Source of the DNA: Felixounavirus LF82P9
Length of the DNA stretch: 64,000 bases
Sequence record: OZ035757.1
Strand: one strand, 5' to 3'
The position numbers and the translations under genes are program-made. Shown here piece after piece: positions 1-64,000 of this stretch. Numbering within the stretch: the first letter of the stretch is position 1; the number at the start of each line of letters is the position of its first letter. The notes under the pieces were generated by a model that was not told the origin of the DNA, made no database searches, and saw only the letters and a list, made by a program, of their open reading frames with translations.

Positions 1-458
1 CGCTAGCTGTTAGTAACTTACCATCACACACCCATAGTTTCTCTGCTACCACTTCATCTTTTGATTATGGTACGAAGAACACTAATAGTACTGGTGGTCA
101 TACTCACTCTGTAAGTGGTACAACAAGTGCTGCTGGTAACCACGCCCACCACTTAGGTCTGCTATTGGTTAATGGTGGTGATGCTCAGTATGGTTACACA
201 ACTGTTAGCAACAGCAAGACAAGAACTCTTGACTGGCTTGACAGAAAAGACAATAAATTCCCTAACACTAACACAACTGGTAACCATACACATACATGGT
301 CTGGTACTACAAGCGGTGCTGGTGACCATTCCCACTCTGTAGGTATTGGTGCTCACAGCCACACAGTTAGTGGTAATACTGGTAGTACAGGTTCTGGTTC
401 AGCATTTAGTGTTACTAACCAGTTCTACAAGTTAATGGCTTGGGTAAGAACTGCTTAA
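1..458 (+). CDS. tail fibre protein, C-terminal part (5' end outside window)
   Basis: Frame open from nt 3 to stop at 458; six G-x-H-x-H-(S/T) repeats (SHTHS, GHTHS, NHAHH, NHTHT, DHSHS, AHSHT) as in phage fibre-tip HxH repeats. Confidence 0.55.
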
Positions 459-537
459 TCCCTTGTTGACTGATTGTTAAGATGGTGTTAATATTCTTTA
501 TGGGTATTCTCACCATCTTGGCTGATGAGGTGATTAA

Positions 538-732
538 ATGCCTACAATCCTAGCAATTCTTCTAAAAAATCTAGGTAGCTTCTTCTGGAAACTCATTTTA
601 TCCCTTCTAAGTGAATACATGATTGAGAAAGTGTTCTTTAAGCTTGCAAGATACCTTGCGAGTAAAACAGACACGCCTATTGATGATGAGTTCGTAGATA
701 ACTTAGAAAAAGCTTTTAAGGGGGAGAAATAA
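538..732 (+). CDS. small hydrophobic protein
   Basis: ORF track; hydrophobic N-terminal half (ILAILLKNLGSFFWKLILSLL); follows tail-fibre gene. Confidence 0.35.
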   Translation: MPTILAILLKNLGSFFWKLILSLLSEYMIEKVFFKLARYLASKTDTPIDDEFVDNLEKAFKGEK

Positions 733-1104
733 ATGAAGTGGCTAGAGGAAGCTTTTAAAAATAATATTGGTGCAATTGTAGTTGGTATTTTTAGTGTTAT
801 TGGGATGTATACCACTATGCAAGTTTCAAGTGGTAAGCAAGAAGTGTCTGTCACAACAAAGTTACAGCAGCTAGATAATTATTCCAAAAGTAACTATTCA
901 GCTATTCGTGATTTACAGTCTGACATGAGACTGATTCAGCTAGGGATGGAGAACCAGAAAGTTCAGTTAGAGAATGTTAAGGGTGAAAACGCAAAACTTA
1001 CCAAAACTCTTGATAAATTCTCTGACAGTGTGAACAATCTGGCTCAATCAGTATCAGCCCTCCAAGCTATTACTGAAAAGAACACAAAGAATACTGAAAA
1101 ATAA
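733..1104 (+). CDS. membrane-anchored coiled-coil protein (possible lysis or fibre-associated function)
   Basis: N-terminal TM segment (IGAIVVGIFSVIGMY) then heptad-rich region; start abuts upstream stop. Confidence 0.45.
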   Translation: MKWLEEAFKNNIGAIVVGIFSVIGMYTTMQVSSGKQEVSVTTKLQQLDNYSKSNYSAIRDLQSDMRLIQLGMENQKVQLENVKGENAKLTKTLDKFSDSVNNLAQSVSALQAITEKNTKNTEK

Positions 1105-1109
1105 AGTTT

Positions 1110-1137
1110 AAGGCTCCTTTTTACGGGAGCCTTTTTT
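1110..1137 (+). terminator. rho-independent terminator
   Basis: Stem aaggctcc/ggagcctt with 8-nt loop followed by TTTTTT; lies between convergent genes. Confidence 0.6.
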
Positions 1138-1140
1138 GTT

Positions 1141-2040
1141 TTACTTACCTACTGACAGAGGTGCTTCAATCTTCCCTGCATGTTGGTAGTTGTTAATTCC
1201 ACCAATAAAGTCACTTGCAGTAAGATGTTTTAAGTCACTTAAAGTGTTAAGCTGTACACCAATCTCAAAAGTAGGTGCATGAAACTCTTCATTGTTCATC
1301 AGTTCATAGACCTGCTTCATATGGTTATGATAAATCTGAGTATCTCCAAAGACACCTATCAAGTATCGTGGAGTGTATCCAGTCATCTTGCAAAGAACTT
1401 CCAGAATAAAACCATAAGATGCAATGTTAAACGGAAGTCCTAAAAAGGTGTCTACAGAACGTTGATACCATTGTAAGTCAACTTCACCTTCGTTAGTGAT
1501 ATAAATCTGAAACAGAACATGACAAGGTGCTAAAGCCATTGAGTTAGCTGCAATATCTGCTGCATTCCAAGCATTAACAAGCATGTAACGGTCTGTGATA
1601 TCACCTTTCATCTTCGTTACTAAGGTCTCTAACTGGTCTACAACACAACCATTATGACCTTCAAAGTTTCTCCACTGAACCCCGTAGATTCTCCCACCTG
1701 CATCCTCTAACCAATCTTGTTCAGAAGAATAGTTAGAGCTTAACCAGCGTTTAAAATCATCTGACCAGATAGTCCAGCGTTCCCCATCATTTTCACCCCA
1801 AGTACGGTAACGAAGTTCACCAAGCTTATTCTCACCGTTCAGGAACCATAAAGCTTCCCCAATAACTTGCCTTGTAAACACCTGTTTAGATGTTAAGAGT
1901 GGGAAACCAGTACGCATATCAAAACGAAACTGTGGTGGAGCAAATGCAGAGATAACATCTCCAGTTCTTGTAGTACGCAGTTCACCAACGGATAAAACAT
2001 GGTTCAGGATATTTTTGTAACTTGTATCTGCTTGTGACAT
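1141..2040 (-). CDS. thyA: thymidylate synthase
   Basis: 299 aa; ThyA-like N-terminus and length; adjacent to DHFR. Confidence 0.9.
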   Translation of the reverse strand: MSQADTSYKNILNHVLSVGELRTTRTGDVISAFAPPQFRFDMRTGFPLLTSKQVFTRQVIGEALWFLNGENKLGELRYRTWGENDGERWTIWSDDFKRWLSSNYSSEQDWLEDAGGRIYGVQWRNFEGHNGCVVDQLETLVTKMKGDITDRYMLVNAWNAADIAANSMALAPCHVLFQIYITNEGEVDLQWYQRSVDTFLGLPFNIASYGFILEVLCKMTGYTPRYLIGVFGDTQIYHNHMKQVYELMNNEEFHAPTFEIGVQLNTLSDLKHLTASDFIGGINNYQHAGKIEAPLSVGK

Positions 2041-2041
2041 A

Positions 2042-2587
2042 TCAAAAGTGTCCTTTTACTTGTGGAACATAAATTTCAAAGGTTGCTTTACCATCCTCTG
2101 ATGGTTTTGACTGTACCTTTGTAAATACACGGTTATCATACAGCTTCTCAAAGAAGTTTTCAAAAGGTAAATACACAGTGGCCTCTTCAGTAACTTTATG
2201 GAAAACTGTATGGAAAACTACACCAGCATATGGTAAAGCATTGACAAGGACACCTGCACCACCAATTACAAAGATATCTTCATCAATAGAGCTATCGAGA
2301 TACTTCAAAAATGCTCCAAAGGATTCTTTGCTGGCCTTAGCATACATTACCTCATCTTTGCCAAAGTCTATGCCTAAGTATGGTACAGAGTTTGTTAAGA
2401 TGAGGTTTGCACGTTCTGGTAAAGGTTTACTACCCAGAGTCTTGAAAGTCTCATTCCCCATCACTACTAAGTTGTTTTTAGTGAGTCTCTTAAACTCTTG
2501 CATGTCCTGTTTATGTCGAGGCCACGGCATACCAGTTGGAGTACCAAATTCACCGTTTTCACCACTTGCAAATATTAGCTTAATCAT
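2042..2587 (-). CDS. folA: dihydrofolate reductase
   Basis: 181 aa; MIKLIFA..GENGEFG..MPW N-terminus typical of DHFR; coupled to thyA. Confidence 0.85.
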   Translation of the reverse strand: MIKLIFASGENGEFGTPTGMPWPRHKQDMQEFKRLTKNNLVVMGNETFKTLGSKPLPERANLILTNSVPYLGIDFGKDEVMYAKASKESFGAFLKYLDSSIDEDIFVIGGAGVLVNALPYAGVVFHTVFHKVTEEATVYLPFENFFEKLYDNRVFTKVQSKPSEDGKATFEIYVPQVKGHF

Positions 2588-2844
2588 TTTGTAAACCCTT
2601 TCTTAATGAACCAGTTGATGACACTCTTCACAACTTTACTACGATGGTAGATAAAATGTGGAGAGGGTTGGTATGAACCATAAGCCCAGAAAGCGATAAT
2701 TTCATTACACCCTGTGCATCGGGTACTTTCTTCAGCAATATGACCGTTGACTATTTCACTTACCTCACCTTGTAAGTCTGTACACCCACAATGTGGACAT
2801 CGGATAGGTGTCCCATCAGACTCATAGCAGTGTTCAATTTTCAT
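2584..2844 (-). CDS. zinc-ribbon protein
   Basis: CPHCGC ... CTGC cysteine pairs; 4-nt overlap with DHFR start. Confidence 0.5.
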   Translation of the reverse strand: MKIEHCYESDGTPIRCPHCGCTDLQGEVSEIVNGHIAEESTRCTGCNEIIAFWAYGSYQPSPHFIYHRSKVVKSVINWFIKKGFTK

Positions 2845-3360
2845 TTATTTAACCTCAAAAACTGGCTCAAGAACCAATATAAAGTCTACACAGTCATCTT
2901 CTTCATCCAGAATACCATCAAAGTTCTTAGGAACGAAGTCGAAGAGGCTCATAACAAAACAGTCAGAAGTGACCTTGATAGTTCCTCCCATGTTCTCTAC
3001 AGTCAACACTGTACGACTTTCTTTTACCTCCCTCAGAAGATTACCCACAAAGTCATCTAAGAAGTACTTCATCAGTGACTTAAAACCTTTAGGGTAATCT
3101 GTACCAGAGTATGTTTCAATCTGAGGCACAAGCTTAACATTTATACTAGTCTTTGTTAAGAACGTGTTAGAGAACATGCTATCAGGTAACTTACAAACAG
3201 TCTTTCCAGTATCTTCATGTTCAATCTCAACAAAACCAGCTTCGTCGCCACATGTGACTATTTTAAAAGATGCTTCATTATCACCCTGTGAAGCCATAAA
3301 CTTTTTAAGCATCGTTTTAAGGAAATCTGCATGAGCATCTTGTAAGTAGATATCAATCAT
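2845..3360 (-). CDS. hypothetical protein
   Basis: ORF track; tandem packing on minus strand; no recognisable motif. Confidence 0.5.
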   Translation of the reverse strand: MIDIYLQDAHADFLKTMLKKFMASQGDNEASFKIVTCGDEAGFVEIEHEDTGKTVCKLPDSMFSNTFLTKTSINVKLVPQIETYSGTDYPKGFKSLMKYFLDDFVGNLLREVKESRTVLTVENMGGTIKVTSDCFVMSLFDFVPKNFDGILDEEDDCVDFILVLEPVFEVK

Positions 3361-3373
3361 AGTTAATCACCTA

Positions 3374-3733
3374 TTATGGGAACAGACACTTAATGTCGTC
3401 GTTTTTGAAAACAAAACTCGTGTAGTTATGACCGTCAACATCCAGCCAAACAGCCTGAACATCTACACCATCAAGATTCTGGTAAAGCTCTTTGATGAAG
3501 TGGTCTTTCACAATCTGACTGCTAGTTGTTTCCAGCTTAATGTTCGAGATTGCTGAACCTACAGCCATATAGCCCATGACACGTTTCTTCTCAGTATGCT
3601 TAATCTTACCATCTTTGTAAGCCATAATGAGATTGGAGAGAATCTTCACACCATAATACTTTTCAAGGTGAGTAGGTACACCATAAAAGCCTAATGCGAA
3701 GTTTTCAGAGTGGATAATGTTTTCACGTTTCAT
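3374..3733 (-). CDS. hypothetical protein
   Basis: ORF track; tandem packing; no recognisable motif. Confidence 0.5.
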   Translation of the reverse strand: MKRENIIHSENFALGFYGVPTHLEKYYGVKILSNLIMAYKDGKIKHTEKKRVMGYMAVGSAISNIKLETTSSQIVKDHFIKELYQNLDGVDVQAVWLDVDGHNYTSFVFKNDDIKCLFP

Positions 3734-3734
3734 A

Positions 3735-4064
3735 TTAATCTGCCAGCCTTAAATTGAAATTAACACCAAATTTTTCACATACTTCCAACATATACTCAAG
3801 GGAGACATTACCAGTGAGGTGGATTATGTTGGATACGCGAGCCTGAGAGATACCACAAATTTTAGCAACTTGCTCTTGAGAAAGACCTCTGGATTTAATC
3901 TCTTTCTTAAAACGGTGTGCAACGAAATCTCTCATTTCGTCTACATCCATTGGACAAACATAACTCTCCATTTCAGCCTCTCTGTCAGCCTCCCAATCAT
4001 CTTGTGGAGCATAAGGGTCAAAAACTTCATTCATCTTTCTTCTTCCGTTTACGTGAAGTGTCAA
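3735..4064 (-). CDS. helix-turn-helix DNA-binding protein
   Basis: C-terminal LSQEQVAKICGISQARVSNI resembles XRE-type HTH. Confidence 0.55.
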   Translation of the reverse strand: MTLHVNGRRKMNEVFDPYAPQDDWEADREAEMESYVCPMDVDEMRDFVAHRFKKEIKSRGLSQEQVAKICGISQARVSNIIHLTGNVSLEYMLEVCEKFGVNFNLRLAD

Positions 4065-4239
4065 TTAATGAATCTATGTTTGTAGCCCTAACCTTTTCAC
4101 GTTCATCGTTAAGATAATCATCAAGAGCCTTTTCAATCTGTGAATCATCTTGACAGATGACTGTAAATACTGTAAAGCCGTCTGTATCATCGACTATCTT
4201 ACCATAACCGCTTCTGGGATGTAACTTTTTAAGAGCCAT
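4027..4239 (-). CDS. hypothetical protein
   Basis: ORF track; overlaps downstream gene by 38 nt so start uncertain. Confidence 0.3.
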   Translation of the reverse strand: MALKKLHPRSGYGKIVDDTDGFTVFTVICQDDSQIEKALDDYLNDEREKVRATNIDSLIDTSRKRKKKDE

Positions 4240-4240
4240 A

Positions 4241-4624
4241 TCAAATACCTGTGCAGCTTCTGTTTTCTAAGAAATACTCAACACCATACATAGCTTTTTG
4301 CATCAAATCTTCTTTAAACTGGATACGATGATTTAGCATAGCCTGTACATCAATATCTTCATGGTGCTTCTCTTTAATGTTTGCAGATTGCAGGAAATAC
4401 TCTGCAAGAACACGATACTGATAGTCAGTTACTTTATCAGTCATCTCTGTCAAAGACTCTTCAGAGATTGGTTTAAGTAGCTCACCATTAGCTAGAGCAA
4501 CACCTTTAACAATCTGGCAAGTATCTTCTGGAACACCTGATAAGTCCACATTTGGAAGTTCTGTTGCATTAACTGGTAAATTCATTGCCATAACCATTGC
4601 AGCAGCTAATAAAACCTTTTTCAT
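4241..4624 (-). CDS. secreted protein with signal peptide
   Basis: MKKVLLAAAMVMAMNLPVNA signal-peptide-like N-terminus. Confidence 0.5.
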   Translation of the reverse strand: MKKVLLAAAMVMAMNLPVNATELPNVDLSGVPEDTCQIVKGVALANGELLKPISEESLTEMTDKVTDYQYRVLAEYFLQSANIKEKHHEDIDVQAMLNHRIQFKEDLMQKAMYGVEYFLENRSCTGI

Positions 4625-4740
4625 AATGACCTCAAAGTTATATTAAATTTTGTATTACATTGAGTATAAAAATAAGCTATAACACCTGACTTGTCAACAG
4701 ATTTTATAGCTTATTTGGCAGATTTTTTATAAGGCTACTG

Positions 4741-5100
4741 CCATCCTTCCATACCCTACCTTACCACACCCAACCATACCTAACCAAACTACACCATACA
4801 ATACCTTATTAAAAGACCCTCTTAAAGACCTTTTAAAAAGGTAAGTCTCATTTTAATGTAGCTGAGACTAACTACCCGCACCGAACCTCACCTGACCTGA
4901 CCGCGCCATACCTAACCGCGCTTTACCACACCTCACTTAAAAACCCTATGAGATACTCTATCGAATATAATTTAAAGACTCTTAAGTGATGTAATCGAAT
5001 TTTTATGTAGCTCCGATTAACTACCCGCACTTTACCAAACCTCACCCTACCCTACCAGACCTTACCTAACCGCGCCGTACCTCATTAAAAGACCCTCTTA
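4741..5100. repeat. composite intergenic element, copy A (C/A-skewed tracts plus conserved palindrome-hairpin core)
   Basis: C/A-rich tracts (taccNcacc-like) flank ~72-nt core containing palindrome ACCTTTTAAAAAGGT and hairpin agtctca/tgagact; core recurs almost identically at 6343-6416. Confidence 0.6.
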
Positions 5101-5133
5101 AAGACCTTTTAAAAAGGAGCCTCCGAAGAGGCT
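5101..5133 (-). terminator. rho-independent terminator (minus strand)
   Basis: On minus strand: stem agcctc/gaggct with 4-nt loop, then TTTTT; directly downstream of the gene ending at 5145. Confidence 0.55.
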
Positions 5134-5144
5134 ACCTAGTCAAC

Positions 5145-5585
5145 TTAGAAAGGTTTTCTACGTTGCTTGTTAATGTTAGCTTTCATAGCAGCTAAATGGT
5201 TTTGCTGTTCAATCAGTCGTGAACGTTCTTGATGACTAAGTGCCATAGTATTCACATTCTCAATCGCTTGAGTGGCTTGCTTTAAAGCACGACCAATCTT
5301 ACCAGACATTTTACGTTTTGCAATAGTTGCTTGATGCTTAGGTTCAACCACACGATAACCAACACCCATTGAAGCAACCAGATAAATCTTCTCTTCTTTA
5401 AGAAGCTTTTCAATAAACTTCTCAAGTCGGTTTAGACGTGTAAGTGCATAAGCCTTCATTTCATCTTCGTACTTAACAATGTCACCTTGATAAGTTGGCT
5501 TCACAATACCTAAGAAGGTGTCCATCTCAGAATGTGATACAGTGTCACCGTAACTAAACTTTGCTGCTAATGCTTTTGTATTCAT
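5145..5585 (-). CDS. hypothetical protein
   Basis: ORF track; no recognisable motif. Confidence 0.5.
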   Translation of the reverse strand: MNTKALAAKFSYGDTVSHSEMDTFLGIVKPTYQGDIVKYEDEMKAYALTRLNRLEKFIEKLLKEEKIYLVASMGVGYRVVEPKHQATIAKRKMSGKIGRALKQATQAIENVNTMALSHQERSRLIEQQNHLAAMKANINKQRRKPF

Positions 5586-5587
5586 AA

Positions 5588-6193
<606 letters not shown>

Positions 6194-6249
6194 TTAGTTG
6201 ATTGTTAAGTTGTTTGTAAAGAACCCTCAACAGAAGACTCTTTAGAAAC

Positions 6250-6516
6250 TTGGTAGATTTTTAACGTGGATACTACCATCCACCCATACCGTGCCACACC
6301 ACACCGGACCGTACCATGCCCAACCCTACTACACCAGACCTTATTAAAAGACCCTCTCCAAAGACCTTTTAAAAAGGTAAGTCTCATTTTAATGTAGCTG
6401 AGACTAACTACCCATACATTACCGCACCATATTATACCCTACCCCACCATACTTCACTGCACCGAGCCACGCATTACATCACTTAAAAACCCTTTTCAAA
6501 GACTCTTAAGTGATGC
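6250..6516. repeat. composite intergenic element, copy B
   Basis: Same architecture as 4741-5100: C/A-skewed tracts, near-identical 72-nt core (6343-6416), cacttaaaaaccc...ctcttaagtgatg block. Confidence 0.6.
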
Positions 6517-6729
6517 TGGTGAGTACCCGTTGGTTTATGATGCTCAGTATACTCACCAAATTTCCTATGTCAACAACTTTTATAAAAAAGTTCTGATAGC
6601 TATATGCGTCACGAAACAAAAGATTGTAAACAAGACACCCATTGCAAAAGATGTGTCCAAAAGCTTACTTGCAACGTATGACAATACAAAGACAACCAGT
6701 ATAAATAGAATGACTGTACTGAACATAGT

Positions 6730-7833
6730 TTACTCATAATCCCTAATAACTAGCCCTACAGGAAACTGTAAAGAACCTTTACGAGTCATCTTCTGGAACT
6801 GAACAGTTAAAGGTTTCCCGATAAACTCTTCAGGATGTTCAGCAAGATACTGTTTCTTCTCGTGTGTAGTTTTCCATGAAACATCTACAAAGACGTTAGG
6901 AAGAGTCTCTACAACGAACTTACCATGACCACGCTTATCGGTCTTTACACCAGTCACTTTAAACTCTTCAGTGTGCATCTTCTTGTGCTTAATCAAGAAG
7001 TATGAACGGTGACAACACTCATAGAAGGAGTCTTCAGAGATTGAACGGTACATTGCACCTTCAAACTTAGCTTCAACCCACTTATCATGAGCTTCATCAA
7101 ACTCTTCCCAAGAATTTACACGACGAGATTTAACAGGAACAACTTTACAGCCGTCTCTAAAGTCATTCAATGGTGAAGTCTCAATAATATCTCTACGCTC
7201 AGGCCACGTTTTAGTACTGTCACAGATATCATACCAGTAGAACTTAAGTAAGTGTCTGTCAGGATTGTCTTCATTTTTAATCATAGAGACAATATCTTCT
7301 AAGTCCCACCCATGAGCATAAATCTCACCATCAAATTCATCAACATCTTTATGGAGCCTCAACATTGCCATAATGTCAGGTATTAGCTCAGTAGGAATTT
7401 TATAAATAGTGTTCTCACGAGAATATGCTGTAAATACACTGCCAATACTCAAGTGTCTTGAAATTCTACAACGGACACCATCAAGTTTTGGTTGAGCATC
7501 AGCAGGGAACTTCAGATACTTTGCATGGCTAACCTTTGCAGCATCATGAGCAAGCTGTACACCTACCTTCTCAGTATTCTGTGCAGACTCTTTTGTGTAA
7601 GCATAACCTTTGCGGTCTACTTGCTTTTTATACTTAGCAGCAACTTCAAAGAGAGCTTGCTGTTCAGCATTACGCTCATTCTTTTTACCGATGTTTTTAG
7701 GTTCTGCTGTATACTCTTCAAACATCATCTTGCCATTTTCTTTACCGTAGGTTGTAATAACTTTGTCACCTACAGCAACACATGACCAGACGTTAAAAGA
7801 GCCGTCTTTATTTTGTTTGTACAGAATTGTCAT
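6730..7833 (-). CDS. ATP-dependent DNA ligase
   Basis: 367 aa; KLDGVRC matches ligase adenylation motif I (K-x-D-G). Confidence 0.75.
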   Translation of the reverse strand: MTILYKQNKDGSFNVWSCVAVGDKVITTYGKENGKMMFEEYTAEPKNIGKKNERNAEQQALFEVAAKYKKQVDRKGYAYTKESAQNTEKVGVQLAHDAAKVSHAKYLKFPADAQPKLDGVRCRISRHLSIGSVFTAYSRENTIYKIPTELIPDIMAMLRLHKDVDEFDGEIYAHGWDLEDIVSMIKNEDNPDRHLLKFYWYDICDSTKTWPERRDIIETSPLNDFRDGCKVVPVKSRRVNSWEEFDEAHDKWVEAKFEGAMYRSISEDSFYECCHRSYFLIKHKKMHTEEFKVTGVKTDKRGHGKFVVETLPNVFVDVSWKTTHEKKQYLAEHPEEFIGKPLTVQFQKMTRKGSLQFPVGLVIRDYE

Positions 7834-8036
7834 TTTCTCTTACCACCAATCTCTACGTCGATAACTTGAACATCGCCAGCAACATCAAACTTATGTATGA
7901 TGCTTTCCACAGTATAAGTCCAACCATCAATGCGAACCATCTCACCTTCTCGTGGAACTATTGGATTACGTTGAGCTACAGTTGTAGTGGAGTGAACAAC
8001 ATCATAACGATAGATATAGTTTACTAGGACTTCCAT
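7830..8036 (-). CDS. hypothetical protein
   Basis: ORF track ORF 7830-8135, start moved to internal Met to avoid overlap with 8047-8307. Confidence 0.35.
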   Translation of the reverse strand: MEVLVNYIYRYDVVHSTTTVAQRNPIVPREGEMVRIDGWTYTVESIIHKFDVAGDVQVIDVEIGGKRK

Positions 8037-8046
8037 CGTGAAAACC

Positions 8047-8307
8047 TCACTCAATAACCGTAGTATGTGATTGTCCATTTTTGCCATAGCTGTAAGATGT
8101 TGTTGTTTGAGAGTTTGGACATCTGACAACAACAATATCTCTGCTTATAGCATCACCATGTAACTTGTATACTCTGCAATCTTGCATCTCTGGTGGGAGG
8201 CTATAAGAAGCATTTTTATCTTCATAAGAAGGGTTGCAGCCAGATAGAAAAATAACACCAAGCGCAATTACCACTTTCCACATAACACTACTCCTATTAC
8301 TGTTCAC
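8047..8307 (-). CDS. small lipoprotein
   Basis: Signal peptide ending in lipobox FLSGC; ~65-aa mature part with 3 Cys. Confidence 0.55.
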   Translation of the reverse strand: MNSNRSSVMWKVVIALGVIFLSGCNPSYEDKNASYSLPPEMQDCRVYKLHGDAISRDIVVVRCPNSQTTTSYSYGKNGQSHTTVIE

Positions 8308-8539
8308 GATGTTCTACTTCTCTGTACGTTCGTTGATAGTATATAATAAGCTGTGCTAACTCGTTGCTTTTAACATCTGAACGTAGCAGTTGCCAATCAA
8401 AACCTTTACCGACTCTTCCATATAAACTAAACAGTTTTACTTTGCGTTTCATTTTGGTATACCAATACTCAGAAGTCAATATTAATACGTTCGCCCTTAA
8501 GGACTCCAGTACGGTCTCTTGCAATCTTGCCGTCAACAA
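8297..8539 (-). CDS. hypothetical protein
   Basis: ORF track; no recognisable motif. Confidence 0.35.
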   Translation of the reverse strand: MLTARLQETVLESLRANVLILTSEYWYTKMKRKVKLFSLYGRVGKGFDWQLLRSDVKSNELAQLIIYYQRTYREVEHREQ

Positions 8540-8696
8540 TAAGGATATGTGCAGCCCTTAAAGAGTCACTATTAAAAGCTTTTACGAACTTACTAGGCAT
8601 CACTACAATGGGCATCTCCTGAATCAACTCTGGAGTATAGCAATTGTCGTGAAGTTGCTGAATAACGTCTGCAAGTGTCATTTTTGATGTCTCCAA
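8469..8696 (-). CDS. hypothetical protein
   Basis: ORF track; overlaps neighbour so start uncertain. Confidence 0.3.
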   Translation of the reverse strand: METSKMTLADVIQQLHDNCYTPELIQEMPIVVMPSKFVKAFNSDSLRAAHILIVDGKIARDRTGVLKGERINIDF

Positions 8697-8887
8697 TACT
8701 CAATGTCAATAAGTTCTTGTGCAATGCTTTTAAGGTTACCTTTCAAGAAAACCTTCTCAGAACCTGAAAGAGATGAATTGTCAATTAACCTGTTCATTCT
8801 CTCAAACAACTTCTGCTTACGATTTTTGATAGTCTCCTTTGAAGCACCTTTCATCATTGCTGCATGGGTTCTTCCACGATGGCTCAT
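8678..8887 (-). CDS. hypothetical basic protein
   Basis: ORF track; Lys/Arg-rich. Confidence 0.35.
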   Translation of the reverse strand: MSHRGRTHAAMMKGASKETIKNRKQKLFERMNRLIDNSSLSGSEKVFLKGNLKSIAQELIDIEYWRHQK

Positions 8888-8938
8888 AATCCCTCCTATA
8901 CAAGATGTAGTATAAGGTACTCTTCCCTGAGCACCTTG

Positions 8939-9454
8939 TCAACTTAGTTTTGCAAACTCTCCGTGGAGTTTAATAGCAGCTTCACAGTAAGCTTTATGGG
9001 CTTCTTCTTCCGTTGTGTATGTTCCTATATGTATAGTCTTGCCGTTATGGTTAATCTGGGCTATCCACTTACCAGACTTGCTTCTACTTGTACCTTTTAA
9101 GTTTTTTGATGTTCTAGGTTGTCTCCTATTAGACATGTTCTGTTCTTTTGTGGCCTCTCTTAGATTGTCCCAAGCGTTATTCAAACCATCTCCATCTTTG
9201 TGGTCAATGTGTTTGTCAGGCCACTTACCTGTCATCCAGAACCAAGCAATTCGGTGATTGCCTGTCCTGTATCCTAAAATCTGTGTGTGTATATACACAC
9301 CAGACCTTGTGCGCTTAATTGCTCCGGCTTGGCTTCCAATAACCACCCTACTACTATGTGGAGGTCTGCCAATCCATGTTAAGACCCCTGTTTCGGGGTC
9401 ATAATCTAACCAAGACTTTAACTGTTCATGTGTGAATCCACAATCTCTCATCAA
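8939..9454 (-). CDS. HNH homing endonuclease with AP2-like DNA-binding tail
   Basis: HIDHKDGDGLNNAWDNL HNH core plus C-terminal GKW..NGKTIHIGTYTTEEEA..HGEFA; overlaps 3' end of the polymerase gene by 4 nt. Confidence 0.8.
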   Translation of the reverse strand: MMRDCGFTHEQLKSWLDYDPETGVLTWIGRPPHSSRVVIGSQAGAIKRTRSGVYIHTQILGYRTGNHRIAWFWMTGKWPDKHIDHKDGDGLNNAWDNLREATKEQNMSNRRQPRTSKNLKGTSRSKSGKWIAQINHNGKTIHIGTYTTEEEAHKAYCEAAIKLHGEFAKLS

Positions 9455-12180
9455 TGCACCTCATACCAGCTTTTACCAACCTTACCAGTACCTGTAACAA
9501 GTGTTTCTTTCTTAAGACCTAAGTTTTTAGAAGCTTGTCCATAATACCAGTCAGTAACTGCTTTCACCTCTGCTGTCATACTTTCTGGACATTCCCAGCT
9601 TGTTTCATCGTGATATGCGCAGAGCAAACGAGCACCAATAGCTGGTTGACGACCATTCAACTTCATCAAACCTTCGTCAATCATACGACGACAAGCAAGG
9701 TTGATTGCCTCATTTTGAATCTGAGCCTCTGAACCCATCAAAAGGTAGTTCAACAGTTTGTGTGGAGATTTACACCACAACCAAGCTCCAGCAACCTTTA
9801 CGAAGCCCCCTTTAGAGATTGCAGCGGTCTTACCAAACACCTCTTCAAGTGCCTTTTTAGTTGCTTTGTAGTCAGCTTCCAAGTTATCTAATAGTTTCTT
9901 AATCTTTGGCAAACGCACAAAGTAAGTCTGTTTAGTTAATGCGCCTTCCTGAGTAGTTGCAGCTTTAATCGTCTTAGCAAACTTCTCATCCCCTGCACCG
10001 AACAGTAGTGCATAGATACCATTCTTAGCTTTCTTACGACCTTTGCTAATCTCATGGAGAAGATTCTCATCCTGAGTAGCTCGACAAGTCAAGATATCCT
10101 GCTCATCGTTCAAGCTAAAGTAGATACTGTTCAGTGTATGTGCATCAGTCCCTGAATAAACAACGTACAGGTCATTCTCAGAGTCATAGCGAAGGTACTT
10201 ATCAATCTCTGGGTTGAGGTACTCATCAAAATGTTTACAGTAATAACGTCCATCTTCTTGACGAATAAACTCAATCTCTTCTTTACCTTGTGTTACCGCT
10301 TTGGTGAACTCTTTATCACCCATAAAGTTACAAAGTAGAACTAACTGGGCTGAGTTCATATCAACAGAGACTACGTTGGTTCCCTCTTCACAAATCCACA
10401 CTGCCCTCATTGGTTCTCCATAGACAGCAGCACCAGACGGTACGTTCACAATACCATACTGTGTCATACGTCCAGTTGAAGTACCAAACACCATTGCACC
10501 AGCACTAAGGCGACCATCAGGACGAATCTGGTTCAACCAACCTTTTTCATCATCCTTTGAGTTCTCAATAGTTCTGCGTCGGTGCATCAAAGTATAGTAC
10601 TTAGCAATCTTCTGTCCAAGCTCACCTTCAATCGTATCATAAGATGATTCAGTAAGTTTTGGTGAAGTACGGATTAAGCAAGGCTCAAGCAAATCTGTGT
10701 ACTTCTTCACAGACCAGTTATGCTCAATGTACTGAACACCTTCATGTTCAACATAACTTAAACCACAACGTTCTACCATCTCCTGCCACTTAGGATGTTT
10801 TGTAATCATCTTTTTATTGTCTTTGAAACGACAAACTTTGACAGGGCGGCCGTCTGAGTCTTTCTTGTAGTTCCAGTCATCTGGAATCCAACCAACTGAT
10901 TTCAAGTAGTCTTTAACAACTGCTACCTGAGTCATACGAGAAACTTCAAACTCAATTGGTGTATATGGTGCATCAATCAAACCTGTGTAGCGACTTGACT
11001 CAAGTTCAAAGTGGTTAACAACGTGGCTGTTATAGTACTTCACAGTTTTGACTGTTTTTACTGGCTTCCAGTCTTTGCATTTCTTACCAATCTTTGCATT
11101 CAACTCATTGCAAATTGCACGAGCATCCTTCATTGCTACAAAGCCTTCCTTGTACTCTTCCCCAGTTACAGAGTTGGTTGGTGTATAGCAATTCCTCTTT
11201 TCAATGTTAAAAATCTTTGTAGTTGGCTTACCAAATGGCTTGATTTCGTATGTCTGCATCTCACCGTTACGCACCTGTTGACGGTACTTCGTCTTAGGAT
11301 ACTTGGTAATTCTTTTCAGTCCATCTGCATGACCAAATGCTTCAACATACTCATTCCAAGCTTTTGCAAACTCTTCTCCAGTAACTTTACCTTTGGTCTT
11401 AATAGTTGGAGGTAGATGTGGTTCAACCTCTGAAGCAAGCTCATTAGTCAACTTGTCAAGTTCCTTTACATGGAACTCCATAAGCTCTTTATCAGCTTTC
11501 CAGCCATTGATAGCTTGTTGACTCATCCAAAAAGATGTTTCTTTAGCTCGCATGTAGGTTTCATAAGTATCTATGCCACACTTCTTAAGCTTGAGATATT
11601 CATTATCAAGTGCCCGTTTAGTTTTGGCGTTAATACGGATATCTTCTACAACACGAGTGAAGATTTCTGCATTCCACACACCCCAATGTTCAATCTCTGG
11701 TTTACGAACACCGACACGAGCACCCCATGCAGCCAAACCATGAGCACCTTTATAACCCTTTGGAGTTGGTCTATCCATCCACTGAACACGAGACTGGATA
11801 AGAGAATCCTGAAAGAAATTACTCCACGGTTTACACTTTGGATTATCAAAGTTCCATAAATCAGGTGCAATGTGATTGAAAACCCACCAGTCATAACCGA
11901 GACCGTTATGGATGCAAAGACGTTTTGCCTTTAACGCAAACTCAATACCTTCACGTAAGCCACCCTTAATGTACTTGGTATACTTGTGACCGAGGATAGG
12001 CTCATCTGTAAAGACCCATACAGGCGGCTCTTCATCGTCAGATTTATAGTCTGCGAAAGCCATTACGTGCACTTTAGTGAACTCAAGGAGTAAACCATCA
12101 GTTTCTGTATCACCAACTAAATGTAAGTTTTTAAAATCTACGTTTTCCATTTTTACTCCCTCTAAAATCATTAACCTCAT
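9451..12180 (-). CDS. DNA polymerase, family A (T7-like)
   Basis: 909 aa; DTETDG exonuclease motif, Pol I motifs (VDMNSAQL, YALLFGAGDEK, AYHDETSWE) alignable to T7 gp5. Confidence 0.9.
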   Translation of the reverse strand: MRLMILEGVKMENVDFKNLHLVGDTETDGLLLEFTKVHVMAFADYKSDDEEPPVWVFTDEPILGHKYTKYIKGGLREGIEFALKAKRLCIHNGLGYDWWVFNHIAPDLWNFDNPKCKPWSNFFQDSLIQSRVQWMDRPTPKGYKGAHGLAAWGARVGVRKPEIEHWGVWNAEIFTRVVEDIRINAKTKRALDNEYLKLKKCGIDTYETYMRAKETSFWMSQQAINGWKADKELMEFHVKELDKLTNELASEVEPHLPPTIKTKGKVTGEEFAKAWNEYVEAFGHADGLKRITKYPKTKYRQQVRNGEMQTYEIKPFGKPTTKIFNIEKRNCYTPTNSVTGEEYKEGFVAMKDARAICNELNAKIGKKCKDWKPVKTVKTVKYYNSHVVNHFELESSRYTGLIDAPYTPIEFEVSRMTQVAVVKDYLKSVGWIPDDWNYKKDSDGRPVKVCRFKDNKKMITKHPKWQEMVERCGLSYVEHEGVQYIEHNWSVKKYTDLLEPCLIRTSPKLTESSYDTIEGELGQKIAKYYTLMHRRRTIENSKDDEKGWLNQIRPDGRLSAGAMVFGTSTGRMTQYGIVNVPSGAAVYGEPMRAVWICEEGTNVVSVDMNSAQLVLLCNFMGDKEFTKAVTQGKEEIEFIRQEDGRYYCKHFDEYLNPEIDKYLRYDSENDLYVVYSGTDAHTLNSIYFSLNDEQDILTCRATQDENLLHEISKGRKKAKNGIYALLFGAGDEKFAKTIKAATTQEGALTKQTYFVRLPKIKKLLDNLEADYKATKKALEEVFGKTAAISKGGFVKVAGAWLWCKSPHKLLNYLLMGSEAQIQNEAINLACRRMIDEGLMKLNGRQPAIGARLLCAYHDETSWECPESMTAEVKAVTDWYYGQASKNLGLKKETLVTGTGKVGKSWYEVH

Positions 12181-12210
12181 ACATTACTGCAAAAAATTAT
12201 AAAAAGCAAG

Positions 12211-12240
12211 TTGACAATGCACTTGACAAGGTGTTAATCT
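12211..12240 (+). promoter_or_regulatory. sigma70-like early promoter (tandem TTGACA boxes)
   Basis: gTTGACAatgcacTTGACAAGGTG then TGtTAATCT; same 29-nt module at 56156; in divergent intergenic region. Confidence 0.4.
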
Positions 12241-12407
12241 TTGCGAAGTGGGTTTTTACTTAAAAGGTTACTTAACAGTTTAACTATACAGATACTTTAA
12301 AACTCTTAAAAGATTATTTAATAGCTTTTAAAAAGCTTTAAAGTATAACGTATAGAATACGTTAAGATAAAAGATTAAAACTTAATAGTTACTTAAAAGA
12401 GGCTTAC

Positions 12408-12830
12408 ATGCAGAAAATGTTTGTTCACCCAGACATAGCTGACTTTGTTAGAGCTTTGCAGAAGTTGGAAGAACTTGACATTGCTGCTCAACGGGAATAT
12501 GCTCACCATCACAGGAGAATGGTTGATATACAACATGAAATAGAGTTGTCTGAAGACTATGAAGATGACTTAAAATGCTCTGTATTTGAGCATATGAAAG
12601 ATGTTGCTACAGCGAGACGTAAAGCTAAAGACACAGTTGCTTTACTAGATTCTCTTAAAAAGAGGTTGCAAAGTGGTACAGACCTGTGTAATCTAGCATC
12701 ACTGATTAACGATGTTGAAACTTCTTGGGATAGGCACTATTATCCACGTTCTGAAAAGACACTTGACTTTTCTTCATCCGAAAACTTAAAATGTTCTAGA
12801 AAGAAACTTAACCAACTGAGAGAGAAATAA
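12408..12830 (+). CDS. hypothetical protein
   Basis: ORF track; first gene of plus-strand block. Confidence 0.5.
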   Translation: MQKMFVHPDIADFVRALQKLEELDIAAQREYAHHHRRMVDIQHEIELSEDYEDDLKCSVFEHMKDVATARRKAKDTVALLDSLKKRLQSGTDLCNLASLINDVETSWDRHYYPRSEKTLDFSSSENLKCSRKKLNQLREK

Positions 12831-12831
12831 T

Positions 12832-13644
12832 ATGAATATCAATGTAGAACAAATGCTTGAAGAAAAAGGTATTGACGAAGCATTCTTAATCAATGCCGTA
12901 GAAAGCATGGCTATGATTCTTCGTGGAAACAACTATACAGAACAGTTTATGCCTGCAAGCTATAACCTGCCTAAAGACAAGTCTGATAACGGTGCTTTTG
13001 CAGAACAGGTTAATATGATGCTGTGTGACAAAACACTTGCTTTAGCATCTATTGTTGTAGGTGTTGATGCTCTTGCAGAGTTCATTTTTTATGAGATGCA
13101 GAAAAATGACTATATTGCCATGACCTCTGAAGAAAAAGACTCGCTACTGCTCTTAGGTTATGATGAGCTAGTTAACCTGTTAATTTCGTCAACGAGTGCT
13201 GTTATGGCTGCTCTTGAGAAGCGAATGGAAGAGAAGCTGTCACGATATGAAAAGCTTGATTGGGGTGTAGAAGAGTTAAACCCACGAATCAAAGAGATTA
13301 TCCAGCAAACCAAAGATTCTTTGGAAGAAGCTGTGAAAAATGATTCTGTAGCTGACATAGAGCCACTTCAGGTGAAAGTTGCATTGATGATTCCAGCCAT
13401 CTCCACGATGATGAATATCGTTGCACTAATCCAGCTTTCACAGATGATGGGCACAAGCATTGAGTTCATTGAGAGTATGACTGGTGGTGTGAGTATGCAA
13501 GCAATCAATGATGTTCTGGTGAGCATTGGTGCTTCAATCATTGAAGAGAAGCTGCGCATTAACTTTGGTGATGATTTTGTGAAGCAAATCTCAGCTATGG
13601 CTGAAAAAGAGTATTCACAGACTAATACTGACCAACTGCACTAA
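12832..13644 (+). CDS. hypothetical protein
   Basis: ORF track; 270 aa; no recognisable motif. Confidence 0.5.
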   Translation: MNINVEQMLEEKGIDEAFLINAVESMAMILRGNNYTEQFMPASYNLPKDKSDNGAFAEQVNMMLCDKTLALASIVVGVDALAEFIFYEMQKNDYIAMTSEEKDSLLLLGYDELVNLLISSTSAVMAALEKRMEEKLSRYEKLDWGVEELNPRIKEIIQQTKDSLEEAVKNDSVADIEPLQVKVALMIPAISTMMNIVALIQLSQMMGTSIEFIESMTGGVSMQAINDVLVSIGASIIEEKLRINFGDDFVKQISAMAEKEYSQTNTDQLH

Positions 13645-13662
13645 GTCTTTATAAACCTTACA

Positions 13663-13686
13663 AGCCTCCTTAGTTGGGGGCTTTTT
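13663..13686 (+). terminator. rho-independent terminator
   Basis: Stem agcctcc/gggggct then TTTTT. Confidence 0.5.
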
Positions 13687-13705
13687 AGTAATTAAGGGAG
13701 ATAGA

Positions 13706-14449
13706 ATGAGTAATATTATCGCATTTACTGGAAAGGCACGTTCTGGAAAAGACACCTCATGTTCTATTGTTAAGAATATCCTAGAAGATGAGTATGGCTA
13801 CAATGTTGCAGTAATGGCCTATGCAGACAACCTTAAACTCTCTGCATCAAGGATATTTGACTTGACTTGGAATGACCTGTACGGTGAAACTAAAGAGACT
13901 CCACAGGTTTTTGATTTATCATACTCTGAACTGATGTTCAAGGTCACAGAAGCTATGGAGTTTACCTTCAGAGGCGAACGTTATCATACGGACTTCAAAC
14001 TCATGTCAGAGTTAACCGGACGATTAATTATGGAACTAAAGAAGGTTGCTAAACCGACTCTATTAACACGTCTGGGATTTAGTAAAAAGTATAAATTTTC
14101 ATCAAGACAGATTCAACAGATTTGGGGTACTGAAGTTATCCGTAAAGTTATGGGTGACAAATTCTGGGCTAAAGACCTCGAAAAACGAATGGTAAATTTC
14201 TTTGACGTTTGCTCACTTAAGAATCAGGACGGTGTTGTTTTAATCAGTGACTTAAGGTTTGACTCTGAAGCTGAGTGGCTGAGCAGATTTGCACACCAAA
14301 CTATTGAAGTAAAAAGAGACAATGTGGATAAGGTTTCGTCACATGTTTCAGAAAATGGGATTTCTACCAAATATGCGCGTGACATTATTCATAATAATGG
14401 TACTCTTGCAGACCTTGAAAGCAAGTTAAGAGCCATCATTAAAGTTTAA
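13706..14449 (+). CDS. deoxynucleoside monophosphate kinase (T4 gp1-like)
   Basis: N-terminal IIAFTGKARSGKDT P-loop resembles T4 dNMP kinase. Confidence 0.65.
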   Translation: MSNIIAFTGKARSGKDTSCSIVKNILEDEYGYNVAVMAYADNLKLSASRIFDLTWNDLYGETKETPQVFDLSYSELMFKVTEAMEFTFRGERYHTDFKLMSELTGRLIMELKKVAKPTLLTRLGFSKKYKFSSRQIQQIWGTEVIRKVMGDKFWAKDLEKRMVNFFDVCSLKNQDGVVLISDLRFDSEAEWLSRFAHQTIEVKRDNVDKVSSHVSENGISTKYARDIIHNNGTLADLESKLRAIIKV

Positions 14450-14457
14450 AAGAGAGA

Positions 14458-14658
14458 ATGAAGATGAGAGTAAAAGACAATTTTAAAGTTATTGACCACC
14501 GTTTAGTGGAACTCTCATCTCTTTCCAATGAGGTAATGATTGAACGTCTTAAGAGAGTTGAATCACGAAGGAAAGAGATTGCAGATGAAATTCATGAACT
14601 GGACAAGATTGAAAAGGGATTGAAGGAAGAACTACAACGAAGAGGTGCTAATGTCTAA
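14458..14658 (+). CDS. hypothetical coiled-coil protein
   Basis: ORF track; charged heptad-like sequence. Confidence 0.4.
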   Translation: MKMRVKDNFKVIDHRLVELSSLSNEVMIERLKRVESRRKEIADEIHELDKIEKGLKEELQRRGANV

Positions 14659-16636
14659 AGGTCGTAAATTGAAAGAGGCTGGTCAGTTTGTTGGTCATTG
14701 CGCATGTCCACGTTGTGGTTCATCAGATGCTGGTTCAATCTATCATCATGACGATGGTTCTTATTCAATGACTTGCTTTAGTTGTAACAAAGGTTTCCCA
14801 GAGTGGGATTTTGATAAAGGACAAATCGTGAGCACTTATTCTACTGGTTCAGACAATAAAAACCGTACTTTCCGTGGAATGGATTTAGACGATGTGAAAG
14901 AAAACCTTGAAGCGATGGACTTGAAAGACAGGAAGATTCCTGCAAAAGTTCTTGAGCGTTTGGGTATCAAGGTTGACATTGACAGCGATGGTGAAATTGA
15001 CGCGCATTTCTACCCAACTTACAAACGCAATGAAGATGGCAAGCTAGAGCATGTTGGATACCGTGTTCGTCACCGTTACCCAGAAGACCATCCAAAAGAG
15101 CACCTACGAGGTAAGTTAAAAGACTTTTCTGGTGGTGTTGGAGACATTAAAGGTGAACTGGCAATGTTCGGTTCATGGATTGCTCCAGAAGGTGGTAACC
15201 GTCTATTCATCTGGGAAGGTGAGATGGAATGTGCGACAGCAATCTATATGACTTCTCTTGCGATTAAGGACAAATCTCGTCGTAAGAATTACTGTCACGT
15301 ATCTGTTCCATCAGGTGCAAACATCAAGTCTATCAAGGATAACTATCAGTACATTACATCATTTGATGAGATTTACTTGTGCTTTGATAACGATGAAGCA
15401 GGTGCTAAAGCCACTAAAGAGGCTGCTGGTATCCTACCTATTGAGAAGGTTCGTTTATTCCAGTATCCAGAAGGTGTAAAAGACCTTAACGAATGGTGGA
15501 CAAAGTTCTATAAAGAAAAAGATACAGTTCTGGAAGGATTTAAGCAGCGTATCTACAATGCACCCCGTTACTGCCCTGCTGGTATCAAGAACTTCGCAGA
15601 TGGTTTTGAGGCAATGAAGAATCGTGGTCAGATTCCATTGATTCCTTTCCCAGAATCTTTCGGAGATTTGAACAGGCTGACTTATGGTGGTTACGGTTTA
15701 GGTGAGATTACAACTATTGCAGCACCATCTTCAGTAGGTAAGTCAGCTTACACTCGTGAGATGATTTACTCAGCTTGGAAAGAAACTGATTATAATATCG
15801 GTGTAATTCCTGTAGAAGATACCTATGAAGAGTTGATGGAGATGCTCTGTGCAATCCACCTGAGCAAGCAGATTTCTGAGATTCCTTATGACGAACGTGA
15901 TTGGGATGAATTGAAGAAGGCACACGCAGAACTGTCTAAAGGTCGTCGTATCCACATCGTTGACCATCAAGGGGCAATTGACCAAGATAACTTGCTGGAG
16001 TTTGTTGACTATCTTGTTAACAGCTTAGACTGTAAGATTATTATTCTTGACCCTATTACGTTGGCTCTGTCACGTTCAGATACGGATGAAGAGGAAGTTT
16101 TATCTGAGCTATTGCGTCGTTGCAAACGCTACCAGTATGCACAGGTGAACGTCTGTCACGTTCGTAAGAGTGCAGGTGGTCAGAAGGCTAACTCCGAAGG
16201 TGGAGATATCTCTGAAGAGGATATTAAAGGTTCTGGTGCGTATTTCCAGATTTCTATGAACAACATTCTGTTAATGCGTAACAAGGTTGACCCAGACCCT
16301 GTTAAGAAAAACTTGACAAAAATCAAGTTAACTAAATGCCGTCGTCACGGTAAGTCAACAGGTATTGCTGGTCATACTTGGTACAATCCAGATACAGGAC
16401 GTCTCATTAAAGCCTCTGGTTGTGGAGTTGACATTGATGGTGCAGCAGAAAATATTCGCCAACAGTTTGGTATTGGTGAAGCTGAAGACCATTACGATGA
16501 CTCTTTGCCACATTATGAGGATGAAGTGTTTGACCGTGAGACTGGTGAAGTCTATACTGAAGAGCAGCGTCAAAGCTCAACGATTCCACCTGTATTAAGT
16601 GAGGATGCAGATGACTGCCCGTTCGAAACTGAGTGA
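14645..16636 (+). CDS. DNA primase-helicase
   Basis: N-terminal Cys4 zinc-binding (CPRCG ... CFSCN) plus central Walker A (APSSVGKS), DnaB/gp4-like. Confidence 0.8.
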   Translation: MLMSKGRKLKEAGQFVGHCACPRCGSSDAGSIYHHDDGSYSMTCFSCNKGFPEWDFDKGQIVSTYSTGSDNKNRTFRGMDLDDVKENLEAMDLKDRKIPAKVLERLGIKVDIDSDGEIDAHFYPTYKRNEDGKLEHVGYRVRHRYPEDHPKEHLRGKLKDFSGGVGDIKGELAMFGSWIAPEGGNRLFIWEGEMECATAIYMTSLAIKDKSRRKNYCHVSVPSGANIKSIKDNYQYITSFDEIYLCFDNDEAGAKATKEAAGILPIEKVRLFQYPEGVKDLNEWWTKFYKEKDTVLEGFKQRIYNAPRYCPAGIKNFADGFEAMKNRGQIPLIPFPESFGDLNRLTYGGYGLGEITTIAAPSSVGKSAYTREMIYSAWKETDYNIGVIPVEDTYEELMEMLCAIHLSKQISEIPYDERDWDELKKAHAELSKGRRIHIVDHQGAIDQDNLLEFVDYLVNSLDCKIIILDPITLALSRSDTDEEEVLSELLRRCKRYQYAQVNVCHVRKSAGGQKANSEGGDISEEDIKGSGAYFQISMNNILLMRNKVDPDPVKKNLTKIKLTKCRRHGKSTGIAGHTWYNPDTGRLIKASGCGVDIDGAAENIRQQFGIGEAEDHYDDSLPHYEDEVFDRETGEVYTEEQRQSSTIPPVLSEDADDCPFETE

Positions 16637-16892
16637 TAGCTATAAAAGAGAGGGGTTCACACCCTTCTTTGAAGAAAAAAGTTTAAATAAATTTCATGAA
16701 GAGTGTTTGACAAAGATTGATAGGTTCTATAGAATGCTCCACATGAAATGCGATGGAGAAGTTGAAATAGAACAACAGTTCCATCAAAGTATGATTACAG
16801 TCATCATTACACTGCCTCAGCATAATATTGGTTGGCTGTTTATAATGAAAGAAAATGTGTTTGAATATCAAGTATATCGGAGAATATCATGA
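16599..16892 (+). CDS. hypothetical protein
   Basis: ORF track; overlaps helicase 3' end. Confidence 0.3.
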   Translation: MRMQMTARSKLSDSYKREGFTPFFEEKSLNKFHEECLTKIDRFYRMLHMKCDGEVEIEQQFHQSMITVIITLPQHNIGWLFIMKENVFEYQVYRRIS

Positions 16893-17038
16893 AACACTCT
16901 AAAGCATTTGAAAAAGTTTTTGGGGATTCCTTAAAAGCCACTGCTGGAAAACCAGCAAAATACTATGAAGAAAAACGTGTAAGAACTGGAAAAACTGCAC
17001 GTAAAGCAGCTTCTAAAGATAAGCACAACTTCCAGTAA
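16889..17038 (+). CDS. small basic protein (49 aa)
   Basis: ATGA start/stop overlap with upstream ORF; below ORF-track size cut-off. Confidence 0.3.
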   Translation: MKHSKAFEKVFGDSLKATAGKPAKYYEEKRVRTGKTARKAASKDKHNFQ

Positions 17039-17110
17039 TTAGTATTTGACAATAGAGTATCAACAAATTAGAATTGGTACTCTTCATAAATTGAGATAGA
17101 GGTTTAAATA

Positions 17111-17968
17111 ATGTCTAAAGTTGTTAAAATGAAAGCTCCGGTAGAGAAGTACAACGGTACTGAACGTCAAACTCTGCGTTACCTGCTGAAAGATGTCTGG
17201 TTTTATTACCTGAACACTTCACCACGTCCGGGTAAAGGTAAATCTATTGACAAGAAATTCCCAGGAAAAGATTGTAACTACAGCGTATCAATTCTGGCAG
17301 AAGACGGTAACAAACTCTTTAAAGAGTTTACTAAGTCTAAGAAGAACCCAGAGGGTTGGGATAAAGTTACTACTGAAGCAGTTGATGCAGATGACTTCGA
17401 AGAGAAGTTTGGCTGCAAACCACCATTTGAAGCAGACACTTACTACATCTTGAAAGTAAGTCGTGCAGCAGCTTATAAAGATGGTGCTGTATGGACAGCT
17501 AAACAGTCATTCCCTGTAATGCTGATTGAAGAAGTGAATGGTAAGCGTGTAGCTGTTAAGCAGCCGATGAAGAAAATCAAAGCTCAAGCATCTGATAAAC
17601 ATGAAGATGACAAGAACTATGATGTAATTCATCCAGATATCGCAGTTGGTAACGGTTCTTTTGGTAGTGTGATTCTTTCTACTCACTTCTACACTTTTGA
17701 GAACAATGTTCTGACAAAACCTATTCAGGAACAGTTTATCATCGATACCCTTGTACCTTACACTGGTGGTAACGGTGCTAATGGTGAACCTGAACTGGAT
17801 GAAGATGAACTGGCTATGCTTGGTCTTGATGGTGTCGAAGATAACGGTGAAATCACTGAAGAAGACGCAACAGACCATAAATCTTCGAATGATTCTGATG
17901 ATGGTGATGATGAAGATTTGCCAGACCCAGATGACGAAGAAGATGAAGACTTCGATACAGAAGACTAA
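17111..17968 (+). CDS. single-stranded DNA-binding protein-like
   Basis: Highly acidic C-terminal tail (DDEDLPDPDDEEDEDFDTED) typical of phage SSBs; sits among replication genes. Confidence 0.5.
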   Translation: MSKVVKMKAPVEKYNGTERQTLRYLLKDVWFYYLNTSPRPGKGKSIDKKFPGKDCNYSVSILAEDGNKLFKEFTKSKKNPEGWDKVTTEAVDADDFEEKFGCKPPFEADTYYILKVSRAAAYKDGAVWTAKQSFPVMLIEEVNGKRVAVKQPMKKIKAQASDKHEDDKNYDVIHPDIAVGNGSFGSVILSTHFYTFENNVLTKPIQEQFIIDTLVPYTGGNGANGEPELDEDELAMLGLDGVEDNGEITEEDATDHKSSNDSDDGDDEDLPDPDDEEDEDFDTED

Positions 17969-17986
17969 TCTCTAAAAGTTACTTTA

Positions 17987-18014
17987 AAGCCCTGTACTTA
18001 GTATGGGGCTTTTT
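17987..18014 (+). terminator. rho-independent terminator
   Basis: Stem aagccc/gggctt then TTTTT. Confidence 0.5.
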
Positions 18015-18030
18015 CATATGGAGAGCCATA

Positions 18031-19071
18031 ATGGAGAAGTACACATTAACAAAACTTCCCGATTCAGTTACACATGTTTTTATTGACTCTGACAGCATTG
18101 CCTATAAAGGTGCTTGTGTAGTTGAGAAAGCAAAATATAAATACGTCAATAAACTCACAACAGAAGAATCTGAACCATTTGACAATGCGAAAGATGCTGC
18201 AAGATGGTTAGCAGACCAGAGAATCCTTGTGGAAGAACTTGGCCTGACATTTGATGAAGATGAATGGGAAAGACAGACTTGGAAAGAAGCTAAGAGTGAA
18301 AAAGAAGCTATCATGGCTACTCAACAGGTGCTTCAGGAATGGCTTAAGATTGTTGGTAAAGAAAGAACTTGGGTAGGTTATTTAACAGAGAAAGGTGTGC
18401 ATAAACATAAAGACATTAAAGGTCTTGAGCACCAATATCAAGGTAACCGTAAAGATGCTGTCACACCAACACACTTAGTCGCTTGTCGTGAATACCTTCT
18501 GTCAAGACCAGAGTTCAAACTCTTAAAGGGAGGATTCGAAGCCGATTCAATCGTAATTGCTAAAGCTGAAAAGATGGGTAAGAAAGCTGCTCTTATGAGT
18601 ATTGACAAAGACCTTCGACAAGCTGAAGGAACTTATTGTATTGATATGACTTATGAAAAATCACCACTAATTTTTATTGCTGATAATAATGTTGGTGATA
18701 TCTGGGATTGTCCTATCAAATCAAAACCAAAAGCTGCAAAAACAGTTGGTGTAGGTTTTAAATTCTTGTGTTATCAGGCTGTTGCTGGAGACAATGCAGA
18801 CAACTACTTCGGCCTAAAAGGGGCTGGTAAAGTAGCTGTGATGAATGCTTTAGATGGTAAAGAGACCTACAAAGAGTGTCTTGATGCTATCTATGAACTT
18901 TATGCTAAAAAAGACTCTTATACCTATGTGTCATGGGATGGACAGACTATTACCAAAACACCATTAGAGTTAATGGAACAGCATTTCTGGATAGCGTATC
19001 AAGAGAGAAATCCAAAAGATAATTTCTCTTTTAAGAAATATAATTGGGAGCCGTGTATGAATGAAGATTAA
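18031..19071 (+). CDS. 5'-3' exonuclease / RNase H (FEN family)
   Basis: VFIDSDSIAYKG and GDNADNYFGLKGAG resemble T4 RNase H motifs. Confidence 0.75.
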   Translation: MEKYTLTKLPDSVTHVFIDSDSIAYKGACVVEKAKYKYVNKLTTEESEPFDNAKDAARWLADQRILVEELGLTFDEDEWERQTWKEAKSEKEAIMATQQVLQEWLKIVGKERTWVGYLTEKGVHKHKDIKGLEHQYQGNRKDAVTPTHLVACREYLLSRPEFKLLKGGFEADSIVIAKAEKMGKKAALMSIDKDLRQAEGTYCIDMTYEKSPLIFIADNNVGDIWDCPIKSKPKAAKTVGVGFKFLCYQAVAGDNADNYFGLKGAGKVAVMNALDGKETYKECLDAIYELYAKKDSYTYVSWDGQTITKTPLELMEQHFWIAYQERNPKDNFSFKKYNWEPCMNED

Positions 19072-19558
19072 AGGATTTGGCAATTGCCCTACCTATGGTC
19101 ATTGGGTATCTTTATGTGGGGAAGTTGACCCCACTAAACATTTCGGCTTTGTCTATTTAGTACACTGTAAGAAGACTGGACAATATTATATTGGAAAGAA
19201 ACAGCTTAACAGTGTGACCAAAAGAAAAGTTGCTGGGAAGACTCGGAAGAAGGTAGTCACTAAGGAAAGTGATTGGATGACTTACGAAACCTCTTCTGAG
19301 TATATTAAAAAAGATATTGAGAGCTTTGGAAAAGAATTTTTTGACTTTTACATTATCCAAACCTACTACACAAAAGGTGGCCTAGTCTATGGTGAAGCAA
19401 ACCTTCAACATAAATTCGATGTAATGACAAAAAGGATTGACTCGAAGCTCAGACTCTTCTACAATGCCAATATTGCAGCAATTAAGTTTATTACTAAAGA
19501 AACTTATGAAGATGCTGAAAAAAGAATCCATAAGGTAATGAAAGCAAATTGTGCTTGA
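19061..19558 (+). CDS. GIY-YIG homing endonuclease
   Basis: FGFVYLVHCKKTGQYYIGKK matches GIY-x10-YIG. Confidence 0.65.
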   Translation: MKIKGFGNCPTYGHWVSLCGEVDPTKHFGFVYLVHCKKTGQYYIGKKQLNSVTKRKVAGKTRKKVVTKESDWMTYETSSEYIKKDIESFGKEFFDFYIIQTYYTKGGLVYGEANLQHKFDVMTKRIDSKLRLFYNANIAAIKFITKETYEDAEKRIHKVMKANCA

Positions 19559-19564
19559 TAACTA

Positions 19565-19810
19565 TTGAGAGAGAATAAAATGTTTAACAAAAGTAAAGCT
19601 GTGAGTCATGTAGCAAAAGTTGACAGTAAGATTGAAGAACTTGAGCGCATTCTTGCAAATGCTAGAGAGTCAATAATTAAAGAAGTTGAAGCTGTTGAAT
19701 CACAAATGCAGCATCTAATGCTTAAACGCCAAGAGCTACGTGAGCATCTGGAATATATTGAAACACGAGAGCTAAAGGTTAACAGATTTTTAAGGAGTCC
19801 AAATGTTTAA
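19565..19810 (+). CDS. hypothetical coiled-coil protein
   Basis: ORF track. Confidence 0.4.
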   Translation: MRENKMFNKSKAVSHVAKVDSKIEELERILANARESIIKEVEAVESQMQHLMLKRQELREHLEYIETRELKVNRFLRSPNV

Positions 19811-20558
19811 CTCAAGAGAAGCAGTAAAAAACTGGAATCTTCGTTGTGGAAACACTCAAAAGCAACCTTACAGTGATGAGTATTGGGAATCTTTAAAATC
19901 CCAGTCTCTGTGTATGCTGGAAGAAGCAAAAGAGCTTGTAAAAGCAATTGAAGAGAAAGACCCCATTGAGACACTGGATGCTCAGGCAGATTTGCAATAT
20001 GTTCTTGACGGTTTGATTTACCTGTCACAACATGACCATAACGGTGCTATGAAAGCTGTTTGCCGTAATAATGACCTGAAGTACACAGATGACTATGAAG
20101 AAGCTTTAAAACGTCTTGCAGATATTGAGAAGCGTACTGGTCAAGAGTGTATTATCAGAATGTCAGTAGTTGATGGTAAAGAGTGGTATGCCATTGTTCG
20201 TGCAGCAGATGGGAAGATTATGAAGCAATCGAATCTCCCTAAAGTACAGCTTGGTGAATACATTGTAGAACTTGAAAGCCAAGAACTTTTTGTGGTAGTA
20301 TCTGAGACATGCGTTATCTGCAAAGGTATTGTAGATAGTTTAAAGGATTTGGGTGTAGATGGTTTTGTAGAAGTTAATCCAATTACCTCTAAAGCAGATA
20401 AAGACTTCTGTAAAGAGAATGGACTATGGATTGCAGATATTGTCTATTATGATGGTGAGCAGTTCCATGTAACCTCATACCCGAAACTGAATTATGATGC
20501 TAATAACCTGAAGTGCTGGTTAAAAGGGGTTGGTTATAATGGATTCACAGAACATTAA
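19803..20558 (+). CDS. MazG-like nucleotide pyrophosphohydrolase domain protein
   Basis: N-terminal EEAKELVKAIEE...DAQADLQYVLDGL resembles MazG E-x-x-E ... D motif. Confidence 0.45.
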   Translation: MFNSREAVKNWNLRCGNTQKQPYSDEYWESLKSQSLCMLEEAKELVKAIEEKDPIETLDAQADLQYVLDGLIYLSQHDHNGAMKAVCRNNDLKYTDDYEEALKRLADIEKRTGQECIIRMSVVDGKEWYAIVRAADGKIMKQSNLPKVQLGEYIVELESQELFVVVSETCVICKGIVDSLKDLGVDGFVEVNPITSKADKDFCKENGLWIADIVYYDGEQFHVTSYPKLNYDANNLKCWLKGVGYNGFTEH

Positions 20559-20862
20559 TAAAGAGGGTGTGGCTCAGAAGAGCCACTTCTCAAACTACAA
20601 TATTTCTATGACGGTGTTCATGAATGACCCGTTACTAGAAAAATATGGTGAGACTCCAGATACACTTCTGGACAATGAACAAGTTTTAAAAGCAGTCCTG
20701 TACAAATATGGGATTGATATTGAGAAAGAATATTCCTTTGAAATCTGCCAACACAGGAATACTTTCGGTAAAGTTGTGATGGCTCCACTCTTTATGGGTG
20801 TAGAAAGGACTGACTATAGTTGGTTATATCTAAAAAGAAACTTGGAGAAATACCGTGTCTAA
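20530..20862 (+). CDS. hypothetical protein
   Basis: ORF track. Confidence 0.4.
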   Translation: MVIMDSQNINKEGVAQKSHFSNYNISMTVFMNDPLLEKYGETPDTLLDNEQVLKAVLYKYGIDIEKEYSFEICQHRNTFGKVVMAPLFMGVERTDYSWLYLKRNLEKYRV

Positions 20863-21193
20863 AGCAAAAAAGCTATCTTATGATGATATTGTCTCAGGTG
20901 CTAAGTTAGGCGTTGACAGCCTCGGACAAGATGTTAAGCACGGGGACACAGTTATGTACTGTGATGACCGAAGAGGTAGAAGTGCAATCTTGTTTGGAAG
21001 AATTGTTTGCAAGATGCGAGGCAATTACGTTGTTGCAGACATGGATGTGAACGTTACACAAAAACTTGAAACACTTATGGATGATAATACATCATCATGG
21101 TTCTCCCTGAATTGTATGCACACTTCTTCAGTCACAAAAGTAAGTGATAAGTTTTACGATATGTGGCAGAATGAGCAAATTTTCAAGATTTAA
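20855..21193 (+). CDS. hypothetical protein
   Basis: ORF track. Confidence 0.45.
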   Translation: MSKAKKLSYDDIVSGAKLGVDSLGQDVKHGDTVMYCDDRRGRSAILFGRIVCKMRGNYVVADMDVNVTQKLETLMDDNTSSWFSLNCMHTSSVTKVSDKFYDMWQNEQIFKI

Positions 21194-21199
21194 ACTAGG

Positions 21200-21221
21200 G
21201 AGCCTCTTCGGAGGCTCTTTT
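21200..21221 (+). terminator. rho-independent terminator
   Basis: Stem gagcctc/gaggctc with UUCG loop then TTTT. Confidence 0.6.
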
Positions 21222-21239
21222 CATCTGTAGGATTCAAAA

Positions 21240-23474
21240 ATGATTAAGACAATTAAAAAATCAAACGGTACAGTAGTAAGCTTTGACCCAGAAAGACTGA
21301 ATAAGTGGGCATCATGGGCAGATAAACGTGGAATTATCTGGTCAGAAGTCACTATGGAAGCTATGAAACGTGTCTATGAGGGTTGCACTACAAAAGAGAT
21401 GCACCAAGCCATGATTGATGTTTGTGTTGATAAACAAACTCAAGAGTACTCAGATATGGCTGGACGACTGCTTTTGGGTATTATCTACAAAGAAGCCTTT
21501 GGAGGCTTTACTAAGGTTCCTACGCTGATTACCTTCGTTAAAAATATGGAGAGAGCAGGACTTTGGGAGAAGATGGACTATTCACAGGAAGAGCTTGAAT
21601 ATCTGCAAGGTTACATCGTACACTCAAAAGATATCTCTTACGGCTATGCAGTATTGAAACAGTTTAGGGACAAGTATGGTATCCGTGATATTAAAACGGG
21701 AAGACTTTTTGAGTCACCACAATTTATGTTTATGGGTATGGCTATGAAAGCCTTTGAGAAGCAACCAAAGCACCGTAGACTGCAAGATGTTATCAAGCTG
21801 TACACTTACCTATCTGACCTGAAGATTAACGCTCCTACGCCTTATTTAAACGGTTTGAGGGCAACTAAATCAGGTTATGCGTCATGCTGCTTGATTAAGG
21901 CAAACGATACTGCTGAATCACTTGGTATTGCTGCAAAGGTTGCTTATGATATGACTACAAAGCAAGCTGGTATTGGTATGCTGATGGAGACACGTACTAT
22001 TGGTGATGGTATCCGTCAAAATACTATTGAGCACATGGGTAAGCTACCTTATTACAAGCTTGTACGTTCATCTGTAGAGGCAAATAAACAGAAGAGTCGT
22101 GGTGGTTCAGCTAATAACTTCTACACTGCTCTAGACCCGCAGATTGAAGATTTACTGCGTTTGAAGCACCCTACAACGGTTCCTTCTAAACGTATTAATG
22201 AGATGGACTACTCATTCGGCACAAACGATTATTTCTGGCAGTGTGTTCAGTATGATACAGATTGGTTGCTATTCTCTTACAAAGATGCACCAAAACTCTA
22301 TGACATGTTCTACACAGCATCTGCTGATGAGTTTGCTATGGCAGTTGGTCACGCAGTACATTCAGGAGTTAAGCACAGACGAGTCAAGGCTCGTGAAATT
22401 GCTAAGCTGTTTATTCAACAGCGTTATGCTACAGGTCGTGTGTATCCATTCTTCACTAACAACGCAAACACACATACACCATTTAAAGAGCCTTTGAAGA
22501 TGTCAAATCTTTGTATGGAAATTGTGTTGCCAGTGTACGGCTTTGAGAAAGAGACAGACCTTTACAGAGATGATGCTGTGAAAGAGGATGGTGAGGTAGC
22601 TCTTTGCTTCCTAGCTAGTTTGGTTGCAGGGAGAATTTCAGAAGATGAATACGCTGACGTTGCTTATTATGCTCTTGCAATGGTTGACTCCGTTATTGAC
22701 CTTATGGATTATCCGTATCCGTCGATGCGTAACCATGTTCAGAAGCGTCGTTCTGTTGGTATTGGCCTTACAAATGTGGCTCATTACCTTGCGAAGAACT
22801 ACGTGAACTACTCTTCACGAGCAGGTAAAACGAAACTTCATGAACTGGCAGAGATGCACTCTTACTATCTGCATGAAGCCTCTCTGAGACTTGCTAAAGA
22901 GCGTGGCGTTCCAGAGTACATGAAGTTCACTAAGTATCCTGAAGGCTGGGTTCCTCCAAAGACAGCTAACAAGAAGATTGATGAAAAGCATGATGCAAAA
23001 CTACGATATGATTGGGATGACTTAGCACAACGTATCAAAGAAAATGGTGGAATCCGAAACTCTGTATTAGAAGCTTACATGCCTAATGAGAGTTCTTCAC
23101 TAGCAACTAATACGACAAATGGCTTGTACCCAATTCGTGACTTTATTTTAACTAAAAAGTCTGCAACTGGTAACGTGCTGTTTATTGTTCCAGATTATGA
23201 AGAGTTGAAGTATGTATATGAAATTGCTTGGGGTATTGACACCTTTGACCTGATTGATTGTTATGCAATTGTTCAAAAGTTCACTGGTCAAGCTATCTCT
23301 TCAGATTTCTATGTTGACTATGCAAAGTCTAAGAAGGTATCATTGGCTCAAGCTTTGAAGTACATGATTTATGCTAACTCGGTAGGTATGAAAACCATGT
23401 ACTACCTTAACAGTCGCATTGGTGTAGGTAAATCTGCACTGCAAGATGCTTATTGCGAGGGTTGTGGTGTTTAG
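21240..23474 (+). CDS. nrdA: ribonucleotide reductase class Ia large subunit
   Basis: 744 aa; N-terminal ATP-cone-like region; followed by nrdB. Confidence 0.9.
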   Translation: MIKTIKKSNGTVVSFDPERLNKWASWADKRGIIWSEVTMEAMKRVYEGCTTKEMHQAMIDVCVDKQTQEYSDMAGRLLLGIIYKEAFGGFTKVPTLITFVKNMERAGLWEKMDYSQEELEYLQGYIVHSKDISYGYAVLKQFRDKYGIRDIKTGRLFESPQFMFMGMAMKAFEKQPKHRRLQDVIKLYTYLSDLKINAPTPYLNGLRATKSGYASCCLIKANDTAESLGIAAKVAYDMTTKQAGIGMLMETRTIGDGIRQNTIEHMGKLPYYKLVRSSVEANKQKSRGGSANNFYTALDPQIEDLLRLKHPTTVPSKRINEMDYSFGTNDYFWQCVQYDTDWLLFSYKDAPKLYDMFYTASADEFAMAVGHAVHSGVKHRRVKAREIAKLFIQQRYATGRVYPFFTNNANTHTPFKEPLKMSNLCMEIVLPVYGFEKETDLYRDDAVKEDGEVALCFLASLVAGRISEDEYADVAYYALAMVDSVIDLMDYPYPSMRNHVQKRRSVGIGLTNVAHYLAKNYVNYSSRAGKTKLHELAEMHSYYLHEASLRLAKERGVPEYMKFTKYPEGWVPPKTANKKIDEKHDAKLRYDWDDLAQRIKENGGIRNSVLEAYMPNESSSLATNTTNGLYPIRDFILTKKSATGNVLFIVPDYEELKYVYEIAWGIDTFDLIDCYAIVQKFTGQAISSDFYVDYAKSKKVSLAQALKYMIYANSVGMKTMYYLNSRIGVGKSALQDAYCEGCGV

Positions 23475-23529
23475 TTTTAACAACTATGAGGGTCGTAAAA
23501 GACCCTCTAAAAATAACTTTGGAGAGACC

Positions 23530-23787
23530 ATGAAAGATTTAATAGAAAAACATGAGCGACCAATATACTTGCTCTACAAACCCCGCAAAACATTGTACTA
23601 TGTGAGCAGCACAGGTATCATGATAAAGCAGAATGATGACTTATGGGTCACCGGAGCCTCTTACATCTCTACAGCAGATGGTAAAATCTACGCAAGACCT
23701 TATGAAATGTTTAACAAAGAAAATTGGGAAGTTTTAGACAGAAAACAAGCCTTAGAAATGATAAAGAAAGGAGAAATCACGCTATGA
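23530..23787 (+). CDS. hypothetical protein
   Basis: ORF 23446-23787 trimmed to internal Met after nrdA stop. Confidence 0.35.
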   Translation: MKDLIEKHERPIYLLYKPRKTLYYVSSTGIMIKQNDDLWVTGASYISTADGKIYARPYEMFNKENWEVLDRKQALEMIKKGEITL

Positions 23788-24857
23788 TTAACCAGCACCC
23801 AATCTTTTTAGGTGGTGAGAGAAAAACTTTTGACTCACTCAATAAGCACTACCCAAAAATCTTTGAACTTTATAAACAACAAAAAGCACAAGACTGGTCA
23901 GAAGATGAGTTCCCTTTTGAACAATCACGTCTTGATTTTGAGAGTGTCCCAGCATCAATGTCAGGTGTAATGCTTGAGATTCTTAAGTGGCAATGGGAAG
24001 CAGATACTCAAGTTGCTAAGAGCTTGGCATTTGCCTTTGCACCATTTATCTCTGATGACATCTATGCAACTGCAATTATGAAGCAGTCTGAGATTGAAAA
24101 CCTACATGCTCTTACTTACTCAGAGATTGTAAGGCAATGTATTAAAAACCCTGAAACAATCTTAGATGAGATTAACCAGAATGTTGCTGTACAAGACCGA
24201 TTAAAAACTGTGAATCGTGTTCTTGAAGAATTACTGGATGAAGGCATAAACTATCGTCTCAGTTATGTGCGTGACTCACTTCTGGACAAAGACCCTTTAC
24301 ACTTCCATAAAGTGATTCTGAAAGGGCTGTTTGCAGTGACTGCACTTGAAGGTATATCTTTTATGGCATCCTTTGCATGTACTTTTGCACTTGATGCTCA
24401 AGATAAATTTCAGGGTATTGCTCAAGCTGTCCAGAAAATTATGCTTGATGAAATCCTTCACACTAAAATTGATATTGAAGTTTTAAAAGAAACTTTAAGA
24501 GATGATGAGTGGCAGAAAGCTTTTCAACAAATTCTTCCAGAGATTAAAGTAATCTTAGATGAAGTAGTTGAAAGTGAAGAGAAATGGTCGTATTATATCT
24601 TCTCCGAAGGACGTGCTGTAGTTGGCTTAAATACAAAGCTTCTTCATGAGTGGGTTTACTATAATGCTGCCCCACTGTATGATATGTTTGGCATTCCCAG
24701 AGATTTTGTAGCTCCTAAAGAACCACCTTTGAAGTACATGATTAAGAAGATGGAAATTGATAAAGAGCAGAATGCTAATCAGGAGCAACAGAACGGTGCG
24801 TACCTGTTGAATACTGTTGTAGATGATTTGAATAGTGGATTTTTAGAGGTTCCTTAA
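23784..24857 (+). CDS. nrdB: ribonucleotide reductase class Ia small subunit
   Basis: Start set at MINQHPIFLGG (RBS aaggag upstream); length and context fit NrdB. Confidence 0.85.
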   Translation: MINQHPIFLGGERKTFDSLNKHYPKIFELYKQQKAQDWSEDEFPFEQSRLDFESVPASMSGVMLEILKWQWEADTQVAKSLAFAFAPFISDDIYATAIMKQSEIENLHALTYSEIVRQCIKNPETILDEINQNVAVQDRLKTVNRVLEELLDEGINYRLSYVRDSLLDKDPLHFHKVILKGLFAVTALEGISFMASFACTFALDAQDKFQGIAQAVQKIMLDEILHTKIDIEVLKETLRDDEWQKAFQQILPEIKVILDEVVESEEKWSYYIFSEGRAVVGLNTKLLHEWVYYNAAPLYDMFGIPRDFVAPKEPPLKYMIKKMEIDKEQNANQEQQNGAYLLNTVVDDLNSGFLEVP

Positions 24858-25099
24858 TGACTTATGTAATTTACTCCAAAACTGGATGCCCTCAGTGTGA
24901 GACTGCAAAGAATTTTGCAAAAGCTCGTGGTATTGACCATGTTGTGAGAATGTTAGGGCAGGACTATGAACTATCAGACCTGATGGATATTGCACAGATG
25001 CCAGTGCGTCAGATGCCATTCATCATGAAAACTGATGGGCAAAACCTAAAGCCTGTTGGAACGCTACAGAATTTTATGGCAGAGGTGAATAATGCTTAA
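24857..25099 (+). CDS. glutaredoxin/NrdH-like redoxin
   Basis: 80 aa with CPQC active-site motif; coupled to nrdB. Confidence 0.7.
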   Translation: MTYVIYSKTGCPQCETAKNFAKARGIDHVVRMLGQDYELSDLMDIAQMPVRQMPFIMKTDGQNLKPVGTLQNFMAEVNNA

Positions 25100-25298
25100 A
25101 CGCCTTTGGGAAGGTTTGGTTGTTGATGCACCAGCTATTGTGATTGGTATGCTTATTGTTAACCTATTTACTGACTTTGAACAAGGTTCATTGTTTGGAG
25201 CTATGTTACTATGGGTTATCTTCGAAATATTAGAGATACAGTTAGGTATCACTGAAAAACTAAGAGAACTCTTTTCGAAGTTTTCTAAAAAGATTTAA
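25092..25298 (+). CDS. small membrane protein
   Basis: ORF track; two hydrophobic segments. Confidence 0.35.
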   Translation: MLKRLWEGLVVDAPAIVIGMLIVNLFTDFEQGSLFGAMLLWVIFEILEIQLGITEKLRELFSKFSKKI

Positions 25299-25306
25299 AA
25301 TGAAAG

Positions 25307-25327
25307 GGTCTCTTCGGAGACCTTTTT
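25307..25327 (+). terminator. rho-independent terminator
   Basis: Stem ggtctc/gagacc with UUCG loop then TTTTT. Confidence 0.6.
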
Positions 25328-25346
25328 AGCATGTAAAGGGGCAATA

Positions 25347-27491
25347 ATGAACAAAGTACAGATTATTAAAAAGAACGGCTCACTTGAAGAACCTGATATC
25401 AAAAAAGTTTTAGCAGCAGTCACAAAGTCAGCTAACAGAGTTGGTTATAAAGAGCTTCCACCAGATGTTACTCAAGCTCTTGAGTCAGCATTTATGAGGA
25501 TTCTGGTAAAGTCCACTAAGCAGAATAATTTGCTAATTTCTGTAAATGATATTCACAGTATTGTTGAAGGTGCTTTGGCAGAAGTTAATCACGAGATTTA
25601 TGAGTCTTACTCAACATACAGAAATTACCGTAAAGAGGTTGCTCAAAATTGGGATGAACTCTACCAGAAGACTAAAGATACACTCTTCTTAGGTGACCGT
25701 GAAAATGCTAACTTTGACAGCAGTTTAATTTCTACGAAAGGTTCAATTATCCGTGGTTACCTGACTAAAGAAATCTTTAAACAGTACCATTTAACACCAG
25801 AGGAACTTGAAGCCATTGAAAAAGGATTTATCTATATCCATGATTTAAGAGACCTAATTTTTGGTGGTATCAACTGTTGCCTGTTTGACATTGGTAAAGT
25901 CCTGAAAGGTGGCTTTGAAATGTCTGGCATCGAATATTGTGAACCAAAGTCTGTACTGTCGGCCTTACAGGTTATAGGTGACGTAGTTCTTTCAGCAACT
26001 GCACAGCAATTTGGTGGTTTTACTTTAGCAGAGATTGATAAGGTACTCATACCGTATGCTAAGAAGTCTCTACGCTATCATGCTGAGAAAGCAGCATCTT
26101 ATGGTATTCCTAAAGAACATTACCACAATTATGTCATGGAGCAGCTACAGATTGAACTGACTCAAGGTTTCCAGTCACTTGAAATGAAACTAAACACTGT
26201 ACCTTGTAGTCGTGGGGATTTTGCATTTACAACTTTAACATTTGGGTTGCTCGACTCAGATATGTCTAATGAAGACAACCGACTACAATACATGATTGCA
26301 AGTACTCTCCTAGATGTTCGTATGAATGGACAAGGTAAGAGCAAGAAGCCTGTTGTATTCCCTAAACTGGTTTATATTTATGACCAGAAGAGACATAATG
26401 AGAATATCTGTCAAGGCCACCTGTACAGTAAAGCTATAGAGTGTTGCTCTAAAGCGATGTATCCAGATTTCTTAAGTGTATCTGGTCATGGTGCTGTAGC
26501 AGAGGCTTTTGAGCGTTCTGGCAAGGTTATTTCGCCGATGGGTTGCCGAGCGTTCTTATCTCCGTATCTTAACGAGAATGGGGAAGAGTTCTACGTTGGT
26601 CGTGCTAACATTGGTGCTGTATCTTTGAACTTACCAATGATTTACCAGTATTCTAAAGAGAATGGTTTAGATTTCTGGAAAGAGCTTGATAAGTACCTAG
26701 AGATGATTCGCAGCTTCCACAAGAAACGCTACGAAATGATTGCTAATATGCCAGCAAGTTCTAACCCTCTTGCATTCACACAAGGTGGTCTGTACAAAGG
26801 GACTAAGAAACCTACTGACAAGGTTGGTTGGGATATCGTGAAGTCCTTCACAGCTTCTTTTGGGGTTACTGCTCTTGATGAACTGTCTGTTCTTGCTGAA
26901 GGTAAACGACTTCATGAAGTTGGAAGATATAGTTTTGCATACGATGTTCTGGAATACATCAACATGAAAACTGAAGAGTTTAAGAACGAAGATGGCTTCT
27001 TGTATGCGGTATATGGTACTCCAGCAGAATCACTTTGTGGAACTCAGTTAAAACAGTTCAGAGATATGTTTGGCGTTATTAAAGGTGTCTCTGACAAGGA
27101 ATACTTTACAAACAGTTTCCATATGAATGTTGCAGCAGACATCTCACCATTTGAGAAGCAGGACTTAGAAGAGCCATTCTTCCATATCTGTAGAGGTGGC
27201 AGAATCCAGTATGTAAGGGTAGCTAACCCAGAAAACTTAACAGCACTTAAAAGTTGTATTACCAGAGGGATGTTGAAGGGTTTTTATCAGGGACTTAACT
27301 TTGACTTAGCAATCTGTGAACATTGTGGTAACAGACCAAAGGCTGATGTTGAAGAATGTGAGGTTTGCCATTCACATGATATCTCTGTGATTAACAGGGT
27401 GTGCGGGTATCTTGGGTGGACCAAGATTAAAGGTGAATCCCGAATGAACGATGCAAAAATCGCTGAGATTCGTGATAGAGTCTCTATGTAA
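25347..27491 (+). CDS. nrdD: anaerobic ribonucleoside-triphosphate reductase
   Basis: 714 aa; C-terminal Cys cluster (CEHCG ... CEVCH) and glycyl-radical motif RVCGYLG. Confidence 0.9.
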   Translation: MNKVQIIKKNGSLEEPDIKKVLAAVTKSANRVGYKELPPDVTQALESAFMRILVKSTKQNNLLISVNDIHSIVEGALAEVNHEIYESYSTYRNYRKEVAQNWDELYQKTKDTLFLGDRENANFDSSLISTKGSIIRGYLTKEIFKQYHLTPEELEAIEKGFIYIHDLRDLIFGGINCCLFDIGKVLKGGFEMSGIEYCEPKSVLSALQVIGDVVLSATAQQFGGFTLAEIDKVLIPYAKKSLRYHAEKAASYGIPKEHYHNYVMEQLQIELTQGFQSLEMKLNTVPCSRGDFAFTTLTFGLLDSDMSNEDNRLQYMIASTLLDVRMNGQGKSKKPVVFPKLVYIYDQKRHNENICQGHLYSKAIECCSKAMYPDFLSVSGHGAVAEAFERSGKVISPMGCRAFLSPYLNENGEEFYVGRANIGAVSLNLPMIYQYSKENGLDFWKELDKYLEMIRSFHKKRYEMIANMPASSNPLAFTQGGLYKGTKKPTDKVGWDIVKSFTASFGVTALDELSVLAEGKRLHEVGRYSFAYDVLEYINMKTEEFKNEDGFLYAVYGTPAESLCGTQLKQFRDMFGVIKGVSDKEYFTNSFHMNVAADISPFEKQDLEEPFFHICRGGRIQYVRVANPENLTALKSCITRGMLKGFYQGLNFDLAICEHCGNRPKADVEECEVCHSHDISVINRVCGYLGWTKIKGESRMNDAKIAEIRDRVSM

Positions 27492-27494
27492 AAC

Positions 27495-27539
27495 TTGACA
27501 AGGTGATGTGGGTCTTGATAGGCTTACATCACCTTTTTT
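27495..27539 (+). promoter_or_regulatory. TTGACA-containing module overlapping terminator hairpin
   Basis: acTTGACAAGGTG then 18 nt then TAGGCT; same span forms stem ggtgatgt/acatcacc followed by TTTTTT, so promoter and terminator signals overlap. Confidence 0.4.
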
Positions 27540-27645
27540 ATTGGATGTTAGATATGGCAGAGAGTATTATTGGGTTGTTCATAGGTTCTGTCTTACTAGG
27601 GTTCTTTTTAGGACTCTCTTATTGTGAATTGAAAGGTAAGTTAAA

Positions 27646-27846
27646 ATGTTTAAGATATCAAAAGCGTTGATATACATACTCCATATTCTAGTCTTCTTCT
27701 TTGGGGTTAGTGTTATGGTATGGGGTTTTTCAGACCCACAATGGGGTTTCTCATATCATGGTCAGATGGATTTATGGTCATGCTTCAAACCATTTTTAGG
27801 GTTAGTCATAGCATTCAGTGCATTACCAACTAAGGTGAAATTATGA
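27646..27846 (+). CDS. small membrane protein
   Basis: ORF track; hydrophobic. Confidence 0.35.
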   Translation: MFKISKALIYILHILVFFFGVSVMVWGFSDPQWGFSYHGQMDLWSCFKPFLGLVIAFSALPTKVKL

Positions 27847-28238
27847 TTAAGTTGAGCCAAAAACAGTTAGAGTGGATTAAAGATTATGCCTTAGAGTGTG
27901 GCTCTTGTGAAAAGAATCACGTAAGATACTCAACATTCCACACGGTCTTCACATTGTATATCGGCGACAATGTTCTAAGTGATTCTGTAGAAGATGGTGT
28001 AGCATTGCCTAATGAATTGCTTGACAAATTAGCTGTAGTCACTGGAACTTGGTCTGAAGAAGATGGTCACGAACTATCTGATGATGTTGTCTTCTACAGT
28101 CTTGAAAACATCATGAATCCAGAGTACATTATGCTAATGACTTGCGCACAAGATTGTGTACCATTACAAAACTTCATTAAAGAGCACTGTGAAGAATTTA
28201 TTACTAAACAGGTTCCTTGTCAGGTGGTGTTTGAATGA
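27843..28238 (+). CDS. hypothetical protein
   Basis: ORF track. Confidence 0.4.
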   Translation: MIKLSQKQLEWIKDYALECGSCEKNHVRYSTFHTVFTLYIGDNVLSDSVEDGVALPNELLDKLAVVTGTWSEEDGHELSDDVVFYSLENIMNPEYIMLMTCAQDCVPLQNFIKEHCEEFITKQVPCQVVFE

Positions 28239-28534
28239 GTAAAACAATTCGAAGAAAAGGTTTAAAGAACGTTCATGGACTTTATGAGTGGAGAAATGAG
28301 GTACGTAACAGAGAAAATGCTTCAGATGTCTACTTCCATTCTGATATGATGTCCAGAAAAGGTGGCTCTTATGACTTTACAAGTCAGCCTTGTAGAGAGA
28401 TTAAGAAGGCTACTAAACGTCTTACAAGAACACAAATAAGGCAGCTTTCTAAGACATCCTTCTTAGATGAAGACTTTGACATTGACAGTAAGTCTCCGAA
28501 GAAAGCTGCTAAGAACACTTATATGTATTGGTGA
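28235..28534 (+). CDS. hypothetical protein
   Basis: ORF track. Confidence 0.4.
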   Translation: MSKTIRRKGLKNVHGLYEWRNEVRNRENASDVYFHSDMMSRKGGSYDFTSQPCREIKKATKRLTRTQIRQLSKTSFLDEDFDIDSKSPKKAAKNTYMYW

Positions 28535-28543
28535 GGTAACTGG

Positions 28544-29029
28544 ATGAATTACATGGAGATTCGACCATTTGACACAGCTAATGGTGAAGGGGTTCGTGTA
28601 AGCCTCTTCGTAGCTGGTTGTAAGCATCACTGTGAAGGCTGCTTTAACAGGGAGTCTTGGAAGTTTAATGCTGGTAAAGTATTTACTTATGCAAACCTCT
28701 ACGGCATCATTAAGCTAATGGATGATGAGGCCATCAGTGGGTTGTCAATACTTGGTGGGGAGCCTCTGGATGATAGAAACATTCAAGAGGTCACCAACAT
28801 ATGCAAGCGTATTAAAACTGTTTATCCAGAAAAGTCTATATGGCTTTGGACAGGTTTTCAACTGCACGAAAAAATCCACTTAGATGTGATGAAATATGTT
28901 GACGTGGTGATTGATGGTAAGTATGATTCATCTAAACCAACAGTTAAACCATATCGTGGTTCTGATAACCAAAACCTCTGGAGAAAAGAGTATGGGTGGC
29001 AAGGTGATTGCCAATGGCGAGCAGAATGA
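28544..29029 (+). CDS. nrdG: anaerobic RNR activating protein (radical SAM)
   Basis: CKHHCEGC radical-SAM cysteine motif near N-terminus. Confidence 0.85.
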   Translation: MNYMEIRPFDTANGEGVRVSLFVAGCKHHCEGCFNRESWKFNAGKVFTYANLYGIIKLMDDEAISGLSILGGEPLDDRNIQEVTNICKRIKTVYPEKSIWLWTGFQLHEKIHLDVMKYVDVVIDGKYDSSKPTVKPYRGSDNQNLWRKEYGWQGDCQWRAE

Positions 29030-29267
29030 TTATTCTGGTAAGTGGACTTATGACATCAACAAGTTAGATGCCTGGATGATTTATACGAGAGAAAAATTTG
29101 GTGCACGTTCATTATGTGCTCTTGCAACGATGGTGAAGAACGTTACCTTTGAAATTCATGAATCAGATAAGTTTGGAGACTTCTACAGGATTCAAAACAT
29201 CAGAGAAGGTATAACTCCAATCGGTATCACTGAAGAAGAACTTCATAAGTTCTGTATTAAACTTTAA
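28992..29267 (+). CDS. hypothetical protein
   Basis: ORF 28911-29267 trimmed to internal Met; still overlaps nrdG 3' end. Confidence 0.3.
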   Translation: MGGKVIANGEQNDYSGKWTYDINKLDAWMIYTREKFGARSLCALATMVKNVTFEIHESDKFGDFYRIQNIREGITPIGITEEELHKFCIKL

Positions 29268-29548
29268 TGAGAGAGACTAAAATGGGAATTTTAGGCAATA
29301 TTAAAGCTGGCTTTTTGAAGGCACTGGCAAAAGCAGCAGCAATCATTTCTATGACTGGGAAGCAGGTTGGTGTAGATGCTTCAGCAATTGCACAGGTTCT
29401 TGCAAGCCAAATTGAACAGCAGCCTTACATCTACGTAGGCCGTGGCAAAGGTGGTAAGAAACAAGCACATCGACCAACTGGTGCAGCAGCAATTAAACGT
29501 GCAGCTAAAAAAGCTCGTAACCGTAAACATAACAAGAAGGCTAAATAA
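29267..29548 (+). CDS. basic protein
   Basis: Lys/Arg-rich C-terminus. Confidence 0.4.
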   Translation: MRETKMGILGNIKAGFLKALAKAAAIISMTGKQVGVDASAIAQVLASQIEQQPYIYVGRGKGGKKQAHRPTGAAAIKRAAKKARNRKHNKKAK

Positions 29549-29550
29549 TC

Positions 29551-29871
29551 ATGAGCAAAGTTTATAACACTCGTAAATTACAGATTTTCGTACTGTGCCA
29601 GTTTATGGCTAAAGAGCATAATTACTACTATTGTGGTACAGGGTTCATTAGTGACAATGACGGTTCATATCTACCATTCAAAGAGGCTGTAAAACTCTTC
29701 AATGAAGAGAAAAGCTCTAAGAAAGATATTGAAAAGGTTAAGCTAACCTACAGCAAGAAAGATAAGAAGATTATCTGCCTAGATAACTTTGTAAAAGTTA
29801 CTGGAGAAGCAAAAGAGTTTATGGATGAGAGTGAGATTTCATTCACAAGCATCTTGAAAGTAGCTCAGTAA
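29551..29871 (+). CDS. hypothetical protein
   Basis: ORF track. Confidence 0.45.
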   Translation: MSKVYNTRKLQIFVLCQFMAKEHNYYYCGTGFISDNDGSYLPFKEAVKLFNEEKSSKKDIEKVKLTYSKKDKKIICLDNFVKVTGEAKEFMDESEISFTSILKVAQ

Positions 29872-29884
29872 ACAGATACTATAA

Positions 29885-29908
29885 GGGAACTGTAAAGGTT
29901 CCCTTTTT
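29885..29908 (+). terminator. rho-independent terminator
   Basis: Stem gggaac/gttccc then TTTTT. Confidence 0.55.
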
Positions 29909-29922
29909 ATTTTGGAGATAAT

Positions 29923-30438
29923 ATGTATCTGTCAAATCTAAAACGTTCGGCTGCAATGTCAGTTCTAAGACTAAGCTTTGAGGAACGTCAAGAGTTCATT
30001 GACTCCCACCAATACGACCCTTCTAACTCAAATCACATGATTCTCTGGAATCGTGATAACTTCCGTGAAAGAGCACTTGTCCGTTATTACCCACACTACA
30101 CAATAGATAACCTGTATGAATGGTGTGTCGTGAAGAACACTATTGCAACACTGAACAATCTTTGCAGGTATACAGGTAAGCAAACATTCACATTAGGCCA
30201 CCACAAGCCTGTTACAAAAGGTGGTGAACATCACTGTGCGAACTGGTTTATCCAAACTAAAGCTGATAACCAGAAGCAAGGAGATAGACTCCTAAGCATC
30301 CCTAAGATGACCTATGAAGAGCAAGAGAAATATATCAAAAATAATATGCCAGATGTGCTTGACAACAACTATACAGATTTGGCAATATCTCTCCTGTTGA
30401 AGTTCGAGACAGTTTATAGGGCAACTTACAATGGCTAA
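29923..30438 (+). CDS. HNH endonuclease-like protein
   Basis: LGHHKPVTKGGEHHCANW ... N..K resembles HNH motif. Confidence 0.5.
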   Translation: MYLSNLKRSAAMSVLRLSFEERQEFIDSHQYDPSNSNHMILWNRDNFRERALVRYYPHYTIDNLYEWCVVKNTIATLNNLCRYTGKQTFTLGHHKPVTKGGEHHCANWFIQTKADNQKQGDRLLSIPKMTYEEQEKYIKNNMPDVLDNNYTDLAISLLLKFETVYRATYNG

Positions 30439-30709
30439 AGAGAAGTGGGAGATTTTACCACTAGTTAGTGAGGGTGGCAATGGTTGTGAAATGTACATGA
30501 TACGTGGTCATGTTCCAGAACCAATTGCACTTGAGATGATAAACAATTTTACAGATGGTTCTTACAAAGACTTAGGAGAACCAACTGTCAAGCAACAATG
30601 GGTTAAACCTGTACCAGACAGCACAGGTAACTGTAGTGTACTTTATCACGTTGTAGACCCTGTAAAATGCAAATCTGCAATGGCAGTAACAAACGTAACT
30701 TTTGATTGA
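30431..30709 (+). CDS. hypothetical protein
   Basis: ORF track. Confidence 0.4.
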   Translation: MAKEKWEILPLVSEGGNGCEMYMIRGHVPEPIALEMINNFTDGSYKDLGEPTVKQQWVKPVPDSTGNCSVLYHVVDPVKCKSAMAVTNVTFD

Positions 30710-31602
30710 GAGAGAAAACTATGAAAACATCTATCCGTGTTACAGTTCATTCACCAACTAAAGGAACTCATGAAGAAGAGTTTAACATCATCCAATTCCC
30801 TTCTGGTGAGATTGGTGGAAACTTTTCACCAGAGTTTGTTGATTTTACTGCTTATGCAGCATCATCTATCAACAATGTGATTATGATTGTAAAAGGTTAT
30901 GATAAAGATACATTGTTTGCTGTGGCACTTGCTAAAGAGGCGGTGGACAACTTAGTTCCTCATAAGTTTGCTATGAAGACCATTATCTTTTACTATTTGC
31001 CAAATGCACGTTATGACCGTCACATGTTTAAAGGTGATGCAGCAGCTTTGAAAGTGTTTGCACAACAGGTTAATGCAATGGGTTTTGATGCAGTCTGTGC
31101 AGTTGACCCTCACAGCTATGTACCAGATAACCTGTTTAACTGCTTCCAGAGTATTCCTCAAAAGGAAATTGCAGTCCACTATGCAAATGACCCACTAGTT
31201 GATTACTTAGTAGCCCCAGATGCAGGTGCTGCTAAGAAGATTGCAGAGACTGCTAAAGAGGTGGATAAGCCATACATCACAATGTCTAAAGTACGTAACC
31301 TTAAGACTGGTGAAATTACTGGTATGCGAATCCTTGATGATGTTGATTTGACAGATAAAACCGTCATGATTCTGGATGATATTTGTGATGGAGGACGGAC
31401 CTTCATAGAAGCAGCTAAACATCTTCGTGAAGCAGGTGCAAAACGCGTGGAACTCTATGTAACACATGGTATCTTCTCTAAAGATGTTGAAAACCTTCTT
31501 GACAATGGTATTGACCACATCTACACTACAAACTCTTTAGGGGAAGCTAAAGACCGTGGCTTAACACATTATGGTCAAGTTACTGTAGCAAATTTGGACT
31601 AG
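30706..31602 (+). CDS. prs: ribose-phosphate pyrophosphokinase (PRPP synthetase)
   Basis: VMILDDICDGGRTF PRPP-binding signature. Confidence 0.85.
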   Translation: MREKTMKTSIRVTVHSPTKGTHEEEFNIIQFPSGEIGGNFSPEFVDFTAYAASSINNVIMIVKGYDKDTLFAVALAKEAVDNLVPHKFAMKTIIFYYLPNARYDRHMFKGDAAALKVFAQQVNAMGFDAVCAVDPHSYVPDNLFNCFQSIPQKEIAVHYANDPLVDYLVAPDAGAAKKIAETAKEVDKPYITMSKVRNLKTGEITGMRILDDVDLTDKTVMILDDICDGGRTFIEAAKHLREAGAKRVELYVTHGIFSKDVENLLDNGIDHIYTTNSLGEAKDRGLTHYGQVTVANLD

Positions 31603-31610
31603 GTAACAGT

Positions 31611-32102
31611 ATGAATAAGGGTTATTTTGAAAAATACCTAATATATGAACCAGATACAGGTTTATTAATTTGGAGAGTAACCCTTTGCAGTACCGCTATT
31701 GCTGGTAATGTGGCTGGCACAAGGTCTAAAAAGGGTTATATCCAAGTCCAGATAAATAAGAAGAGGTACTATGCACATAATATTGCATGGATTATGTCTG
31801 GTGGTGAGATACCAAGTGGATATGAGATAGACCACATAGACCTTGATAAAGCTAATAATAAGTTGGAGAACTTAAGACTTAGCACAAAGTCACAAAATCA
31901 GAGGAATAGAGGTATACACAAGAATAATAAAACTGGTGTGAAGGGTGTAAGTTTTTGTAAACAAACAGGTCTTTACAAAGCAAGAGTCATGCTTTACCAT
32001 AAAGAATACTTTTGTGGAAGATTTAAAACGGTAGAAGAAGCAAAAGAAGCTGTAATTAAAAAGCGAATAGAACTTCATGGTGAGTTTGCAAGACATAACT
32101 AA
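31611..32102 (+). CDS. HNH homing endonuclease with AP2-like tail
   Basis: EIDHIDLDKANNKLENL HNH core plus C-terminal AP2-like segment; paralogous to 8939-9454; inserted between prs and nadV. Confidence 0.8.
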   Translation: MNKGYFEKYLIYEPDTGLLIWRVTLCSTAIAGNVAGTRSKKGYIQVQINKKRYYAHNIAWIMSGGEIPSGYEIDHIDLDKANNKLENLRLSTKSQNQRNRGIHKNNKTGVKGVSFCKQTGLYKARVMLYHKEYFCGRFKTVEEAKEAVIKKRIELHGEFARHN

Positions 32103-32117
32103 GAGAGAGATATAAAT

Positions 32118-33899
32118 ATGAGTAAGTCACTTTACGCAGTACCAGCAGGTCTTAATGCAGATGCTTACAAGGCATCACATATATATCAGTATCCAGATGC
32201 TACACAGTATCTTATGTTGAACCTGACACCACGTAGTGATAAATGGTTTAACAGCCCTTTAGCAATTGATGGTGTAGTTGCTTTTGGTATTCAACGTTTT
32301 GTTAAAGACTACCTAATAGACCACTGGAACGCCACCTTCTTCGAACGTGACAAAAAAGAAGCAATTGACGAAATCTTAGAAGTCATGAACGGTGTTCTGG
32401 GTAAAGATGCTATTGGTCGAGAGCATTGGGAAGCACTTCATGACTTAGGTTATCTACCAGTTGAAGTATACGCTGTAGAAGAAGGCACAGTTGTCCCTAT
32501 GCGTGTACCAATGATTGTCTTCCAGAACACTGTTTCAGGTTTCCATTGGGTAGCGGGGTATCTGGAAGATGCTTTCTCTGCTGAGATTTGGAAGGCTTGT
32601 ACCATTGCAACTATTGCATTGCACTACAAACGTATCTGTAAGAAGTGGGCTGACCTTACTTGTGACAACGACTTGCATTTACCTTATCAGTGCCATGACT
32701 TTGCTATGCGTGGTATGTCCGGCTTTACTGATGACGCATTTAACGCTGTAGGCCACTTAACCAGCTTTAAAGGAACTGATAGCTTCCCTGCTGTGTATAC
32801 GGCTAAACGAATCTATGGACAGTCCTACCCAATCTCTGATATTGGTAGCTCTGTACCAGCCACTGAGCACTCTGTAATGTGTGCAAACATTGCTTGGGAA
32901 GGTGGTAATGAGTTGATTGAAGAAGAAAGACGCTTTAAAGGTGAGTTACAAACCTTCCGTCGTTTCTTAACAGAAACTTACCCAACTGGTATTGCAAGTA
33001 TTGTTTCAGACACTTATAACTTCTGGAGAACTGTGTCAGAAATTTTACCAGCACTTCGTAAAGAAATTATGGAACGTGATGGCAAACTGGTAATTCGTCC
33101 TGACTCTGGAGACCCTGTACATATTGTCACAGGTTATAAAGCAATCCACTTAGAATGTGCTAAAAAGGCTTATTACGAACACTTAAGCAAGCTTGAAGCC
33201 AGCGACACAATGTTGAATGCTGTTCTGAACATGAAGCTTGAAAACATAAATTATGGTATTGCTGGATGGCTACTGTCAGAAGGCTACGAAATGGTTGTTG
33301 ACAGAGAAGACTTTGAAGTTGCTGATACAGTGCTGTTGAAAAACGCTTATATGGTTGGTTCTGCAAACGTTGTAACACGTCCTGTAGCTGAGATTGATGG
33401 AGCTATTAAGACACTGTACAACATCTTTGGGGGAACTATTAACTCTAAAGGATTTAAGGTACTGGATGAGCATATAGGACTTATCTATGGTGACTCTATC
33501 ACGCTGGAACGTGCAAACGAAATCCTGAAGCGTCTGTATGAAATGGGTTTTGCAAGCTCTAACGTAGTGTTTGGCGTAGGTTCTTACACTTACCAGTACA
33601 TGACTCGTGACACCTTTGCATTTGCTGTCAAAGCAACTCTTGCAAGCATTGGTGGTAAAGAGATTATGCTTGCAAAAGACCCTAAAACAGATAGTGGTGT
33701 TAAGAAATCTGCCTTTGGTGGTGTAGCACCTATGTGGGATGGTGACAAGCTGAAAGCCGTAGATGGCTATGGATTCCAGAGTTTTGCAGATGTACTTGAC
33801 CACCCAGCTTGTGCCTTACGTTTAGTCTTTAGTGACTCTGAGCAGTTCGGTTACACAACTCTTGGGGATATTCGAAATAATATTGACAAGCAGCTTTAA
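32118..33899 (+). CDS. nadV: nicotinamide phosphoribosyltransferase
   Basis: N-terminal ADAYKASHIYQYP resembles NAMPT family; 593 aa is longer than typical. Confidence 0.8.
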   Translation: MSKSLYAVPAGLNADAYKASHIYQYPDATQYLMLNLTPRSDKWFNSPLAIDGVVAFGIQRFVKDYLIDHWNATFFERDKKEAIDEILEVMNGVLGKDAIGREHWEALHDLGYLPVEVYAVEEGTVVPMRVPMIVFQNTVSGFHWVAGYLEDAFSAEIWKACTIATIALHYKRICKKWADLTCDNDLHLPYQCHDFAMRGMSGFTDDAFNAVGHLTSFKGTDSFPAVYTAKRIYGQSYPISDIGSSVPATEHSVMCANIAWEGGNELIEEERRFKGELQTFRRFLTETYPTGIASIVSDTYNFWRTVSEILPALRKEIMERDGKLVIRPDSGDPVHIVTGYKAIHLECAKKAYYEHLSKLEASDTMLNAVLNMKLENINYGIAGWLLSEGYEMVVDREDFEVADTVLLKNAYMVGSANVVTRPVAEIDGAIKTLYNIFGGTINSKGFKVLDEHIGLIYGDSITLERANEILKRLYEMGFASSNVVFGVGSYTYQYMTRDTFAFAVKATLASIGGKEIMLAKDPKTDSGVKKSAFGGVAPMWDGDKLKAVDGYGFQSFADVLDHPACALRLVFSDSEQFGYTTLGDIRNNIDKQL

Positions 33900-33914
33900 A
33901 AGTATATGATAAGA

Positions 33915-33935
33915 GGCTCCTACGGGAGCCTTTTT
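33915..33935 (+). terminator. rho-independent terminator
   Basis: Stem ggctcc/ggagcc then TTTTT. Confidence 0.55.
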
Positions 33936-33952
33936 AATTTCTGGAGAAAACT

Positions 33953-34288
33953 ATGAAAATCAAAGAGATGAACATCAACATTGTCTTAGAAGAACGTTGG
34001 GAGAACATCAAGAAGCCTGAAGATGGTCATAAGTTCCTTAACAAAATCTTGGTAGCAGCTAAAGAAGAACTGACTGGCAAGGTCGCAGCAGCAATCACAA
34101 TAAAGGTCTGCGTAAAAGGTCTTCCGCAACATCACCAATTTGCACTTGACGAGTTTAAAGAGAGCTTCTACAATCCAAACAAACAGATGCTTGAAAGTAA
34201 CTTTGCAGTGTCTACAAGTATTGTCCATGACAGAAGCTTTATCCTTTACAAGAATATGAGAGGTGAGTCATGCAAGCATATTGGATAG
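33953..34288 (+). CDS. hypothetical protein
   Basis: ORF track. Confidence 0.45.
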   Translation: MKIKEMNINIVLEERWENIKKPEDGHKFLNKILVAAKEELTGKVAAAITIKVCVKGLPQHHQFALDEFKESFYNPNKQMLESNFAVSTSIVHDRSFILYKNMRGESCKHIG

Positions 34289-34446
34289 AAATTTTACTGT
34301 CACTTGGTAGTGTAGCAGTATTTGTTTACCTCCTTTGTAAGTACTTTGCAGAGCACAAAAAATGTGACTACTGTAATGGAGAGGGGTACATAAGGGCAGG
34401 ATGTTGCCCTATGTGTGGTGGTTCTGGTAAAATGTTTAATAAGTAA
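34270..34446 (+). CDS. small membrane zinc-ribbon protein (58 aa)
   Basis: Read by eye: hydrophobic N-terminus then CDYC ... CPMCG; below ORF-track cut-off. Confidence 0.3.
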   Translation: MQAYWIEILLSLGSVAVFVYLLCKYFAEHKKCDYCNGEGYIRAGCCPMCGGSGKMFNK

Positions 34447-34474
34447 TTTAACAGTAAACTGAGAGGAAAGTATT

Positions 34475-36841
34475 ATGCGCATGGTAAACGACCACGCAGA
34501 AGTGATTAAGAGTTCAACTTCTTTAGAGACGTCTCAAGCACAGATTACAATGACACCTGAAATGTTCAGCCTTTTGAGTTCTGGTGTATATACCTTTAAA
34601 GAAAGGGCAGTGATTCGTGAACTGTCATGTAACGCAGTAGATGCTCAGAAAGAAGCTGGAAAAGAGAATATTCCGTTCCATGTGCATTTACCTACTCGTT
34701 TTGAGCCTTACTTTGAAGTCCGTGATTTTGGAACTGGATTGACTCATGATAAAGTTATGAGTTTGTACCTAAACTACGGGGCTTCTACGAAGAATGACTC
34801 TAATGATTACATTGGTGCAATGGGTATCGGCTCAAAATCTCCATTTGCAATTGCTCAGTCATTCACAGTATCTAGCTATGTTGACGGTGTTGTTAATAAG
34901 TACTCAGTTTACCTTGAGAATGGTATCCCTCAAGTAACTAAGCTTACTACCAACCCAACAAAGGAACCTAATGGCTTAGCTGTACGTGTAGCAGTTGCTG
35001 ACCATCGTATCTCAAAATTCTTTGAAGAAGCTGGTCACGTATACTCATACTTTGCTGTAAAACCAGAAAGCAATATCGAGTATGACGATGTATTAGCAGA
35101 TATGAACGTCATTGCCCGTGAAGAAGGTGTTTATGATGCTATGATTCATAAGCAAAGCTGGCGTTCTAGTGGCAACAGGACAGATTTTAATGTGGTAATG
35201 GGTAATATTGCCTACCCAGTTAATATGGAAGCATTACTTGGTGATGATTTCTTCAAAGTCTTGCCAGAATTTTTCCGTAGGAGCGTAGACCTTGTAAACA
35301 TCTACATGCCTATTGGTTCAGTGGCTATTGCAGCTTCTCGTGAAGCATTGCAGATGAATGATACGACAAAAAATGCCATCATTGAGGCTACCAAAAAGAT
35401 AACTGAAGCAATTACAAGGGATGTTATCAAGAAAGTTAACAGCCAACCTACACTCATGGATGCTGCACAGGCTTATGCTGAGTTACGTTTGAACTCACGA
35501 GAGATGTTTAATGCTGTGTGTCCAAAGCTAGAGTGGGGAGGCGTTAAGCTTGATTCTCTGGAAGAAGAATTACTAAACATTCGTCGTGGGATTATCTACG
35601 CAGAAGACGGCTCAGTCATTTATGAACGTGACGGCAAAGGCAATATTAAGGTTGACAGCAAAGGAAACAATATCCCTAAAGTTGACTACCTATACAATCC
35701 AGTTGCTTATGTCAAGTTCAACTCTTTAGAGAGTAAGATTCGTGCAACAGCACTTTCCTACACTCAAGAGGCAAGTATGTTCAATATCTTTGGTGCAATG
35801 CGTAAAAGTCAAATTGAACAGTTTTTGTTTGTTATTAATGACCGTCGCAATAAAAACGGTACTGAGAAGACTGTAGGCCGCAATCAGATTCTGCGTGGTG
35901 CATGTCGAGACTACGCCAGTGAGTCCAGTCTGTTTCACAGATATAATGGCATTGTGTTTGTATTCTCGACTGAAAAAGAGTTAGATGATTTAATCAATCT
36001 ACACAAACTTGATAAAAGCTTGTTAAAGATTGTGAAAATGTCTGATAAGGAGCACCATTACCAGCGTAAAGAAGCTGTAAGAGGTGTTGTAAAACTCTGG
36101 AAAGCTGTTCCAGCAGAAGGTGTAGCTTCCTATAAAGAGGTTTCAGAAGACTTTGATACAATTGAAGAGCCTCAGCTTTACATTAAGGCAGTTGGTGACA
36201 CAGTTGATGGCGAATGTTTTTGCTCATCTCCAGAAGATGTAGCCAAGTCAGTTGCTAATGTTACAGGGAAGACAGTCTATGTTTTCCGAAAAGCAAATTG
36301 GAAAAAGATACCAGAAGACTGGATTGAAGTAGATGAGAAACTCTTGAACGATAGCTTAACTGATGTTCATTGGATTAATCATAACAGGTATATGACACGT
36401 ATCTATATGAATGGTGTCCTTGACCTTACAAGCAGTTGGATTATTGCCAGAAACTTTACGTTCAATAACAGGAAGATTTCTCGTGGCTATTGCTATTCAC
36501 GGGATACAAACAAAACTATCTTCCTAGAAGGTAATGAAGAGGCTGTAGAGGCAATGTTTGGTAAAATCCAGTATGTTGCTGCACCATTTGCATACACTTA
36601 CACTATTAGTGTGTTGAAAACTTTGAAAGATTGTCTTGACAACGATACAAAGCTCTACAAGAAAATTAAGAAAGCTGGTGACCGTATGGTTATTAAGGTG
36701 ACAAACTACCTTTCAAAAAGAAAACAAGAAAACTTCTTGCTTTCCCATTTAGATTGGAATAAAGTGTCACCCATCGAAGTGAGTAAGTTCTTAGGTTTTG
36801 ATGTGAAGTGTGTTCCAGAAGGAACTACAGTTTACGATTAA
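34475..36841 (+). CDS. rIIA: rIIA protector from prophage-induced early lysis
   Basis: 788 aa; N-terminal ATPase-like block (RAVIRELSCNAVDA, EVRDFGTGLT, SNDYIGAMGIGSKSPF) alignable to T4 rIIA. Confidence 0.9.
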   Translation: MRMVNDHAEVIKSSTSLETSQAQITMTPEMFSLLSSGVYTFKERAVIRELSCNAVDAQKEAGKENIPFHVHLPTRFEPYFEVRDFGTGLTHDKVMSLYLNYGASTKNDSNDYIGAMGIGSKSPFAIAQSFTVSSYVDGVVNKYSVYLENGIPQVTKLTTNPTKEPNGLAVRVAVADHRISKFFEEAGHVYSYFAVKPESNIEYDDVLADMNVIAREEGVYDAMIHKQSWRSSGNRTDFNVVMGNIAYPVNMEALLGDDFFKVLPEFFRRSVDLVNIYMPIGSVAIAASREALQMNDTTKNAIIEATKKITEAITRDVIKKVNSQPTLMDAAQAYAELRLNSREMFNAVCPKLEWGGVKLDSLEEELLNIRRGIIYAEDGSVIYERDGKGNIKVDSKGNNIPKVDYLYNPVAYVKFNSLESKIRATALSYTQEASMFNIFGAMRKSQIEQFLFVINDRRNKNGTEKTVGRNQILRGACRDYASESSLFHRYNGIVFVFSTEKELDDLINLHKLDKSLLKIVKMSDKEHHYQRKEAVRGVVKLWKAVPAEGVASYKEVSEDFDTIEEPQLYIKAVGDTVDGECFCSSPEDVAKSVANVTGKTVYVFRKANWKKIPEDWIEVDEKLLNDSLTDVHWINHNRYMTRIYMNGVLDLTSSWIIARNFTFNNRKISRGYCYSRDTNKTIFLEGNEEAVEAMFGKIQYVAAPFAYTYTISVLKTLKDCLDNDTKLYKKIKKAGDRMVIKVTNYLSKRKQENFLLSHLDWNKVSPIEVSKFLGFDVKCVPEGTTVYD

Positions 36842-36846
36842 AGTGT

Positions 36847-36876
36847 TTGACAAGGGGCTTCAAAGCCCCTTAGAAT
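36847..36876 (+). promoter_or_regulatory. sigma70-like promoter for rIIB
   Basis: TTGACA, 18-nt spacer containing hairpin ggggct/agcccc, then TAGAAT. Confidence 0.5.
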
Positions 36877-36920
36877 ATCCTCACAAAATGATTTATTAAC
36901 TAACAAGAGAGAGTAATAAG

Positions 36921-38030
36921 ATGACTACTAAAACTAAAGCACAGATTGACGCAGAAATTTACAAACTGGTTAAAGAAGGTAAGCTGACTAAAACAGCTAT
37001 TGCACAGAAATTTAATACTTCAACCCGTTCAGTCGGTCGTGCTGTAGAGCGTCATGAAGCAACATTAAAAGGGAATAAGAAGGTAACTTCTACACCAGCT
37101 ACGAAGACTTTGAAGCAAGTTGCTAAGACCTTTAAAAAGAAAGCTGACAAACCAGTTGAAAAGGTTGTTAAAGATTCTGTACAGAAAGCTCCAGTAAATA
37201 AACTGCACGAAGCTATGCAGAAAGATGACAAGATTGAGTACATGATTACTGGTGACTCTGTAATTATGACTTACGGTTCAGAATCTGAAATTGTTGAGTC
37301 TACTCATCCGAACTATCAAGAGATTGTAGTTCATGTTGTGAAAGGTGAGTTCAAGAAAGCCTTTGAACTGATGAACATTCGTAAGTCTATCGAAAACTTC
37401 ACGCAGGGAGCTATCACAATCAAAGGCGACAAACTATTCTACGGTGCTGTTGAGATGCGTTCTACTCTGGTTGACCGTATTCTTCACATGATGAAGGCTG
37501 GAGATAAAGGTTTCGAACGCCTTGTGATGTTCTTCGAAAAACTGATGGAAAACCCATCTAAAGATTCCGTAGAACAACTTTGGGGCTTCGTATCTCACCT
37601 TGATGTTGAAATTGATGAAGAAGGCTACATCATTGGTTGGAAGAAAGTATCTACTCGTGAAGGCAAGCTGGTTGACTCCCACACCTACAGAGTACCTAAT
37701 GATTTGGGTAACATTGTAGAAATGCCACGTTGGATGGTTGATAATAACCGTAACGTGACTTGCTCTCAAGGTCTTCATGTTGGTGCTTGGGATTATGTTC
37801 GTTGTTTCTCAGGTGATACAATTCTGAAGGTTCGTGTCCATCCACGAGACGTTGTATCCGTACCAACTGATTACAACGATATGAAGATGCGCTCGTCTCG
37901 TTATGAAGTTGCAGCAATCGTTGATAATCAACGTAAAGTGCTGAAAGCATGGGATGGCAAGACTGAAGCTTTACATGTCATCGTTGGTACTGCTGGAGAA
38001 CTTATCTCCCAACGTAAACGTGAAATCTAA
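36921..38030 (+). CDS. rIIB: rIIB protein
   Basis: GDKLFYGAVEMRSTLVDRIL, ENPSKDS and HPRDVVSVPTDYNDMKMR match conserved T4 rIIB blocks. Confidence 0.9.
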   Translation: MTTKTKAQIDAEIYKLVKEGKLTKTAIAQKFNTSTRSVGRAVERHEATLKGNKKVTSTPATKTLKQVAKTFKKKADKPVEKVVKDSVQKAPVNKLHEAMQKDDKIEYMITGDSVIMTYGSESEIVESTHPNYQEIVVHVVKGEFKKAFELMNIRKSIENFTQGAITIKGDKLFYGAVEMRSTLVDRILHMMKAGDKGFERLVMFFEKLMENPSKDSVEQLWGFVSHLDVEIDEEGYIIGWKKVSTREGKLVDSHTYRVPNDLGNIVEMPRWMVDNNRNVTCSQGLHVGAWDYVRCFSGDTILKVRVHPRDVVSVPTDYNDMKMRSSRYEVAAIVDNQRKVLKAWDGKTEALHVIVGTAGELISQRKREI

Positions 38031-38046
38031 TAAGTAATTTCTTAAA

Positions 38047-38069
38047 AGGCTGCTTCGGCGGCCTTTTTT
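38047..38069 (+). terminator. rho-independent terminator
   Basis: Stem ggctgc/gcggcc with UUCG loop then TTTTTT. Confidence 0.6.
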
Positions 38070-38130
38070 ATTTGTATTTTGTGCAGAGTGCTGTATAATT
38101 GTTGTCACGATAAACTAAACAGGAGAACCA

Positions 38131-38679
38131 ATGAAGAAATTGATTCTAGGTTTGTGCTTAATGTTTACAGCACACTTATCTTATGCAGTTGACTGCCCAG
38201 AGCTATCAATTAGCCAAAAAGTAAACATGTTAAAAGCTTACCAGTATGGTGAGAATAACATGGGTAAAGGTTGGGGTATCACTCTAGCTGCTATAGCCTT
38301 ACAAGAGTCAGAGTTAGGTCTGAAGGTAGAGAATAAAAAGACACATGATTATGGTATTTTCCAGAATCACTTGAAGACTGTTGTAAAGCGTAACAAAATT
38401 AGTCCTAATGTGGCTAAAAAGAAACTCTTAAAAGACTTTGACTATGCTGCAAAGGAAACGCACAAAGAACTTGAATTTTGGACAAAGGTGCATGGTCAGC
38501 CAAAGTCAAAGAAGACTTTACAAAAAGTTTTAGCATCATATAATGCTGGGTATTCGTACAGAATCCCTAAAGCTAAGAAATATTCTCAAGATGTCTATAA
38601 CAACATGAAAGTCATCGCTCAATGTGAATTTGCAACAAACATTTCTAAGGTAAACCATGAAAAAATTAAGAAAGTCTGA
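38131..38679 (+). CDS. secreted lytic transglycosylase-like protein
   Basis: Signal peptide; ALQESELG, DYGIFQ and SYNAGYS resemble SLT-domain motifs. Confidence 0.5.
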   Translation: MKKLILGLCLMFTAHLSYAVDCPELSISQKVNMLKAYQYGENNMGKGWGITLAAIALQESELGLKVENKKTHDYGIFQNHLKTVVKRNKISPNVAKKKLLKDFDYAAKETHKELEFWTKVHGQPKSKKTLQKVLASYNAGYSYRIPKAKKYSQDVYNNMKVIAQCEFATNISKVNHEKIKKV

Positions 38680-39352
38680 TGAAGTCCTGTGTCATGCTTA
38701 TGACTTGCATCCTCATGAGTTTGGTCTTGATTCCTGTGTATGGACTCCAGAACAGTGCAGGGATTTTGAAGACACAGCAAGAGAAGTTGTATGTTCACTT
38801 GAAGAGTTCCACACATCAGAGCCAATTGTGAATGTTGTAGATAAAGAGACTGGACAAACTATAGGGGTAAGTCGTGATAGTTTAGTCATAGTCAATAAAG
38901 ACCTTGTAGAAAAAGGTAACCTCATCTTAGCAGATATTGATGGTGTTCTTACAAATTTTAATCACGAAGATTGCTCAACGGAATTGACTGATGGGTCATT
39001 CTCACAGTACACTAATCTTCTTGACTCTGTAAGAGCAAAACCAACGTATGTTTTTAGTATTATTGATGCAATTGCTAATCATGCTGCCATTGGACTCTTG
39101 ACAGCGAGAGGTGAATCTCAGAGAATACCTACTGAGATGTTTTTAAGGCATAACATAGAGCATGACTACATGCTTTTTATGCGTGGTTTTGGGACTAACT
39201 CTATAAGTGCAGAAAGTTTGAAAGTGAGGATGATTCAGTCTTGCATTCTGCCTTACTTTAATATAGTATGTTTTATAGAAGACACAGAGAAGAATGTGCA
39301 GAAGGTGAACAGAATACTTCCACACATCAAAACCATGTTAGTTAAACATTGA
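38657..39352 (+). CDS. HAD-like hydrolase domain protein
   Basis: LILADIDGVLT resembles HAD motif I; start uncertain (overlaps upstream gene). Confidence 0.35.
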   Translation: MKKLRKSDEVLCHAYDLHPHEFGLDSCVWTPEQCRDFEDTAREVVCSLEEFHTSEPIVNVVDKETGQTIGVSRDSLVIVNKDLVEKGNLILADIDGVLTNFNHEDCSTELTDGSFSQYTNLLDSVRAKPTYVFSIIDAIANHAAIGLLTARGESQRIPTEMFLRHNIEHDYMLFMRGFGTNSISAESLKVRMIQSCILPYFNIVCFIEDTEKNVQKVNRILPHIKTMLVKH

Positions 39353-39362
39353 GAGAAAACTT

Positions 39363-39827
39363 ATGAACAATATCATTACGGTAGCACTGGACGTTACGGC
39401 AAACAAATCTGAAGTAGTTCGTAAAATGATTCAAGGTAACTTTGAAGGTAAAATTTTCCGTGCTGTTAATGTAAAAGCTGATGGCAGCATTCGTGAATAT
39501 CGTGCATTGTTGAACGTTAAGAAGCACGTAAAAGGTGTTGGTTCAACGACTGCACACAAAGAAAACCTGATGACTATCTATGATATGGGTAAGGCTTCAG
39601 AGTTAGGTGCTGAAGGTATCGTTAAAGAAGGTGCTCCGTATCGCTCTTTCAATCTGGAAACTACCCTTATGCTTTCCTTTACAAGTGGTTCCAAAACAAT
39701 CACTTATCTCTTTACTGATGCTGCAACGGTATCTGCTATTAAGGATAGCACTGTCAAAGCTGGCGTAGTTGCTGCTGCAAAAGCTTCTTCGATGGCTGCG
39801 AATATCCTTGCTAAAGTCCTCGGTTAA
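39363..39827 (+). CDS. hypothetical protein
   Basis: ORF track; followed by terminator. Confidence 0.5.
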   Translation: MNNIITVALDVTANKSEVVRKMIQGNFEGKIFRAVNVKADGSIREYRALLNVKKHVKGVGSTTAHKENLMTIYDMGKASELGAEGIVKEGAPYRSFNLETTLMLSFTSGSKTITYLFTDAATVSAIKDSTVKAGVVAAAKASSMAANILAKVLG

Positions 39828-39838
39828 GGTTAAGATAC

Positions 39839-39860
39839 AGGCTCCTTCGGGAGCCTTTTT
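39839..39860 (+). terminator. rho-independent terminator
   Basis: Stem aggctcc/ggagcct with UUCG loop then TTTTT. Confidence 0.6.
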
Positions 39861-39879
39861 CATTTCAGGAGATTGTTAA

Positions 39880-40227
39880 ATGACATTTAAAGAGTTCTGT
39901 CAAGCTACTTTCATAATTGTTTTCTTAGTTGGGACAGGTGTCTGGGGAGGATACTCTTACAGAGACTACCAAGTTGCTGAAACTGAGCTAAATAATGAGA
40001 AACTAATAAGTGTTGCCAAAGATGCTTATCAGGAAGGTTTAGCCACACTCAGCACCAATTACAAAAATGATTTGAAAGATGTGCTTGCTAAGAATAAGCA
40101 CACAAAAGAGGTACTAACGTATGAAAAAACTAAGCCAGAGTTTTATAATGTTTGTGTTACTGATAATTATGTCAGGGTGTTCAACGAACAAAGTGAACAG
40201 TACATTCAAAAACTCCCAAGTAAGTGA
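39880..40227 (+). CDS. candidate i-spanin
   Basis: N-terminal TM (FIIVFLVGTGVWGGY) then coiled-coil-like region; overlapped out-of-frame by a lipoprotein ORF. Confidence 0.4.
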   Translation: MTFKEFCQATFIIVFLVGTGVWGGYSYRDYQVAETELNNEKLISVAKDAYQEGLATLSTNYKNDLKDVLAKNKHTKEVLTYEKTKPEFYNVCVTDNYVRVFNEQSEQYIQKLPSK

Positions 40228-40387
40228 GAGTGATAAGTACACTCAAGAAGATTCAAGATTTACTATCAAAGGTAATACTGGTAGTGATGTGGCAGCAGCC
40301 CTTGAGTTCTATCGTGATGGATTTTACCAGTGCACAATCAAAGCTAATAACCTTATTGATATGATTTTATTAGGGAATAAGCAGTAA
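40121..40387 (+). CDS. candidate o-spanin lipoprotein
   Basis: Signal peptide with lipobox-like IMSGC; starts inside 39880-40227 in another frame; GAGG RBS upstream. Confidence 0.4.
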   Translation: MKKLSQSFIMFVLLIIMSGCSTNKVNSTFKNSQVSESDKYTQEDSRFTIKGNTGSDVAAALEFYRDGFYQCTIKANNLIDMILLGNKQ

Positions 40388-40659
40388 TGACACAAAGTAA
40401 TGATGAAACTTTCTACACAGAAGGTTACTTACTTCTACCGAGACCGAAAGATACTTACATGAGGATTGATTTCTTACCTACGATTATGGATAATGTAATG
40501 TGTCACATCTTTATGCAAGGTATCACAGCACAGCTTAAGCATGTTGGTAAAGAGTGCAAAATAAAGGTTGACACTCATCCAGAAATCAAAGAGAATCACT
40601 ACACATGGTTCTTACCAGACTCTAAAGAAATCTTAGCAGTTCTCAAAACGAGGAAGTAA
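40387..40659 (+). CDS. hypothetical protein
   Basis: ORF track. Confidence 0.45.
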   Translation: MTQSNDETFYTEGYLLLPRPKDTYMRIDFLPTIMDNVMCHIFMQGITAQLKHVGKECKIKVDTHPEIKENHYTWFLPDSKEILAVLKTRK

Positions 40660-40661
40660 CT

Positions 40662-40988
40662 ATGCAGATTAATGGAAGAGACTTTGTAGCCGTTTACTAC
40701 GAGAAAGGTAAAGAAGTTGGCGTAGCGCAAGTATCTTATGGCAATGGTGGGTGGCTATATGGAACAATCGCAGTAGTTGGAACGAGAAGTGATACAAAAA
40801 CTTTTAAAGATTGTGTTGACCTTCTTGAAGAATCCATTCAGAATCATTGGTGTCTGATATGGATGACTGACAACGAAGTGATAGAACGCTTCAAAAAGAT
40901 TGATATCAACATTGATAGTATTGAGCATGTTGATTTATATGAGCTAACTGAGAAGGTAAATTATGAGAGTAATTCTAGCCAGAGATAA
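40662..40988 (+). CDS. hypothetical protein
   Basis: ORF track. Confidence 0.45.
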   Translation: MQINGRDFVAVYYEKGKEVGVAQVSYGNGGWLYGTIAVVGTRSDTKTFKDCVDLLEESIQNHWCLIWMTDNEVIERFKKIDINIDSIEHVDLYELTEKVNYESNSSQR

Positions 40989-41190
40989 AAAGACACGGAA
41001 ACTCGTCCGGTCAGCAGTATTCATTGGAAGAAATGAAGTCATCCCGTTTACAGCAAACGATGTGATAGCCTACAGGAAAAACTTAGTATTTAGTGATTGC
41101 TTGCGTGGCTTCATCTCCCAACCATTGGAAGACTTTAAAAGCCGTTGTGGTAAAGGTATCATCATTCAAGAGGCAATTATCAATGGCTGA
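40963..41190 (+). CDS. hypothetical protein
   Basis: ORF track. Confidence 0.35.
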   Translation: MRVILARDKKTRKLVRSAVFIGRNEVIPFTANDVIAYRKNLVFSDCLRGFISQPLEDFKSRCGKGIIIQEAIING

Positions 41191-41383
41191 CTTCTGCAAA
41201 GACTGTTCTATAGAAATGTTTGGACGTGATACAGGTGACTTAAAAGGTCTTATCACTGAAGATGACTTTAAAGCTGGTTATGCAATGCCAGTAATCTGTG
41301 AAGGTTGTGGATGTATCTGGGTAGACCATGAGGGGCAACGTGTAAAACCTTCAGAAGATAAAGAATCTTGGGAGAGATGTTAA
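41183..41383 (+). CDS. small zinc-ribbon protein
   Basis: ORF 41093-41383 trimmed to internal Met; CKDC ... CEGCGC. Confidence 0.35.
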   Translation: MADFCKDCSIEMFGRDTGDLKGLITEDDFKAGYAMPVICEGCGCIWVDHEGQRVKPSEDKESWERC

Positions 41384-42169
41384 ATGGGTATTGTAAAAAT
41401 AATCAATGGTGATATCTTTGCCGCATTTGATAAAGGTAAGTTTGACATCATCGGTCACGGTTGCAACTGTATGAATTTAATGGGTGCAGGTATCGCTGAC
41501 AAGATTTCTAAACTTTACCCAAAAGCATATGAAACCGATACAGAAGTTTATCTATATGCAGGTGGTATAGGACACAAACCCTGTGAAAATTTACTGGGTA
41601 ATTTCTCTGTAGCGCGTTTAAAACAAGGTCGTATAGCTAACCTTTACACTCAGCTTAAGACTGGTAAAGATGCCCGATACAGTGCTTTAGAGTCATCTTT
41701 GAAACAGCTTAACAGATACTGTGAAGTCAATCAGTTGAAGAAAGTCGGGTTACCTATGATTGGTGCAGGTATCGGTGGGCTAGACCCTCAAGCCGTCACA
41801 GTTATCATTAATCAGGTGATGAAGAGTGTAGATGTTTATCTATATGTCTATGAAGGAGAGATGTACCACAAGTTACGCTCAGGTTGGAAGAACTACTGTG
41901 AACCAGAATACTTTGCAGGTGTAGTTGTGTTCACGGATAATGCAGTTACCCTCTTCAGACGAAGAAAAGGTAAGATACATCAAAGTAACCCTCCGGTTGA
42001 AAAGATGTCTCTAAGTAACGCTCTAGTTACCCACCTGTCGAAGAGCAATCACAGGATTGCAGTAACATTTGGCAGTGATGCAGATACTTACATCTATGCA
42101 AGAACTGATGAGGATATCGAGACAGTTTTCTCTTCGCCAGAAGTTACCTTCTTAGACGCAAAGAGCTAA
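41384..42169 (+). CDS. macro-domain-like protein (ADP-ribose binding/processing)
   Basis: N-terminal IVKIINGDIF...DIIGHGCNCMNLMGAGIA resembles macro-domain glycine-rich motif; C-terminal ~100 aa unassigned. Confidence 0.5.
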   Translation: MGIVKIINGDIFAAFDKGKFDIIGHGCNCMNLMGAGIADKISKLYPKAYETDTEVYLYAGGIGHKPCENLLGNFSVARLKQGRIANLYTQLKTGKDARYSALESSLKQLNRYCEVNQLKKVGLPMIGAGIGGLDPQAVTVIINQVMKSVDVYLYVYEGEMYHKLRSGWKNYCEPEYFAGVVVFTDNAVTLFRRRKGKIHQSNPPVEKMSLSNALVTHLSKSNHRIAVTFGSDADTYIYARTDEDIETVFSSPEVTFLDAKS

Positions 42170-42241
42170 GAAACTTCGTAGGGTATTCACAATAGACTAA
42201 GCCTTTCTTATCTGGTAAATTTTTCAGGTAAGGAGGGCTTT

Positions 42242-42421
42242 TTCATTTCAGAATTGTGCAGGTATATCTCTGTAGAGAAATCTGTAGAGAGAATTTTGAA
42301 CTCCAAAGAGAAAATTCATTTTCAAACTGTGCAGGTAATCTCCAAAGAGCTTTTTCATTTTCAAAACGTGCAGACCCCGCTCAGGTCGGGCAAGAAAAAT
42401 CATTTTAGAATTGTGCAGGTA
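42242..42421. repeat. four direct repeats of ttcatttTcaaaNtgtgcaggta plus tandem atctgtagaga
   Basis: Copies ending near 42265, 42337, 42373, 42421; two copies embedded in ~40-bp tandem unit ctccaaagag-N-ttcattttcaaa-N-gtgcag. Confidence 0.6.
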
Positions 42422-42440
42422 GGTTTTTATAGACAGCCAG

Positions 42441-42476
42441 CCCAACCCCTCTCCCCCTCTTACTCCCCCTCTCCCC
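42441..42476. repeat. C-tract array (G-quadruplex-prone on minus strand)
   Basis: CCC, CCCC, CCCCC, CCCCC, CCCC runs with 2-6 nt spacers in an AT-rich genome. Confidence 0.5.
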
Positions 42477-42597
42477 AAAAGTCAATAGAAAAATTTGTAG
42501 CGGATTGAAAAATAATTCTTGATTTGCGTTCTGTTTTGTGGTAGTCGTGCGCACCCGTTTCATTACAGTTTTGCCAAAAATATTTTTAAAATTTTTA

Positions 42598-42626
42598 TTG
42601 ACTCTTTGAACGTGGTTATCTAATAT
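42598..42626 (+). promoter_or_regulatory. sigma70-like promoter
   Basis: TTGACT, 17-nt spacer, TAATAT; heads the small-ORF array. Confidence 0.55.
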
Positions 42627-42636
42627 TTACATCAAC

Positions 42637-42657
42637 GGGGAGGGAATGACCTTCCCC
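42637..42657 (+). promoter_or_regulatory. conserved intercistronic hairpin, family A (copy 1)
   Basis: ggggagggAATGAccttcccc followed by actaaataaa and RBS context taaactggagattcaaaaATG; copies at 45252, 45849, 46179. Confidence 0.55.
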
Positions 42658-42689
42658 ACTAAATAAAATCCTAAACTGGAGATTCAAAA

Positions 42690-42878
42690 ATGGCATCAAG
42701 AAAAATTAAAGTTGGCGATGAGGTTAACATTAAGCACGAATACTCTTACAAAATGCTAACTATACGCTCTTATAAGGTTTATCAGGTGGAAGCTATCCAC
42801 AAAGATAATACTTTTTCCTTAAAAGGGTATAGCGAACGTTTCCCTGCTGAACTCTTTGAGAAATGGAGCGCGAAATAA
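42690..42878 (+). CDS. small hypothetical protein
   Basis: ORF track; own hairpin-RBS cassette. Confidence 0.45.
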   Translation: MASRKIKVGDEVNIKHEYSYKMLTIRSYKVYQVEAIHKDNTFSLKGYSERFPAELFEKWSAK

Positions 42879-43084
42879 TGCTTTACAGTCGTGAATTGAT
42901 GGTTACAACTAACGTTAACACAAAGGTAAAACGTTTTTACATGCAAATTTGTGGCGTATGGTCCAGAATATCAGAAGCCGACTATTGCAACTATGTAGAA
43001 ACGGCTATTAATTCTAATTGCTACCTTACAAGAAACACTAAGAAATTTACAAGGCAGACAGCGATTTACTACTACGACAAATAA
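42878..43084 (+). CDS. small hypothetical protein
   Basis: Start set at TAATG overlap with upstream stop. Confidence 0.4.
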   Translation: MLYSRELMVTTNVNTKVKRFYMQICGVWSRISEADYCNYVETAINSNCYLTRNTKKFTRQTAIYYYDK

Positions 43085-43096
43085 AGTACTTTACAG

Positions 43097-43125
43097 GGGG
43101 CTTAAAAGCTGATATCTTAAGCCCC
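43097..43125 (+). promoter_or_regulatory. conserved intercistronic hairpin, family B (copy 1)
   Basis: ggggcttaa/ttaagcccc stem then agataaagagctttac; copies at 43569, 43916, 44518 with compensatory changes. Confidence 0.55.
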
Positions 43126-43172
43126 AGATAAAGAGCTTTACTAAATTAACCCTTAAACTAGGAGATTCAAAA

Positions 43173-43556
43173 ATGGCTTATCGTGCACCGAAATTCATCA
43201 ACAAAGACAACTTCCGCAACGCACTGGAGAAGTCACTTGATGAAAAATTTAACGGCAAATTGATTGTTGTTCACGCATTCAATTTTAAGTATGATATTAA
43301 CGGGAATAAAATCAACCATTACACGGCAACCATGTTAGATGGTACACTATCAAGTGAAAAAGCTGTACTGAATGCACTTGCAGGACGTGGTAAAAACCTG
43401 ATAAGATGCGATAAGAGACGTTATCAGGGTGGCGCATATGGTTATGATGATGCTGTTTATCATCTTGAAAATATGGGCTATTCAGTGGAAAAAGCTGGAG
43501 TATCTCAAATAATCGGCAGCGATGGTTATGTAACTATCTTCAAAATTAACAAATAA
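43173..43556 (+). CDS. hypothetical protein
   Basis: ORF track; cassette gene. Confidence 0.5.
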   Translation: MAYRAPKFINKDNFRNALEKSLDEKFNGKLIVVHAFNFKYDINGNKINHYTATMLDGTLSSEKAVLNALAGRGKNLIRCDKRRYQGGAYGYDDAVYHLENMGYSVEKAGVSQIIGSDGYVTIFKINK

Positions 43557-43568
43557 AGTACTTTACAA

Positions 43569-43597
43569 GGGGCTTATAGTTCGATAAAGTAAGCCCC
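43569..43597 (+). promoter_or_regulatory. family B hairpin (copy 2)
   Basis: ggggctta/taagcccc then agataaagagctttac. Confidence 0.5.
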
Positions 43598-43642
43598 AGA
43601 TAAAGAGCTTTACCACTAAATCCTAAATTGGAGAACTTAAAA

Positions 43643-43900
43643 ATGGCTATTATCAAAAACGTTGTAATTACCGCAAAGACTCGTGATGACGCTCGTATCA
43701 TGGCTAAAAAGTTATGCGGGAAAGTGGTTGACAACGGGAAACAGTCTGCCGTAAGATGGGGCGTAAAGGCTGATAAACAGTTAAACCTAAAACGCAGTTC
43801 AAATAACCTTTTTAAAGGTGTAAAAACACTCGGTAAAGTGAATGTTTTCACTAAACAAGGTTACAAAATGCACTTATCATTAACTGGCAATTTAATCTGA
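43643..43900 (+). CDS. small hypothetical protein
   Basis: Start moved to MAIIKNV behind ggag RBS. Confidence 0.45.
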   Translation: MAIIKNVVITAKTRDDARIMAKKLCGKVVDNGKQSAVRWGVKADKQLNLKRSSNNLFKGVKTLGKVNVFTKQGYKMHLSLTGNLI

Positions 43901-43915
43901 TAAAGTACTTTACAA

Positions 43916-43944
43916 GGGGCTTAAAAGTTGATATCTTAAGCCCC
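43916..43944 (+). promoter_or_regulatory. family B hairpin (copy 3)
   Basis: ggggcttaa/ttaagcccc then agataaagagctttac. Confidence 0.5.
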
Positions 43945-43988
43945 AGATAAAGAGCTTTACTACTAAGTCCTAAACTGGAGATTCAAAA

Positions 43989-44501
43989 ATGAAAACTGTA
44001 GACGCTACCTTTGAAGTTGTAAAAGAAAAATTCACTATTATTTATGAAGCTGTCAATTGCTTTGAAGCAAGCCATAATCTTGATAATTGGGAGTTTACAG
44101 ACACCCATCAGGGCGGCGTGACTATTAAAAACCCCAACTGTCAGCGTAATGATTTTAAATATGCAATCCCTTTGCATTACAGCCTTAAACAGCTTTCAAG
44201 TGACTATGCAAAACAAGGCCGGGAAAATCCATCAAAAGAGGCTTACACAAGCTTACAGAAAGAATTAGAAAGAGATTTAGAGGCTTCAGAATACAACCTT
44301 GCCGCGAAAGTTGTCGATGCAAATGGTCAAACAATTTTAGACAGTTTTTATATTGGCTACGCTTTTGATTGGTGCTATAGTGACGGCGATGATTTAGAGG
44401 ATAGACTAAAAGAAGAGGTGAACAATTCAGACGCAGAATCTGAAGTATTAGAACGTTTGGAATCACTAAAAGATTCAGTGATGAATATCTTTAAGAACTA
44501 A
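43989..44501 (+). CDS. hypothetical protein
   Basis: ORF track; cassette gene. Confidence 0.5.
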   Translation: MKTVDATFEVVKEKFTIIYEAVNCFEASHNLDNWEFTDTHQGGVTIKNPNCQRNDFKYAIPLHYSLKQLSSDYAKQGRENPSKEAYTSLQKELERDLEASEYNLAAKVVDANGQTILDSFYIGYAFDWCYSDGDDLEDRLKEEVNNSDAESEVLERLESLKDSVMNIFKN

Positions 44502-44517
44502 ATAGATTTCTTTACAC

Positions 44518-44545
44518 GGGGTTATCAAGCTGGTAGGATAGCCCC
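44518..44545 (+). promoter_or_regulatory. family B hairpin (copy 4)
   Basis: ggggttatc/gatagcccc (compensatory variant) then agataaagag. Confidence 0.5.
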
Positions 44546-44593
44546 AGATAAAGAGATTTATCAAATAAAGCCCTTAAACTAGGAGATTCTAAA

Positions 44594-44890
44594 ATGAAAT
44601 TATCAAATCAAGTGCGTGAAAATCTAAGCAAATTACTCAACAAAATTGATTTCATTGAAACATCAAGGAATAATCATGATGTTATGGAATGGTTACACGG
44701 CAAAATAAAAGGCCGTCGTGTAGTGATTTGCTTATGGAACAGTTGCAGGGAGTATAAAAAACCTGTATTGCAAGTTAATATCTATGATGATACTTTTAAA
44801 AGTCCTGTAAAGTCTAAAAGCGATTTATTAGAATCCTATGAGATAACTGTAAATGGCAAAGTATCACGTAAAGAGGAAACACCATGTTAA
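44594..44890 (+). CDS. hypothetical protein
   Basis: ORF track; cassette gene. Confidence 0.45.
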   Translation: MKLSNQVRENLSKLLNKIDFIETSRNNHDVMEWLHGKIKGRRVVICLWNSCREYKKPVLQVNIYDDTFKSPVKSKSDLLESYEITVNGKVSRKEETPC

Positions 44891-45216
44891 TGACTGGTAT
44901 CACTGCAATCATTGCCATTTTCGCGCTATATAAGGCATATAAAGCCTATAATCTAGCAAATAAGGCAATCACACAGCAGGTTAGTAATAGCCTTGTAGAA
45001 AGCTTTCTAGGGCGCCTCAGTGATGAGCAAATAAAGCGGCTAGAGATGAGCTTCAGATATAAAGCGAAAACCTATCAGATAAGTGACATCTTCAAAGATA
45101 ATTTTCAGTTAGTTGATGATTATAATTCTCTGATAAATGCTTTAAATGTCAGTGACTTAAAAGACTACTACGCTGTAATTGTTCAAGAATTGAGCAAACG
45201 AAAACAAAACTGTTGA
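44884..45216 (+). CDS. hypothetical membrane protein
   Basis: N-terminal hydrophobic segment. Confidence 0.45.
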   Translation: MLMTGITAIIAIFALYKAYKAYNLANKAITQQVSNSLVESFLGRLSDEQIKRLEMSFRYKAKTYQISDIFKDNFQLVDDYNSLINALNVSDLKDYYAVIVQELSKRKQNC

Positions 45217-45251
45217 CACTGGTTTTTAGATAGATTAAATTACACATCAAC

Positions 45252-45272
45252 GGGGAGGGAATGACCTTCCCC
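45252..45272 (+). promoter_or_regulatory. family A hairpin (copy 2)
   Basis: Identical ggggagggaatgaccttcccc 53 nt upstream of ATG. Confidence 0.55.
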
Positions 45273-45304
45273 ACTAAATAAAGTCCTAAACTGGAGATTC
45301 TAAA

Positions 45305-45835
45305 ATGAACAAATTTCAAGCTATCAACTTCATTCGTTCAAATGCTGTAATGTCTAAGCCTGTAAAAGATACATATGAATTTCGTTGTAATGGGGTACAC
45401 TTTGCAACCATCACTAAGTCAGAAAACGGGGCTTATTATGTACATCGTCGTAATGTTGCAACCGTTGTAGTCTCTCACTTTATGCAAGCTGTAGCGGAAT
45501 TATTACCGTTATTCTTAGAGATTTACTTAGATGAGTGTAAAAACGTTCACAACCACGTTAAAAACCTTTTAAACGGTTATAAAATGGCTTATGAACGTTC
45601 TATCAAGTCACTAAACAAGTTTTACAATGCACCTGCAAATACTGTTTCAATGGCTTATGATGTAAACGGTGAGTTAGTTAGTCTCTTTAAAGTGGAAGAA
45701 ATTAAACTGTATAATCTACGTCCTAGTGGTTACTCTAAGACTCTTGGTGAAGGTTTAACGTTCAATATCAAGAACTTAGAAAAAACTTTAAAAGATATTG
45801 AAAAAGATATTGACGAGACAATAAAAAGTCTGTAA
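45305..45835 (+). CDS. hypothetical protein
   Basis: ORF track; cassette gene. Confidence 0.5.
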   Translation: MNKFQAINFIRSNAVMSKPVKDTYEFRCNGVHFATITKSENGAYYVHRRNVATVVVSHFMQAVAELLPLFLEIYLDECKNVHNHVKNLLNGYKMAYERSIKSLNKFYNAPANTVSMAYDVNGELVSLFKVEEIKLYNLRPSGYSKTLGEGLTFNIKNLEKTLKDIEKDIDETIKSL

Positions 45836-45848
45836 ATTGTCAATCAAC

Positions 45849-45869
45849 GGGGAGGGAATGACCTTCCCC
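45849..45869 (+). promoter_or_regulatory. family A hairpin (copy 3)
   Basis: Identical hairpin 53 nt upstream of ATG. Confidence 0.55.
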
Positions 45870-45901
45870 ACTAAATAAAGTCCTAAACTGGAGTTATCAA
45901 G

Positions 45902-46165
45902 ATGGAAAACGTAGAATTAACCACACTTTTACAAATTGCAACTGACAAAGAAGATGTAGCACTGTTTCACCGTATCGAAAGCGATTTATTCAATGGTGAA
46001 ATCATCAAAGAATCTTATGAAGTTGTCGGATTCAAAGATGGTAAAGCGTTTGGCTTTTTTGACCTCGACAAAGGCAACGCTGTCACAAAGTATGATGTCG
46101 TATCTTGTGAGATTCTTACAAAATACAACGAAAAAAGGCTTGCAACATACGCCAATATGCAGTAA
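45902..46165 (+). CDS. small hypothetical protein
   Basis: ORF track; cassette gene. Confidence 0.45.
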   Translation: MENVELTTLLQIATDKEDVALFHRIESDLFNGEIIKESYEVVGFKDGKAFGFFDLDKGNAVTKYDVVSCEILTKYNEKRLATYANMQ

Positions 46166-46178
46166 ATTACTAATCAAC

Positions 46179-46197
46179 GGGAGGCGATAACCTCCCC
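46179..46197 (+). promoter_or_regulatory. family A hairpin (variant copy 4)
   Basis: gggagg-cgataa-cctccc then actaaataaaa. Confidence 0.45.
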
Positions 46198-46231
46198 ACT
46201 AAATAAAACCCTTAAACTAGGAGATTCAAAA

Positions 46232-46480
46232 ATGGCAACTATCCGCGCTACTGTCAATGCCTATGGCTGTTATACTCTGGACGTTAAATTCGATATTGGT
46301 GGAACTGATGAGTGTTTTTCATTAGTGAAGACAGTTATCAAACAAGTTATTCCAGATTATAACCCTACTGATGACTTCTGGAAAGATGCTGTAAAAGAGG
46401 CATTAAACGACGAGCATCACTATCATTACTGGGGTGACTTGATTGTTTCCCTGTACTACAATAAACAAGGTTACAACTAA
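46232..46480 (+). CDS. small hypothetical protein
   Basis: ORF track; last gene of plus-strand block. Confidence 0.45.
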   Translation: MATIRATVNAYGCYTLDVKFDIGGTDECFSLVKTVIKQVIPDYNPTDDFWKDAVKEALNDEHHYHYWGDLIVSLYYNKQGYN

Positions 46481-46490
46481 TCGACGCAAC

Positions 46491-46543
46491 GGGGCTAAAT
46501 AGCCCCAGATACCTCAACAGCCCCTGTTTAAAGGGGCTTTTTT
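46491..46543 (+). terminator. tandem-hairpin rho-independent terminator
   Basis: ggggct-aaat-agcccc, then agcccct/aggggct followed by TTTTTT. Confidence 0.6.
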
Positions 46544-46545
46544 AC

Positions 46546-48162
46546 GTCTATTGAATCCTTATACAATCCCTTTCCAGAATCTTATCAGACCTTAAAAGCA
46601 ATAACTCTATAGTCTACTCTATAACCTCTTATCAAATCAACTTAAATAAAAGCCAATAACCCCCAGAAAGGGGATGGCCCATTTAAACGCTCTATAAAGC
46701 TCTATAACAGCCTTATCAACCTAACTTAAGGGATTGCATTAACCAACCTTAAAAAGCTCTTTACAGGGCTTTATAGAGACTTAAAAGAATCTTATAAGGG
46801 TGTAAGCTTTATTATCTCATTAGTATTCTTGTGAATATCTAAACAACCCCTTGATAGTCACTAAAAAGTATGTTATAGGGGCTTTAAAGTTACTTTGAAG
46901 TAGCTTAAAAGTTACGTAAAAGAGGCTATAAAGTTACGTAAATGCTAGCCCCCTTAACATTTTCTTAACAATTTCTTAACAAACCCTACATAGTTATGCT
47001 TTTAAGGCACTTGTTAGCAACTTGTTAGCCCCTTGTTAAATCTCTGTTACAACCATGTAAAAGCCTTGTAAGAACCTTTGACATAGCCTTAAAAGCTCCT
47101 GTAAAGCCCTATAAAGAGGTATCTGTACAGTTGGGGGATAGATACTAGGAAGAGGCTTAAAAGAGCTTATAAAGAGCTATAGAGAGCTTTTAAGAGGTAT
47201 GTTTAAGGAATCACTAAGAAAGCAAAGGGAACGATAAGAAAAGAGTAGTGACCATGTTAATAGCTTGTTAAAAAGATTAAACACTTGTTAGAAACTTATT
47301 AATTATCTTAACAAAATAACTCTTCAAAATTAACTTGTTAGCTCTTGTTAGTCATCTGTTAAGATTCTGTAAAGCCTATGTATCAACTGTTAAGAAACTG
47401 TTAAGCTCTTGTTAGTTCTGTTAAGAATCTGTTAAGACCTTTGAAGAGTTGTTAAGAAGATGTGAGAACTGTTAAGAGATTGTTAAGGATATTTTAAAAT
47501 TTTGCAAAGTACTTGTAAGGGAGCTGTTAAGGGCTACCAAGCAGATATACATCTTCTACAGATATTTTTCAGTTCCTTCAGAGACCCTAAAAAATAACTT
47601 GATAGTCCTATTTTATAAAAATTTTAAGATTCTGAATAATTACCTATACAGCCTTTTAAAAATACAGGTAATAACAGGCTTATAAGATACCTTGTTAGTA
47701 CCGTGTTAGACCTTGTGAGATAAGGTCTGTAAAGATATTCCTGTTAAGTTTGTTAAAACAGTCTATATAGAGGCTTAGTAATACCTAGTGAACACCTATA
47801 GAGAGTGTCATAGCTAACCTAGAGATTAAGAGGTGTATAGGAGCTTCTAAGAGGATGTAGAGAGATGGTTAAGGTGATTGTATAGGTTGTTAAGAGGGCT
47901 TGTTAGAAGAGTGTTTAGATGGCTATTTAGAAGGGCTATACAGAGGGCTATTAAGACCACTAGATAGTTACTAAGATACTATATAGTACTATATAACTAT
48001 ATAGAGAGTAAGATTAAGAAGGTTGTTAAGAAGGATAGATATTTTATTCACATATGATGGTGACCCAGAGGTTGGGACAACCGATAAAATTTTATAAAAA
48101 ATATAAATTTCGTAAATTTTACTCAATAAAAAGCCCCCAATTAAGGAGGCTCTTAAGATATT
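46546..48162. repeat. ORF-free repeat array (candidate protein-binding array, origin or packaging region)
   Basis: No ORF of 60 aa or more on either strand; many copies of (C)TGTTA(A)G in both orientations, phased at ~10-12 bp around 47385-47530; second family CTATAAAG. Confidence 0.6.
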
Positions 48163-48786
48163 TTAAATCAGTGTTTCCAGAACTGTCTTCAGTGATGACT
48201 TGGTTGTCTGATAAAAATGAGTAAAACCATTGTTGTTATCGAATATCTGCATCATGATATCATCACCCTTGATTGGGTAAACTCGGATATCATAGTGAAA
48301 ACCATTAAAGATACAAGAGCCATTACAGAATGCACTAAAGTCATCAACTGAGATATACTCTTCATGTCCTGTGATTTTTATACAAACGCCTTTACTCGGT
48401 CTCTTAGGGTTGATATCTTCCATAATAGACATACTCTGTCCACCAAGAGATACCATAGTGACCACTTTACGGTTCTTCTGTCTAAAGTACATTTTAACTT
48501 TCTGTAAAGTGTCTTCATAGAACGGGTAAGACCTTTCTACAAAGATTCCTTCAAGTGGCTCTTTACCATTTTCAACTTCTCTGTTATGCCGTACTGCAAA
48601 GATAATTTGTTCGAACCAGTCAAGATTTTCTTCGGAGAGTGCTTCTCGAACATCACTCCAGTCAAGTACTAGGTAGTTACCTTCAACTTCTTTTAAGTTA
48701 TCTTTTTCCATAGATATCACACCATTATCGTAAAACTTGATATTCTGGTACTGCGAATTTATTACTATTGTTCTTGATGAGGTCAT
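48163..48786 (-). CDS. hypothetical protein
   Basis: ORF track; 207 aa; start may be internal Met given 62-nt overlap. Confidence 0.5.
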   Translation of the reverse strand: MTSSRTIVINSQYQNIKFYDNGVISMEKDNLKEVEGNYLVLDWSDVREALSEENLDWFEQIIFAVRHNREVENGKEPLEGIFVERSYPFYEDTLQKVKMYFRQKNRKVVTMVSLGGQSMSIMEDINPKRPSKGVCIKITGHEEYISVDDFSAFCNGSCIFNGFHYDIRVYPIKGDDIMMQIFDNNNGFTHFYQTTKSSLKTVLETLI

Positions 48787-49189
48787 CCTCTGAAACTAAA
48801 AATGTAATACCACATAAGTGTCTGTAACGACTATCATACTCGAATATCTTAAACAGATATTTACCATCATGATAAACCTGTTGCACTTCACCTTCTGCAA
48901 CAATCTCGCCTGTAATAAAATTTTTTAGTTTATACACATTACCAACCTTAGGTACTGTTTTCATCTCAGGCTCTTTTAGTGCTACACCTATTTTTACATC
49001 ACCGAGTAAATGAGAACTCTCAAAAGCTACGTGTTTCATATAGGCTTCTGAGCATTCCCAAATAAAACAATGTACAAGAACCTTAGCAGCATGTCTTGAG
49101 CAGTTCAACTTATCACAAATTTCTGTGTACATCTCATCTTTAGTAGAATTGTCAAGCATTGCTCTTTGTACTATCTCTTTAACCTTCAT
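48725..49189 (-). CDS. hypothetical protein
   Basis: ORF track; Cys-rich. Confidence 0.45.
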   Translation of the reverse strand: MKVKEIVQRAMLDNSTKDEMYTEICDKLNCSRHAAKVLVHCFIWECSEAYMKHVAFESSHLLGDVKIGVALKEPEMKTVPKVGNVYKLKNFITGEIVAEGEVQQVYHDGKYLFKIFEYDSRYRHLCGITFLVSEDDLIKNNSNKFAVPEYQVLR

Positions 49190-49601
49190 AAGCTCTCCGA
49201 ATAACCCTATTAAGCATCTCTAAAGTCAGCTTTCCAGATTCTAAATGTGGCATAACAAGCTTTAAAGCTTTTTCAACATCATGCACAACATCTATTATAC
49301 CTTCTGCATAGGCTTCCACAAGGATATCTTTTACACCGATATAGCCTTCATTGATAATGATTTGCATATCAAAATCTTCTGATTGCTTGTTTAACTTACC
49401 TCTCCAATACCCATCAGCATTAAAAGATATCACTTCACACTCTTTAAAATCCATATCATCTGCATGGAATGGAGTAATTATTGTGCATTGGATTGGGTAC
49501 TCTACACCAGTGGTGTCAACATCAAAGACCTTCACAGAAGTAAGTGGTTTCTTTGTTTTAGAGCAGTAAACTGTCAATCTTTTACCAATAAGCTCTTTCA
49601 T
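49179..49601 (-). CDS. hypothetical protein
   Basis: ORF track. Confidence 0.5.
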   Translation of the reverse strand: MKELIGKRLTVYCSKTKKPLTSVKVFDVDTTGVEYPIQCTIITPFHADDMDFKECEVISFNADGYWRGKLNKQSEDFDMQIIINEGYIGVKDILVEAYAEGIIDVVHDVEKALKLVMPHLESGKLTLEMLNRVIRRAYEG

Positions 49602-49654
49602 TTCGCTACCTTCTAAGTTCTATAAAGGGGCTATCAAGTAACCCCCTCAAGTTA

Positions 49655-49879
49655 CTACTCAGACTTTTCAGTCTTCTTATCGGATTTCTTGCTAGTCTTC
49701 TTCTCAGCTTTCTGCTCAGGTTCCTTCTCAGAAGTTGCCTTGATAACCATATCAAGAAGTTCTGATAAGTCACTCTTCAGAAGCGTTACAGGCTGCTCAT
49801 TATAGAAGTTTTTGTCAAGATAAACTTTAAACTCTTCTATAGAAGGAAATCCAAAAATTGGTACAGGTGTCTTAATCAT
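49655..49879 (-). CDS. small charged protein
   Basis: ORF track; Lys/Glu-rich C-terminus. Confidence 0.4.
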   Translation of the reverse strand: MIKTPVPIFGFPSIEEFKVYLDKNFYNEQPVTLLKSDLSELLDMVIKATSEKEPEQKAEKKTSKKSDKKTEKSE

Positions 49880-49955
49880 TACTTAGTCTCTCCATAGGCA
49901 TCTTTTAAGATTGCCTTGTTAATCATTTCAGCGATTGCAAAACGAACACATACAG

Positions 49956-50489
49956 CTATAATTGTAGGTTGCATTCTTTACTTACCTCTTCAAGTTTAAC
50001 CTCAGAGTCCTTAAGTCGTTTCTTATGAACTCTGAATATCATTAGTGAGATGATGATACCAACTAAAGGAGCAGTATACAAGTACCAGATATCATGTAGC
50101 TTTGCAGTAATCTGTGTAATGGTCAAGTCTTGAGCTATGTAGCTGATTGCTGATACGGCTAGTAATGTTGCTAAGAAGAAAACCAGTATCATAACAATAT
50201 TCAGACAACCTCTGGCGTGGTATTCATGCTTAATGCACTTATTCTTCTCTTCAACAACCCTGTTGTAGTCATTTGTAAAGTCTCTGTAGAAAGCTTTCAA
50301 GTATTCTTGAGTGTAGCCTTCAAAGCAACCTGTACCGTACCAATAATCACCACCAAAATGTGCTATGATACCGGTATCTCCATTCGGTTTGGTTACTCTA
50401 AGAGAAGTATGATGACCAGTCTTCTGGTAATCTATTTTGTATCTTTCTTCGTAAATCATTTCCCAACCCCTCTCAATCGTTTGTTCCAC
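49956..50489 (-). CDS. membrane protein
   Basis: Two hydrophobic helices in C-terminal half. Confidence 0.45.
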   Translation of the reverse strand: MEQTIERGWEMIYEERYKIDYQKTGHHTSLRVTKPNGDTGIIAHFGGDYWYGTGCFEGYTQEYLKAFYRDFTNDYNRVVEEKNKCIKHEYHARGCLNIVMILVFFLATLLAVSAISYIAQDLTITQITAKLHDIWYLYTAPLVGIIISLMIFRVHKKRLKDSEVKLEEVSKECNLQL

Positions 50490-50674
50490 TCAAGGTCAAC
50501 AAGCCTTTGCAGGACTTTCCCTCTAGGTGTTACACCTTTTAAATCTGCATCGTAGCAACGGTAAAAGTCACCTTCAGCGTGTTTACCATAGCATTTTCTG
50601 ATATTCTGGCTCCTACGATACTGCTCTAACAGGGATAGTTTGTAGTAATCTTCAACTGTAGTTAACTTTTTCAT
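50456..50674 (-). CDS. hypothetical protein
   Basis: ORF track. Confidence 0.4.
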   Translation of the reverse strand: MKKLTTVEDYYKLSLLEQYRRSQNIRKCYGKHAEGDFYRCYDADLKGVTPRGKVLQRLVDLEWNKRLRGVGK

Positions 50675-51216
50675 TCTTTCACCATAGCATTTCTGAACTG
50701 GCGTTGTGTTTCTCTTGTAATTTCGTTTGGAGTAAACCCTGCTTTTAGCATATCTCTGAAAAGAACTTCTAAATGGTTCCTCTCAATGATGTAAATAGCA
50801 TTCTGAGTAGCTGTTTTACGCTCCTTCAGGTCACTACTAAGCTCTTCGCACTTACTGGTAAGCTCTGTGTCAACTTTCTTATAGACTGGCATAACATGTG
50901 CGTAGCAACCTTTATTAGTCTCCATGAAAAATTTAAAAGATTCTTCAGAGTCCTTTAGAGCAATCCCTATAAAGTTTTTGTAAGCACCTGTGAAAGATAA
51001 TGACTCAATCTCAGCAGTTGAGTATACAGTCCCTGCACACAGTCTTGCAGAAGTACTAAATGTGTGGTTTGGTGTTGTGTCAAAGTCTAAGTTCTTCAGT
51101 GGTCGGAAATAAACTGTACCGTTGTGTGAGATGTGTGTTACAACAGCCTCAACACTCTTTGAAGGATTCTGTTTAACATACAAAATGATTTTATCGTGTT
51201 CTTTCACTTTAGCCAT
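50671..51216 (-). CDS. hypothetical protein
   Basis: ORF track. Confidence 0.5.
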   Translation of the reverse strand: MAKVKEHDKIILYVKQNPSKSVEAVVTHISHNGTVYFRPLKNLDFDTTPNHTFSTSARLCAGTVYSTAEIESLSFTGAYKNFIGIALKDSEESFKFFMETNKGCYAHVMPVYKKVDTELTSKCEELSSDLKERKTATQNAIYIIERNHLEVLFRDMLKAGFTPNEITRETQRQFRNAMVKE

Positions 51217-51288
51217 ATCTACTCTCCAGAAACTAAAAAGGGAACTACCTCTCGATAGCTCCCATCATAATCAATATTATATACTCGG

Positions 51289-51870
51289 TCAAGAGTATTT
51301 TTTAGGCAGTAATGCACTGCGCTTGTTACTCTCTTCACTCAACAATGCAATGAAATCATCACTTTTACCTTTCCACGGGCTGAATGAAGGGATATGTTCA
51401 CGGATAGCCTCGATAACCGTCTTAAGTGCCGTGTTCTTCATCCACCAATCAGAATCTGCTGATGCTACCACGTAGTATCCACCGTCATCAGTTAAAATTG
51501 GCTCTGAAATACATGGTGAAATCAAAGTGGTGATGATTGAACCATTGTTCATGTAGTATGTGCGCTTCATAACCTTTTCAAGAAGCTTGTGAAGGTCACC
51601 AAACAGTGTTACAAGTTCTTTGTGGTCGATGTCTTTTTCGAGATTTGCTCGGTACTTCAATAGTGCAGCATCAACCTCTCTGTCATTAAACTTGAAGTAC
51701 TGGACTTCATCAACAAGGCAAACACTGATATTGTTAACATTCATAGTCAACTTGCAAACTTTTGCAGGAGAGTTGATACTTGGTTGAAAAAGTGCAATAC
51801 ACCCTTCAATGTTTCCAAAATGTTGGACTAGTGTTACTTGTGGAGTGATATTCTGTTGCTCTTCGGACAT
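51289..51870 (-). CDS. hypothetical protein
   Basis: ORF track. Confidence 0.5.
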   Translation of the reverse strand: MSEEQQNITPQVTLVQHFGNIEGCIALFQPSINSPAKVCKLTMNVNNISVCLVDEVQYFKFNDREVDAALLKYRANLEKDIDHKELVTLFGDLHKLLEKVMKRTYYMNNGSIITTLISPCISEPILTDDGGYYVVASADSDWWMKNTALKTVIEAIREHIPSFSPWKGKSDDFIALLSEESNKRSALLPKKYS

Positions 51871-52214
51871 TACAGTTTCCTCATTAAATACTTTTTAAGT
51901 TGTGTGTTAGGTTTCTCAAAAACTTCTATAGAAGATATCTTAACAGCTTCACCACGCATACCTGTATGTTTGAATATGTAGTACTCTAACATCCCTATGT
52001 ACTTTGCTGGTAAGTCATGCTTGACATACACCGTCACAGAATCTTCAAATTCAACGACCTTTGTACCATCTTTGTAGTTAAACTCTTTAGGATGGTTGTA
52101 GTTATCTATGTCGTACATTAAAAAGAGTCTTTTACGTTGTAAGTCAAGCTTATTTGTTAAAGACTCTTTGATATCTGAGAAGTTTTTGTACACTGTGACA
52201 TGGAGCTTACTCAT
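51870..52214 (-). CDS. hypothetical protein
   Basis: ORF track. Confidence 0.5.
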   Translation of the reverse strand: MSKLHVTVYKNFSDIKESLTNKLDLQRKRLFLMYDIDNYNHPKEFNYKDGTKVVEFEDSVTVYVKHDLPAKYIGMLEYYIFKHTGMRGEAVKISSIEVFEKPNTQLKKYLMRKL

Positions 52215-52500
52215 CGTTAAACTCTCTGACGAAGAAATAGTTGACTTTGTTATTACCTACCATAAGGTCAAAGCAGGTATTCTCAAAAGGTTTGTTGTAG
52301 GCATCATATGAAACATATGAGTCAGCTACTTGTTTAGTATTGAGCTTTTTACTTGATGGGTTTAAGAGGCCACCATATAGCTTCTTGATAGCCTCTTCTA
52401 CAACAGACCAGATAATTTCGTCAGTAATTTCTTCGTACAGGTCAAGTTCACGCTCTAGTGAGAAGTCACAAATAGGGAAAACAACCTGTACTTTACTCAT
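52207..52500 (-). CDS. hypothetical protein
   Basis: ORF track. Confidence 0.45.
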   Translation of the reverse strand: MSKVQVVFPICDFSLERELDLYEEITDEIIWSVVEEAIKKLYGGLLNPSSKKLNTKQVADSYVSYDAYNKPFENTCFDLMVGNNKVNYFFVREFNDE

Positions 52501-52889
52501 TAACGAATAACCTGTGAGACTTGAATTGCTTCAGTTACTGACAAATCACCTACTTTCTCTTCTTTGATAAAAGTGAAGGTGAGTTCAACAGGCTCTTGCT
52601 CTTCTTGCTCAACTGGAATGCCATTAAGCTCATCGCGGATTGATTGAGTTGTCCAGTCTTCTCCACCATCTGGATAATGGATGGCGTAACGAGGAAACTC
52701 CATATCATACCAGCCAAATACAGGGCAACCATCTTCATCATCTCGCATTCTGCGAAGGGTGCTACCTGAGCCTGTAAAGCGAAGACTAATATTCCCATTA
52801 CACTCAAAAATCACTGCGTCGGCAAGTCCAGCATCTTCTCGACCATCATGTCCAAAAGTGTCAACTTTTACTTGAATCTCTTTATTCAT
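52500..52889 (-). CDS. hypothetical protein
   Basis: ORF track. Confidence 0.5.
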   Translation of the reverse strand: MNKEIQVKVDTFGHDGREDAGLADAVIFECNGNISLRFTGSGSTLRRMRDDEDGCPVFGWYDMEFPRYAIHYPDGGEDWTTQSIRDELNGIPVEQEEQEPVELTFTFIKEEKVGDLSVTEAIQVSQVIR

Positions 52890-53280
52890 AAAAACCTCTC
52901 TCTGCTTGTTCGATTTTTGCTCTTAAAACTTCACAACGTTCTATGTGATATCTGGCCTCATGCTCATGTGTTGCCAAAGTCCTTTCAAGAACTGTTTTAT
53001 AGTAACTCGCAAGCTGCTCTCTTGTCAAGGGGTGTTCTGAAATAATATCAAGGCCACTTTCCCCTAGAGTATTAAACTGCCCGTGTTCATTTACATGGTA
53101 AGTCTCAAACTTGAACAGGCCGTTGTTAGCAGATTCAATAGGTGAGAGTTCAGCCAACTCAACAGTGAACATTGTGTGTACCCTATCACCAATTGTGACA
53201 ATGTTACTCCCAATGATTCTCACCATTGAGCCATTACGAGTGTACTTAAAAGTCCCAACATCATCAGCCCAAAGTTTCAT
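52882..53280 (-). CDS. hypothetical protein
   Basis: ORF track. Confidence 0.5.
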   Translation of the reverse strand: MKLWADDVGTFKYTRNGSMVRIIGSNIVTIGDRVHTMFTVELAELSPIESANNGLFKFETYHVNEHGQFNTLGESGLDIISEHPLTREQLASYYKTVLERTLATHEHEARYHIERCEVLRAKIEQAERGFYE

Positions 53281-53290
53281 AGTTTTCTCC

Positions 53291-53322
53291 TTAGAAAATA
53301 AAAAAGGCTCCCGAAGGAGCCT
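53291..53322 (-). terminator. rho-independent terminator (minus strand)
   Basis: Minus strand: stem aggctcc/ggagcct, 4-nt loop, then TTTTTATTTT; downstream of endolysin gene. Confidence 0.6.
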
Positions 53323-53331
53323 ATGAAGATA

Positions 53332-53796
53332 TTACTTTGGATATACACTGTCAAGATAAATGTCAGCTTCCATTCTACGTCTGTTTTTCAGGCCGTTTGA
53401 AGTGACCTTCTTACCTTTGACTGTGACCTTGTTCCACCACTGCATAGCTTCTGCACAACCAACCTTATTACCAGCATTGTGGCGCTTGATAAATGTGGAG
53501 TCCTGCATAGCCGTGATACCAATGTTGTATGTTTCACTTACAAGTGCATCAAACTCATTCTGAGAAGTTGGAACCTTGATAGCTTTGTTAACTGCTGCAA
53601 CGAATTTTTCAACATCTGCAAGAAGATACTGTTCAGCTTGTTCAGCCGTAATTTTCATACCCATCTTAACAGGCTTCCCACCAATACGGATTGTTCCATA
53701 CCCAATTGTGGGGATTCCAGCAGAATCTTCGTAAGCCTCTAGCTTAAGACCTTCAAAGAACTTAATAGCTTCTAAACCTTTTCTTGAGAGTTGCAT
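53332..53796 (-). CDS. endolysin, T4-lysozyme-type muramidase
   Basis: EGLKLEAYEDSAGIPTIGYGT matches the T4 lysozyme family catalytic block. Confidence 0.85.
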   Translation of the reverse strand: MQLSRKGLEAIKFFEGLKLEAYEDSAGIPTIGYGTIRIGGKPVKMGMKITAEQAEQYLLADVEKFVAAVNKAIKVPTSQNEFDALVSETYNIGITAMQDSTFIKRHNAGNKVGCAEAMQWWNKVTVKGKKVTSNGLKNRRRMEADIYLDSVYPK

Positions 53797-54680
53797 TATG
53801 CCTCCCCTGCTGGATTAACTGTAACTGTTGCCGCATTAGATGTTACAGAGCCGCCTGCACCAGTCACTACACAAGTGTAGCTTCCTGCATCAGCGGTGGT
53901 TGCACCTTCTTTGGTGTAAGTTGCAGTAGTTGCATCGAGGATGTCTTCCTCACCTTTCTTCCACTGGTAACCTGTCGCACCTGTTGCCACAACATTCAGC
54001 GTTAAGGTATCACCTTCAGTGATTTCTTGATTGGTTGGTTGCTGAGTGATTACCGGAAGTGCGTTCACAGTCACTGTTGCTGCATCTGAGGTAACACTTG
54101 TTCCACCCTCTCCAGATACAACACAAGTGTATGAACCAGCGTCAGAAGGTGCTACTGACTGTTTTGTGTAAGTTGCAGAATTGGCACTAGGGATATCCTC
54201 ACCATCCTTCTTCCACTGATATCCAGTGGCGTTAGTTGCTAGAATGCTTAGAGTAAGTGTGCCACCCTCTTTGACTGTTTGACCTGTTGGTTGCTGAGTA
54301 ATTGCTGGTGGCTTAATAGCATCCTTCAACTTAGCATTCAACATTGAGAACGGCTTAACTCTTGCCAACCATTCACAGTAAATTGTGTCAACATCTTTAC
54401 CATTGATGATTGCATACTGCAAATCCATGAAGAAATCAGCAGTTCTCATCTGTGCACCAACACTGTAAAGGAGTTCATCACTAAAAGGAACTTTGTAGTC
54501 TGGTTTGTAGTCAAACTTCTCAACTTCTGCAATATCAGCTTCAGGCCAATATGAACTATAGGTAAGTGGTAAAATAGCCTCTTGATATGTTCTAAAATCA
54601 TATCTCTTACCAGCCTTTACATTTGCAATGAAACCCTTCACAAACTCTTTGAAGTCTGGGTAAGTCTTTGCTTTAATCAT
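53796..54680 (-). CDS. protein with N-terminal conserved domain and two Ig-like repeats
   Basis: Two ~85-aa repeats each ending GSYTCVV..G...VTS..ATVTVN (Ig-like); N-terminal ~120 aa paralogous to 54677-55048. Confidence 0.5.
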   Translation of the reverse strand: MIKAKTYPDFKEFVKGFIANVKAGKRYDFRTYQEAILPLTYSSYWPEADIAEVEKFDYKPDYKVPFSDELLYSVGAQMRTADFFMDLQYAIINGKDVDTIYCEWLARVKPFSMLNAKLKDAIKPPAITQQPTGQTVKEGGTLTLSILATNATGYQWKKDGEDIPSANSATYTKQSVAPSDAGSYTCVVSGEGGTSVTSDAATVTVNALPVITQQPTNQEITEGDTLTLNVVATGATGYQWKKGEEDILDATTATYTKEGATTADAGSYTCVVTGAGGSVTSNAATVTVNPAGEA

Positions 54681-55048
54681 TTCTTTTTAGCCTCTAAATG
54701 TGCGTTTAGTCTAAAATAACCTTTGTGATGCGGAGATACATCACCAACAACAATACCTTTAACCTTATAGCCTTTACCAATTACATACTGGATATCCATA
54801 AGGAATCTCCCAAGACCAACAATATGGAACATTGGGTATAATAGGTTCTCAGAATCTGGAATATTGATTTCAGGTTTGTAGGTACGTTGTTTGCTTGTTG
54901 GTGTAATATCTTCTTCAGGCCATTTACTGAGTCTCCATGTCAAAGGTGTTGGGATAACATCATTAAGGTTGTACCTTTCACCATTTTGCACGGAATTGAT
55001 ATAGGATTGTAGGAAGCAATAAAAGTCTTTTGCACTCTTAGCTTTCAT
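54677..55048 (-). CDS. paralogue of N-terminal domain of 53796-54680
   Basis: Shared blocks (KAK..DF..F...YI..V..G.RY, WPE.DI, YKP, LLY, FLMD.QY.I). Confidence 0.5.
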   Translation of the reverse strand: MKAKSAKDFYCFLQSYINSVQNGERYNLNDVIPTPLTWRLSKWPEEDITPTSKQRTYKPEINIPDSENLLYPMFHIVGLGRFLMDIQYVIGKGYKVKGIVVGDVSPHHKGYFRLNAHLEAKKK

Positions 55049-55059
55049 TAAATATCCTT

Positions 55060-55087
55060 ATAAATAGTTAAAGGGGCATCAGCCCCT
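55060..55087 (-). terminator. possible terminator (minus strand)
   Basis: Stem aggggc/gcccct with 4-nt loop; weak A/T tract. Confidence 0.35.
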
Positions 55088-55095
55088 ATTCACAC

Positions 55096-55686
55096 TTAAG
55101 CTTTGGTCTTAAGTAGGTTCTTAAGTTTTTTAAGATTCATACTCTCATCAAACTTAAAACCAAATCCATTGACATAATCAATGAACTCGGATTTCTTACT
55201 GAGTGACAATGCGTAACTCATATCAAAGTTCTTACTTGTTTCTGCGTCTGGACTAGAGTTCACATCAAATGAAATTTCCGTAGGCTCTTGCTTACTTTTT
55301 CTCATATTATCAACCAACAAACATGTATAGTTTGCTGGATAGAAATTTACACTACCATCAACGTAGCTGTACTTATTATTATGGATAAGGTTGGAAAATA
55401 CCTTAAGGAATGTTTCTGAGTCGTGGCAAACAAGTTTGAATTGGCTGCTCTCTCCAAGCGCAACTAATGAGTACGGACTTTCACTATCAAAGTCATAATT
55501 TTGATTCGATGCCGTTACTGTTACACGCATCAAGTTATTAGCAATAGTCTTCTGTTTAAAAGAATTTTGAACATAGTGAAGACCTCTATCACACTGATTG
55601 ACTAGCTCTTTAAGCAGGTCATTTGCATATGGTGAATTAATTGATACAGAGCCATCACTATTGTAATTAAAACTTACTGTTAACAT
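55096..55686 (-). CDS. hypothetical protein
   Basis: ORF track. Confidence 0.5.
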   Translation of the reverse strand: MLTVSFNYNSDGSVSINSPYANDLLKELVNQCDRGLHYVQNSFKQKTIANNLMRVTVTASNQNYDFDSESPYSLVALGESSQFKLVCHDSETFLKVFSNLIHNNKYSYVDGSVNFYPANYTCLLVDNMRKSKQEPTEISFDVNSSPDAETSKNFDMSYALSLSKKSEFIDYVNGFGFKFDESMNLKKLKNLLKTKA

Positions 55687-55913
55687 TTTTCAGTTCTCCT
55701 GCGGTTTATAATTTTGCTGCAATAGAGAAACGAAGTAAACTCACTGGAAGAAACCATTAAGTGTTGTTCACTAGATTGAGCCATTGCCCTGAAATACATT
55801 CCAGTCAAAGCATCATAGTGACTATTCTTTCCAATTGAGGTTATATAGCCATGACTCTTTGCAGTTTGATATAAATCTATAATATCTGCGATTTCTAATT
55901 GGGAACTACACAT
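55680..55913 (-). CDS. hypothetical protein
   Basis: ORF track. Confidence 0.4.
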   Translation of the reverse strand: MCSSQLEIADIIDLYQTAKSHGYITSIGKNSHYDALTGMYFRAMAQSSEQHLMVSSSEFTSFLYCSKIINRRRTEKC

Positions 55914-56077
55914 AGATAATCCTCTTGTCTTCTGTAATTTTGAAAGAACAGGTACAGACCAATTTCAGAGGATGAATAGTAGAGTAACTCTACCCTTTTT
56001 GATTCCTTACAGTGATTGGTATTTTTACCTTTCTTCGGGTTGTTTGATTTTCTCATTAAGTCTCCTTTGTAGAACAA
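55895..56077 (-). CDS. hypothetical protein
   Basis: ORF track; first gene of minus block. Confidence 0.3.
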   Translation of the reverse strand: MFYKGDLMRKSNNPKKGKNTNHCKESKRVELLYYSSSEIGLYLFFQNYRRQEDYLCVVPN

Positions 56078-56155
56078 GGCAGACCTACAGCTTTAAGTAA
56101 GATGGTACAGTAATCCATACAACAAGTCAAGAACTATTGCAAGTTAAAAAAGTTG

Positions 56156-56184
56156 TTGACAAAGTACTTGACAAGGTGTAGGCT
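56156..56184 (+). promoter_or_regulatory. sigma70-like early promoter (tandem TTGACA boxes)
   Basis: gTTGACAaagtacTTGACAAGGTG then TAGGCT; same module at 12211; divergent intergenic region with inverted repeat AGATATC-N6-GATATCT downstream. Confidence 0.45.
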
Positions 56185-56305
56185 TATAAATACTTAGAAG
56201 ATAACTTAAAAGGTTCCTCTAAAAAGGCTATTTAAACAGATATCTTTCTGGATATCTATCTTTTATCTTAAAAGCCTTTTAAGAGGTCTTATAAGAGGCA
56301 TACCA

Positions 56306-56677
56306 ATGAAAAACAGAACAAACAAAGGCCAGTTTAAAAAAGGCCAGTCTGGAAACCCATCTGGAAGACCAAAAGGCTCTCGTAACAAAAGTTCACTCGT
56401 AAAAGCTCAACTGACCATTGATAATTCTGCTGAGTTCGCTGCAAAGCTGTTTGAGGCGATTGTTACAAGGGACGCGGCTAAGCTTGCAGAGTTCGGGTTA
56501 AACACAGATGACGTAACCATCAAGAGTATGATTGAGGTCGGTAAAACTATCTTTACTCACTCAGCAGGTGAGATGAAAGCACTTGCAGCAGACACTAAGA
56601 AGACTCCTGAGAATGGTGGTCAACAACAGACAGATAACAAACCAACGTTCTCTGCTGTAGCGACTCTTAAAAAATAA
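56306..56677 (+). CDS. basic protein with AT-hook-like N-terminus
   Basis: KGQSGNPSGRPKGSRNK motif near N-terminus. Confidence 0.45.
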   Translation: MKNRTNKGQFKKGQSGNPSGRPKGSRNKSSLVKAQLTIDNSAEFAAKLFEAIVTRDAAKLAEFGLNTDDVTIKSMIEVGKTIFTHSAGEMKALAADTKKTPENGGQQQTDNKPTFSAVATLKK

Positions 56678-56758
56678 TTTTAAAAGGTGTTGACAGACTC
56701 TACAAAGTTGCTCTAAAGTCTGTCACATCAAACAACAAATGAGAGAAGAGAGTAAAAT

Positions 56759-58174
56759 ATGAGCGAATTATTTAAACATGCGCACCTTCATGCAGGTCGA
56801 ACTGAAAATGGTGCTGTAAACCATACTTCATCAATGTCTGCTCTTGTGGACTTTTACAAAGCTGCTGGTTCTAGCCGTAGCAATGTAGAAATCTTACCAG
56901 ACTTGTTCTACAAAGCTTTGCATGAGGATGTTGATGTTGCAGTTCGTATTTTACTGCATATGCGAGATGTACGAGAAGGTATGGGTGAGCGTAAAGCTTT
57001 CCGAACTGTTTTACTTCAAGCGATTGAAGATAAAGTTCTAGAGTCTACACAGGTTCTTCGCATTATGGATAAGATTGCAGAGCTTGGTCGCTTTGATGAT
57101 TTCAAAATCTTCGTGGGTACTCGTTTCGAGACAGATGCCTTCAAGCATTTAGAAGCAGCATTACTAGACCCTGCAACAGCAGGTTTGGCAGCTAAGTGGT
57201 TACCACGAGTCAAACCACGTCATAAGCAGTTTGTAAAACGTTTCTGCAAGTTTGCCAACTTGAGTGAGAAAGAGTACCGCACACTGTTGTCTGCACTATC
57301 TGATACAGTTGAGCAAAAAATCTCTGCTAATGAGTTTGGTAAGATTGACTACAGTAAGATTCCTTCACTTGCTGCTGCACGTTACCAAAAACTGTTTAAC
57401 CGTAAAGATGGAGAGCGTTACAAAGCTTACATCGAGTCCTTATCAAAAGGTGAGACTAAGATTAACGCTGGTGCTGTTTACCCATACGATGTGATTAAAT
57501 CTGTCAAGTATGGTAATGCAGATGTTGCTAATGAGCAGTGGAAAGCACTACCAAACTGGATGGCAGAAGGTGAAAACATCTTGTGTATGTCTGATGTATC
57601 AAGTTCAATGTCTTGGGTGAATTTTGGCTCCATTACTGCTCTGGATATTGGTGTATCACTTGCCTTGTATGTAGCAGAACGCAATACAGGTTGCTTTAAG
57701 AATGAGTTAATGGTTTATTCAACAAACCCTCACTTCATCGAACTGAGTGGTGATTTACGAAACCGTCATCGTCAGGTGATGCGACACGTTGAATATGGCT
57801 CAACTAACTTACAAGCAGCTTTTGACCGCATTCTTGAAACAGGTAAAAGAAACAACTTGACTCAGAAAGATATGCCAAGTAAGCTTATCATCTTCTCCGA
57901 TATGGAGTTCAATCAGGTTGATGGAGCTAACGGTCGTACAAACTTTGAAGCAATTCAGAGTAAGTACAAAAAAGCTGGATATGAGATGCCACAACTGGTA
58001 TTCTGGTACTTAGCAAACCGTAATGGTACTTGCGAAGTATCTGTTAAGGATAACGGTGTAGCAATGGTATCAGGGTTCTCTCCAGCCACTTTAAAAGCTC
58101 TGCTTGGTGGTGAGAAGTTTGACCCAATCAGTGTAATGCTCAAAGCAGTAATGATTGACCGTTATATCTGGTAA
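56759..58174 (+). CDS. vWA-domain protein with large N-terminal helical domain (Ro60/TROVE-like architecture)
   Basis: C-terminal region has MIDAS-like D-x-S-x-S (CMSDVSSSM), downstream T and D (LIIFSDMEF); ~280-aa N-terminal domain; directly upstream of tRNA array. Confidence 0.5.
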   Translation: MSELFKHAHLHAGRTENGAVNHTSSMSALVDFYKAAGSSRSNVEILPDLFYKALHEDVDVAVRILLHMRDVREGMGERKAFRTVLLQAIEDKVLESTQVLRIMDKIAELGRFDDFKIFVGTRFETDAFKHLEAALLDPATAGLAAKWLPRVKPRHKQFVKRFCKFANLSEKEYRTLLSALSDTVEQKISANEFGKIDYSKIPSLAAARYQKLFNRKDGERYKAYIESLSKGETKINAGAVYPYDVIKSVKYGNADVANEQWKALPNWMAEGENILCMSDVSSSMSWVNFGSITALDIGVSLALYVAERNTGCFKNELMVYSTNPHFIELSGDLRNRHRQVMRHVEYGSTNLQAAFDRILETGKRNNLTQKDMPSKLIIFSDMEFNQVDGANGRTNFEAIQSKYKKAGYEMPQLVFWYLANRNGTCEVSVKDNGVAMVSGFSPATLKALLGGEKFDPISVMLKAVMIDRYIW

Positions 58175-58192
58175 AAAGTTTTAAAAAGGGTA

Positions 58193-58221
58193 TTGACAAT
58201 GTGTTTAATACCCTTTAATAT
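58193..58221 (+). promoter_or_regulatory. sigma70-like promoter overlapping hairpin
   Basis: TTGACA, 17-nt spacer, TAATAT; -35 lies in loop of stem aagggtatt/aataccctt. Confidence 0.5.
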
Positions 58222-58339
58222 GTTCTACATAGAAGCGAAATGAGAGCTTTTCTAAGATACTGAAAAATATTTTAAAAAAGTTCTTGACAACCACTAAAAA
58301 ATAATGTTAAAGTGGTTACATAGAGTTTGAAAAGTTTAT

Positions 58340-58416
58340 CTCTGTTTAGCTCAGCTTGGTAGAGCGTTCCGTTTGGGGCGGTAAGGCCGGAGGTTCAAGT
58401 CCTCCAACAGAGACCA
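58340..58416 (+). tRNA. tRNA-Pro(TGG)
   Basis: Cloverleaf; acceptor ctctgtt/aacagag; anticodon loop ttTGGgg; T-loop TTCAAGT; CCA encoded. Confidence 0.75.
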
Positions 58417-58423
58417 AATTAAT

Positions 58424-58501
58424 GTTCCAGTAGACAAAATGGTAAAGTCACCACTCTTTCAAAGTGGATATCTGAGGGTTCAAATCCCTTCTGGAACGCC
58501 A
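58424..58501 (+). tRNA. tRNA-Glu(TTC)
   Basis: Acceptor gttccag/ctggaac; anticodon loop ctTTCaa; T-loop TTCAAAT; CCA encoded. Confidence 0.8.
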
Positions 58502-58508
58502 GTTTTGA

Positions 58509-58581
58509 CAGAAGACCAATTACAGCAAACTTAATCTTATTCATCTGAAGGTAAATCGGACAAAGAAGAGATTTGGTCTGG
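58509..58581 (+). other. box-bounded spacer element E1 (candidate small structured RNA)
   Basis: 5' box CAGAAGACCaaTTACAGCAAA, 3' box tGGTCTGGt; AGACC/GGTCT can pair; family recurs at 58676, 59133, 59220. Confidence 0.4.
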
Positions 58582-58592
58582 TCATTAAGAAT

Positions 58593-58669
58593 TGCGGGTA
58601 TAGAGAAAGGGCGTCTCACATGTCTCATTAGCATGGTATCGGCAGGTTCGACTCCTGCACCCGCCTCCA
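58593..58669 (+). tRNA. tRNA-Met-like(CAT), atypical
   Basis: Anticodon loop ctCATta; T-loop TTCGACT; CCA encoded; 1:72 mismatch (U-C) and extra nt before D-stem. Confidence 0.5.
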
Positions 58670-58675
58670 AATTTA

Positions 58676-58741
58676 CAGAAGACCGTTTACAGCAAAATTG
58701 AATGAAATTTTTAGCGGAAAAAATTGAAAGATACGGTCTGG
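58676..58741 (+). other. box-bounded spacer element E2
   Basis: 5' box CAGAAGACCgtTTACAGCAAA, 3' box cGGTCTGGt. Confidence 0.4.
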
Positions 58742-58754
58742 TAATACTAAACAT

Positions 58755-58831
58755 GGTTAGGAAGCACATAAGGTATGTGCGGTCGCCTGTTAAGCGAATG
58801 GCACAGGGTTCGAATCCCTGACTAACCGCCA
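58755..58831 (+). tRNA. tRNA-Asn(GTT)
   Basis: Anticodon loop ctGTTaa; T-loop TTCGAAT; CCA encoded. Confidence 0.8.
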
Positions 58832-58900
58832 AATTTAGGAGAGAAGCGATTGCTCACCGATTTGTAAGGTGCAAGTCCTTAGCCTGAATAGAAATTAAAT

Positions 58901-58988
58901 GTGTCGTTATCCCGTAGATGGTAGCGGTGGGGACTGTAAATCCCTTGTCATTGAGACTCGGTAGGTTCGACTCCTACACGGCACACCA
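58901..58988 (+). tRNA. tRNA-Tyr(GTA)
   Basis: Anticodon loop ctGTAaa; long variable arm; T-loop TTCGACT; CCA encoded. Confidence 0.8.
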
Positions 58989-58993
58989 ATAAA

Positions 58994-59071
58994 GGTTATG
59001 TAGTTTAATTTGGTTAAAATACTCCCCTGTCACGGGAGATGATGAGGGTTCAAATCCCTTCGTAACCGCCA
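58994..59071 (+). tRNA. tRNA-Asp(GTC)
   Basis: Anticodon loop ctGTCac; T-loop TTCAAAT; CCA encoded. Confidence 0.8.
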
Positions 59072-59132
59072 ATTTTGAGAGGGCTATTTAGCCCCTCCCT
59101 TAAAGGGTTCTTACGAGTATCCTTTAAAGGAG

Positions 59133-59206
59133 CAGAAGACCAAATACAGCAAGAACGTATGAAATTTCAAGCCAATTTAATTTTGAAAATTTAAAACTTG
59201 GTCTGG
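59133..59206 (+). other. box-bounded spacer element E3
   Basis: 5' box CAGAAGACCaaaTACAGCAAg, 3' box tGGTCTGGc. Confidence 0.4.
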
Positions 59207-59219
59207 CTCAACAAATTTA

Positions 59220-59351
59220 CAGAAGACCGTTTACAGCAAAACTTAAACAATCTATTTCTCCGGTAAAGAAAAGGCGAAGGTTCGATTCCTTCACTCGGCA
59301 GAGGTCGAGTTGGTGTAATGGTAGCACTTAAGATGATAAACAACGGTCTGG
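59220..59351 (+). other. box-bounded spacer element E4 (contains tRNA-fragment-like segments)
   Basis: 5' box CAGAAGACCgtTTACAGCAAA, 3' box cGGTCTGGt; interior holds T-arm plus 3'-acceptor-like segment without a matching 5' acceptor. Confidence 0.4.
59276..59300 (+). pseudogene. tRNA 3'-half-like remnant (T-arm only)
   Basis: gaagg-TTCGATT-ccttc followed by actcggc; no complementary 5' acceptor strand found within 200 nt upstream. Confidence 0.35.
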
Positions 59352-59500
59352 TAATTATCTTTGTAGATAAGTTATTAAGCTTACCTGTGAGTATGCGACC
59401 ACAAAGGGTGAAAGGGTAAATTCTAGATTTAAACCCAAAAAGGCACATCGCTACAGACCTTAAGCAAGTCTGGGTAGCTTATCTACAAAGATAATTTAAT

Positions 59501-59576
59501 GGAAGTGTAGCAGAATGGTGATGCGGCAGACTTTTAATCTGACAGGCGATGGGTTCGAATCCCTCCACTTCTACCA
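59501..59576 (+). tRNA. tRNA-Lys(TTT)
   Basis: Anticodon loop ctTTTaa; T-loop TTCGAAT; CCA encoded. Confidence 0.8.
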
Positions 59577-59581
59577 AAAAT

Positions 59582-59658
59582 GGTTCAGTCGCAGATAAGG
59601 TAATGCAAGGGTTTCATAAGCCCTATGAATGTGGGTTCGATTCCCACCTGAACCTCCA
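59582..59658 (+). tRNA. tRNA-Met(CAT) (or Ile-lysidine type)
   Basis: Anticodon loop ttCATaa; T-loop TTCGATT; CCA encoded. Confidence 0.75.
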
Positions 59659-59659
59659 A

Positions 59660-59735
59660 GCTGGTATAGTTAAGAAGGTTATAACACTCCCCTGATAAGG
59701 GAACATCGGTGGTTCGATTCCACCTACCAGTACCA
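59660..59735 (+). tRNA. tRNA-Ile(GAT)
   Basis: Anticodon loop ctGATaa; T-loop TTCGATT; CCA encoded. Confidence 0.8.
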
Positions 59736-59750
59736 ATTTCAATAAAGTTG

Positions 59751-59779
59751 TTGACATTGAGATGTGACTACTTTATAGT
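59751..59779 (+). promoter_or_regulatory. sigma70-like promoter inside tRNA array
   Basis: TTGACA, 17-nt spacer, TATAGT. Confidence 0.55.
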
Positions 59780-60010
59780 AACCTTAGTTTTCGTTGCGTA
59801 GCGTCTATTTTGCAAATTTAAAATAAATGCAAACGACAATGTTTTTCTGGCAGTAGCTTGATAGGCTAAACACCAGTGAGGTCTTCCAATCCCTCATCAA
59901 AGAATTTGGCGTACTAGCCCACGGTATGATTAATAAGGTGGGCAACATTCTAAAGGGTATCCCTTATGGGGCTTGGCTTAAATGCAATAAGTACCCTTTA
60001 AAATGTTAAT

Positions 60011-60087
60011 GCACCCTTAGTTCAATTGGATAGAGCAACGGTCTTCTAAATCGTTAGTTACAGGTTCGAATCCTGTAGGGTGTACCA
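60011..60087 (+). tRNA. tRNA-Arg(TCT)
   Basis: Anticodon loop ctTCTaa; T-loop TTCGAAT; CCA encoded. Confidence 0.8.
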
Positions 60088-60229
60088 AATAGTTAGCAGA
60101 TTGCTTAGACGACCTTATCGGGTCTCCGTGTAAGGAGGTGGTCTGTATCTCATGTTTTCCAGAACATGTAAATAATCTGAGAAGGGGCTTGACAGTGTTG
60201 AGATAATACGGTAAGCTTCGAATTGTAGT

Positions 60230-60312
60230 GTGGGACGATGTTAAGACTCTAAGGCATGAGCAACGGCCTCCAAAACCGTTTCAAAGGGGTTCAACTCCTC
60301 CGTCCCATGCCA
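60230..60312 (+). tRNA. tRNA-Trp-like(CCA), atypical
   Basis: Acceptor gtgggac/gtcccat and T-loop TTCAACT clear; anticodon loop ctCCAaa; ~8 extra nt between acceptor and D-stem. Confidence 0.4.
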
Positions 60313-60325
60313 AAGTCTTATTAGG

Positions 60326-60413
60326 GGTAGGTAGCGGCTAATGGCAGCCAAACAGTCTTGAAAACTGTTGCCACTGTAGAGATACGGTGAGGGTTCGACT
60401 CCTTTACTTACCG
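60326..60413 (+). tRNA. tRNA-Ser(TGA)
   Basis: Anticodon loop ctTGAaa; long variable arm; T-loop TTCGACT; CCA not encoded. Confidence 0.8.
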
Positions 60414-60671
60414 CCTAATAAGATTTTACACCGTCCATGCTTGCTCGCATTTTCGGTTTATCCCTCGTGTATTGTCGTACACACTGATAAAGCACCTAGT
60501 AGGTGTCACGGAGAAGAGATAATATCAAGCTCTCCAAAGGTTCTAGTCACCGGATTAAACAAGACTATGCAAAGACCTTTTTAGGTCTTTTTAGAGGGCT
60601 TCTAAGGTTATTACAGCTTGTTGTGGAACCTTGTTGCTTAGGTTCTTAGAAGTTCTCTAAAAAGATTTAAT

Positions 60672-60749
60672 GGGAGATTGACGGTAATTGGTAAACCTAC
60701 CATCCTTAGAAGTTGGTGTTTGAGGGTTCGAATCCCTTGTCTCCTACCA
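60672..60749 (+). tRNA. tRNA with anticodon TAG (Leu by anticodon), short variable arm
   Basis: Acceptor gggagat/gtctcct; anticodon loop ctTAGaa; T-loop TTCGAAT; CCA encoded; A73; anticodon stem has one mismatch. Confidence 0.5.
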
Positions 60750-60756
60750 AATTAAT

Positions 60757-60832
60757 GCAGGTGTAGCAAAATGGTTATGCGGCTGACTCTTAATCAGTAA
60801 GACGATGGGTTCAATTCCCTCCACCTGTACCA
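60757..60832 (+). tRNA. tRNA-Lys(CTT)
   Basis: Anticodon loop ctCTTaa; near-paralogue of tRNA-Lys(TTT); CCA encoded. Confidence 0.75.
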
Positions 60833-60838
60833 AAAAAT

Positions 60839-60914
60839 GGGGTCATAGTTTATATGGTTAAAATTCGAGTTTTGCAAACTTGGGAACTGAGTTCAATTCT
60901 CAGTGACTCCACCA
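60839..60914 (+). tRNA. tRNA-Ala(TGC)
   Basis: Anticodon loop ttTGCaa; G3-U70 wobble pair in acceptor stem; CCA encoded. Confidence 0.8.
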
Positions 60915-60920
60915 ATTAGT

Positions 60921-60995
60921 GCATCCATAGTTTAAACGGGAAAATTACAGTCTTCCAAACTGAGGTTGAGGGTTCGATTCCCTCTGGATGCTCCA
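60921..60995 (+). tRNA. tRNA-Gly(TCC)
   Basis: Anticodon loop ctTCCaa; T-loop TTCGATT; CCA encoded. Confidence 0.8.
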
Positions 60996-61002
60996 AATTA
61001 AT

Positions 61003-61078
61003 GCTCCTATCGTATAATTGGCTATTACGGTTGCCTTGTAAGCAACTTATCAGGGTTCGAATCCTTGTGGGAGCACCA
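61003..61078 (+). tRNA. tRNA-Thr(TGT)
   Basis: Anticodon loop ctTGTaa; perfect anticodon stem; CCA encoded. Confidence 0.8.
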
Positions 61079-61174
61079 ATTCAGAGGTCAAGTGAAAGAC
61101 CGCTTTGAGTCAACTGAAGACCGTAACAAATTCCACGGAGTTGAGTTAGCGGCACAACTTCAGACCTCTTTCAC

Positions 61175-61249
61175 ACTCGCTTAGTTTATATGGTAAAACA
61201 CCACCCTTACAAGATGAAGAAAAAGGTTCAAGTCCTTTAGTGAGTACCA
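61175..61249 (+). tRNA. tRNA-Val-like(TAC)
   Basis: Acceptor, D and T arms good; anticodon loop ctTACaa but anticodon stem only 3 of 5 pairs. Confidence 0.5.
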
Positions 61250-61250
61250 T

Positions 61251-61328
61251 GTTCCAGTATCCCAATTGGCAGAGGATGCAAGCTCAAACCTTGTATTAGT
61301 GACGGTTCGAATCCGTCTTGGAACACCA
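61251..61328 (+). tRNA. tRNA with anticodon CAA (Leu by anticodon), short variable arm
   Basis: Anticodon loop ctCAAac; 3-bp D-stem with long D-loop; 6-nt variable region; A73; CCA encoded. Confidence 0.55.
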
Positions 61329-61333
61329 ATTTT

Positions 61334-61409
61334 GCAGGATTAGTTCAAATGGATAGAGCAACAGTCTACGAAGCTGTTAATAGGGGTTCGAACCCCTTAT
61401 CCTGCACCA
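61334..61409 (+). tRNA. tRNA-Arg(ACG)
   Basis: Anticodon loop ctACGaa; T-loop TTCGAAC; CCA encoded. Confidence 0.8.
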
Positions 61410-61427
61410 GATAAGCAAGAGGAATTT

Positions 61428-61670
61428 ATGCAAACATTAATCGTCGTTGAACATGAAAATTCCAATAGTATTGAGTTTGTAAGGGTTCCCACTATAGATA
61501 CCCACATTTTCTTAAAAGTCGGATGGGAATGCGACCCAATAAAAGTAGAAAGATTTATTGGTCATTGCTTTGGTGGAAGACAACTTAAAAGTGTCAATTT
61601 TGAGACAATGTTACCAGAAAGCTCAGAAACAAGTAATAATGCTTACCTCCTTACGAGGGTTAGACAATGA
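61428..61670 (+). CDS. hypothetical protein inside tRNA array
   Basis: ORF track; starts 18 nt after tRNA-Arg. Confidence 0.4.
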   Translation: MQTLIVVEHENSNSIEFVRVPTIDTHIFLKVGWECDPIKVERFIGHCFGGRQLKSVNFETMLPESSETSNNAYLLTRVRQ

Positions 61671-62224
61671 GATACTTAAAATATGCTTCATGGATTTTCT
61701 TAGCTTTGCTAGAACCACTTGCAGCAATACTAGCAGTTATCTTAGCACCTTTTGTAGTTCCATTCTACAGTGAGAAGAAAGGACACTTACCTTTCGGGTT
61801 CAGATGGATGGAGACATATGACAACCCAATTGATGGTGATGAAGGTCACGTTAAAAGATGGGCTAATATCAGATGGATTGGTAAACTAGGTGTCTACATG
61901 CAAAGAGTCGGATGGCTCTGGAGAAACAAAGCTTATAACTTCTCTTACCATGTATTAGGAAGAGATGTAAAAGATGTTACTAAGTGGAAAGGTAATATCA
62001 ACGTAAGTTCTGACCCTGAAGATAATCAGACAGGTTATCTCCTAATGTGGAACAGTAATGCTTGGGGATTATTCGCTTTTATCCCATCAATTAAAATCTT
62101 TGGTAAACAATTTTACTGGAGAATTTATATTGGATGGAAACTAAAAAGTGTTGTCCCAGAAGAAAGAGCATTCTCAAGGGAAAGAGTTATGTTGGCATTC
62201 TTTATTCATCCACTGAGAAAGTAA
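61667..62224 (+). CDS. Trp-rich membrane protein inside tRNA array
   Basis: N-terminal TM (WIFLALLEPLAAILAVILAPFVV); ATGA overlap with upstream ORF. Confidence 0.45.
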   Translation: MRYLKYASWIFLALLEPLAAILAVILAPFVVPFYSEKKGHLPFGFRWMETYDNPIDGDEGHVKRWANIRWIGKLGVYMQRVGWLWRNKAYNFSYHVLGRDVKDVTKWKGNINVSSDPEDNQTGYLLMWNSNAWGLFAFIPSIKIFGKQFYWRIYIGWKLKSVVPEERAFSRERVMLAFFIHPLRK

Positions 62225-62232
62225 AGATTTAA

Positions 62233-62308
62233 AGGGGATTAGTTTACAAGGTTAAAACCTCGGTCTTTGAAATCGAAGAAGTTGGTTCAATTCCAACATC
62301 CCCCGCCA
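62233..62308 (+). tRNA. tRNA-Gln(TTG)
   Basis: Anticodon loop ctTTGaa; T-loop TTCAATT; A1-C72 mismatch; CCA encoded. Confidence 0.75.
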
Positions 62309-62310
62309 AT

Positions 62311-62389
62311 GCTCCATTACTCCAATTGGCAGAGAGGCCAGACTTAAAATCTGTGTTATGTATCGGTTCGAATCCGATATGGAGTACCA
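62311..62389 (+). tRNA. tRNA with anticodon TAA (Leu by anticodon), short variable arm
   Basis: Anticodon loop ctTAAaa; D-arm paralogous to the CAA tRNA; A73; CCA encoded. Confidence 0.55.
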
Positions 62390-62394
62390 AATTT

Positions 62395-62470
62395 AGCGGC
62401 ATAGCATAACTGGCAATGCAGCAGTCTCTGAAGCTGTCTTATTAAGGTTCAAATCCTTATGCCGCTGCCA
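62395..62470 (+). tRNA. tRNA-Gln(CTG)
   Basis: Anticodon loop ctCTGaa; T-loop TTCAAAT; CCA encoded. Confidence 0.8.
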
Positions 62471-62501
62471 CTTCTAAGGATTCTTACGAGAGTCCTTAAA
62501 T

Positions 62502-62577
62502 GTGGCCTTATCATAAATGGTAATGACCCATGCTGTGAACATGGTCTATACGGGTTCAAATCCCGTAGGTCACCCCA
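62502..62577 (+). tRNA. tRNA-His(GTG)
   Basis: Anticodon loop ctGTGaa; perfect anticodon stem; C73; CCA encoded. Confidence 0.8.
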
Positions 62578-62582
62578 ATTTA

Positions 62583-62659
62583 TAGTCCAAGTAGCTTATA
62601 TGGTTAAAGCGCGTGTCTGAAAAACATGAGAAGAGGGTTCAAATCCCACTGGACTACCA
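62583..62659 (+). tRNA. tRNA-Phe(GAA)
   Basis: Anticodon loop ctGAAaa; D-arm ta-gctt...aagc; acceptor register ambiguous by 2 nt. Confidence 0.65.
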
Positions 62660-62675
62660 ATTTCAAAGGTGCTTA

Positions 62676-63410
62676 ATGAAAGAGATGACAGAACAAGGTA
62701 AGGAGATTTTCAATCTCTTAAAAACCGGTAAAGGGTTTTCTAACCCCCTTATTACTGGTGCAGCAGTTCTCGGTGGAACCGTAGCTGCCTCTACATCACT
62801 TGTAAGCTCTATTAGCTCTGTATCAGACCCTGCAGTAAAGGATAAGCTTGTTGCTGCTGGACTTACAACAGTTCTGCTTAACAGCTTTACCACGAGTCTG
62901 ACAAGCACTACATCAACTACCAAAACACTAACAGATTACGGTCAAAAGTCCATTGATGAGTTTTCATCACGTATGCAGGTAGCAAAAGGTTACTCTAATG
63001 TTATGGGTGCAGCAGGTGAACAAGTTGGCTGTACACCATTTAGTGGTATTATGGGTGTTGCTACAGAGTATGGTCAAAAAGCTATTGATACGATTAACAG
63101 TGCACTAGATAGTGTTAATGGTGTGTTAAGTGACTTACAAGATGCTATTGACAAAGGTCTTGATACTATTTCTGATTTAGCTGAGCAAGCTGTTAGTAAG
63201 ATTAATGAAGGTATTTCAAAAATTACAGCTTATGCAGATGAAGTTGTGCAGATGATTGAAGAAGAAGCTGCTCTTATTGCAGAGTACCTTAAAACGAATA
63301 TCAATGGGTTCTTAGCAGGTATCTTACCAGACTGGTTTGATGATGCTTGTAAAACTGGTGTAATTGACACTATTGCAACACCAGAAATGAAGAACGCATT
63401 ACAGAAATAA
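62676..63410 (+). CDS. Ser/Thr-rich membrane protein inside tRNA array
   Basis: ORF 62613-63410 trimmed to Met after tRNA-Phe; hydrophobic segment then S/T-rich tract; stop 2 nt before tRNA-Ser. Confidence 0.45.
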   Translation: MKEMTEQGKEIFNLLKTGKGFSNPLITGAAVLGGTVAASTSLVSSISSVSDPAVKDKLVAAGLTTVLLNSFTTSLTSTTSTTKTLTDYGQKSIDEFSSRMQVAKGYSNVMGAAGEQVGCTPFSGIMGVATEYGQKAIDTINSALDSVNGVLSDLQDAIDKGLDTISDLAEQAVSKINEGISKITAYADEVVQMIEEEAALIAEYLKTNINGFLAGILPDWFDDACKTGVIDTIATPEMKNALQK

Positions 63411-63412
63411 AT

Positions 63413-63505
63413 GGAAGATTAACCCTAAAAGGTAAGGGAGCAGTTTGCTAAACTGCCAGTAGCTGAGAAATCGGTGTACCAGTTCAAGTCTGGTATCTTC
63501 CTCCA
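63413..63505 (+). tRNA. tRNA-Ser(GCT)
   Basis: Anticodon loop ttGCTaa; long variable arm; perfect acceptor ggaagat/atcttcc; CCA encoded. Confidence 0.85.
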
Positions 63506-63509
63506 ATTT

Positions 63510-63585
63510 GAATCCGTGACAGAAATGGCTATGTGCCTGTCTGCAAAACAGGTTTATAAGGGTTCGAGTCCCTTCGGATTCTCCA
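63510..63585 (+). tRNA. tRNA-Cys(GCA)
   Basis: Anticodon loop ctGCAaa; perfect anticodon stem; CCA encoded. Confidence 0.85.
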
Positions 63586-63621
63586 ATTTATTTTACTCTC
63601 TCTCAATTAAAATAATAATAA

Positions 63622-63681
63622 TGCCCTGCTATAAGTATTCTTCCTTTCGCTACCGAAGAGTATTTTTAGACAGGGCTTTTT
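63622..63681 (+). terminator. rho-independent terminator closing tRNA array
   Basis: Long imperfect hairpin closed by gccctg/cagggc then TTTTTT. Confidence 0.6.
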
Positions 63682-63807
63682 TACAGAGTTATACTTTATA
63701 AGAAGCCTTATACAGTATGTCTCTGACGTACATTGTGGTTTCTCCTTGACGGTCTCTGTACCGTCTTTTTTAAGGGGAAACATGATTAACTATTTGGAGA
63801 AAACATA

Positions 63808-64000
63808 ATGAGCGAGACCATTTATAAAGAACTTTATGAAGCTAATAAGAAGCTAGAATTTATGCAGAATACTATCATGGCAATTGCAGACAGATTGTCT
63901 GTAGCAACAGGTATTGATATTAAAGAAGCATCTATGGATGCACTTCTTGATGCTGTTGATGCAAAGTTCGAAGTTAAGAAAGAAGAGACTGCTACAGACT
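63808..64000 (+). CDS. hypothetical protein, N-terminal part (3' end outside window)
   Basis: ATG at 63808 behind GGAG RBS; frame open to window end. Confidence 0.4.
   Translation, partial: MSETIYKELYEANKKLEFMQNTIMAIADRLSVATGIDIKEASMDALLDAVDAKFEVKKEETATD

What the first reader, a model, noticed from the sequence alone, without database searches (positions are those of the whole stretch)
56759..58174. vWA protein with Ro60/TROVE-like architecture directly upstream of the tRNA array
The 471-aa protein has a C-terminal von Willebrand A-like region with a MIDAS-type D-x-S-x-S (SDVSSS), followed by conserved T and D positions, and a ~280-aa N-terminal helical domain. This domain order is that of Ro60/Rsr-type RNA-binding proteins (TROVE plus vWA), which in bacteria pair with Y-RNA-like ncRNAs carrying tRNA-like modules. 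Here the gene is followed within ~170 nt by a tRNA array containing repeated non-tRNA structured elements and tRNA-fragment-like modules. A phage-encoded RNA-binding protein with its cognate structured RNAs, encoded together, is a testable hypothesis. I cannot confirm TROVE homology from sequence reading alone.
Basis: inference. Interest (0 to 1): 0.65.

Follow-up and report, generated by a model that had tools for sequence, protein, structure and literature searches.

The report
Phage Ro60-like protein with Y-RNA partners
This FelixO1-type phage gene encodes a ring-shaped Ro60-like RNA-binding protein, already reported as an anti-defence factor in a sister phage, and four small Y-RNA-like genes hidden between the neighbouring tRNA genes are very probably its RNA partners.

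Summary
The window is a Felixounavirus, and ORF 56759-58174 encodes a 471-aa protein with a helical N-terminal domain and a C-terminal vWA domain with an invariant MIDAS motif, 165 nt upstream of a 26-tRNA array. Pfam places it in DUF2828+DUF7788, not TROVE. A confident AlphaFold model nevertheless matches only Ro60/Rsr/phage Ro60 structures over its full length.

The protein-level idea is already published. The protein is 97% identical to Bas63 gp130, reported in the PhageMaP preprint as Ro60-like, sitting upstream of the tRNAs, and countering the Ppl defence system. PHROGs and GenBank already call relatives "RNA-binding" or "Ro-like".

What I add is the likely RNA partner. Four copies of a structured element (5' stem, UACAGCAA, 3' stem) lie in the tRNA spacers. 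One copy carries a permuted tRNA-like module, as in bacterial YrlA Y RNAs. The same element lies next to this gene family, on the same strand, in about two thirds of distant phage loci, including loci without any tRNA and a mycobacteriophage. It is absent from Rfam and from bacterial TROVE-Rsr loci.

Binding is inferred, not shown. gp130 alone counters Ppl in T7, so the RNAs are not needed for that activity.

The parts
56690..56719 (+). Sigma-70-type promoter-like site (TTGACA-18-TAAAGT) 40 nt upstream of the ORF
   Evidence: 10 of 12 consensus positions. This is a consensus match only; the total number of sites in the region does not exceed the shuffles.
56759..58174 (+). Gene for a 471-aa Ro60-like protein (Pfam DUF2828 + DUF7788, PHROG 850), the ortholog of Bas63 gp130
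   Evidence: 459/471 identical to bas63_0130.
56759..57553 (+). N-terminal helical-repeat domain (aa 1-265), which matches the Ro60 HEAT-repeat ring by fold
   Evidence: DSSP helices span residues 28-263. Full-length Foldseek alignments to Ro60. DUF2828 HMM match. No Pfam TROVE match.
57578..58123 (+). C-terminal vWA domain (aa 274-455, DUF7788). The MIDAS DxSxS is at 57593-57607 (D279, S281, S283), with T349 and D381.
   Evidence: PF25043, E 1.7e-43. (all five MIDAS residues invariant). (hhalign to the Ro60 vWA domain, probability 82%).
58185..58216 (+). 12-bp hairpin just after the stop codon (terminator-like), overlapping a promoter-like site at 58193-58221
58284..58313 (+). Promoter-like site (TTGACA-18-TAAAGT with TG) 27 nt upstream of tRNA-Pro; the probable start of the transcript that carries the first tRNAs, Y1-Y4 and element Z
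   Evidence: No + strand terminator-like site lies between 58340 and 59750. Co-transcription is an inference.
58506..58584 (+). Y1: short Y-RNA-like element between tRNA-Glu and tRNA-Met. Layout: outer helix UGAC/GUCA, AGA bulge, stem AGACCAA/UUGGUCU, then UUACAGCAA.
   Evidence: Model R1, trained without any Felixounavirus sequence, scores it 35.8 bits, E 2e-5.
58673..58744 (+). Y2: short Y-RNA-like element between tRNA-Met and tRNA-Asn. Layout: UUAC/GUAA, AGA bulge, AGACCGU/ACGGUCU, then UUACAGCAA.
   Evidence: R1 scores it 33.5 bits, E 7e-5.
59130..59209 (+). Y3: short Y-RNA-like element. Layout: GAGC/GCUC, AGA bulge, AGACCAA/UUGGUCU, then AUACAGCAA (UUCAGCAA in Bas63 and Sf19).
   Evidence: R1 scores it 28.5 bits, E 9e-4.
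59217..59354 (+). Y4: long, YrlA-like element with the same scaffold (UUAC/GUAA, AGA bulge, AGACCGUU/AACGGUCU, UUACAGCAA). It encloses a V hairpin (59255-59271), a T arm (59276-59292), a closed 7-bp acceptor-like hairpin (59293-59310) and a D arm (59313-59327).
   Evidence: MFE fold. The AS hairpin covaries completely in Mordin and Sf19 while the T arm is invariant. Structural descriptor hit. No ARAGORN tRNA there. Canonical-YrlA model R2 scores it 26.1 bits, E 2e-4, model positions 31-136.
59355..59497 (+). Element Z: a further conserved structured RNA directly 3' of Y4, with a ~23-bp closing stem and an inner hairpin that displays AAGCAA in its loop. Whether it belongs to the system is uncertain.
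   Evidence: RNAalifold on four Ounavirinae sequences gives 31 pairs, 6 of them with compensatory changes.
58340..63585 (+). Array of 26 tRNA genes in which Y1-Y4 are embedded (genomic context)

Best explanation
The ORF encodes a phage member of the Ro60 structural class: a ring of helical repeats closed by a vWA/MIDAS domain. It belongs to the DUF2828/DUF7788 sister family rather than to Pfam TROVE. It is the ortholog of Bas63 gp130, which has been shown experimentally to protect phage against the Ppl (ATPase+PHP) defence system.

The tRNA array just downstream carries four copies of a Y-RNA-like non-coding RNA. Three are short (Y1-Y3, comparable to YrlB). One is long and carries a circularly permuted tRNA-like module (Y4, comparable to YrlA). 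They are most likely co-transcribed with the phage tRNAs from the promoter at 58284 and released by the tRNA-processing enzymes.

I propose that these RNAs bind the Ro-like ring through their shared scaffold: an AGR-initiated 7-9 bp stem followed by single-stranded U(U/A)CAGCAA. By analogy with Rsr-YrlA-PNPase in bacteria and phiRo60-Yrl-PNPase in Thermus phage phiLo, they would gate or tether the protein to host RNA-metabolism factors.

Shown here: the fold, the orthology, the RNA structures with their covariation, and the specific gene-RNA co-occurrence. Shown in the literature: the anti-Ppl phenotype. Inferred: RNA-protein binding, co-transcription and processing, and any link between the RNAs and defence evasion.
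For: Protein.
- Template-free model, pLDDT 90.2.
- The top 12 PDB matches are all Ro60, Rsr or phage Ro60 over the full length; the rest match the vWA domain only.
- hhalign to genuine Ro60s: 82% probability, E 1e-5, over the last helix plus the vWA domain.
- The MIDAS residues are invariant.
- PHROG 850 'RNA-binding protein', E 1e-183.
- 97% identical to bas63_0130 in identical synteny.
- gp130 is reported as Ro60-like and as a Ppl counter.

RNA in the window.
- Four motif copies, all in the array.
- The outer helices covary between the paralogs.
- In Y4 the T arm is invariant while the AS hairpin is completely resubstituted yet still paired in Mordin and Sf19.

Association with the gene family.
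- The T-AS-D descriptor gives 22 hits in 1.01 Mb of Ro-like-gene loci, all on the gene strand and none on the opposite strand. The 1.10 Mb of control loci give 1 unrelated hit. Only one hit is a tandem-tRNA artefact.
- The scaffold descriptor gives 79 gene-strand hits against 17 opposite-strand hits in 76 distant loci, about 6 in shuffles, and 7 and 16 in controls.
- Given the motif, a flanking stem is present in 79/236 cases against 23/480 in controls (p 1.6e-23). 71% of hits lie in the 700-nt flanks, which are 12% of the bases.
- Of 48 loci with no tRNA at all, 24 have the element, 23 of them within 700 nt of the gene.
- Mycobacteriophage GuuelaD has three tandem copies (short, long, short) directly after its Ro-like gene.

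Cross-validation.
- Model R1, built only from distant phages, ranks Y1, Y2 and Y3 as the top three hits in the whole window.
- R1 gives 15 gene-strand hits in 49 held-out loci, 0 in 679 kb of unrelated viral DNA and 0 in 672 kb of bacterial TROVE-Rsr loci.
- A model of canonical YrlA (R2) recognises Y4's tRNA-like module.
Against: - No binding data exist for this protein family with these RNAs. Co-occurrence is circumstantial.
- gp130 alone, from a plasmid or inserted into T7, rescues T7 on a Ppl host. T7 lacks these RNAs, so they are dispensable for the only demonstrated activity.
- Pfam TROVE does not match, and the N-terminal domain is similar to Ro60 by predicted fold only.
- The canonical Ro-binding motif GNCGAAN0-1G is not conserved in these RNAs. 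Rfam has no match.
- About one third of distant loci show no element with my descriptors.
- The metagenomic loci are not phylogenetically independent, so the p-values are inflated.
- The percentage of paired cells in alignment A6 is circular, because the descriptor required pairing.
- Promoter and terminator assignments are consensus matches that do not exceed chance in number.
Confidence: 0.7

Rival explanations
1. The protein acts purely through protein-protein contacts, for example with its MIDAS site engaging Ppl or another host protein. The spacer RNAs are then functionally unrelated to it, serving for instance as processing or stability elements of tRNA operons or as independent regulatory RNAs.
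For: gp130 alone rescues T7 on Ppl hosts without any Felixounavirus RNA. vWA/MIDAS domains are classic protein-interaction modules, and all five MIDAS residues are invariant. The elements sit between tRNAs in this window.
Against: The RNA family follows the gene, not the tRNAs. In 23 of the 48 distant loci without any tRNA it lies within 700 nt of the gene on the same strand. It is also present after the mycobacteriophage Ro-like gene, where no tRNA is annotated in the region. It is absent from 679 kb of unrelated viral DNA. The fold matches an RNA-binding ring over its full length, not only the vWA domain.
Confidence: 0.15
2. The elements are cis-acting sites on the Ro-like gene's own mRNA (3' or 5' UTR operators for autoregulation or mRNA stability) rather than free Y RNAs. 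The copies in the Felixounavirus tRNA array would be displaced relics.
For: In many distant loci a single short element lies about 25-35 nt after the stop codon or within about 100 nt upstream of the start codon, as expected for a UTR element.
Against: In this window the copies lie 330-1050 nt downstream, beyond a terminator-like hairpin and two promoter-like sites, and each is flanked by tRNAs. They occur as tandem arrays of 2-6 copies in several phages. One type carries a complete tRNA-like module, as free YrlA RNAs do.
Confidence: 0.1
3. The elements are decaying tRNA genes or selfish repeats in a recombination-prone tRNA array and have no function.
For: Y4 contains tRNA-derived arms. Rfam gives a weak partial tRNA hit at 59243-59293 (22 bits). 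Some deposited records annotate pseudo-tRNAs in this region.
Against: There is compensatory covariation in the AS hairpin and the closing stems. A motif is near-invariant across phages whose Ro-like proteins are only 30-45% identical, including phages of Actinobacteria. Association is strictly on the gene strand.
Confidence: 0.03

Closest known systems
Bas63 (Escherichia phage JohannRWettstein) gp130, from the PhageMaP preprint (PMC11482910)
   Same: Ortholog: 459/471 residues identical, same length, same position directly upstream of tRNA-Pro. It is reported as structurally similar to Ro60. Its deletion sensitises the phage to Ppl and complementation rescues it. The authors speculate that Y RNAs lie among the tRNA genes.
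   Different: Nothing at the protein level. The preprint suggested that some annotated tRNA genes might be Y RNAs. The candidates found here are instead unannotated spacer elements. In the tRNA-Asp to tRNA-Lys spacer that holds Y3, Y4 and element Z, Bas63 annotates reverse-strand ORFs 0137 and 0138.
Bacterial Rsr (Ro60 ortholog) with YrlA/YrlB Y RNAs (Chen et al. 2014, PMC4201824); the Rsr-Y RNA-PNPase (RYPER) complex
   Same: A ring + vWA protein with Y RNA genes on the same strand within a few kb. One RNA type has V-T-AS-D stem-loops that mimic a tRNA, and a second, shorter type lacks that module. My descriptor finds canonical YrlA only on the gene strand in 18 of 80 Rsr loci. A model built from those recognises Y4.
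   Different: The protein belongs to a different Pfam family: DUF2828+DUF7788 rather than TROVE+vWA_Ro60. The RNA scaffold is different: canonical YrlA has GGGCCGAnG...GGGUUAUCG on the 5' side and UUGCCCGC on the 3' side, whereas these have an AGR-stem followed by U(U/A)CAGCAA. Model R1 gives no hit in 672 kb of Rsr loci, and R2 matches only the tRNA-like module of Y4. Here the RNAs are embedded in a tRNA array.
Thermus phage phiLo phiRo60 with Yrl1/Yrl2 (Hu et al. 2025, PMC12135203)
   Same: A phage-encoded Ro60-fold protein. Its solved structures (9kop, 9l5y) are among the top fold matches. It binds two phage-encoded Y-like RNAs encoded beside the gene, and the complex contacts host PNPase and attenuates it.
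   Different: In phiLo the RNAs lie upstream of the gene and were picked by a CGAA motif in a bulge. The CGAA motif is not conserved here. No tRNA array or tRNA-like module is described there. Sequence identity in the structural alignments is about 15%.
Mycobacteriophage 'Ro-like RNA binding protein' genes (Pedulla et al. 2003, as cited in PMC4201824) and their YrlA-like RNAs
   Same: Same protein family: 31-34% identical over the full length, and DUF2828+DUF7788. GuuelaD carries the same RNA scaffold ((U)AACAGCAA or UACAGCAA flanked by a complementary stem) in three tandem copies, the middle one with V-T-AS-D. R1 and R2 both hit them.
   Different: In GuuelaD the RNAs follow the gene directly and no tRNA array is annotated nearby. 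Chen et al. reported YrlA-type RNAs in 22 phages. I could not check whether they also noted the short copies or the ACAGCAA motif, because their supplement is not held.
Phage T4 rnaC/rnaD (species 1 and 2 stable RNAs in the T4 tRNA cluster)
   Same: Stable non-tRNA RNAs encoded within, and co-oriented with, a phage tRNA gene cluster. The rnaC region ends in a T-arm-like sequence.
   Different: They are not members of this RNA family: R1 gives no hit at E<=1 in the T4 region. The 6-kb T4 region I examined has no annotated Ro-like gene.

Membership tests
Ro60/Rsr (Pfam TROVE PF05731 + vWA_Ro60 PF25045) | Significant match to the TROVE domain HMM | tested here: not met
   hmmscan at E<=1 returns only DUF7788 and DUF2828. 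Human and Xenopus Ro60 and D. radiodurans Rsr all hit TROVE (best E 1.6e-50) and vWA_Ro60 (best E 9.9e-77).
Ro60/Rsr (Pfam TROVE PF05731 + vWA_Ro60 PF25045) | Helical-repeat domain followed by a vWA domain with a complete MIDAS motif | tested here: met
   DSSP of the model. DUF7788 covers aa 274-455. D279, S281, S283, T349 and D381 are invariant in 62 homologs.
Ro60/Rsr (Pfam TROVE PF05731 + vWA_Ro60 PF25045) | Overall Ro60 three-dimensional fold (HEAT-repeat ring closed by the vWA domain) | tested here: met
   Foldseek against the PDB: the top 12 hits are all Ro60, Rsr or phiRo60, at E 3.8e-8 to 7.5e-7, with 513-556 aligned columns and TM (query-normalised) up to 0.66. The query is a predicted model, not an experimental structure.
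Ro60/Rsr (Pfam TROVE PF05731 + vWA_Ro60 PF25045) | Sequence-profile homology to genuine Ro60 proteins | tested here: inconclusive
   hhalign of A1 against A2 gives probability 81.7%, E 1.1e-5, but only for A1 columns 244-453 against Ro60 residues 316-527 (last helix plus vWA domain). The N-terminal repeats do not align. The TROVE alignment had only 3 sequences.
Ro60/Rsr (Pfam TROVE PF05731 + vWA_Ro60 PF25045) | Binds Y RNA on the outer ring surface and misfolded RNA ends in the central hole | not testable with these tools
   Needs RIP, EMSA or a solved structure.
Pfam DUF2828 + DUF7788 / PHROG 850 | HMM matches above the curated thresholds over the full length | tested here: met
   PF25043 scores 148.9 bits (cut-off 27.1) and PF11443 scores 102.3 bits (cut-off 29). 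phrog_850 matches at E 1.1e-183 over residues 1-471.
Bas63 gp130 anti-Ppl factor | Orthology: high identity and conserved synteny | tested here: met
   459/471 residues identical. Both genes lie between a DUF5681 gene and tRNA-Pro.
Bas63 gp130 anti-Ppl factor | Counteracts the Ppl defence system | not testable with these tools
   Literature only: deletion, complementation and transfer to T7.
YrlA-type bacterial Y RNA (Chen et al. 2014) | Stem-loops V, T, AS and D in that order; T and D nearly invariant and tRNA-like; AS conserved only as a structure | tested here: met
   Applies to Y4 only. MFE fold. T arm GAAGGUUCGAUUCCUUC is invariant. The AS hairpin is ACUCGGC/GUCGAGU here, ACCCUUC/GAAGGGU in Mordin and ACACG/CGUGU in Sf19. 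The D arm keeps GUG...CAC with GG in the loop. A U at the position of tRNA U8 and a D loop starting with A (A14) are present.
YrlA-type bacterial Y RNA (Chen et al. 2014) | Recognised by a covariance model of canonical YrlA RNAs | tested here: met
   R2, built from 18 YrlA RNAs beside TROVE-Rsr genes, hits 59257-59359 at 26.1 bits, E 2e-4. This is the only non-tRNA hit below E 0.01 in the window. The match covers model positions 31-136 only.
YrlA-type bacterial Y RNA (Chen et al. 2014) | GNCGAAN0-1G (presumed Rsr-binding) motif near the 5' end | tested here: not met
   A GGCGAAG occurs next to the T arm of Y4 but becomes GAGAGAAG in Mordin and GGAGAAG in L121. The 5' block of the canonical model is never matched. 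Y1-Y3 lack the motif.
YrlA-type bacterial Y RNA (Chen et al. 2014) | Encoded within about 4 kb of the Ro ortholog on the same strand | tested here: met
   Y1-Y4 lie 332-1043 nt downstream of the stop codon on the + strand.
Phage 'stem + U(U/A)CAGCAA' RNA family (defined here, model R1) | Significant match to a covariance model built from other phages' elements | tested here: met
   Y1 35.8 bits, Y2 33.5 bits and Y3 28.5 bits (E 2e-5 to 9e-4) are the top three hits in the window with filters off. The 5' half of Y4 scores 14.8 bits, E 0.94, because the long insert is not modelled.

The most novel reading that the evidence does not exclude
DUF2828-type Ro-like proteins and the 'stem + U(U/A)CAGCAA' RNAs form a previously unrecognised, pan-phage ribonucleoprotein class, found from mycobacteriophages to enterobacterial and marine phages. 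In this class, tRNA-mimicking and AGCAA-displaying decoy RNAs are made from the same transcripts as the phage's own tRNAs. They would direct the ring protein to host RNA-decay or tRNA-targeting defence factors, protecting the phage's RNA and tRNA supply. The protein subfamily and its RNA scaffold would have co-diverged from the cellular TROVE-Rsr/YrlA pair.
Probability: 0.3. Interest if true: 0.75.

Novelty: new variant of a known kind. Interest (0 to 1): 0.55.

Why it matters
The protein-level claim is not new. The Ro60 likeness of this gene is published for the 97%-identical Bas63 gp130, together with an anti-Ppl phenotype. Relatives have been called 'Ro-like' since 2003.

What would matter is the RNA side. 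Neither how phage Ro60-like proteins work nor what they bind is known for this family. The present analysis points to concrete, testable ligands (Y1-Y4, at defined coordinates), a conserved candidate recognition element (an AGR-initiated stem plus UWCAGCAA), and a covariance model that finds such RNAs beside the gene across very different phages.

It also suggests that part of what is annotated as spacer or as small reverse-strand ORFs in phage tRNA arrays is in fact non-coding RNA genes. And it shows that the protein subfamily (TROVE vs DUF2828) and the RNA scaffold (GNCGAA vs UWCAGCAA) change together. That is the pattern expected for a co-evolving protein-RNA interface.

Tried and rejected
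- Sequence and profile searches of the PDB gave nothing. Only the fold comparison worked.
- NCBIfam gave nothing.
- Rfam: the E-value scan of 55500-64000 and the gathering scan of ten related loci found no Y RNA or YrlA family, only tRNAs and one tmRNA.
- I first took GGCGAAG in Y4 for the YrlA GNCGAAN0-1G motif. I rejected this because it is not conserved in Mordin or L121.
- The 64-nt stretch 58220-58283 between the two promoter-like sites contains AGCGAA but folds no better than shuffles and is not hit by R1.
- The pattern scan of viral contigs with AGAAGACCNNNTACAGC returned mostly single chance matches. I re-used those loci as a deliberately conservative control set.
- Single-sequence folding energies of Y1-Y4 are not significant on their own (z -1.1 to -2.5). 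The evidence for these RNAs is comparative.
- The supplement of Chen et al. 2014 (their phage YrlA list and models) is not held, and the 2020 Wolin review is not held. I therefore could not check whether these exact RNAs were listed before.
- T4 rnaC/rnaD were tested as possible relatives and rejected.
- tRNA adjacency as a general property of the gene family holds only in part: 22 of 75 distant loci have a tRNA within 2 kb.
- Reverse-strand ORFs 58419..58832 and 59191..59448 are dismissed as artefacts that overlap tRNAs and Y RNAs.
Full report
**Where the window comes from, and the observation.** The window is a FelixO1-like myophage. A 3.3-kb stretch around the finding is 96-98% identical to many Felixounavirus genomes, including Salmonella phage FelixO1 itself. 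ORF 56759..58174 (+) is a 471-aa reading frame. ARAGORN finds 26 tRNA genes, all on the + strand, from 58340 to 63585, so the first one starts 165 nt after the stop codon. In an alignment of 62 homologs that reaches 41% identity, D279, S281, S283, T349 and D381 are all invariant, which is a complete MIDAS motif. The gene is clearly real: 2548 database proteins match at E<=1e-3 and 709 phage records encode a relative, 705 of them over at least 80% of its length.

**What the protein is.**
- Pfam assigns DUF2828 (PF11443) to the helical part and DUF7788 (PF25043, aa 274-455) to the C-terminal part. There is no TROVE match even at E<=1.
- PHROGs places it in phrog_850, 'RNA-binding protein', over its whole length.
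- Sequence and profile searches of the PDB find nothing.
- A template-free AlphaFold2 model built on the 62-sequence alignment is confident (pLDDT 90.2, pTM 0.89). It is helical from residue 28 to 263 and alpha/beta from 274 to 448.
- Foldseek against the PDB returns only Ro60-class structures as its 12 best hits: Xenopus and human Ro60, Deinococcus Rsr, and the Ro60 of Thermus phage phiLo. These have E 3.8e-8 to 7.5e-7, alignments of 513-556 columns and TM up to 0.66. From rank 13 on, every hit matches the vWA domain alone at E>2e-3.
- I verified a human Ro60 sequence against PDB entry 9nen and recovered Xenopus Ro60 and D. radiodurans Rsr from the same output. All three hit Pfam TROVE and vWA_Ro60.
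- Profile-profile comparison of the phage family with these three gives 82% probability (E 1.1e-5). It covers only the last repeat helix (Ro60 ARIHPFHIL against phage AGAVYPYDV) plus the vWA domain.

So the protein has the Ro60 architecture and fold and is probably a distant homolog. It belongs to a sister family (DUF2828/DUF7788), not to TROVE as Pfam defines it.

**What is already known.**
- It also shows that deleting gene 130 makes Bas63 sensitive to the Ppl defence system (ATPase + PHP domain), with rescue by complementation.
- Bas63 is Escherichia phage JohannRWettstein, a Felixounavirus, GenBank accession MZ501086.
- bas63_0130 is a 471-aa CDS immediately upstream of tRNA-Pro and is 459/471 identical to the window's ORF.
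- Relatives in mycobacteriophages (31-34% identity over the full length) are annotated 'Ro-like RNA binding protein'.
- Chen et al. 2014 reported YrlA-like RNAs near Ro60 orthologs in 254 bacterial species and 22 phages.
- A phage Ro60 (phiLo) has been crystallised and shown to bind two phage-encoded Y-like RNAs and host PNPase.

**The RNA elements in the window.** Reading the spacers shows a repeated element. The motif AGAAGACCNNNTACAGCAA occurs exactly four times in the 64-kb window, all on the + strand inside the array. Two other sites with 3 mismatches lie elsewhere, and 0 of 100 shuffles reach six matches.

Each copy folds as an outer 4-bp helix, a conserved AGA bulge, a 7-8-bp stem beginning AGACC, the single-stranded word U(A/U)ACAGCAA, a variable interior, and then the complementary strand GGUCU followed by G. 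The outer helix differs between the paralogs but stays paired: UGAC/GUCA, UUAC/GUAA and GAGC/GCUC.

Y1 (58506-58584), Y2 (58673-58744) and Y3 (59130-59209) are short. Y4 (59217-59354) encloses four hairpins, which the MFE fold recovers:
- a V hairpin;
- a perfect T arm (GAAGG-UUCGAUU-CCUUC);
- a 7-bp hairpin closed by a tetraloop;
- a D arm (GUGU-AAUGGUA-GCAC).

This is the V-T-AS-D order by which Chen et al. define YrlA, including a YUAY (UUAC) ahead of the V region.

In Citrobacter phage Mordin and Shigella phage Sf19 (Mooglevirus) the T arm is unchanged. The AS hairpin is completely resubstituted yet still pairs perfectly: ACUCGGC/GUCGAGU here, ACCCUUC/GAAGGGU in Mordin and ACACG/CGUGU in Sf19. 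The V hairpin also covaries. The GGCGAAG next to the T arm, which I first took for the YrlA GNCGAAN0-1G motif, is not conserved, and I dropped it.

**Does the RNA go with the gene?** I fetched 80 viral loci encoding relatives of the protein, 75 of them at 38-47% identity. I added Klebsiella phage FBKp34 (Stephanstirmvirinae, 51%) and mycobacteriophage GuuelaD.

tRNA adjacency is recurrent but not general. 27 of the 75 loci have tRNAs within 6 kb, always on the gene's strand, and 22 have one within 2 kb.

The T-AS-D descriptor looks for a T arm, then a closed 5-8-bp hairpin, then a D arm.
- It gives 22 hits in 1.01 Mb of Ro-like-gene loci, all on the gene strand and none on the other.
- In 1.10 Mb of unrelated viral loci it gives one hit, once Felixounavirus and Mooglevirus copies are set aside.
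- Only one hit (L168) is a tandem-tRNA artefact.

The flanks of those hits, which the descriptor never looked at, share the window's scaffold: a 5' strand whose sequence differs in every phage, then (U)U(U/A)CAGCAA, and downstream of the module the complementary strand followed by UGAUAA or GGUAAU. This is independent support for the scaffold.

The scaffold descriptor looks for T[TA]CAGCA preceded by a strand of at least 7 nt whose exact complement lies 25-200 nt downstream.
- It gives 79 gene-strand hits against 17 opposite-strand hits in 76 distant loci.
- Shuffles give about 6 hits. Control loci give 7 and 16, even though they were selected for containing part of the motif.
- Given the motif, a flanking stem is present in 79/236 cases, against 17/228 on the opposite strand and 23/480 in controls (Fisher p 1.5e-12 and 1.6e-23).
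- 56 of the 79 hits lie within 700 nt of the gene, in flanks that make up 12% of the bases. None lies inside the gene.
- Among the 48 loci without any tRNA, 24 have the element, 23 of them within 700 nt of the gene.

So the element tracks the gene, not tRNA arrays.

In mycobacteriophage GuuelaD the Ro-like gene (also DUF2828+DUF7788) is followed at once by three tandem copies: short, long with V-T-AS-D, and short. All have (U)AACAGCAA or UACAGCAA and stems of different sequence.

**Cross-validated models.** I aligned 34 short elements from distant phages, with no Felixounavirus or Mooglevirus sequence. The closing stem has an invariant G-C at position 2, A-U or U-A at position 1, and all four Watson-Crick pair types at positions 4-7. 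The percentage of paired cells is circular because of how the sequences were picked, but the diversity of pairs is not.

Results for covariance model R1:

| Sequence searched | Result |
|---|---|
| Whole window, both strands, filters off | Y1, Y2, Y3 rank first to third (35.8, 33.5, 28.5 bits; E 2e-5 to 9e-4); the 5' half of Y4 is fourth; all else E>1 |
| 49 Ro-like loci held out of training | 15 hits at E<=0.01, all on the gene strand, mostly abutting the gene |
| 679 kb of unrelated viral loci | 0 hits at E<=0.01 |
| 672 kb around 80 bacterial TROVE-type Rsr genes | 0 hits at E<=1 |

In the bacterial Rsr loci the T-AS-D descriptor again hits only the gene strand (22 against 0, in 18 loci). 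It therefore does detect canonical YrlA. Those RNAs carry GGGCCGAnG...GGGUUAUCG on the 5' side and UUGCCCGC on the 3' side, not UWCAGCAA.

Model R2, built from 18 canonical YrlA RNAs, recognises Y4 (59257-59359, 26.1 bits, E 2e-4). It also recognises the counterparts in Mordin, Sf19, FBKp34, GuuelaD and five metagenomic phages. The matches cover only the tRNA-like module, never the 5' Rsr-binding block. The one comparable hit in the window (60665-60831) spans tRNA-Leu and tRNA-Lys, which is the tandem-tRNA artefact Chen et al. warn about.

Rfam 15 has nothing for these elements.

**Interpretation.** The tRNA-like module is shared with YrlA. The presumptive protein-binding scaffold differs, and it differs in step with the protein subfamily (TROVE with GNCGAA, DUF2828 with UWCAGCAA). 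That is the pattern expected of a co-evolving protein-RNA interface, and it is why I think these RNAs are the protein's ligands.

In the window, a promoter-like site precedes the gene (56690). A hairpin follows the stop codon (58185-58216). Promoter-like sites at 58193 and 58284 precede tRNA-Pro. No + strand terminator-like site occurs before 59750. Y1-Y4 would therefore be made on the tRNA transcript and released by tRNA processing. This is inference from consensus matches only.

The main caveat comes from PhageMaP: gp130 alone, from a plasmid or inserted into T7, restores T7 growth on a Ppl host. The RNAs are therefore not required for that activity. They may regulate, gate or re-target the protein, as Y RNAs do for Rsr, or they may serve another role. 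No binding experiment exists for this family. The metagenomic loci are not independent lineages, and a third of them show no element with my descriptors.

**Verdict.** At the protein level it is already known. The specific Y-RNA-like partners, their conserved UWCAGCAA scaffold and their pan-phage linkage to DUF2828-type Ro-like genes are not in Rfam or in the literature I could search, and they make the binding hypothesis directly testable. I rate it a new variant of a known kind, of moderate interest.

Noticed in passing
window 59355-59497 (+): A fifth conserved structured RNA ('element Z') lies directly 3' of Y4 and 5' of tRNA-Lys. It has a ~23-bp closing stem with 6 compensatory pairs against Mordin and Sf19, and an inner hairpin CAGAC-CUUAAGCAA-GUCUG that shows AAGCAA in its loop. 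Its family and function are unknown, and neither R1 nor R2 hits it.
   Followed up: partly
window 61079-61174 (+): The 96-nt spacer between tRNA-Thr and tRNA-Val folds into a long irregular hairpin at -30 kcal/mol (z -3.7; 0 of 200 shuffles fold as well). It is not a tRNA and not a member of the Y-like family.
   Followed up: no
window 60232-60306 (+): A tRNA-like sequence that ARAGORN does not call and that Rfam matches only weakly (tRNA-Sec model, 23 bits, E 0.6). A TTGACA lies about 40 nt upstream. Some deposited Felixounavirus records annotate tRNA-OTHER or pseudo-tRNA genes in this array.
   Followed up: no
window 59736-60010 (+): A 275-nt spacer holds the best promoter-like site of the region (59751-59779, 11 of 12). 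A weak match to the permuted-tmRNA model spans 59677-59861 (29 bits, below the gathering score of 47). It is probably chance, but I did not examine it.
   Followed up: no
window 58419..58832 (-) and 59191..59448 (-); Bas63 L208 12749-12901 and 12913-13023 (-): Reverse-strand ORFs of 137 and 85 aa lie over tRNA genes and over Y3, Y4 and element Z, so they are almost certainly artefacts. In the equivalent tRNA-Asp to tRNA-Lys spacer, Bas63 annotates reverse-strand hypothetical proteins bas63_0137 and bas63_0138. Gene-level fitness data for them may in fact report on the RNAs.
   Followed up: partly
interiors of 41 short elements from related loci (for example L142 7405-7459, L134 7409-7469, L144 7398-7455): AGCAA is the most over-represented 5-mer inside the short elements, beyond the defining motif (13 observed, 2.1 expected, z about 8). 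Some elements carry two or three (A/C)AGCAA-like words, which is reminiscent of protein-sponge RNAs. The counts are inflated by related sequences, and only 12 of the 41 interiors have an extra GCAA.
   Followed up: partly
L183 8619-9092 (+): One distant phage locus encodes a tmRNA (Rfam RF00023, 70.9 bits) about 1.2 kb downstream of its Ro-like gene and two Y-like elements, on the same strand.
   Followed up: no
L204 (Klebsiella phage vB_KpM_FBKp34) 6441-6919: The unannotated 480-nt gap between the DUF2828 gene and the first tRNA of this Stephanstirmvirinae phage holds one short element (6620-6670) and one YrlA-like element (6688-6812). It also appears to hold the start of a third: a UACAGCAA follows at about 6840.
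   Followed up: partly
window 56306-56677, 61667-62224, 62613-63410 (+): Three protein genes flank or interrupt the tRNA array: a DUF5681 gene directly upstream of the Ro-like gene, a DUF7338 gene (185 aa) and a DUF7217 gene (265 aa, with weak tape-measure-like PHROG matches). The DUF5681 gene also precedes the Ro-like gene in Bas63 and Mordin.
   Followed up: no
L017 7778-7831 (-): This is the only T-AS-D (YrlA-like) module found in the unrelated control viral contigs. I did not check whether a Ro-like gene lies nearby on that contig.
   Followed up: no

What the first reader, a model, noticed from the sequence alone, without database searches (positions are those of the whole stretch)
58509..59473. 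Repeated non-tRNA structured elements interleaved with tRNA genes
Between tRNA genes there are at least four copies of an element bounded by a conserved 5' box CAGAAGACC-nn-T(T/A)ACAGCAA(A/G) and a 3' box (t/c)GGTCTGG(t/c). The AGACC and GGTCT cores are complementary, so each element can close into a stem enclosing 40-110 nt: E1 58509-58581, E2 58676-58741, E3 59133-59206, E4 59220-59351. A shorter relative CAGACC...GTCTGG sits at 59454-59473, and GAAGACC/CAGACC-containing structured spacers precede the atypical tRNAs at 60230 and 61175. E4 contains a perfect T-arm plus 3' acceptor-like segment (59276-59300) with no partnering 5' acceptor strand, followed by a 5'-half-like segment (59303-59327). 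A separate short hairpin motif aagg(g/a)ttcttacgag..tcctt occurs twice (59101-59129 and 62473-62500). These could be stable small RNAs co-transcribed and processed with the tRNAs (as reported for the phage T4 tRNA cluster), tRNA-processing or leader structures, or remnants of tRNA gene rearrangement.
Basis: partly seen in the sequence, partly recalled or inferred. Interest (0 to 1): 0.75.

Follow-up and report, generated by a model that had tools for sequence, protein, structure and literature searches.

The report
Y-RNA-like partners of phage Ro60-like protein
The four repeated elements among the tRNA genes of this Felix O1-like phage are genes for small structured RNAs that belong to a widespread, undescribed family sitting next to a Ro60-like (DUF2828) protein gene in phages and giant viruses; they share a "handle" that closely resembles the Class I RNAs of Dictyostelium.

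Summary
E1-E4 (58510-58583, 58677-58743, 59134-59208, 59221-59353, + strand) share a 7-8 bp terminal helix (5' AG.../...CUG 3') followed by single-stranded UACAGCAA.

The ORF directly upstream (56759-58174, DUF2828+DUF7788) folds like Ro60/Rsr.

Covariance models built only from distant, non-Felix phage loci that carry a DUF2828 gene recover E1-E3 (35.5, 35.3 and 22.9 bits) and E4 (58.3 bits) as the top hits in the 64-kb window.

In 80 such loci all 81 hits lie on the gene's strand, mostly within 300 nt of the gene, including loci with no tRNAs. A pattern-only scan of viral contigs leads back to DUF2828 genes. Helices covary strongly.

E4 carries a circularly permuted tRNA-like domain with the same topology as the bacterial Y RNA YrlA. 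E1-E3 are short forms whose handle, size and 3' CUG match dictyostelid Class I RNAs.

Best reading: adaptor RNAs, Y-RNA analogues, for the phage Ro60-like protein, co-transcribed with tRNAs. Binding and expression are inferred, not shown.

A 2024 preprint noted the Ro60 likeness of Bas63 gp130 and guessed at Y RNAs, but did not identify them.

The parts
56759..58174 (+). Gene for a 471-aa Ro60-like protein (Pfam DUF2828 + DUF7788; PHROG 850 'RNA-binding protein'), proposed protein partner of E1-E4
   Evidence: Pfam hits. AF2 model pLDDT 86. The top 11 Foldseek PDB hits are all Ro60/Rsr/phage phiLo Ro60, over the full length, E 2e-8 to 5e-7, TM up to 0.67. Weak vWA_Ro60 hits in 5 of 30 homologs. 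PHROG 850.
58193..58313 (+). Two sigma-70-like promoters (TTGACA-17-TAATAT at 58193-58221; TTGACA-18-TAAAGT with TG at 58284-58313) that would drive the tRNA/E1-E4 transcription unit. The next promoter-like site is at 59751-59779.
   Evidence: Consensus scan; pattern matches only, function inferred.
58510..58583 (+). E1, short handle RNA: helix 58513-58519/58573-58579, UUACAGCAA 58520-58528, 3' CUGG
   Evidence: R1 35.5 bits, E 1e-6. Rfam Dicty_Class_I 19.7 bits with the same boundaries. Conserved in Felix O1, phiSUSP1, Michonne and Sf17.
58677..58743 (+). E2, short handle RNA: helix 58680-58686/58733-58739, UUACAGCAA 58687-58695
   Evidence: R1 35.3 bits, E 1.2e-6. Rfam Dicty_Class_I 15.9 bits. 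Orthologs found.
59134..59208 (+). E3, short handle RNA: helix 59137-59143/59198-59204, AUACAGCAA 59144-59152. The interior hairpin carries GCCA in its loop.
   Evidence: R1 22.9 bits, E 2e-3; orthologs score 29.6-38.1 bits. The interior is conserved across Ounavirinae.
59221..59353 (+). E4, long form, with the same handle (59224-59231/59342-59349; UACAGCAA 59232-59239) enclosing a circularly permuted tRNA-like domain. Its parts: CUUA/UAAG 59242-45/59329-32; V hairpin 59255-59271; T arm 59276-59292; acceptor-like stem 59293-59299/59304-59310 closed by AGAG; D arm 59313-59327.
   Evidence: R2 58.3 bits, E 2e-9, full length. Fold. tRNA model matches only positions 17-71. Acceptor stem covaries among orthologs. 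Family alignment 96% paired, 16 of 17 pairs with double changes.

Best explanation
E1-E4 are four genes for small non-coding RNAs that serve as RNA partners (functional analogues of Y RNAs) of the Ro60-like DUF2828 protein encoded directly upstream.

All four share a protein-binding 'handle': a 7-8 bp terminal helix that begins 5'-AG and ends CU-G-3', with a single-stranded UACAGCAA immediately 3' of the 5' strand. The handle presents a variable 'cargo'. In E4 the cargo is a permuted tRNA-like domain (V, T, acceptor and D arms), as in the bacterial Y RNA YrlA. In E1-E3 it is a small hairpin; E3's is an acceptor-minihelix-like hairpin with GCCA.

They are transcribed with nine tRNAs from the promoters at 58193 and 58284 and cut out of the precursor. 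By analogy with Ro60/Y RNA/PNPase particles, the RNP would direct or gate an RNA-metabolising or counter-defence activity during infection.

Shown here: the RNA family, its structure and covariation, its two-way genomic linkage to the DUF2828 gene, and the Ro60 fold of the protein model. Inferred: transcription, processing and stability, physical binding, and function.
For: (1) Protein. The AF2 model's best PDB matches are exclusively Ro60/Rsr, full length. Homologs in mycobacteriophages are annotated 'Ro-like RNA binding protein'. In Listeria phage List-36 an RtcB ligase gene lies about 1.3 kb downstream, the same neighbourhood as the bacterial rsr-yrlA-rtcB operon described in PMC4201824.

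(2) Membership. R1, built from 25 short elements of non-Felix loci, finds E1-E3 as the top three hits in the window. R2, built from 13 non-Felix long elements, finds E4 at 58.3 bits.

(3) Linkage from protein to RNA. In 80 loci chosen by the protein there are 81 R1 hits at E<=0.01. All are on the gene's strand and none lie inside the gene. Of 67 non-Felix hits, 47 are within 300 nt of the gene. Twenty-five loci with hits have no tRNA.

(4) Linkage from RNA to protein. A 20-base RNA pattern gives 106 viral stretches. Thirty-eight of them contain a DUF2828 homolog in the fetched piece, and 39 of 40 elements there are on the gene's strand, at a median distance of 398 nt.

(5) Structure. The closing helix is 100% paired in its 7 core pairs, with 62 double-change cells against 18 expected. 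The long-form alignment is 96% paired, has 16 of 17 pairs with compensatory changes, and slid controls pair at 35-45%. In a motif-anchored test, 27% of + strand motifs have a closing helix, against 4.6% on the - strand and 7.7% after shuffling. One-sided A-to-G changes give G.U pairs on this strand only.

(6) Relation to Y RNAs. Rfam YrlA is the best sub-threshold hit to long forms: L075 at 28.7 and 25.2 bits, and the Lolly9 core at 37.7 bits, E 7e-7.

(7) Breadth. The same gene-RNA pair occurs in Listeria, Mycobacterium and Campylobacter phages and in giant-virus contigs.

(8) Literature. Bas63 (Felixounavirus) gp130, Ro60-like and directly upstream of the tRNAs, counters the Ppl defence system (PMC11482910).
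Against: There are no expression or binding data for E1-E4. Single-sequence folds are not unusually stable.

Neither Rfam family reaches its gathering score, and E4 gives no YrlA hit at all. The YrlA 5' motif GNCGAAN0-1G is absent from the handle.

In the PhageMaP preprint gp130 alone, from a plasmid or inserted in T7, restored plaquing on Ppl cells. At least that phenotype therefore does not need the phage RNAs.

Element sets used for the covariation counts were selected partly by pairing, which is circular; this is mitigated and by the slid controls. Orthology of the window ORF to Bas63 gp130 is inferred from genus and gene position, not checked by sequence. CM E-values are rough because calibration was shortened.
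Confidence: 0.75

Rival explanations
1. The elements are independent phage small RNAs, for example tRNA or acceptor-stem decoys for host tRNA-targeting nucleases or for tRNA-processing enzymes. On this view they merely travel with the DUF2828 gene and do not bind its product.
For: The cargo is tRNA-like (E4) or minihelix-like with NCCA: E3, L075 7449-7518, and the Michonne E4 ortholog. gp130 works against Ppl without the RNAs. The elements are embedded among tRNA genes in Ounavirinae.
Against: The handle, not the cargo, is the conserved part. It follows the DUF2828 gene within tens to hundreds of nt, on the same strand, across very distant viruses, including loci without tRNAs. A conserved single-stranded motif next to a covarying helix is typical of a protein-binding site.
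Confidence: 0.12
2. They are cis-acting sites on the DUF2828 mRNA or operon, such as autoregulatory binding sites or UTR stabilisers, rather than separate RNAs.
For: In many loci a single short element lies 27-60 nt from the stop or start codon of the gene.
Against: Elements can be upstream or downstream and occur in up to 5-8 tandem copies. In this window they lie 340-1050 nt downstream, separated from the gene by two promoter-like sites and several tRNA genes. Long forms carry complete tRNA-like domains.
Confidence: 0.07
3. They are tRNA-precursor processing or leader signals, degenerate tRNA remnants, or MITE-like repeats with terminal inverted repeats.
For: They are interleaved with tRNAs, their termini are complementary, and E4 contains tRNA halves. 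Some GenBank records call E4 'tRNA-Thr' or 'tRNA-OTHER'.
Against: The family is present in 25 loci without any tRNA. Helices covary while the motif stays fixed. Every hit is on one strand. The elements are syntenic and stable across Ounavirinae genera. E4 is a complete permuted fold conserved as far as mycobacteriophages.
Confidence: 0.04

Closest known systems
Bacterial and phage Y RNAs of the YrlA type with Ro60/Rsr (Chen et al. 2014, PMC4201824; Rfam RF02553; Thermus phage phiLo Yrl1/2, PMC12135203)
   Same: The RNAs are encoded next to, and on the strand of, a Ro60-fold protein gene, with several RNAs per locus. The 5' and 3' ends pair into a stem next to a short conserved motif. One RNA carries a permuted tRNA-like module in the order V arm, T arm, closed acceptor stem, D arm. 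Shorter paralogs lack it, as YrlB does. An RtcB gene lies nearby in some phages. YrlA is the best Rfam sub-threshold hit to long forms.
   Different: The protein is DUF2828/DUF7788, not Pfam TROVE, with about 12-15% identity to Ro60 structures. The handle motif is UACAGCAA plus AG.../...CUG, not GNCGAAN0-1G. Scores are far below the RF02553 gathering score, and E4 gets no YrlA hit. In Lolly9 only the tRNA-like core (model positions 23-89) aligns, not the Ro-binding ends.
Dictyostelid Class I RNAs (Rfam RF01414; Kjellin et al. 2021, PMC7919456)
   Same: The architecture is the same: a short terminal stem of variable sequence whose conserved 5' G pairs with the C of a 3' CUG(U), the motif (CC)UUACAGCAA directly 3' of the 5' strand, and a variable interior. 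Median length is 59.5 nt for short phage forms against 58 nt. RF01414 hits 5 of the 6 short elements tested, with exact boundaries, at 15.9-24.3 bits. Giant-virus copies are 43-65 nt and arrayed.
   Different: Scores are below the gathering score of 41.5. The register differs by one nucleotide: the phage helix starts A-U then G-C, while Dictyostelium starts at G-C. The only shown direct binder of a Class I RNA is the RRM protein Rnp1A. Class I RNAs were reported as unique to Dictyostelia. Whether dictyostelids have a DUF2828 protein could not be checked here.
Phage T4 species 1 and 2 stable RNAs (rnaC, rnaD)
   Same: They are small stable RNAs encoded inside a phage tRNA cluster and made from the tRNA precursor.
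   Different: There is no handle. R1 gives no hit, and R2 matches only a T-arm segment of rnaC at 12.9 bits. I found no Ro60-like gene in the T4 stretch examined.

Membership tests
YrlA / bacterial Y RNA (RF02553) | Reaches the Rfam gathering score (69 bits) | tested here: not met
   E4 has no hit at E<=10. Relatives score 28.7 and 25.2 bits (L075) and 37.7 bits (Lolly9 core only).
YrlA / bacterial Y RNA (RF02553) | Permuted tRNA-like domain (V, T, closed acceptor stem, D) enclosed by a stem formed from the 5' and 3' ends | tested here: met
   E4 fold and coordinates. T and acceptor helices covary.
YrlA / bacterial Y RNA (RF02553) | GNCGAAN0-1G motif near the 5' end (proposed Rsr contact) | tested here: not met
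   The handle carries UACAGCAA instead. A GGCGAAG at 59273-59279 sits at the V/T junction and is not conserved in orthologs.
YrlA / bacterial Y RNA (RF02553) | Encoded within about 4 kb of, and on the same strand as, a Ro60 ortholog | tested here: inconclusive
   The adjacent protein is Ro60-like by predicted fold but is not a Pfam TROVE protein. The position and strand criterion is met.
YrlA / bacterial Y RNA (RF02553) | Physically bound by the Ro60 protein | not testable with these tools
   Needs RIP/CLIP or EMSA.
Dictyostelid Class I RNA (RF01414) | Reaches the Rfam gathering score (41.5 bits) | tested here: not met
   E1 19.7 bits, E2 15.9 bits, E3 none. L075 short elements 24.3, 19.7 and 16.0 bits.
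Dictyostelid Class I RNA (RF01414) | Short 5'/3' stem of variable sequence, with a conserved 5' G paired to the C of a 3' CUGU | tested here: met
   The G-C pair is invariant in 25 of 25 sequences and the other pairs covary. The 3' end is CUGG in the window and CUGU or CUGA elsewhere.
Dictyostelid Class I RNA (RF01414) | 11-nt motif CCUUACAGCAA adjacent to the 5' strand | tested here: met
   UUACAGCAA in E1, E2 and E4; AUACAGCAA in E3. That is 8-9 of 11 positions; the first two positions belong to the helix in phages.
Dictyostelid Class I RNA (RF01414) | Length 42-65 nt, expressed from DUSE promoters in Dictyostelia | tested here: not met
   E1-E3 are 67-75 nt; the family median is 59.5 nt. 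Host and promoters are bacterial or viral.
Ro60 / TROVE proteins (for the ORF at 56759-58174) | HEAT-repeat ring plus C-terminal vWA/MIDAS domain | tested here: met
   Full-length Foldseek matches to 2i91, 1yvr, 2nvo and 9l5y. Secondary structure of the model. This rests on a predicted model only.
Ro60 / TROVE proteins (for the ORF at 56759-58174) | Sequence-level match to Pfam TROVE | tested here: not met
   Only DUF2828 and DUF7788 are found. The PDB profile search gives Ro60 at E 0.8. vWA_Ro60 is weakly hit in 5 of 30 homologs.

The most novel reading that the evidence does not exclude
The handle (AG-stem, UUACAGCAA, stem'-CUG) is the recognition module of a second, DUF2828-type branch of Ro60-like RNPs that spans phages, giant viruses and eukaryotes. 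On this reading the abundant dictyostelid Class I RNAs, whose function is unknown and which were thought unique to Dictyostelia, are the cellular members of this RNA class. That predicts a DUF2828-type partner in amoebae. One candidate is the uncharacterised DdR-21 pull-down protein DDB_G0281243 (named in bioRxiv 10.1101/2020.04.05.026054).
Probability: 0.35. Interest if true: 0.9.

Novelty: new variant of a known kind. Interest (0 to 1): 0.8.

Why it matters
It turns a guess in the literature ('some tRNA genes of Bas63 may be Y RNAs') into four defined RNA genes with a testable binding module, next to a protein already shown genetically to defeat a bacterial defence system.

It defines a large RNA family that is absent from Rfam. 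DUF2828 homologs occur in 709 phage records and in giant-virus contigs. This assigns a likely ligand to an uncharacterised protein family that is also found in plants.

It shows that the Ro60/Y-RNA design, a handle plus a tRNA-like or other cargo, exists in a second version with a different handle.

If the link to Dictyostelium Class I RNAs holds, it gives a concrete, testable hypothesis for RNAs whose mechanism has been open since 2004.

Tried and rejected
- **Rfam at gathering thresholds.** On the window and on 10 distant loci it found only tRNAs, a permuted tmRNA and a group I intron.
- **Sequence search of the protein against the PDB.** No significant hit. The link to Ro60 needed a structure model.
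- **afdb50 fold search.** Not available.
- **Three protein-database searches** (window ORF, a giant-virus homolog, and a 722-aa homolog) plus one cluster look-up. They returned only viral or metagenomic sequences, so the presence of DUF2828 in Dictyostelium and the identity of DDB_G0281243 stay unresolved.
- **Literature searches** for DUF2828, PF11443, UCP015417 and DDB_G0281243 gave nothing functional. A motif-string search returned only primers. Avesson 2011 and the Chen 2014 supplements are not held.
- **Guessed Bas63 accession.** It pointed to another phage.
- **Listeria phage CKA15 expression.** The most highly transcribed ncRNA region (26,236-26,727) maps about 0.7-1.2 kb upstream of the three handle elements found in List-36, not onto them. 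I therefore do not claim expression evidence from that paper.
- **T4 rnaC and rnaD.** Tested and rejected as relatives.
- **First MAFFT alignment of long forms (A2).** It misaligned the 3' strand and was not used for counting.
Full report
**Context.** The window is a Felix O1-like phage (Felixounavirus), 95-98% identical to many E. coli and Salmonella phages. Positions 58340-63585 hold 26 tRNA genes on the + strand. The finding concerns repeated non-tRNA elements in the first part of this array.

**Observation.** Reading the sequence confirms four elements with the boxes described. The 5' box GACCNNTWACAGCAA is found exactly at 58514, 58681 and 59225, and with one mismatch at 59138, all on the + strand. 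There is no other match of 0-1 mismatch in 64 kb. Each element closes with a 7-8 bp helix. Folding energies of the single sequences are unremarkable (z -0.6 to -1.4), so the case must rest on comparison.

**The neighbour.** The ORF that ends 166 nt before the first tRNA (56759-58174, 471 aa) is Pfam DUF2828 + DUF7788 and PHROG 850 'RNA-binding protein'. Sequence searches against the PDB are non-significant, although Ro60 appears at E 0.8. An AlphaFold2 model built with 30 homologs (pLDDT 86, pTM 0.86) gives Ro60 proteins as its 11 best PDB matches: Xenopus and human Ro60, D. radiodurans Rsr, and Thermus phage phiLo Ro60. These match over the full length at E 2e-8 to 5e-7 with TM up to 0.67. 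The next matches cover only the vWA domain. Five of 30 homologs weakly hit Pfam vWA_Ro60. Ro60 proteins bind Y RNAs, and in bacteria one of these, YrlA, has a tRNA-like domain whose acceptor stem is closed by a loop (PMC4201824).

**E4 is a permuted tRNA-like RNA.** Between the closing helix (59224-59231/59342-59349) E4 has, in order:
- UACAGCAA;
- a 4-bp stem, CUUA/UAAG;
- a V-like hairpin (59255-59271);
- a canonical T arm (59276-59292, loop UUCGAUU);
- a 7-bp acceptor-like stem, ACUCGGC/GUCGAGU, closed by AGAG;
- a D arm with GG (59313-59327).

The Rfam tRNA model aligns only its 3' two-thirds. This is the YrlA topology.

**A family linked to the DUF2828 gene.** I fetched 80 viral loci that encode homologs (5 Felix-like; the rest 38-47% identical). 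Many have an 'orphan' T arm near the gene, embedded in the same layout but with different helix sequences.

A descriptor scan found the layout in most loci. It consists of a helix, 1-3 nt, C(A/C)GCAA, an interior of 25-190 nt, the complementary strand and then G. The consensus is aAG-R-N4-5 nUA CAGCAA ... N'4-5-Y-CU-G.

Anchoring only on the motif, 27% of + strand occurrences have a closing helix of score 17 or more. The figure is 4.6% on the - strand and 7.7% after shuffling the downstream sequence.

**Models built without Felix sequences.** R1 was built from 25 short elements of non-Felix loci (alignment A3; model). In the whole window, both strands, its three best hits are E1 (35.5 bits, E 1e-6), E2 (35.3 bits) and E3 (22.9 bits, E 2e-3). 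The next hit has E 0.14.

R2 was built from 13 long elements of non-Felix loci (A6). It hits E4 at 58.3 bits, E 2e-9, over the full length, whereas real tRNAs score 25 bits or less.

On the 80 loci, R1 gives 81 hits at E<=0.01 in 52 loci:
- all are on the gene's strand and none lie inside the gene;
- 47 of the 67 non-Felix hits lie within 300 nt of the gene;
- 25 loci with hits have no tRNA gene at all.

The RNAs therefore follow the protein gene, not tRNA arrays.

**Covariation.** In A3 the seven core pairs are paired in 25 of 25 sequences. There are 62 double-change cells against 18 +/- 3 in shuffles. One G-C pair is invariant. Partners slid by one column pair at 48%.

In the model-based alignment of 24 long forms (A7), 96% of cells pair and 16 of 17 pairs show changes on both sides. 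There are 134 double-change cells against 38 expected, and slid controls pair at 35-45%.

Because pairing helped select these sequences, the counts are partly circular. The motif-anchored test, the independent recovery of E1-E4 and positional orthologs address this.

E1-E4 are all present and syntenic in Felix O1, phiSUSP1, Michonne and Sf17. The E4 acceptor stem changes from ACUCGGC/GUCGAGU to ACACG/CGUGU, and in Michonne to ACCCUUC-G-CCA...GAAGGGU. One-sided A-to-G changes in the closing helices give G.U pairs, which are acceptable only for an RNA of this strand. None of these records annotates the elements. A few records call E4 'tRNA-Thr' or 'tRNA-OTHER'.

**Reverse test.** The pattern AAGGATNNNTACAGCAAN{20,50}ATCCTG has 20 specified bases. 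By my calculation the chance rate is about 5.6e-11 per base (2 strands x 31 gap lengths / 4^20). It matched 106 stretches of the viral collection.

Thirty-eight of these contain a DUF2828 homolog within the short piece fetched. In them, 39 of 40 elements are on the gene's strand, at a median distance of 398 nt. Several 'no hit' pieces come from contigs already known to carry the gene elsewhere.

**Breadth.** tblastn finds homologs in 709 phage records, including Vibrio, Campylobacter, Listeria, Staphylococcus, Enterococcus, Bacillus and Mycobacterium phages. In the last group they are annotated 'Ro-like RNA binding protein'. Three examples:
- Listeria phage List-36 has three handle RNAs just upstream of the gene and an RtcB ligase gene downstream.
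- Mycobacteriophage Lolly9 has two short forms and one tRNA-like form (R2 74 bits) in the 380-nt gap after the gene.
- Campylobacter phage CP81 has one element just upstream.

Giant-virus contigs also carry DUF2828 homologs followed, on the same strand, by arrays of 43-65-nt handle RNAs. These are GVMAG bins and two JGI contigs of 297 and 319 kb reached through the protein.

**Relation to known RNA families.** No Rfam family reaches its threshold, but the sub-threshold hits are informative.

For long forms the best hit is YrlA: 28.7 and 25.2 bits in L075, and 37.7 bits (E 7e-7) in Lolly9. In Lolly9 only the tRNA-like core (model positions 23-89) aligns, not the Ro-binding ends.

For short forms the hit is Dicty_Class_I_RNA, with boundaries identical to mine: E1 19.7 bits, E2 15.9 bits, and L075 24.3, 19.7 and 16.0 bits.

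Class I RNAs are described as having a short 5'/3' stem, an 11-nt motif CCUUACAGCAA next to the 5' strand, a variable interior, a conserved 5' G pairing with the C of a 3' CUGU, and a length of 42-65 nt (PMC7919456).

Side by side, the phage consensus is aAGgat...TaCAGCAAa ... cctg and the Dictyostelium consensus is GtTGaCCTTACAGCAAa ... CTG. Median lengths are 59.5 and 58 nt. The register differs by one nucleotide.

Whether this reflects common descent, or convergence on a shared protein fold, is open. I could not establish whether dictyostelids have a DUF2828 protein. One of four proteins pulled down with DdR-21, DDB_G0281243, is of unknown function.

**Transcription context.** Promoter-like sites lie at 58193-58221 and 58284-58313, and the next is at 59751-59779. 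No terminator-like site on the + strand lies between them. E1-E4 would therefore be made with tRNAs Pro, Glu, Met, Asn, Tyr, Asp, Lys, Met and Ile, and excised. This is inference from consensus matches.

**Function.** The PhageMaP preprint reports that gp130 of Bas63 (Felixounavirus) resembles Ro60 structurally and lies directly upstream of the tRNA genes. It counters the Ppl defence system, and the authors suggest that 'some tRNA genes are possibly Y RNAs' (PMC11482910).

They identified no RNA. Moreover, gp130 alone rescued T7 on Ppl cells, so the RNAs are not needed for that phenotype.

The Listeria phage study found the homologous protein in purified virions and proposed Y RNAs. However, its most transcribed ncRNA region maps elsewhere than the handle RNAs.

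My committed model is a Ro60-like RNP in which the handle binds the protein and the cargo (tRNA-like, minihelix-like or other) recruits or gates a partner. Binding and activity are inferred.

**Comparison with T4.** T4 rnaC and rnaD share only the context. Neither model detects them.

**Verdict.** This is a real feature and a new variant of the Ro60/Y-RNA kind, with a distinct handle and a distinct protein family. The family is widespread and not catalogued in Rfam. It also has an unexpected and testable resemblance to Dictyostelium Class I RNAs.

Noticed in passing
window 59820-59860 (context 59677-59881): The stretch 'gcaaacgacaatgtttttctggcagtagcttgatag' reads A-N-D-N-V-F-L-A-V-A-stop-stop, which looks like a tmRNA tag. 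There are weak Rfam hits to permuted tmRNA (29.2 bits, E 0.004) and to tmRNA, just downstream of a strong promoter-like site at 59751-59779. ARAGORN calls no tmRNA. Another DUF2828 phage locus, L026 1353-1676, has a permuted tmRNA above the gathering score.
   Followed up: partly
window 59353-59497: A 145-nt region closed by a perfect helix of about 24 bp (AUUAUCUUUGUAGAUAAG.../...CUUAUCUACAAAGAUAAU) that encloses several hairpins; z-score -7.2.
   Followed up: partly
window 61083-61169 and 60581-60670: Two more strongly structured spacers in the tRNA array (z -3.5 and -4.4). The second contains a mini-hairpin, AAGGUU-auuACAGCUU...AACCUUG, that faintly echoes the handle but is not detected by R1.
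   Followed up: partly
window 59103-59117 and 62476-62490: A hairpin with the conserved loop UCUUACGAG (AAGGRTTCTTACGAG) occurs exactly twice, against 0.22 matches expected at up to 2 mismatches. Both copies fold into 10-11 bp hairpins. Its function is unknown.
   Followed up: partly
window ~60230-60312; L006 ~9990-10065: An atypical tRNA-like gene with anticodon loop CUCCAAA (Trp, CCA). ARAGORN does not call it and its only Rfam match is a 23-bit tRNA-Sec hit. No other tRNA-Trp is called in the array.
   Followed up: no
window 58832-58900: The spacer between tRNA-Asn and tRNA-Tyr holds a T-arm-like hairpin, UAAGGugcaaguCCUUA (58865-58881), and folds better than all 200 shuffles. It may be a degenerate tRNA.
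   Followed up: no
L075 7860-7885, L028 ~8225-8250, L064 ~7580-7600, L083 (Michonne) ~2820-2845, L075 7449-7518, window E3 ~59170-59180: In several family members the acceptor-like hairpin encodes N-CCA right after its 3' strand, for example CCACCAC-A-CCA and ACCCUUC-G-CCA. This suggests RNase P / CCA-type processing into two pieces, as shown for M. smegmatis YrlA.
   Followed up: partly
L053 5734-5833; L028 7895-8015 and 8025-8137; L026 4278-4390: The handle can also enclose a tRNA in normal (non-permuted) order, with the handle replacing or extending the acceptor stem (L053). Some 115-120-nt 'tRNA' hits carry an insertion that begins with uuCAGCA.
   Followed up: no
L199 (Listeria phage List-36) 6310-7521; literature on CKA15: An RtcB 'tRNA splicing ligase' gene lies about 1.3 kb downstream of the DUF2828 gene, mirroring the bacterial rsr-yrlA-rtcB operon. 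The CKA15 homolog (CKA15_055) was detected in purified virions.
   Followed up: partly
L100 11172-11694, L148 171-795, L192 5841-6272, L195 6179-6236: Giant-virus-like contigs carry tandem arrays of 43-65-nt handle RNAs (up to 8 in 800 nt) next to a 550-600-aa clade of DUF2828 proteins.
   Followed up: yes
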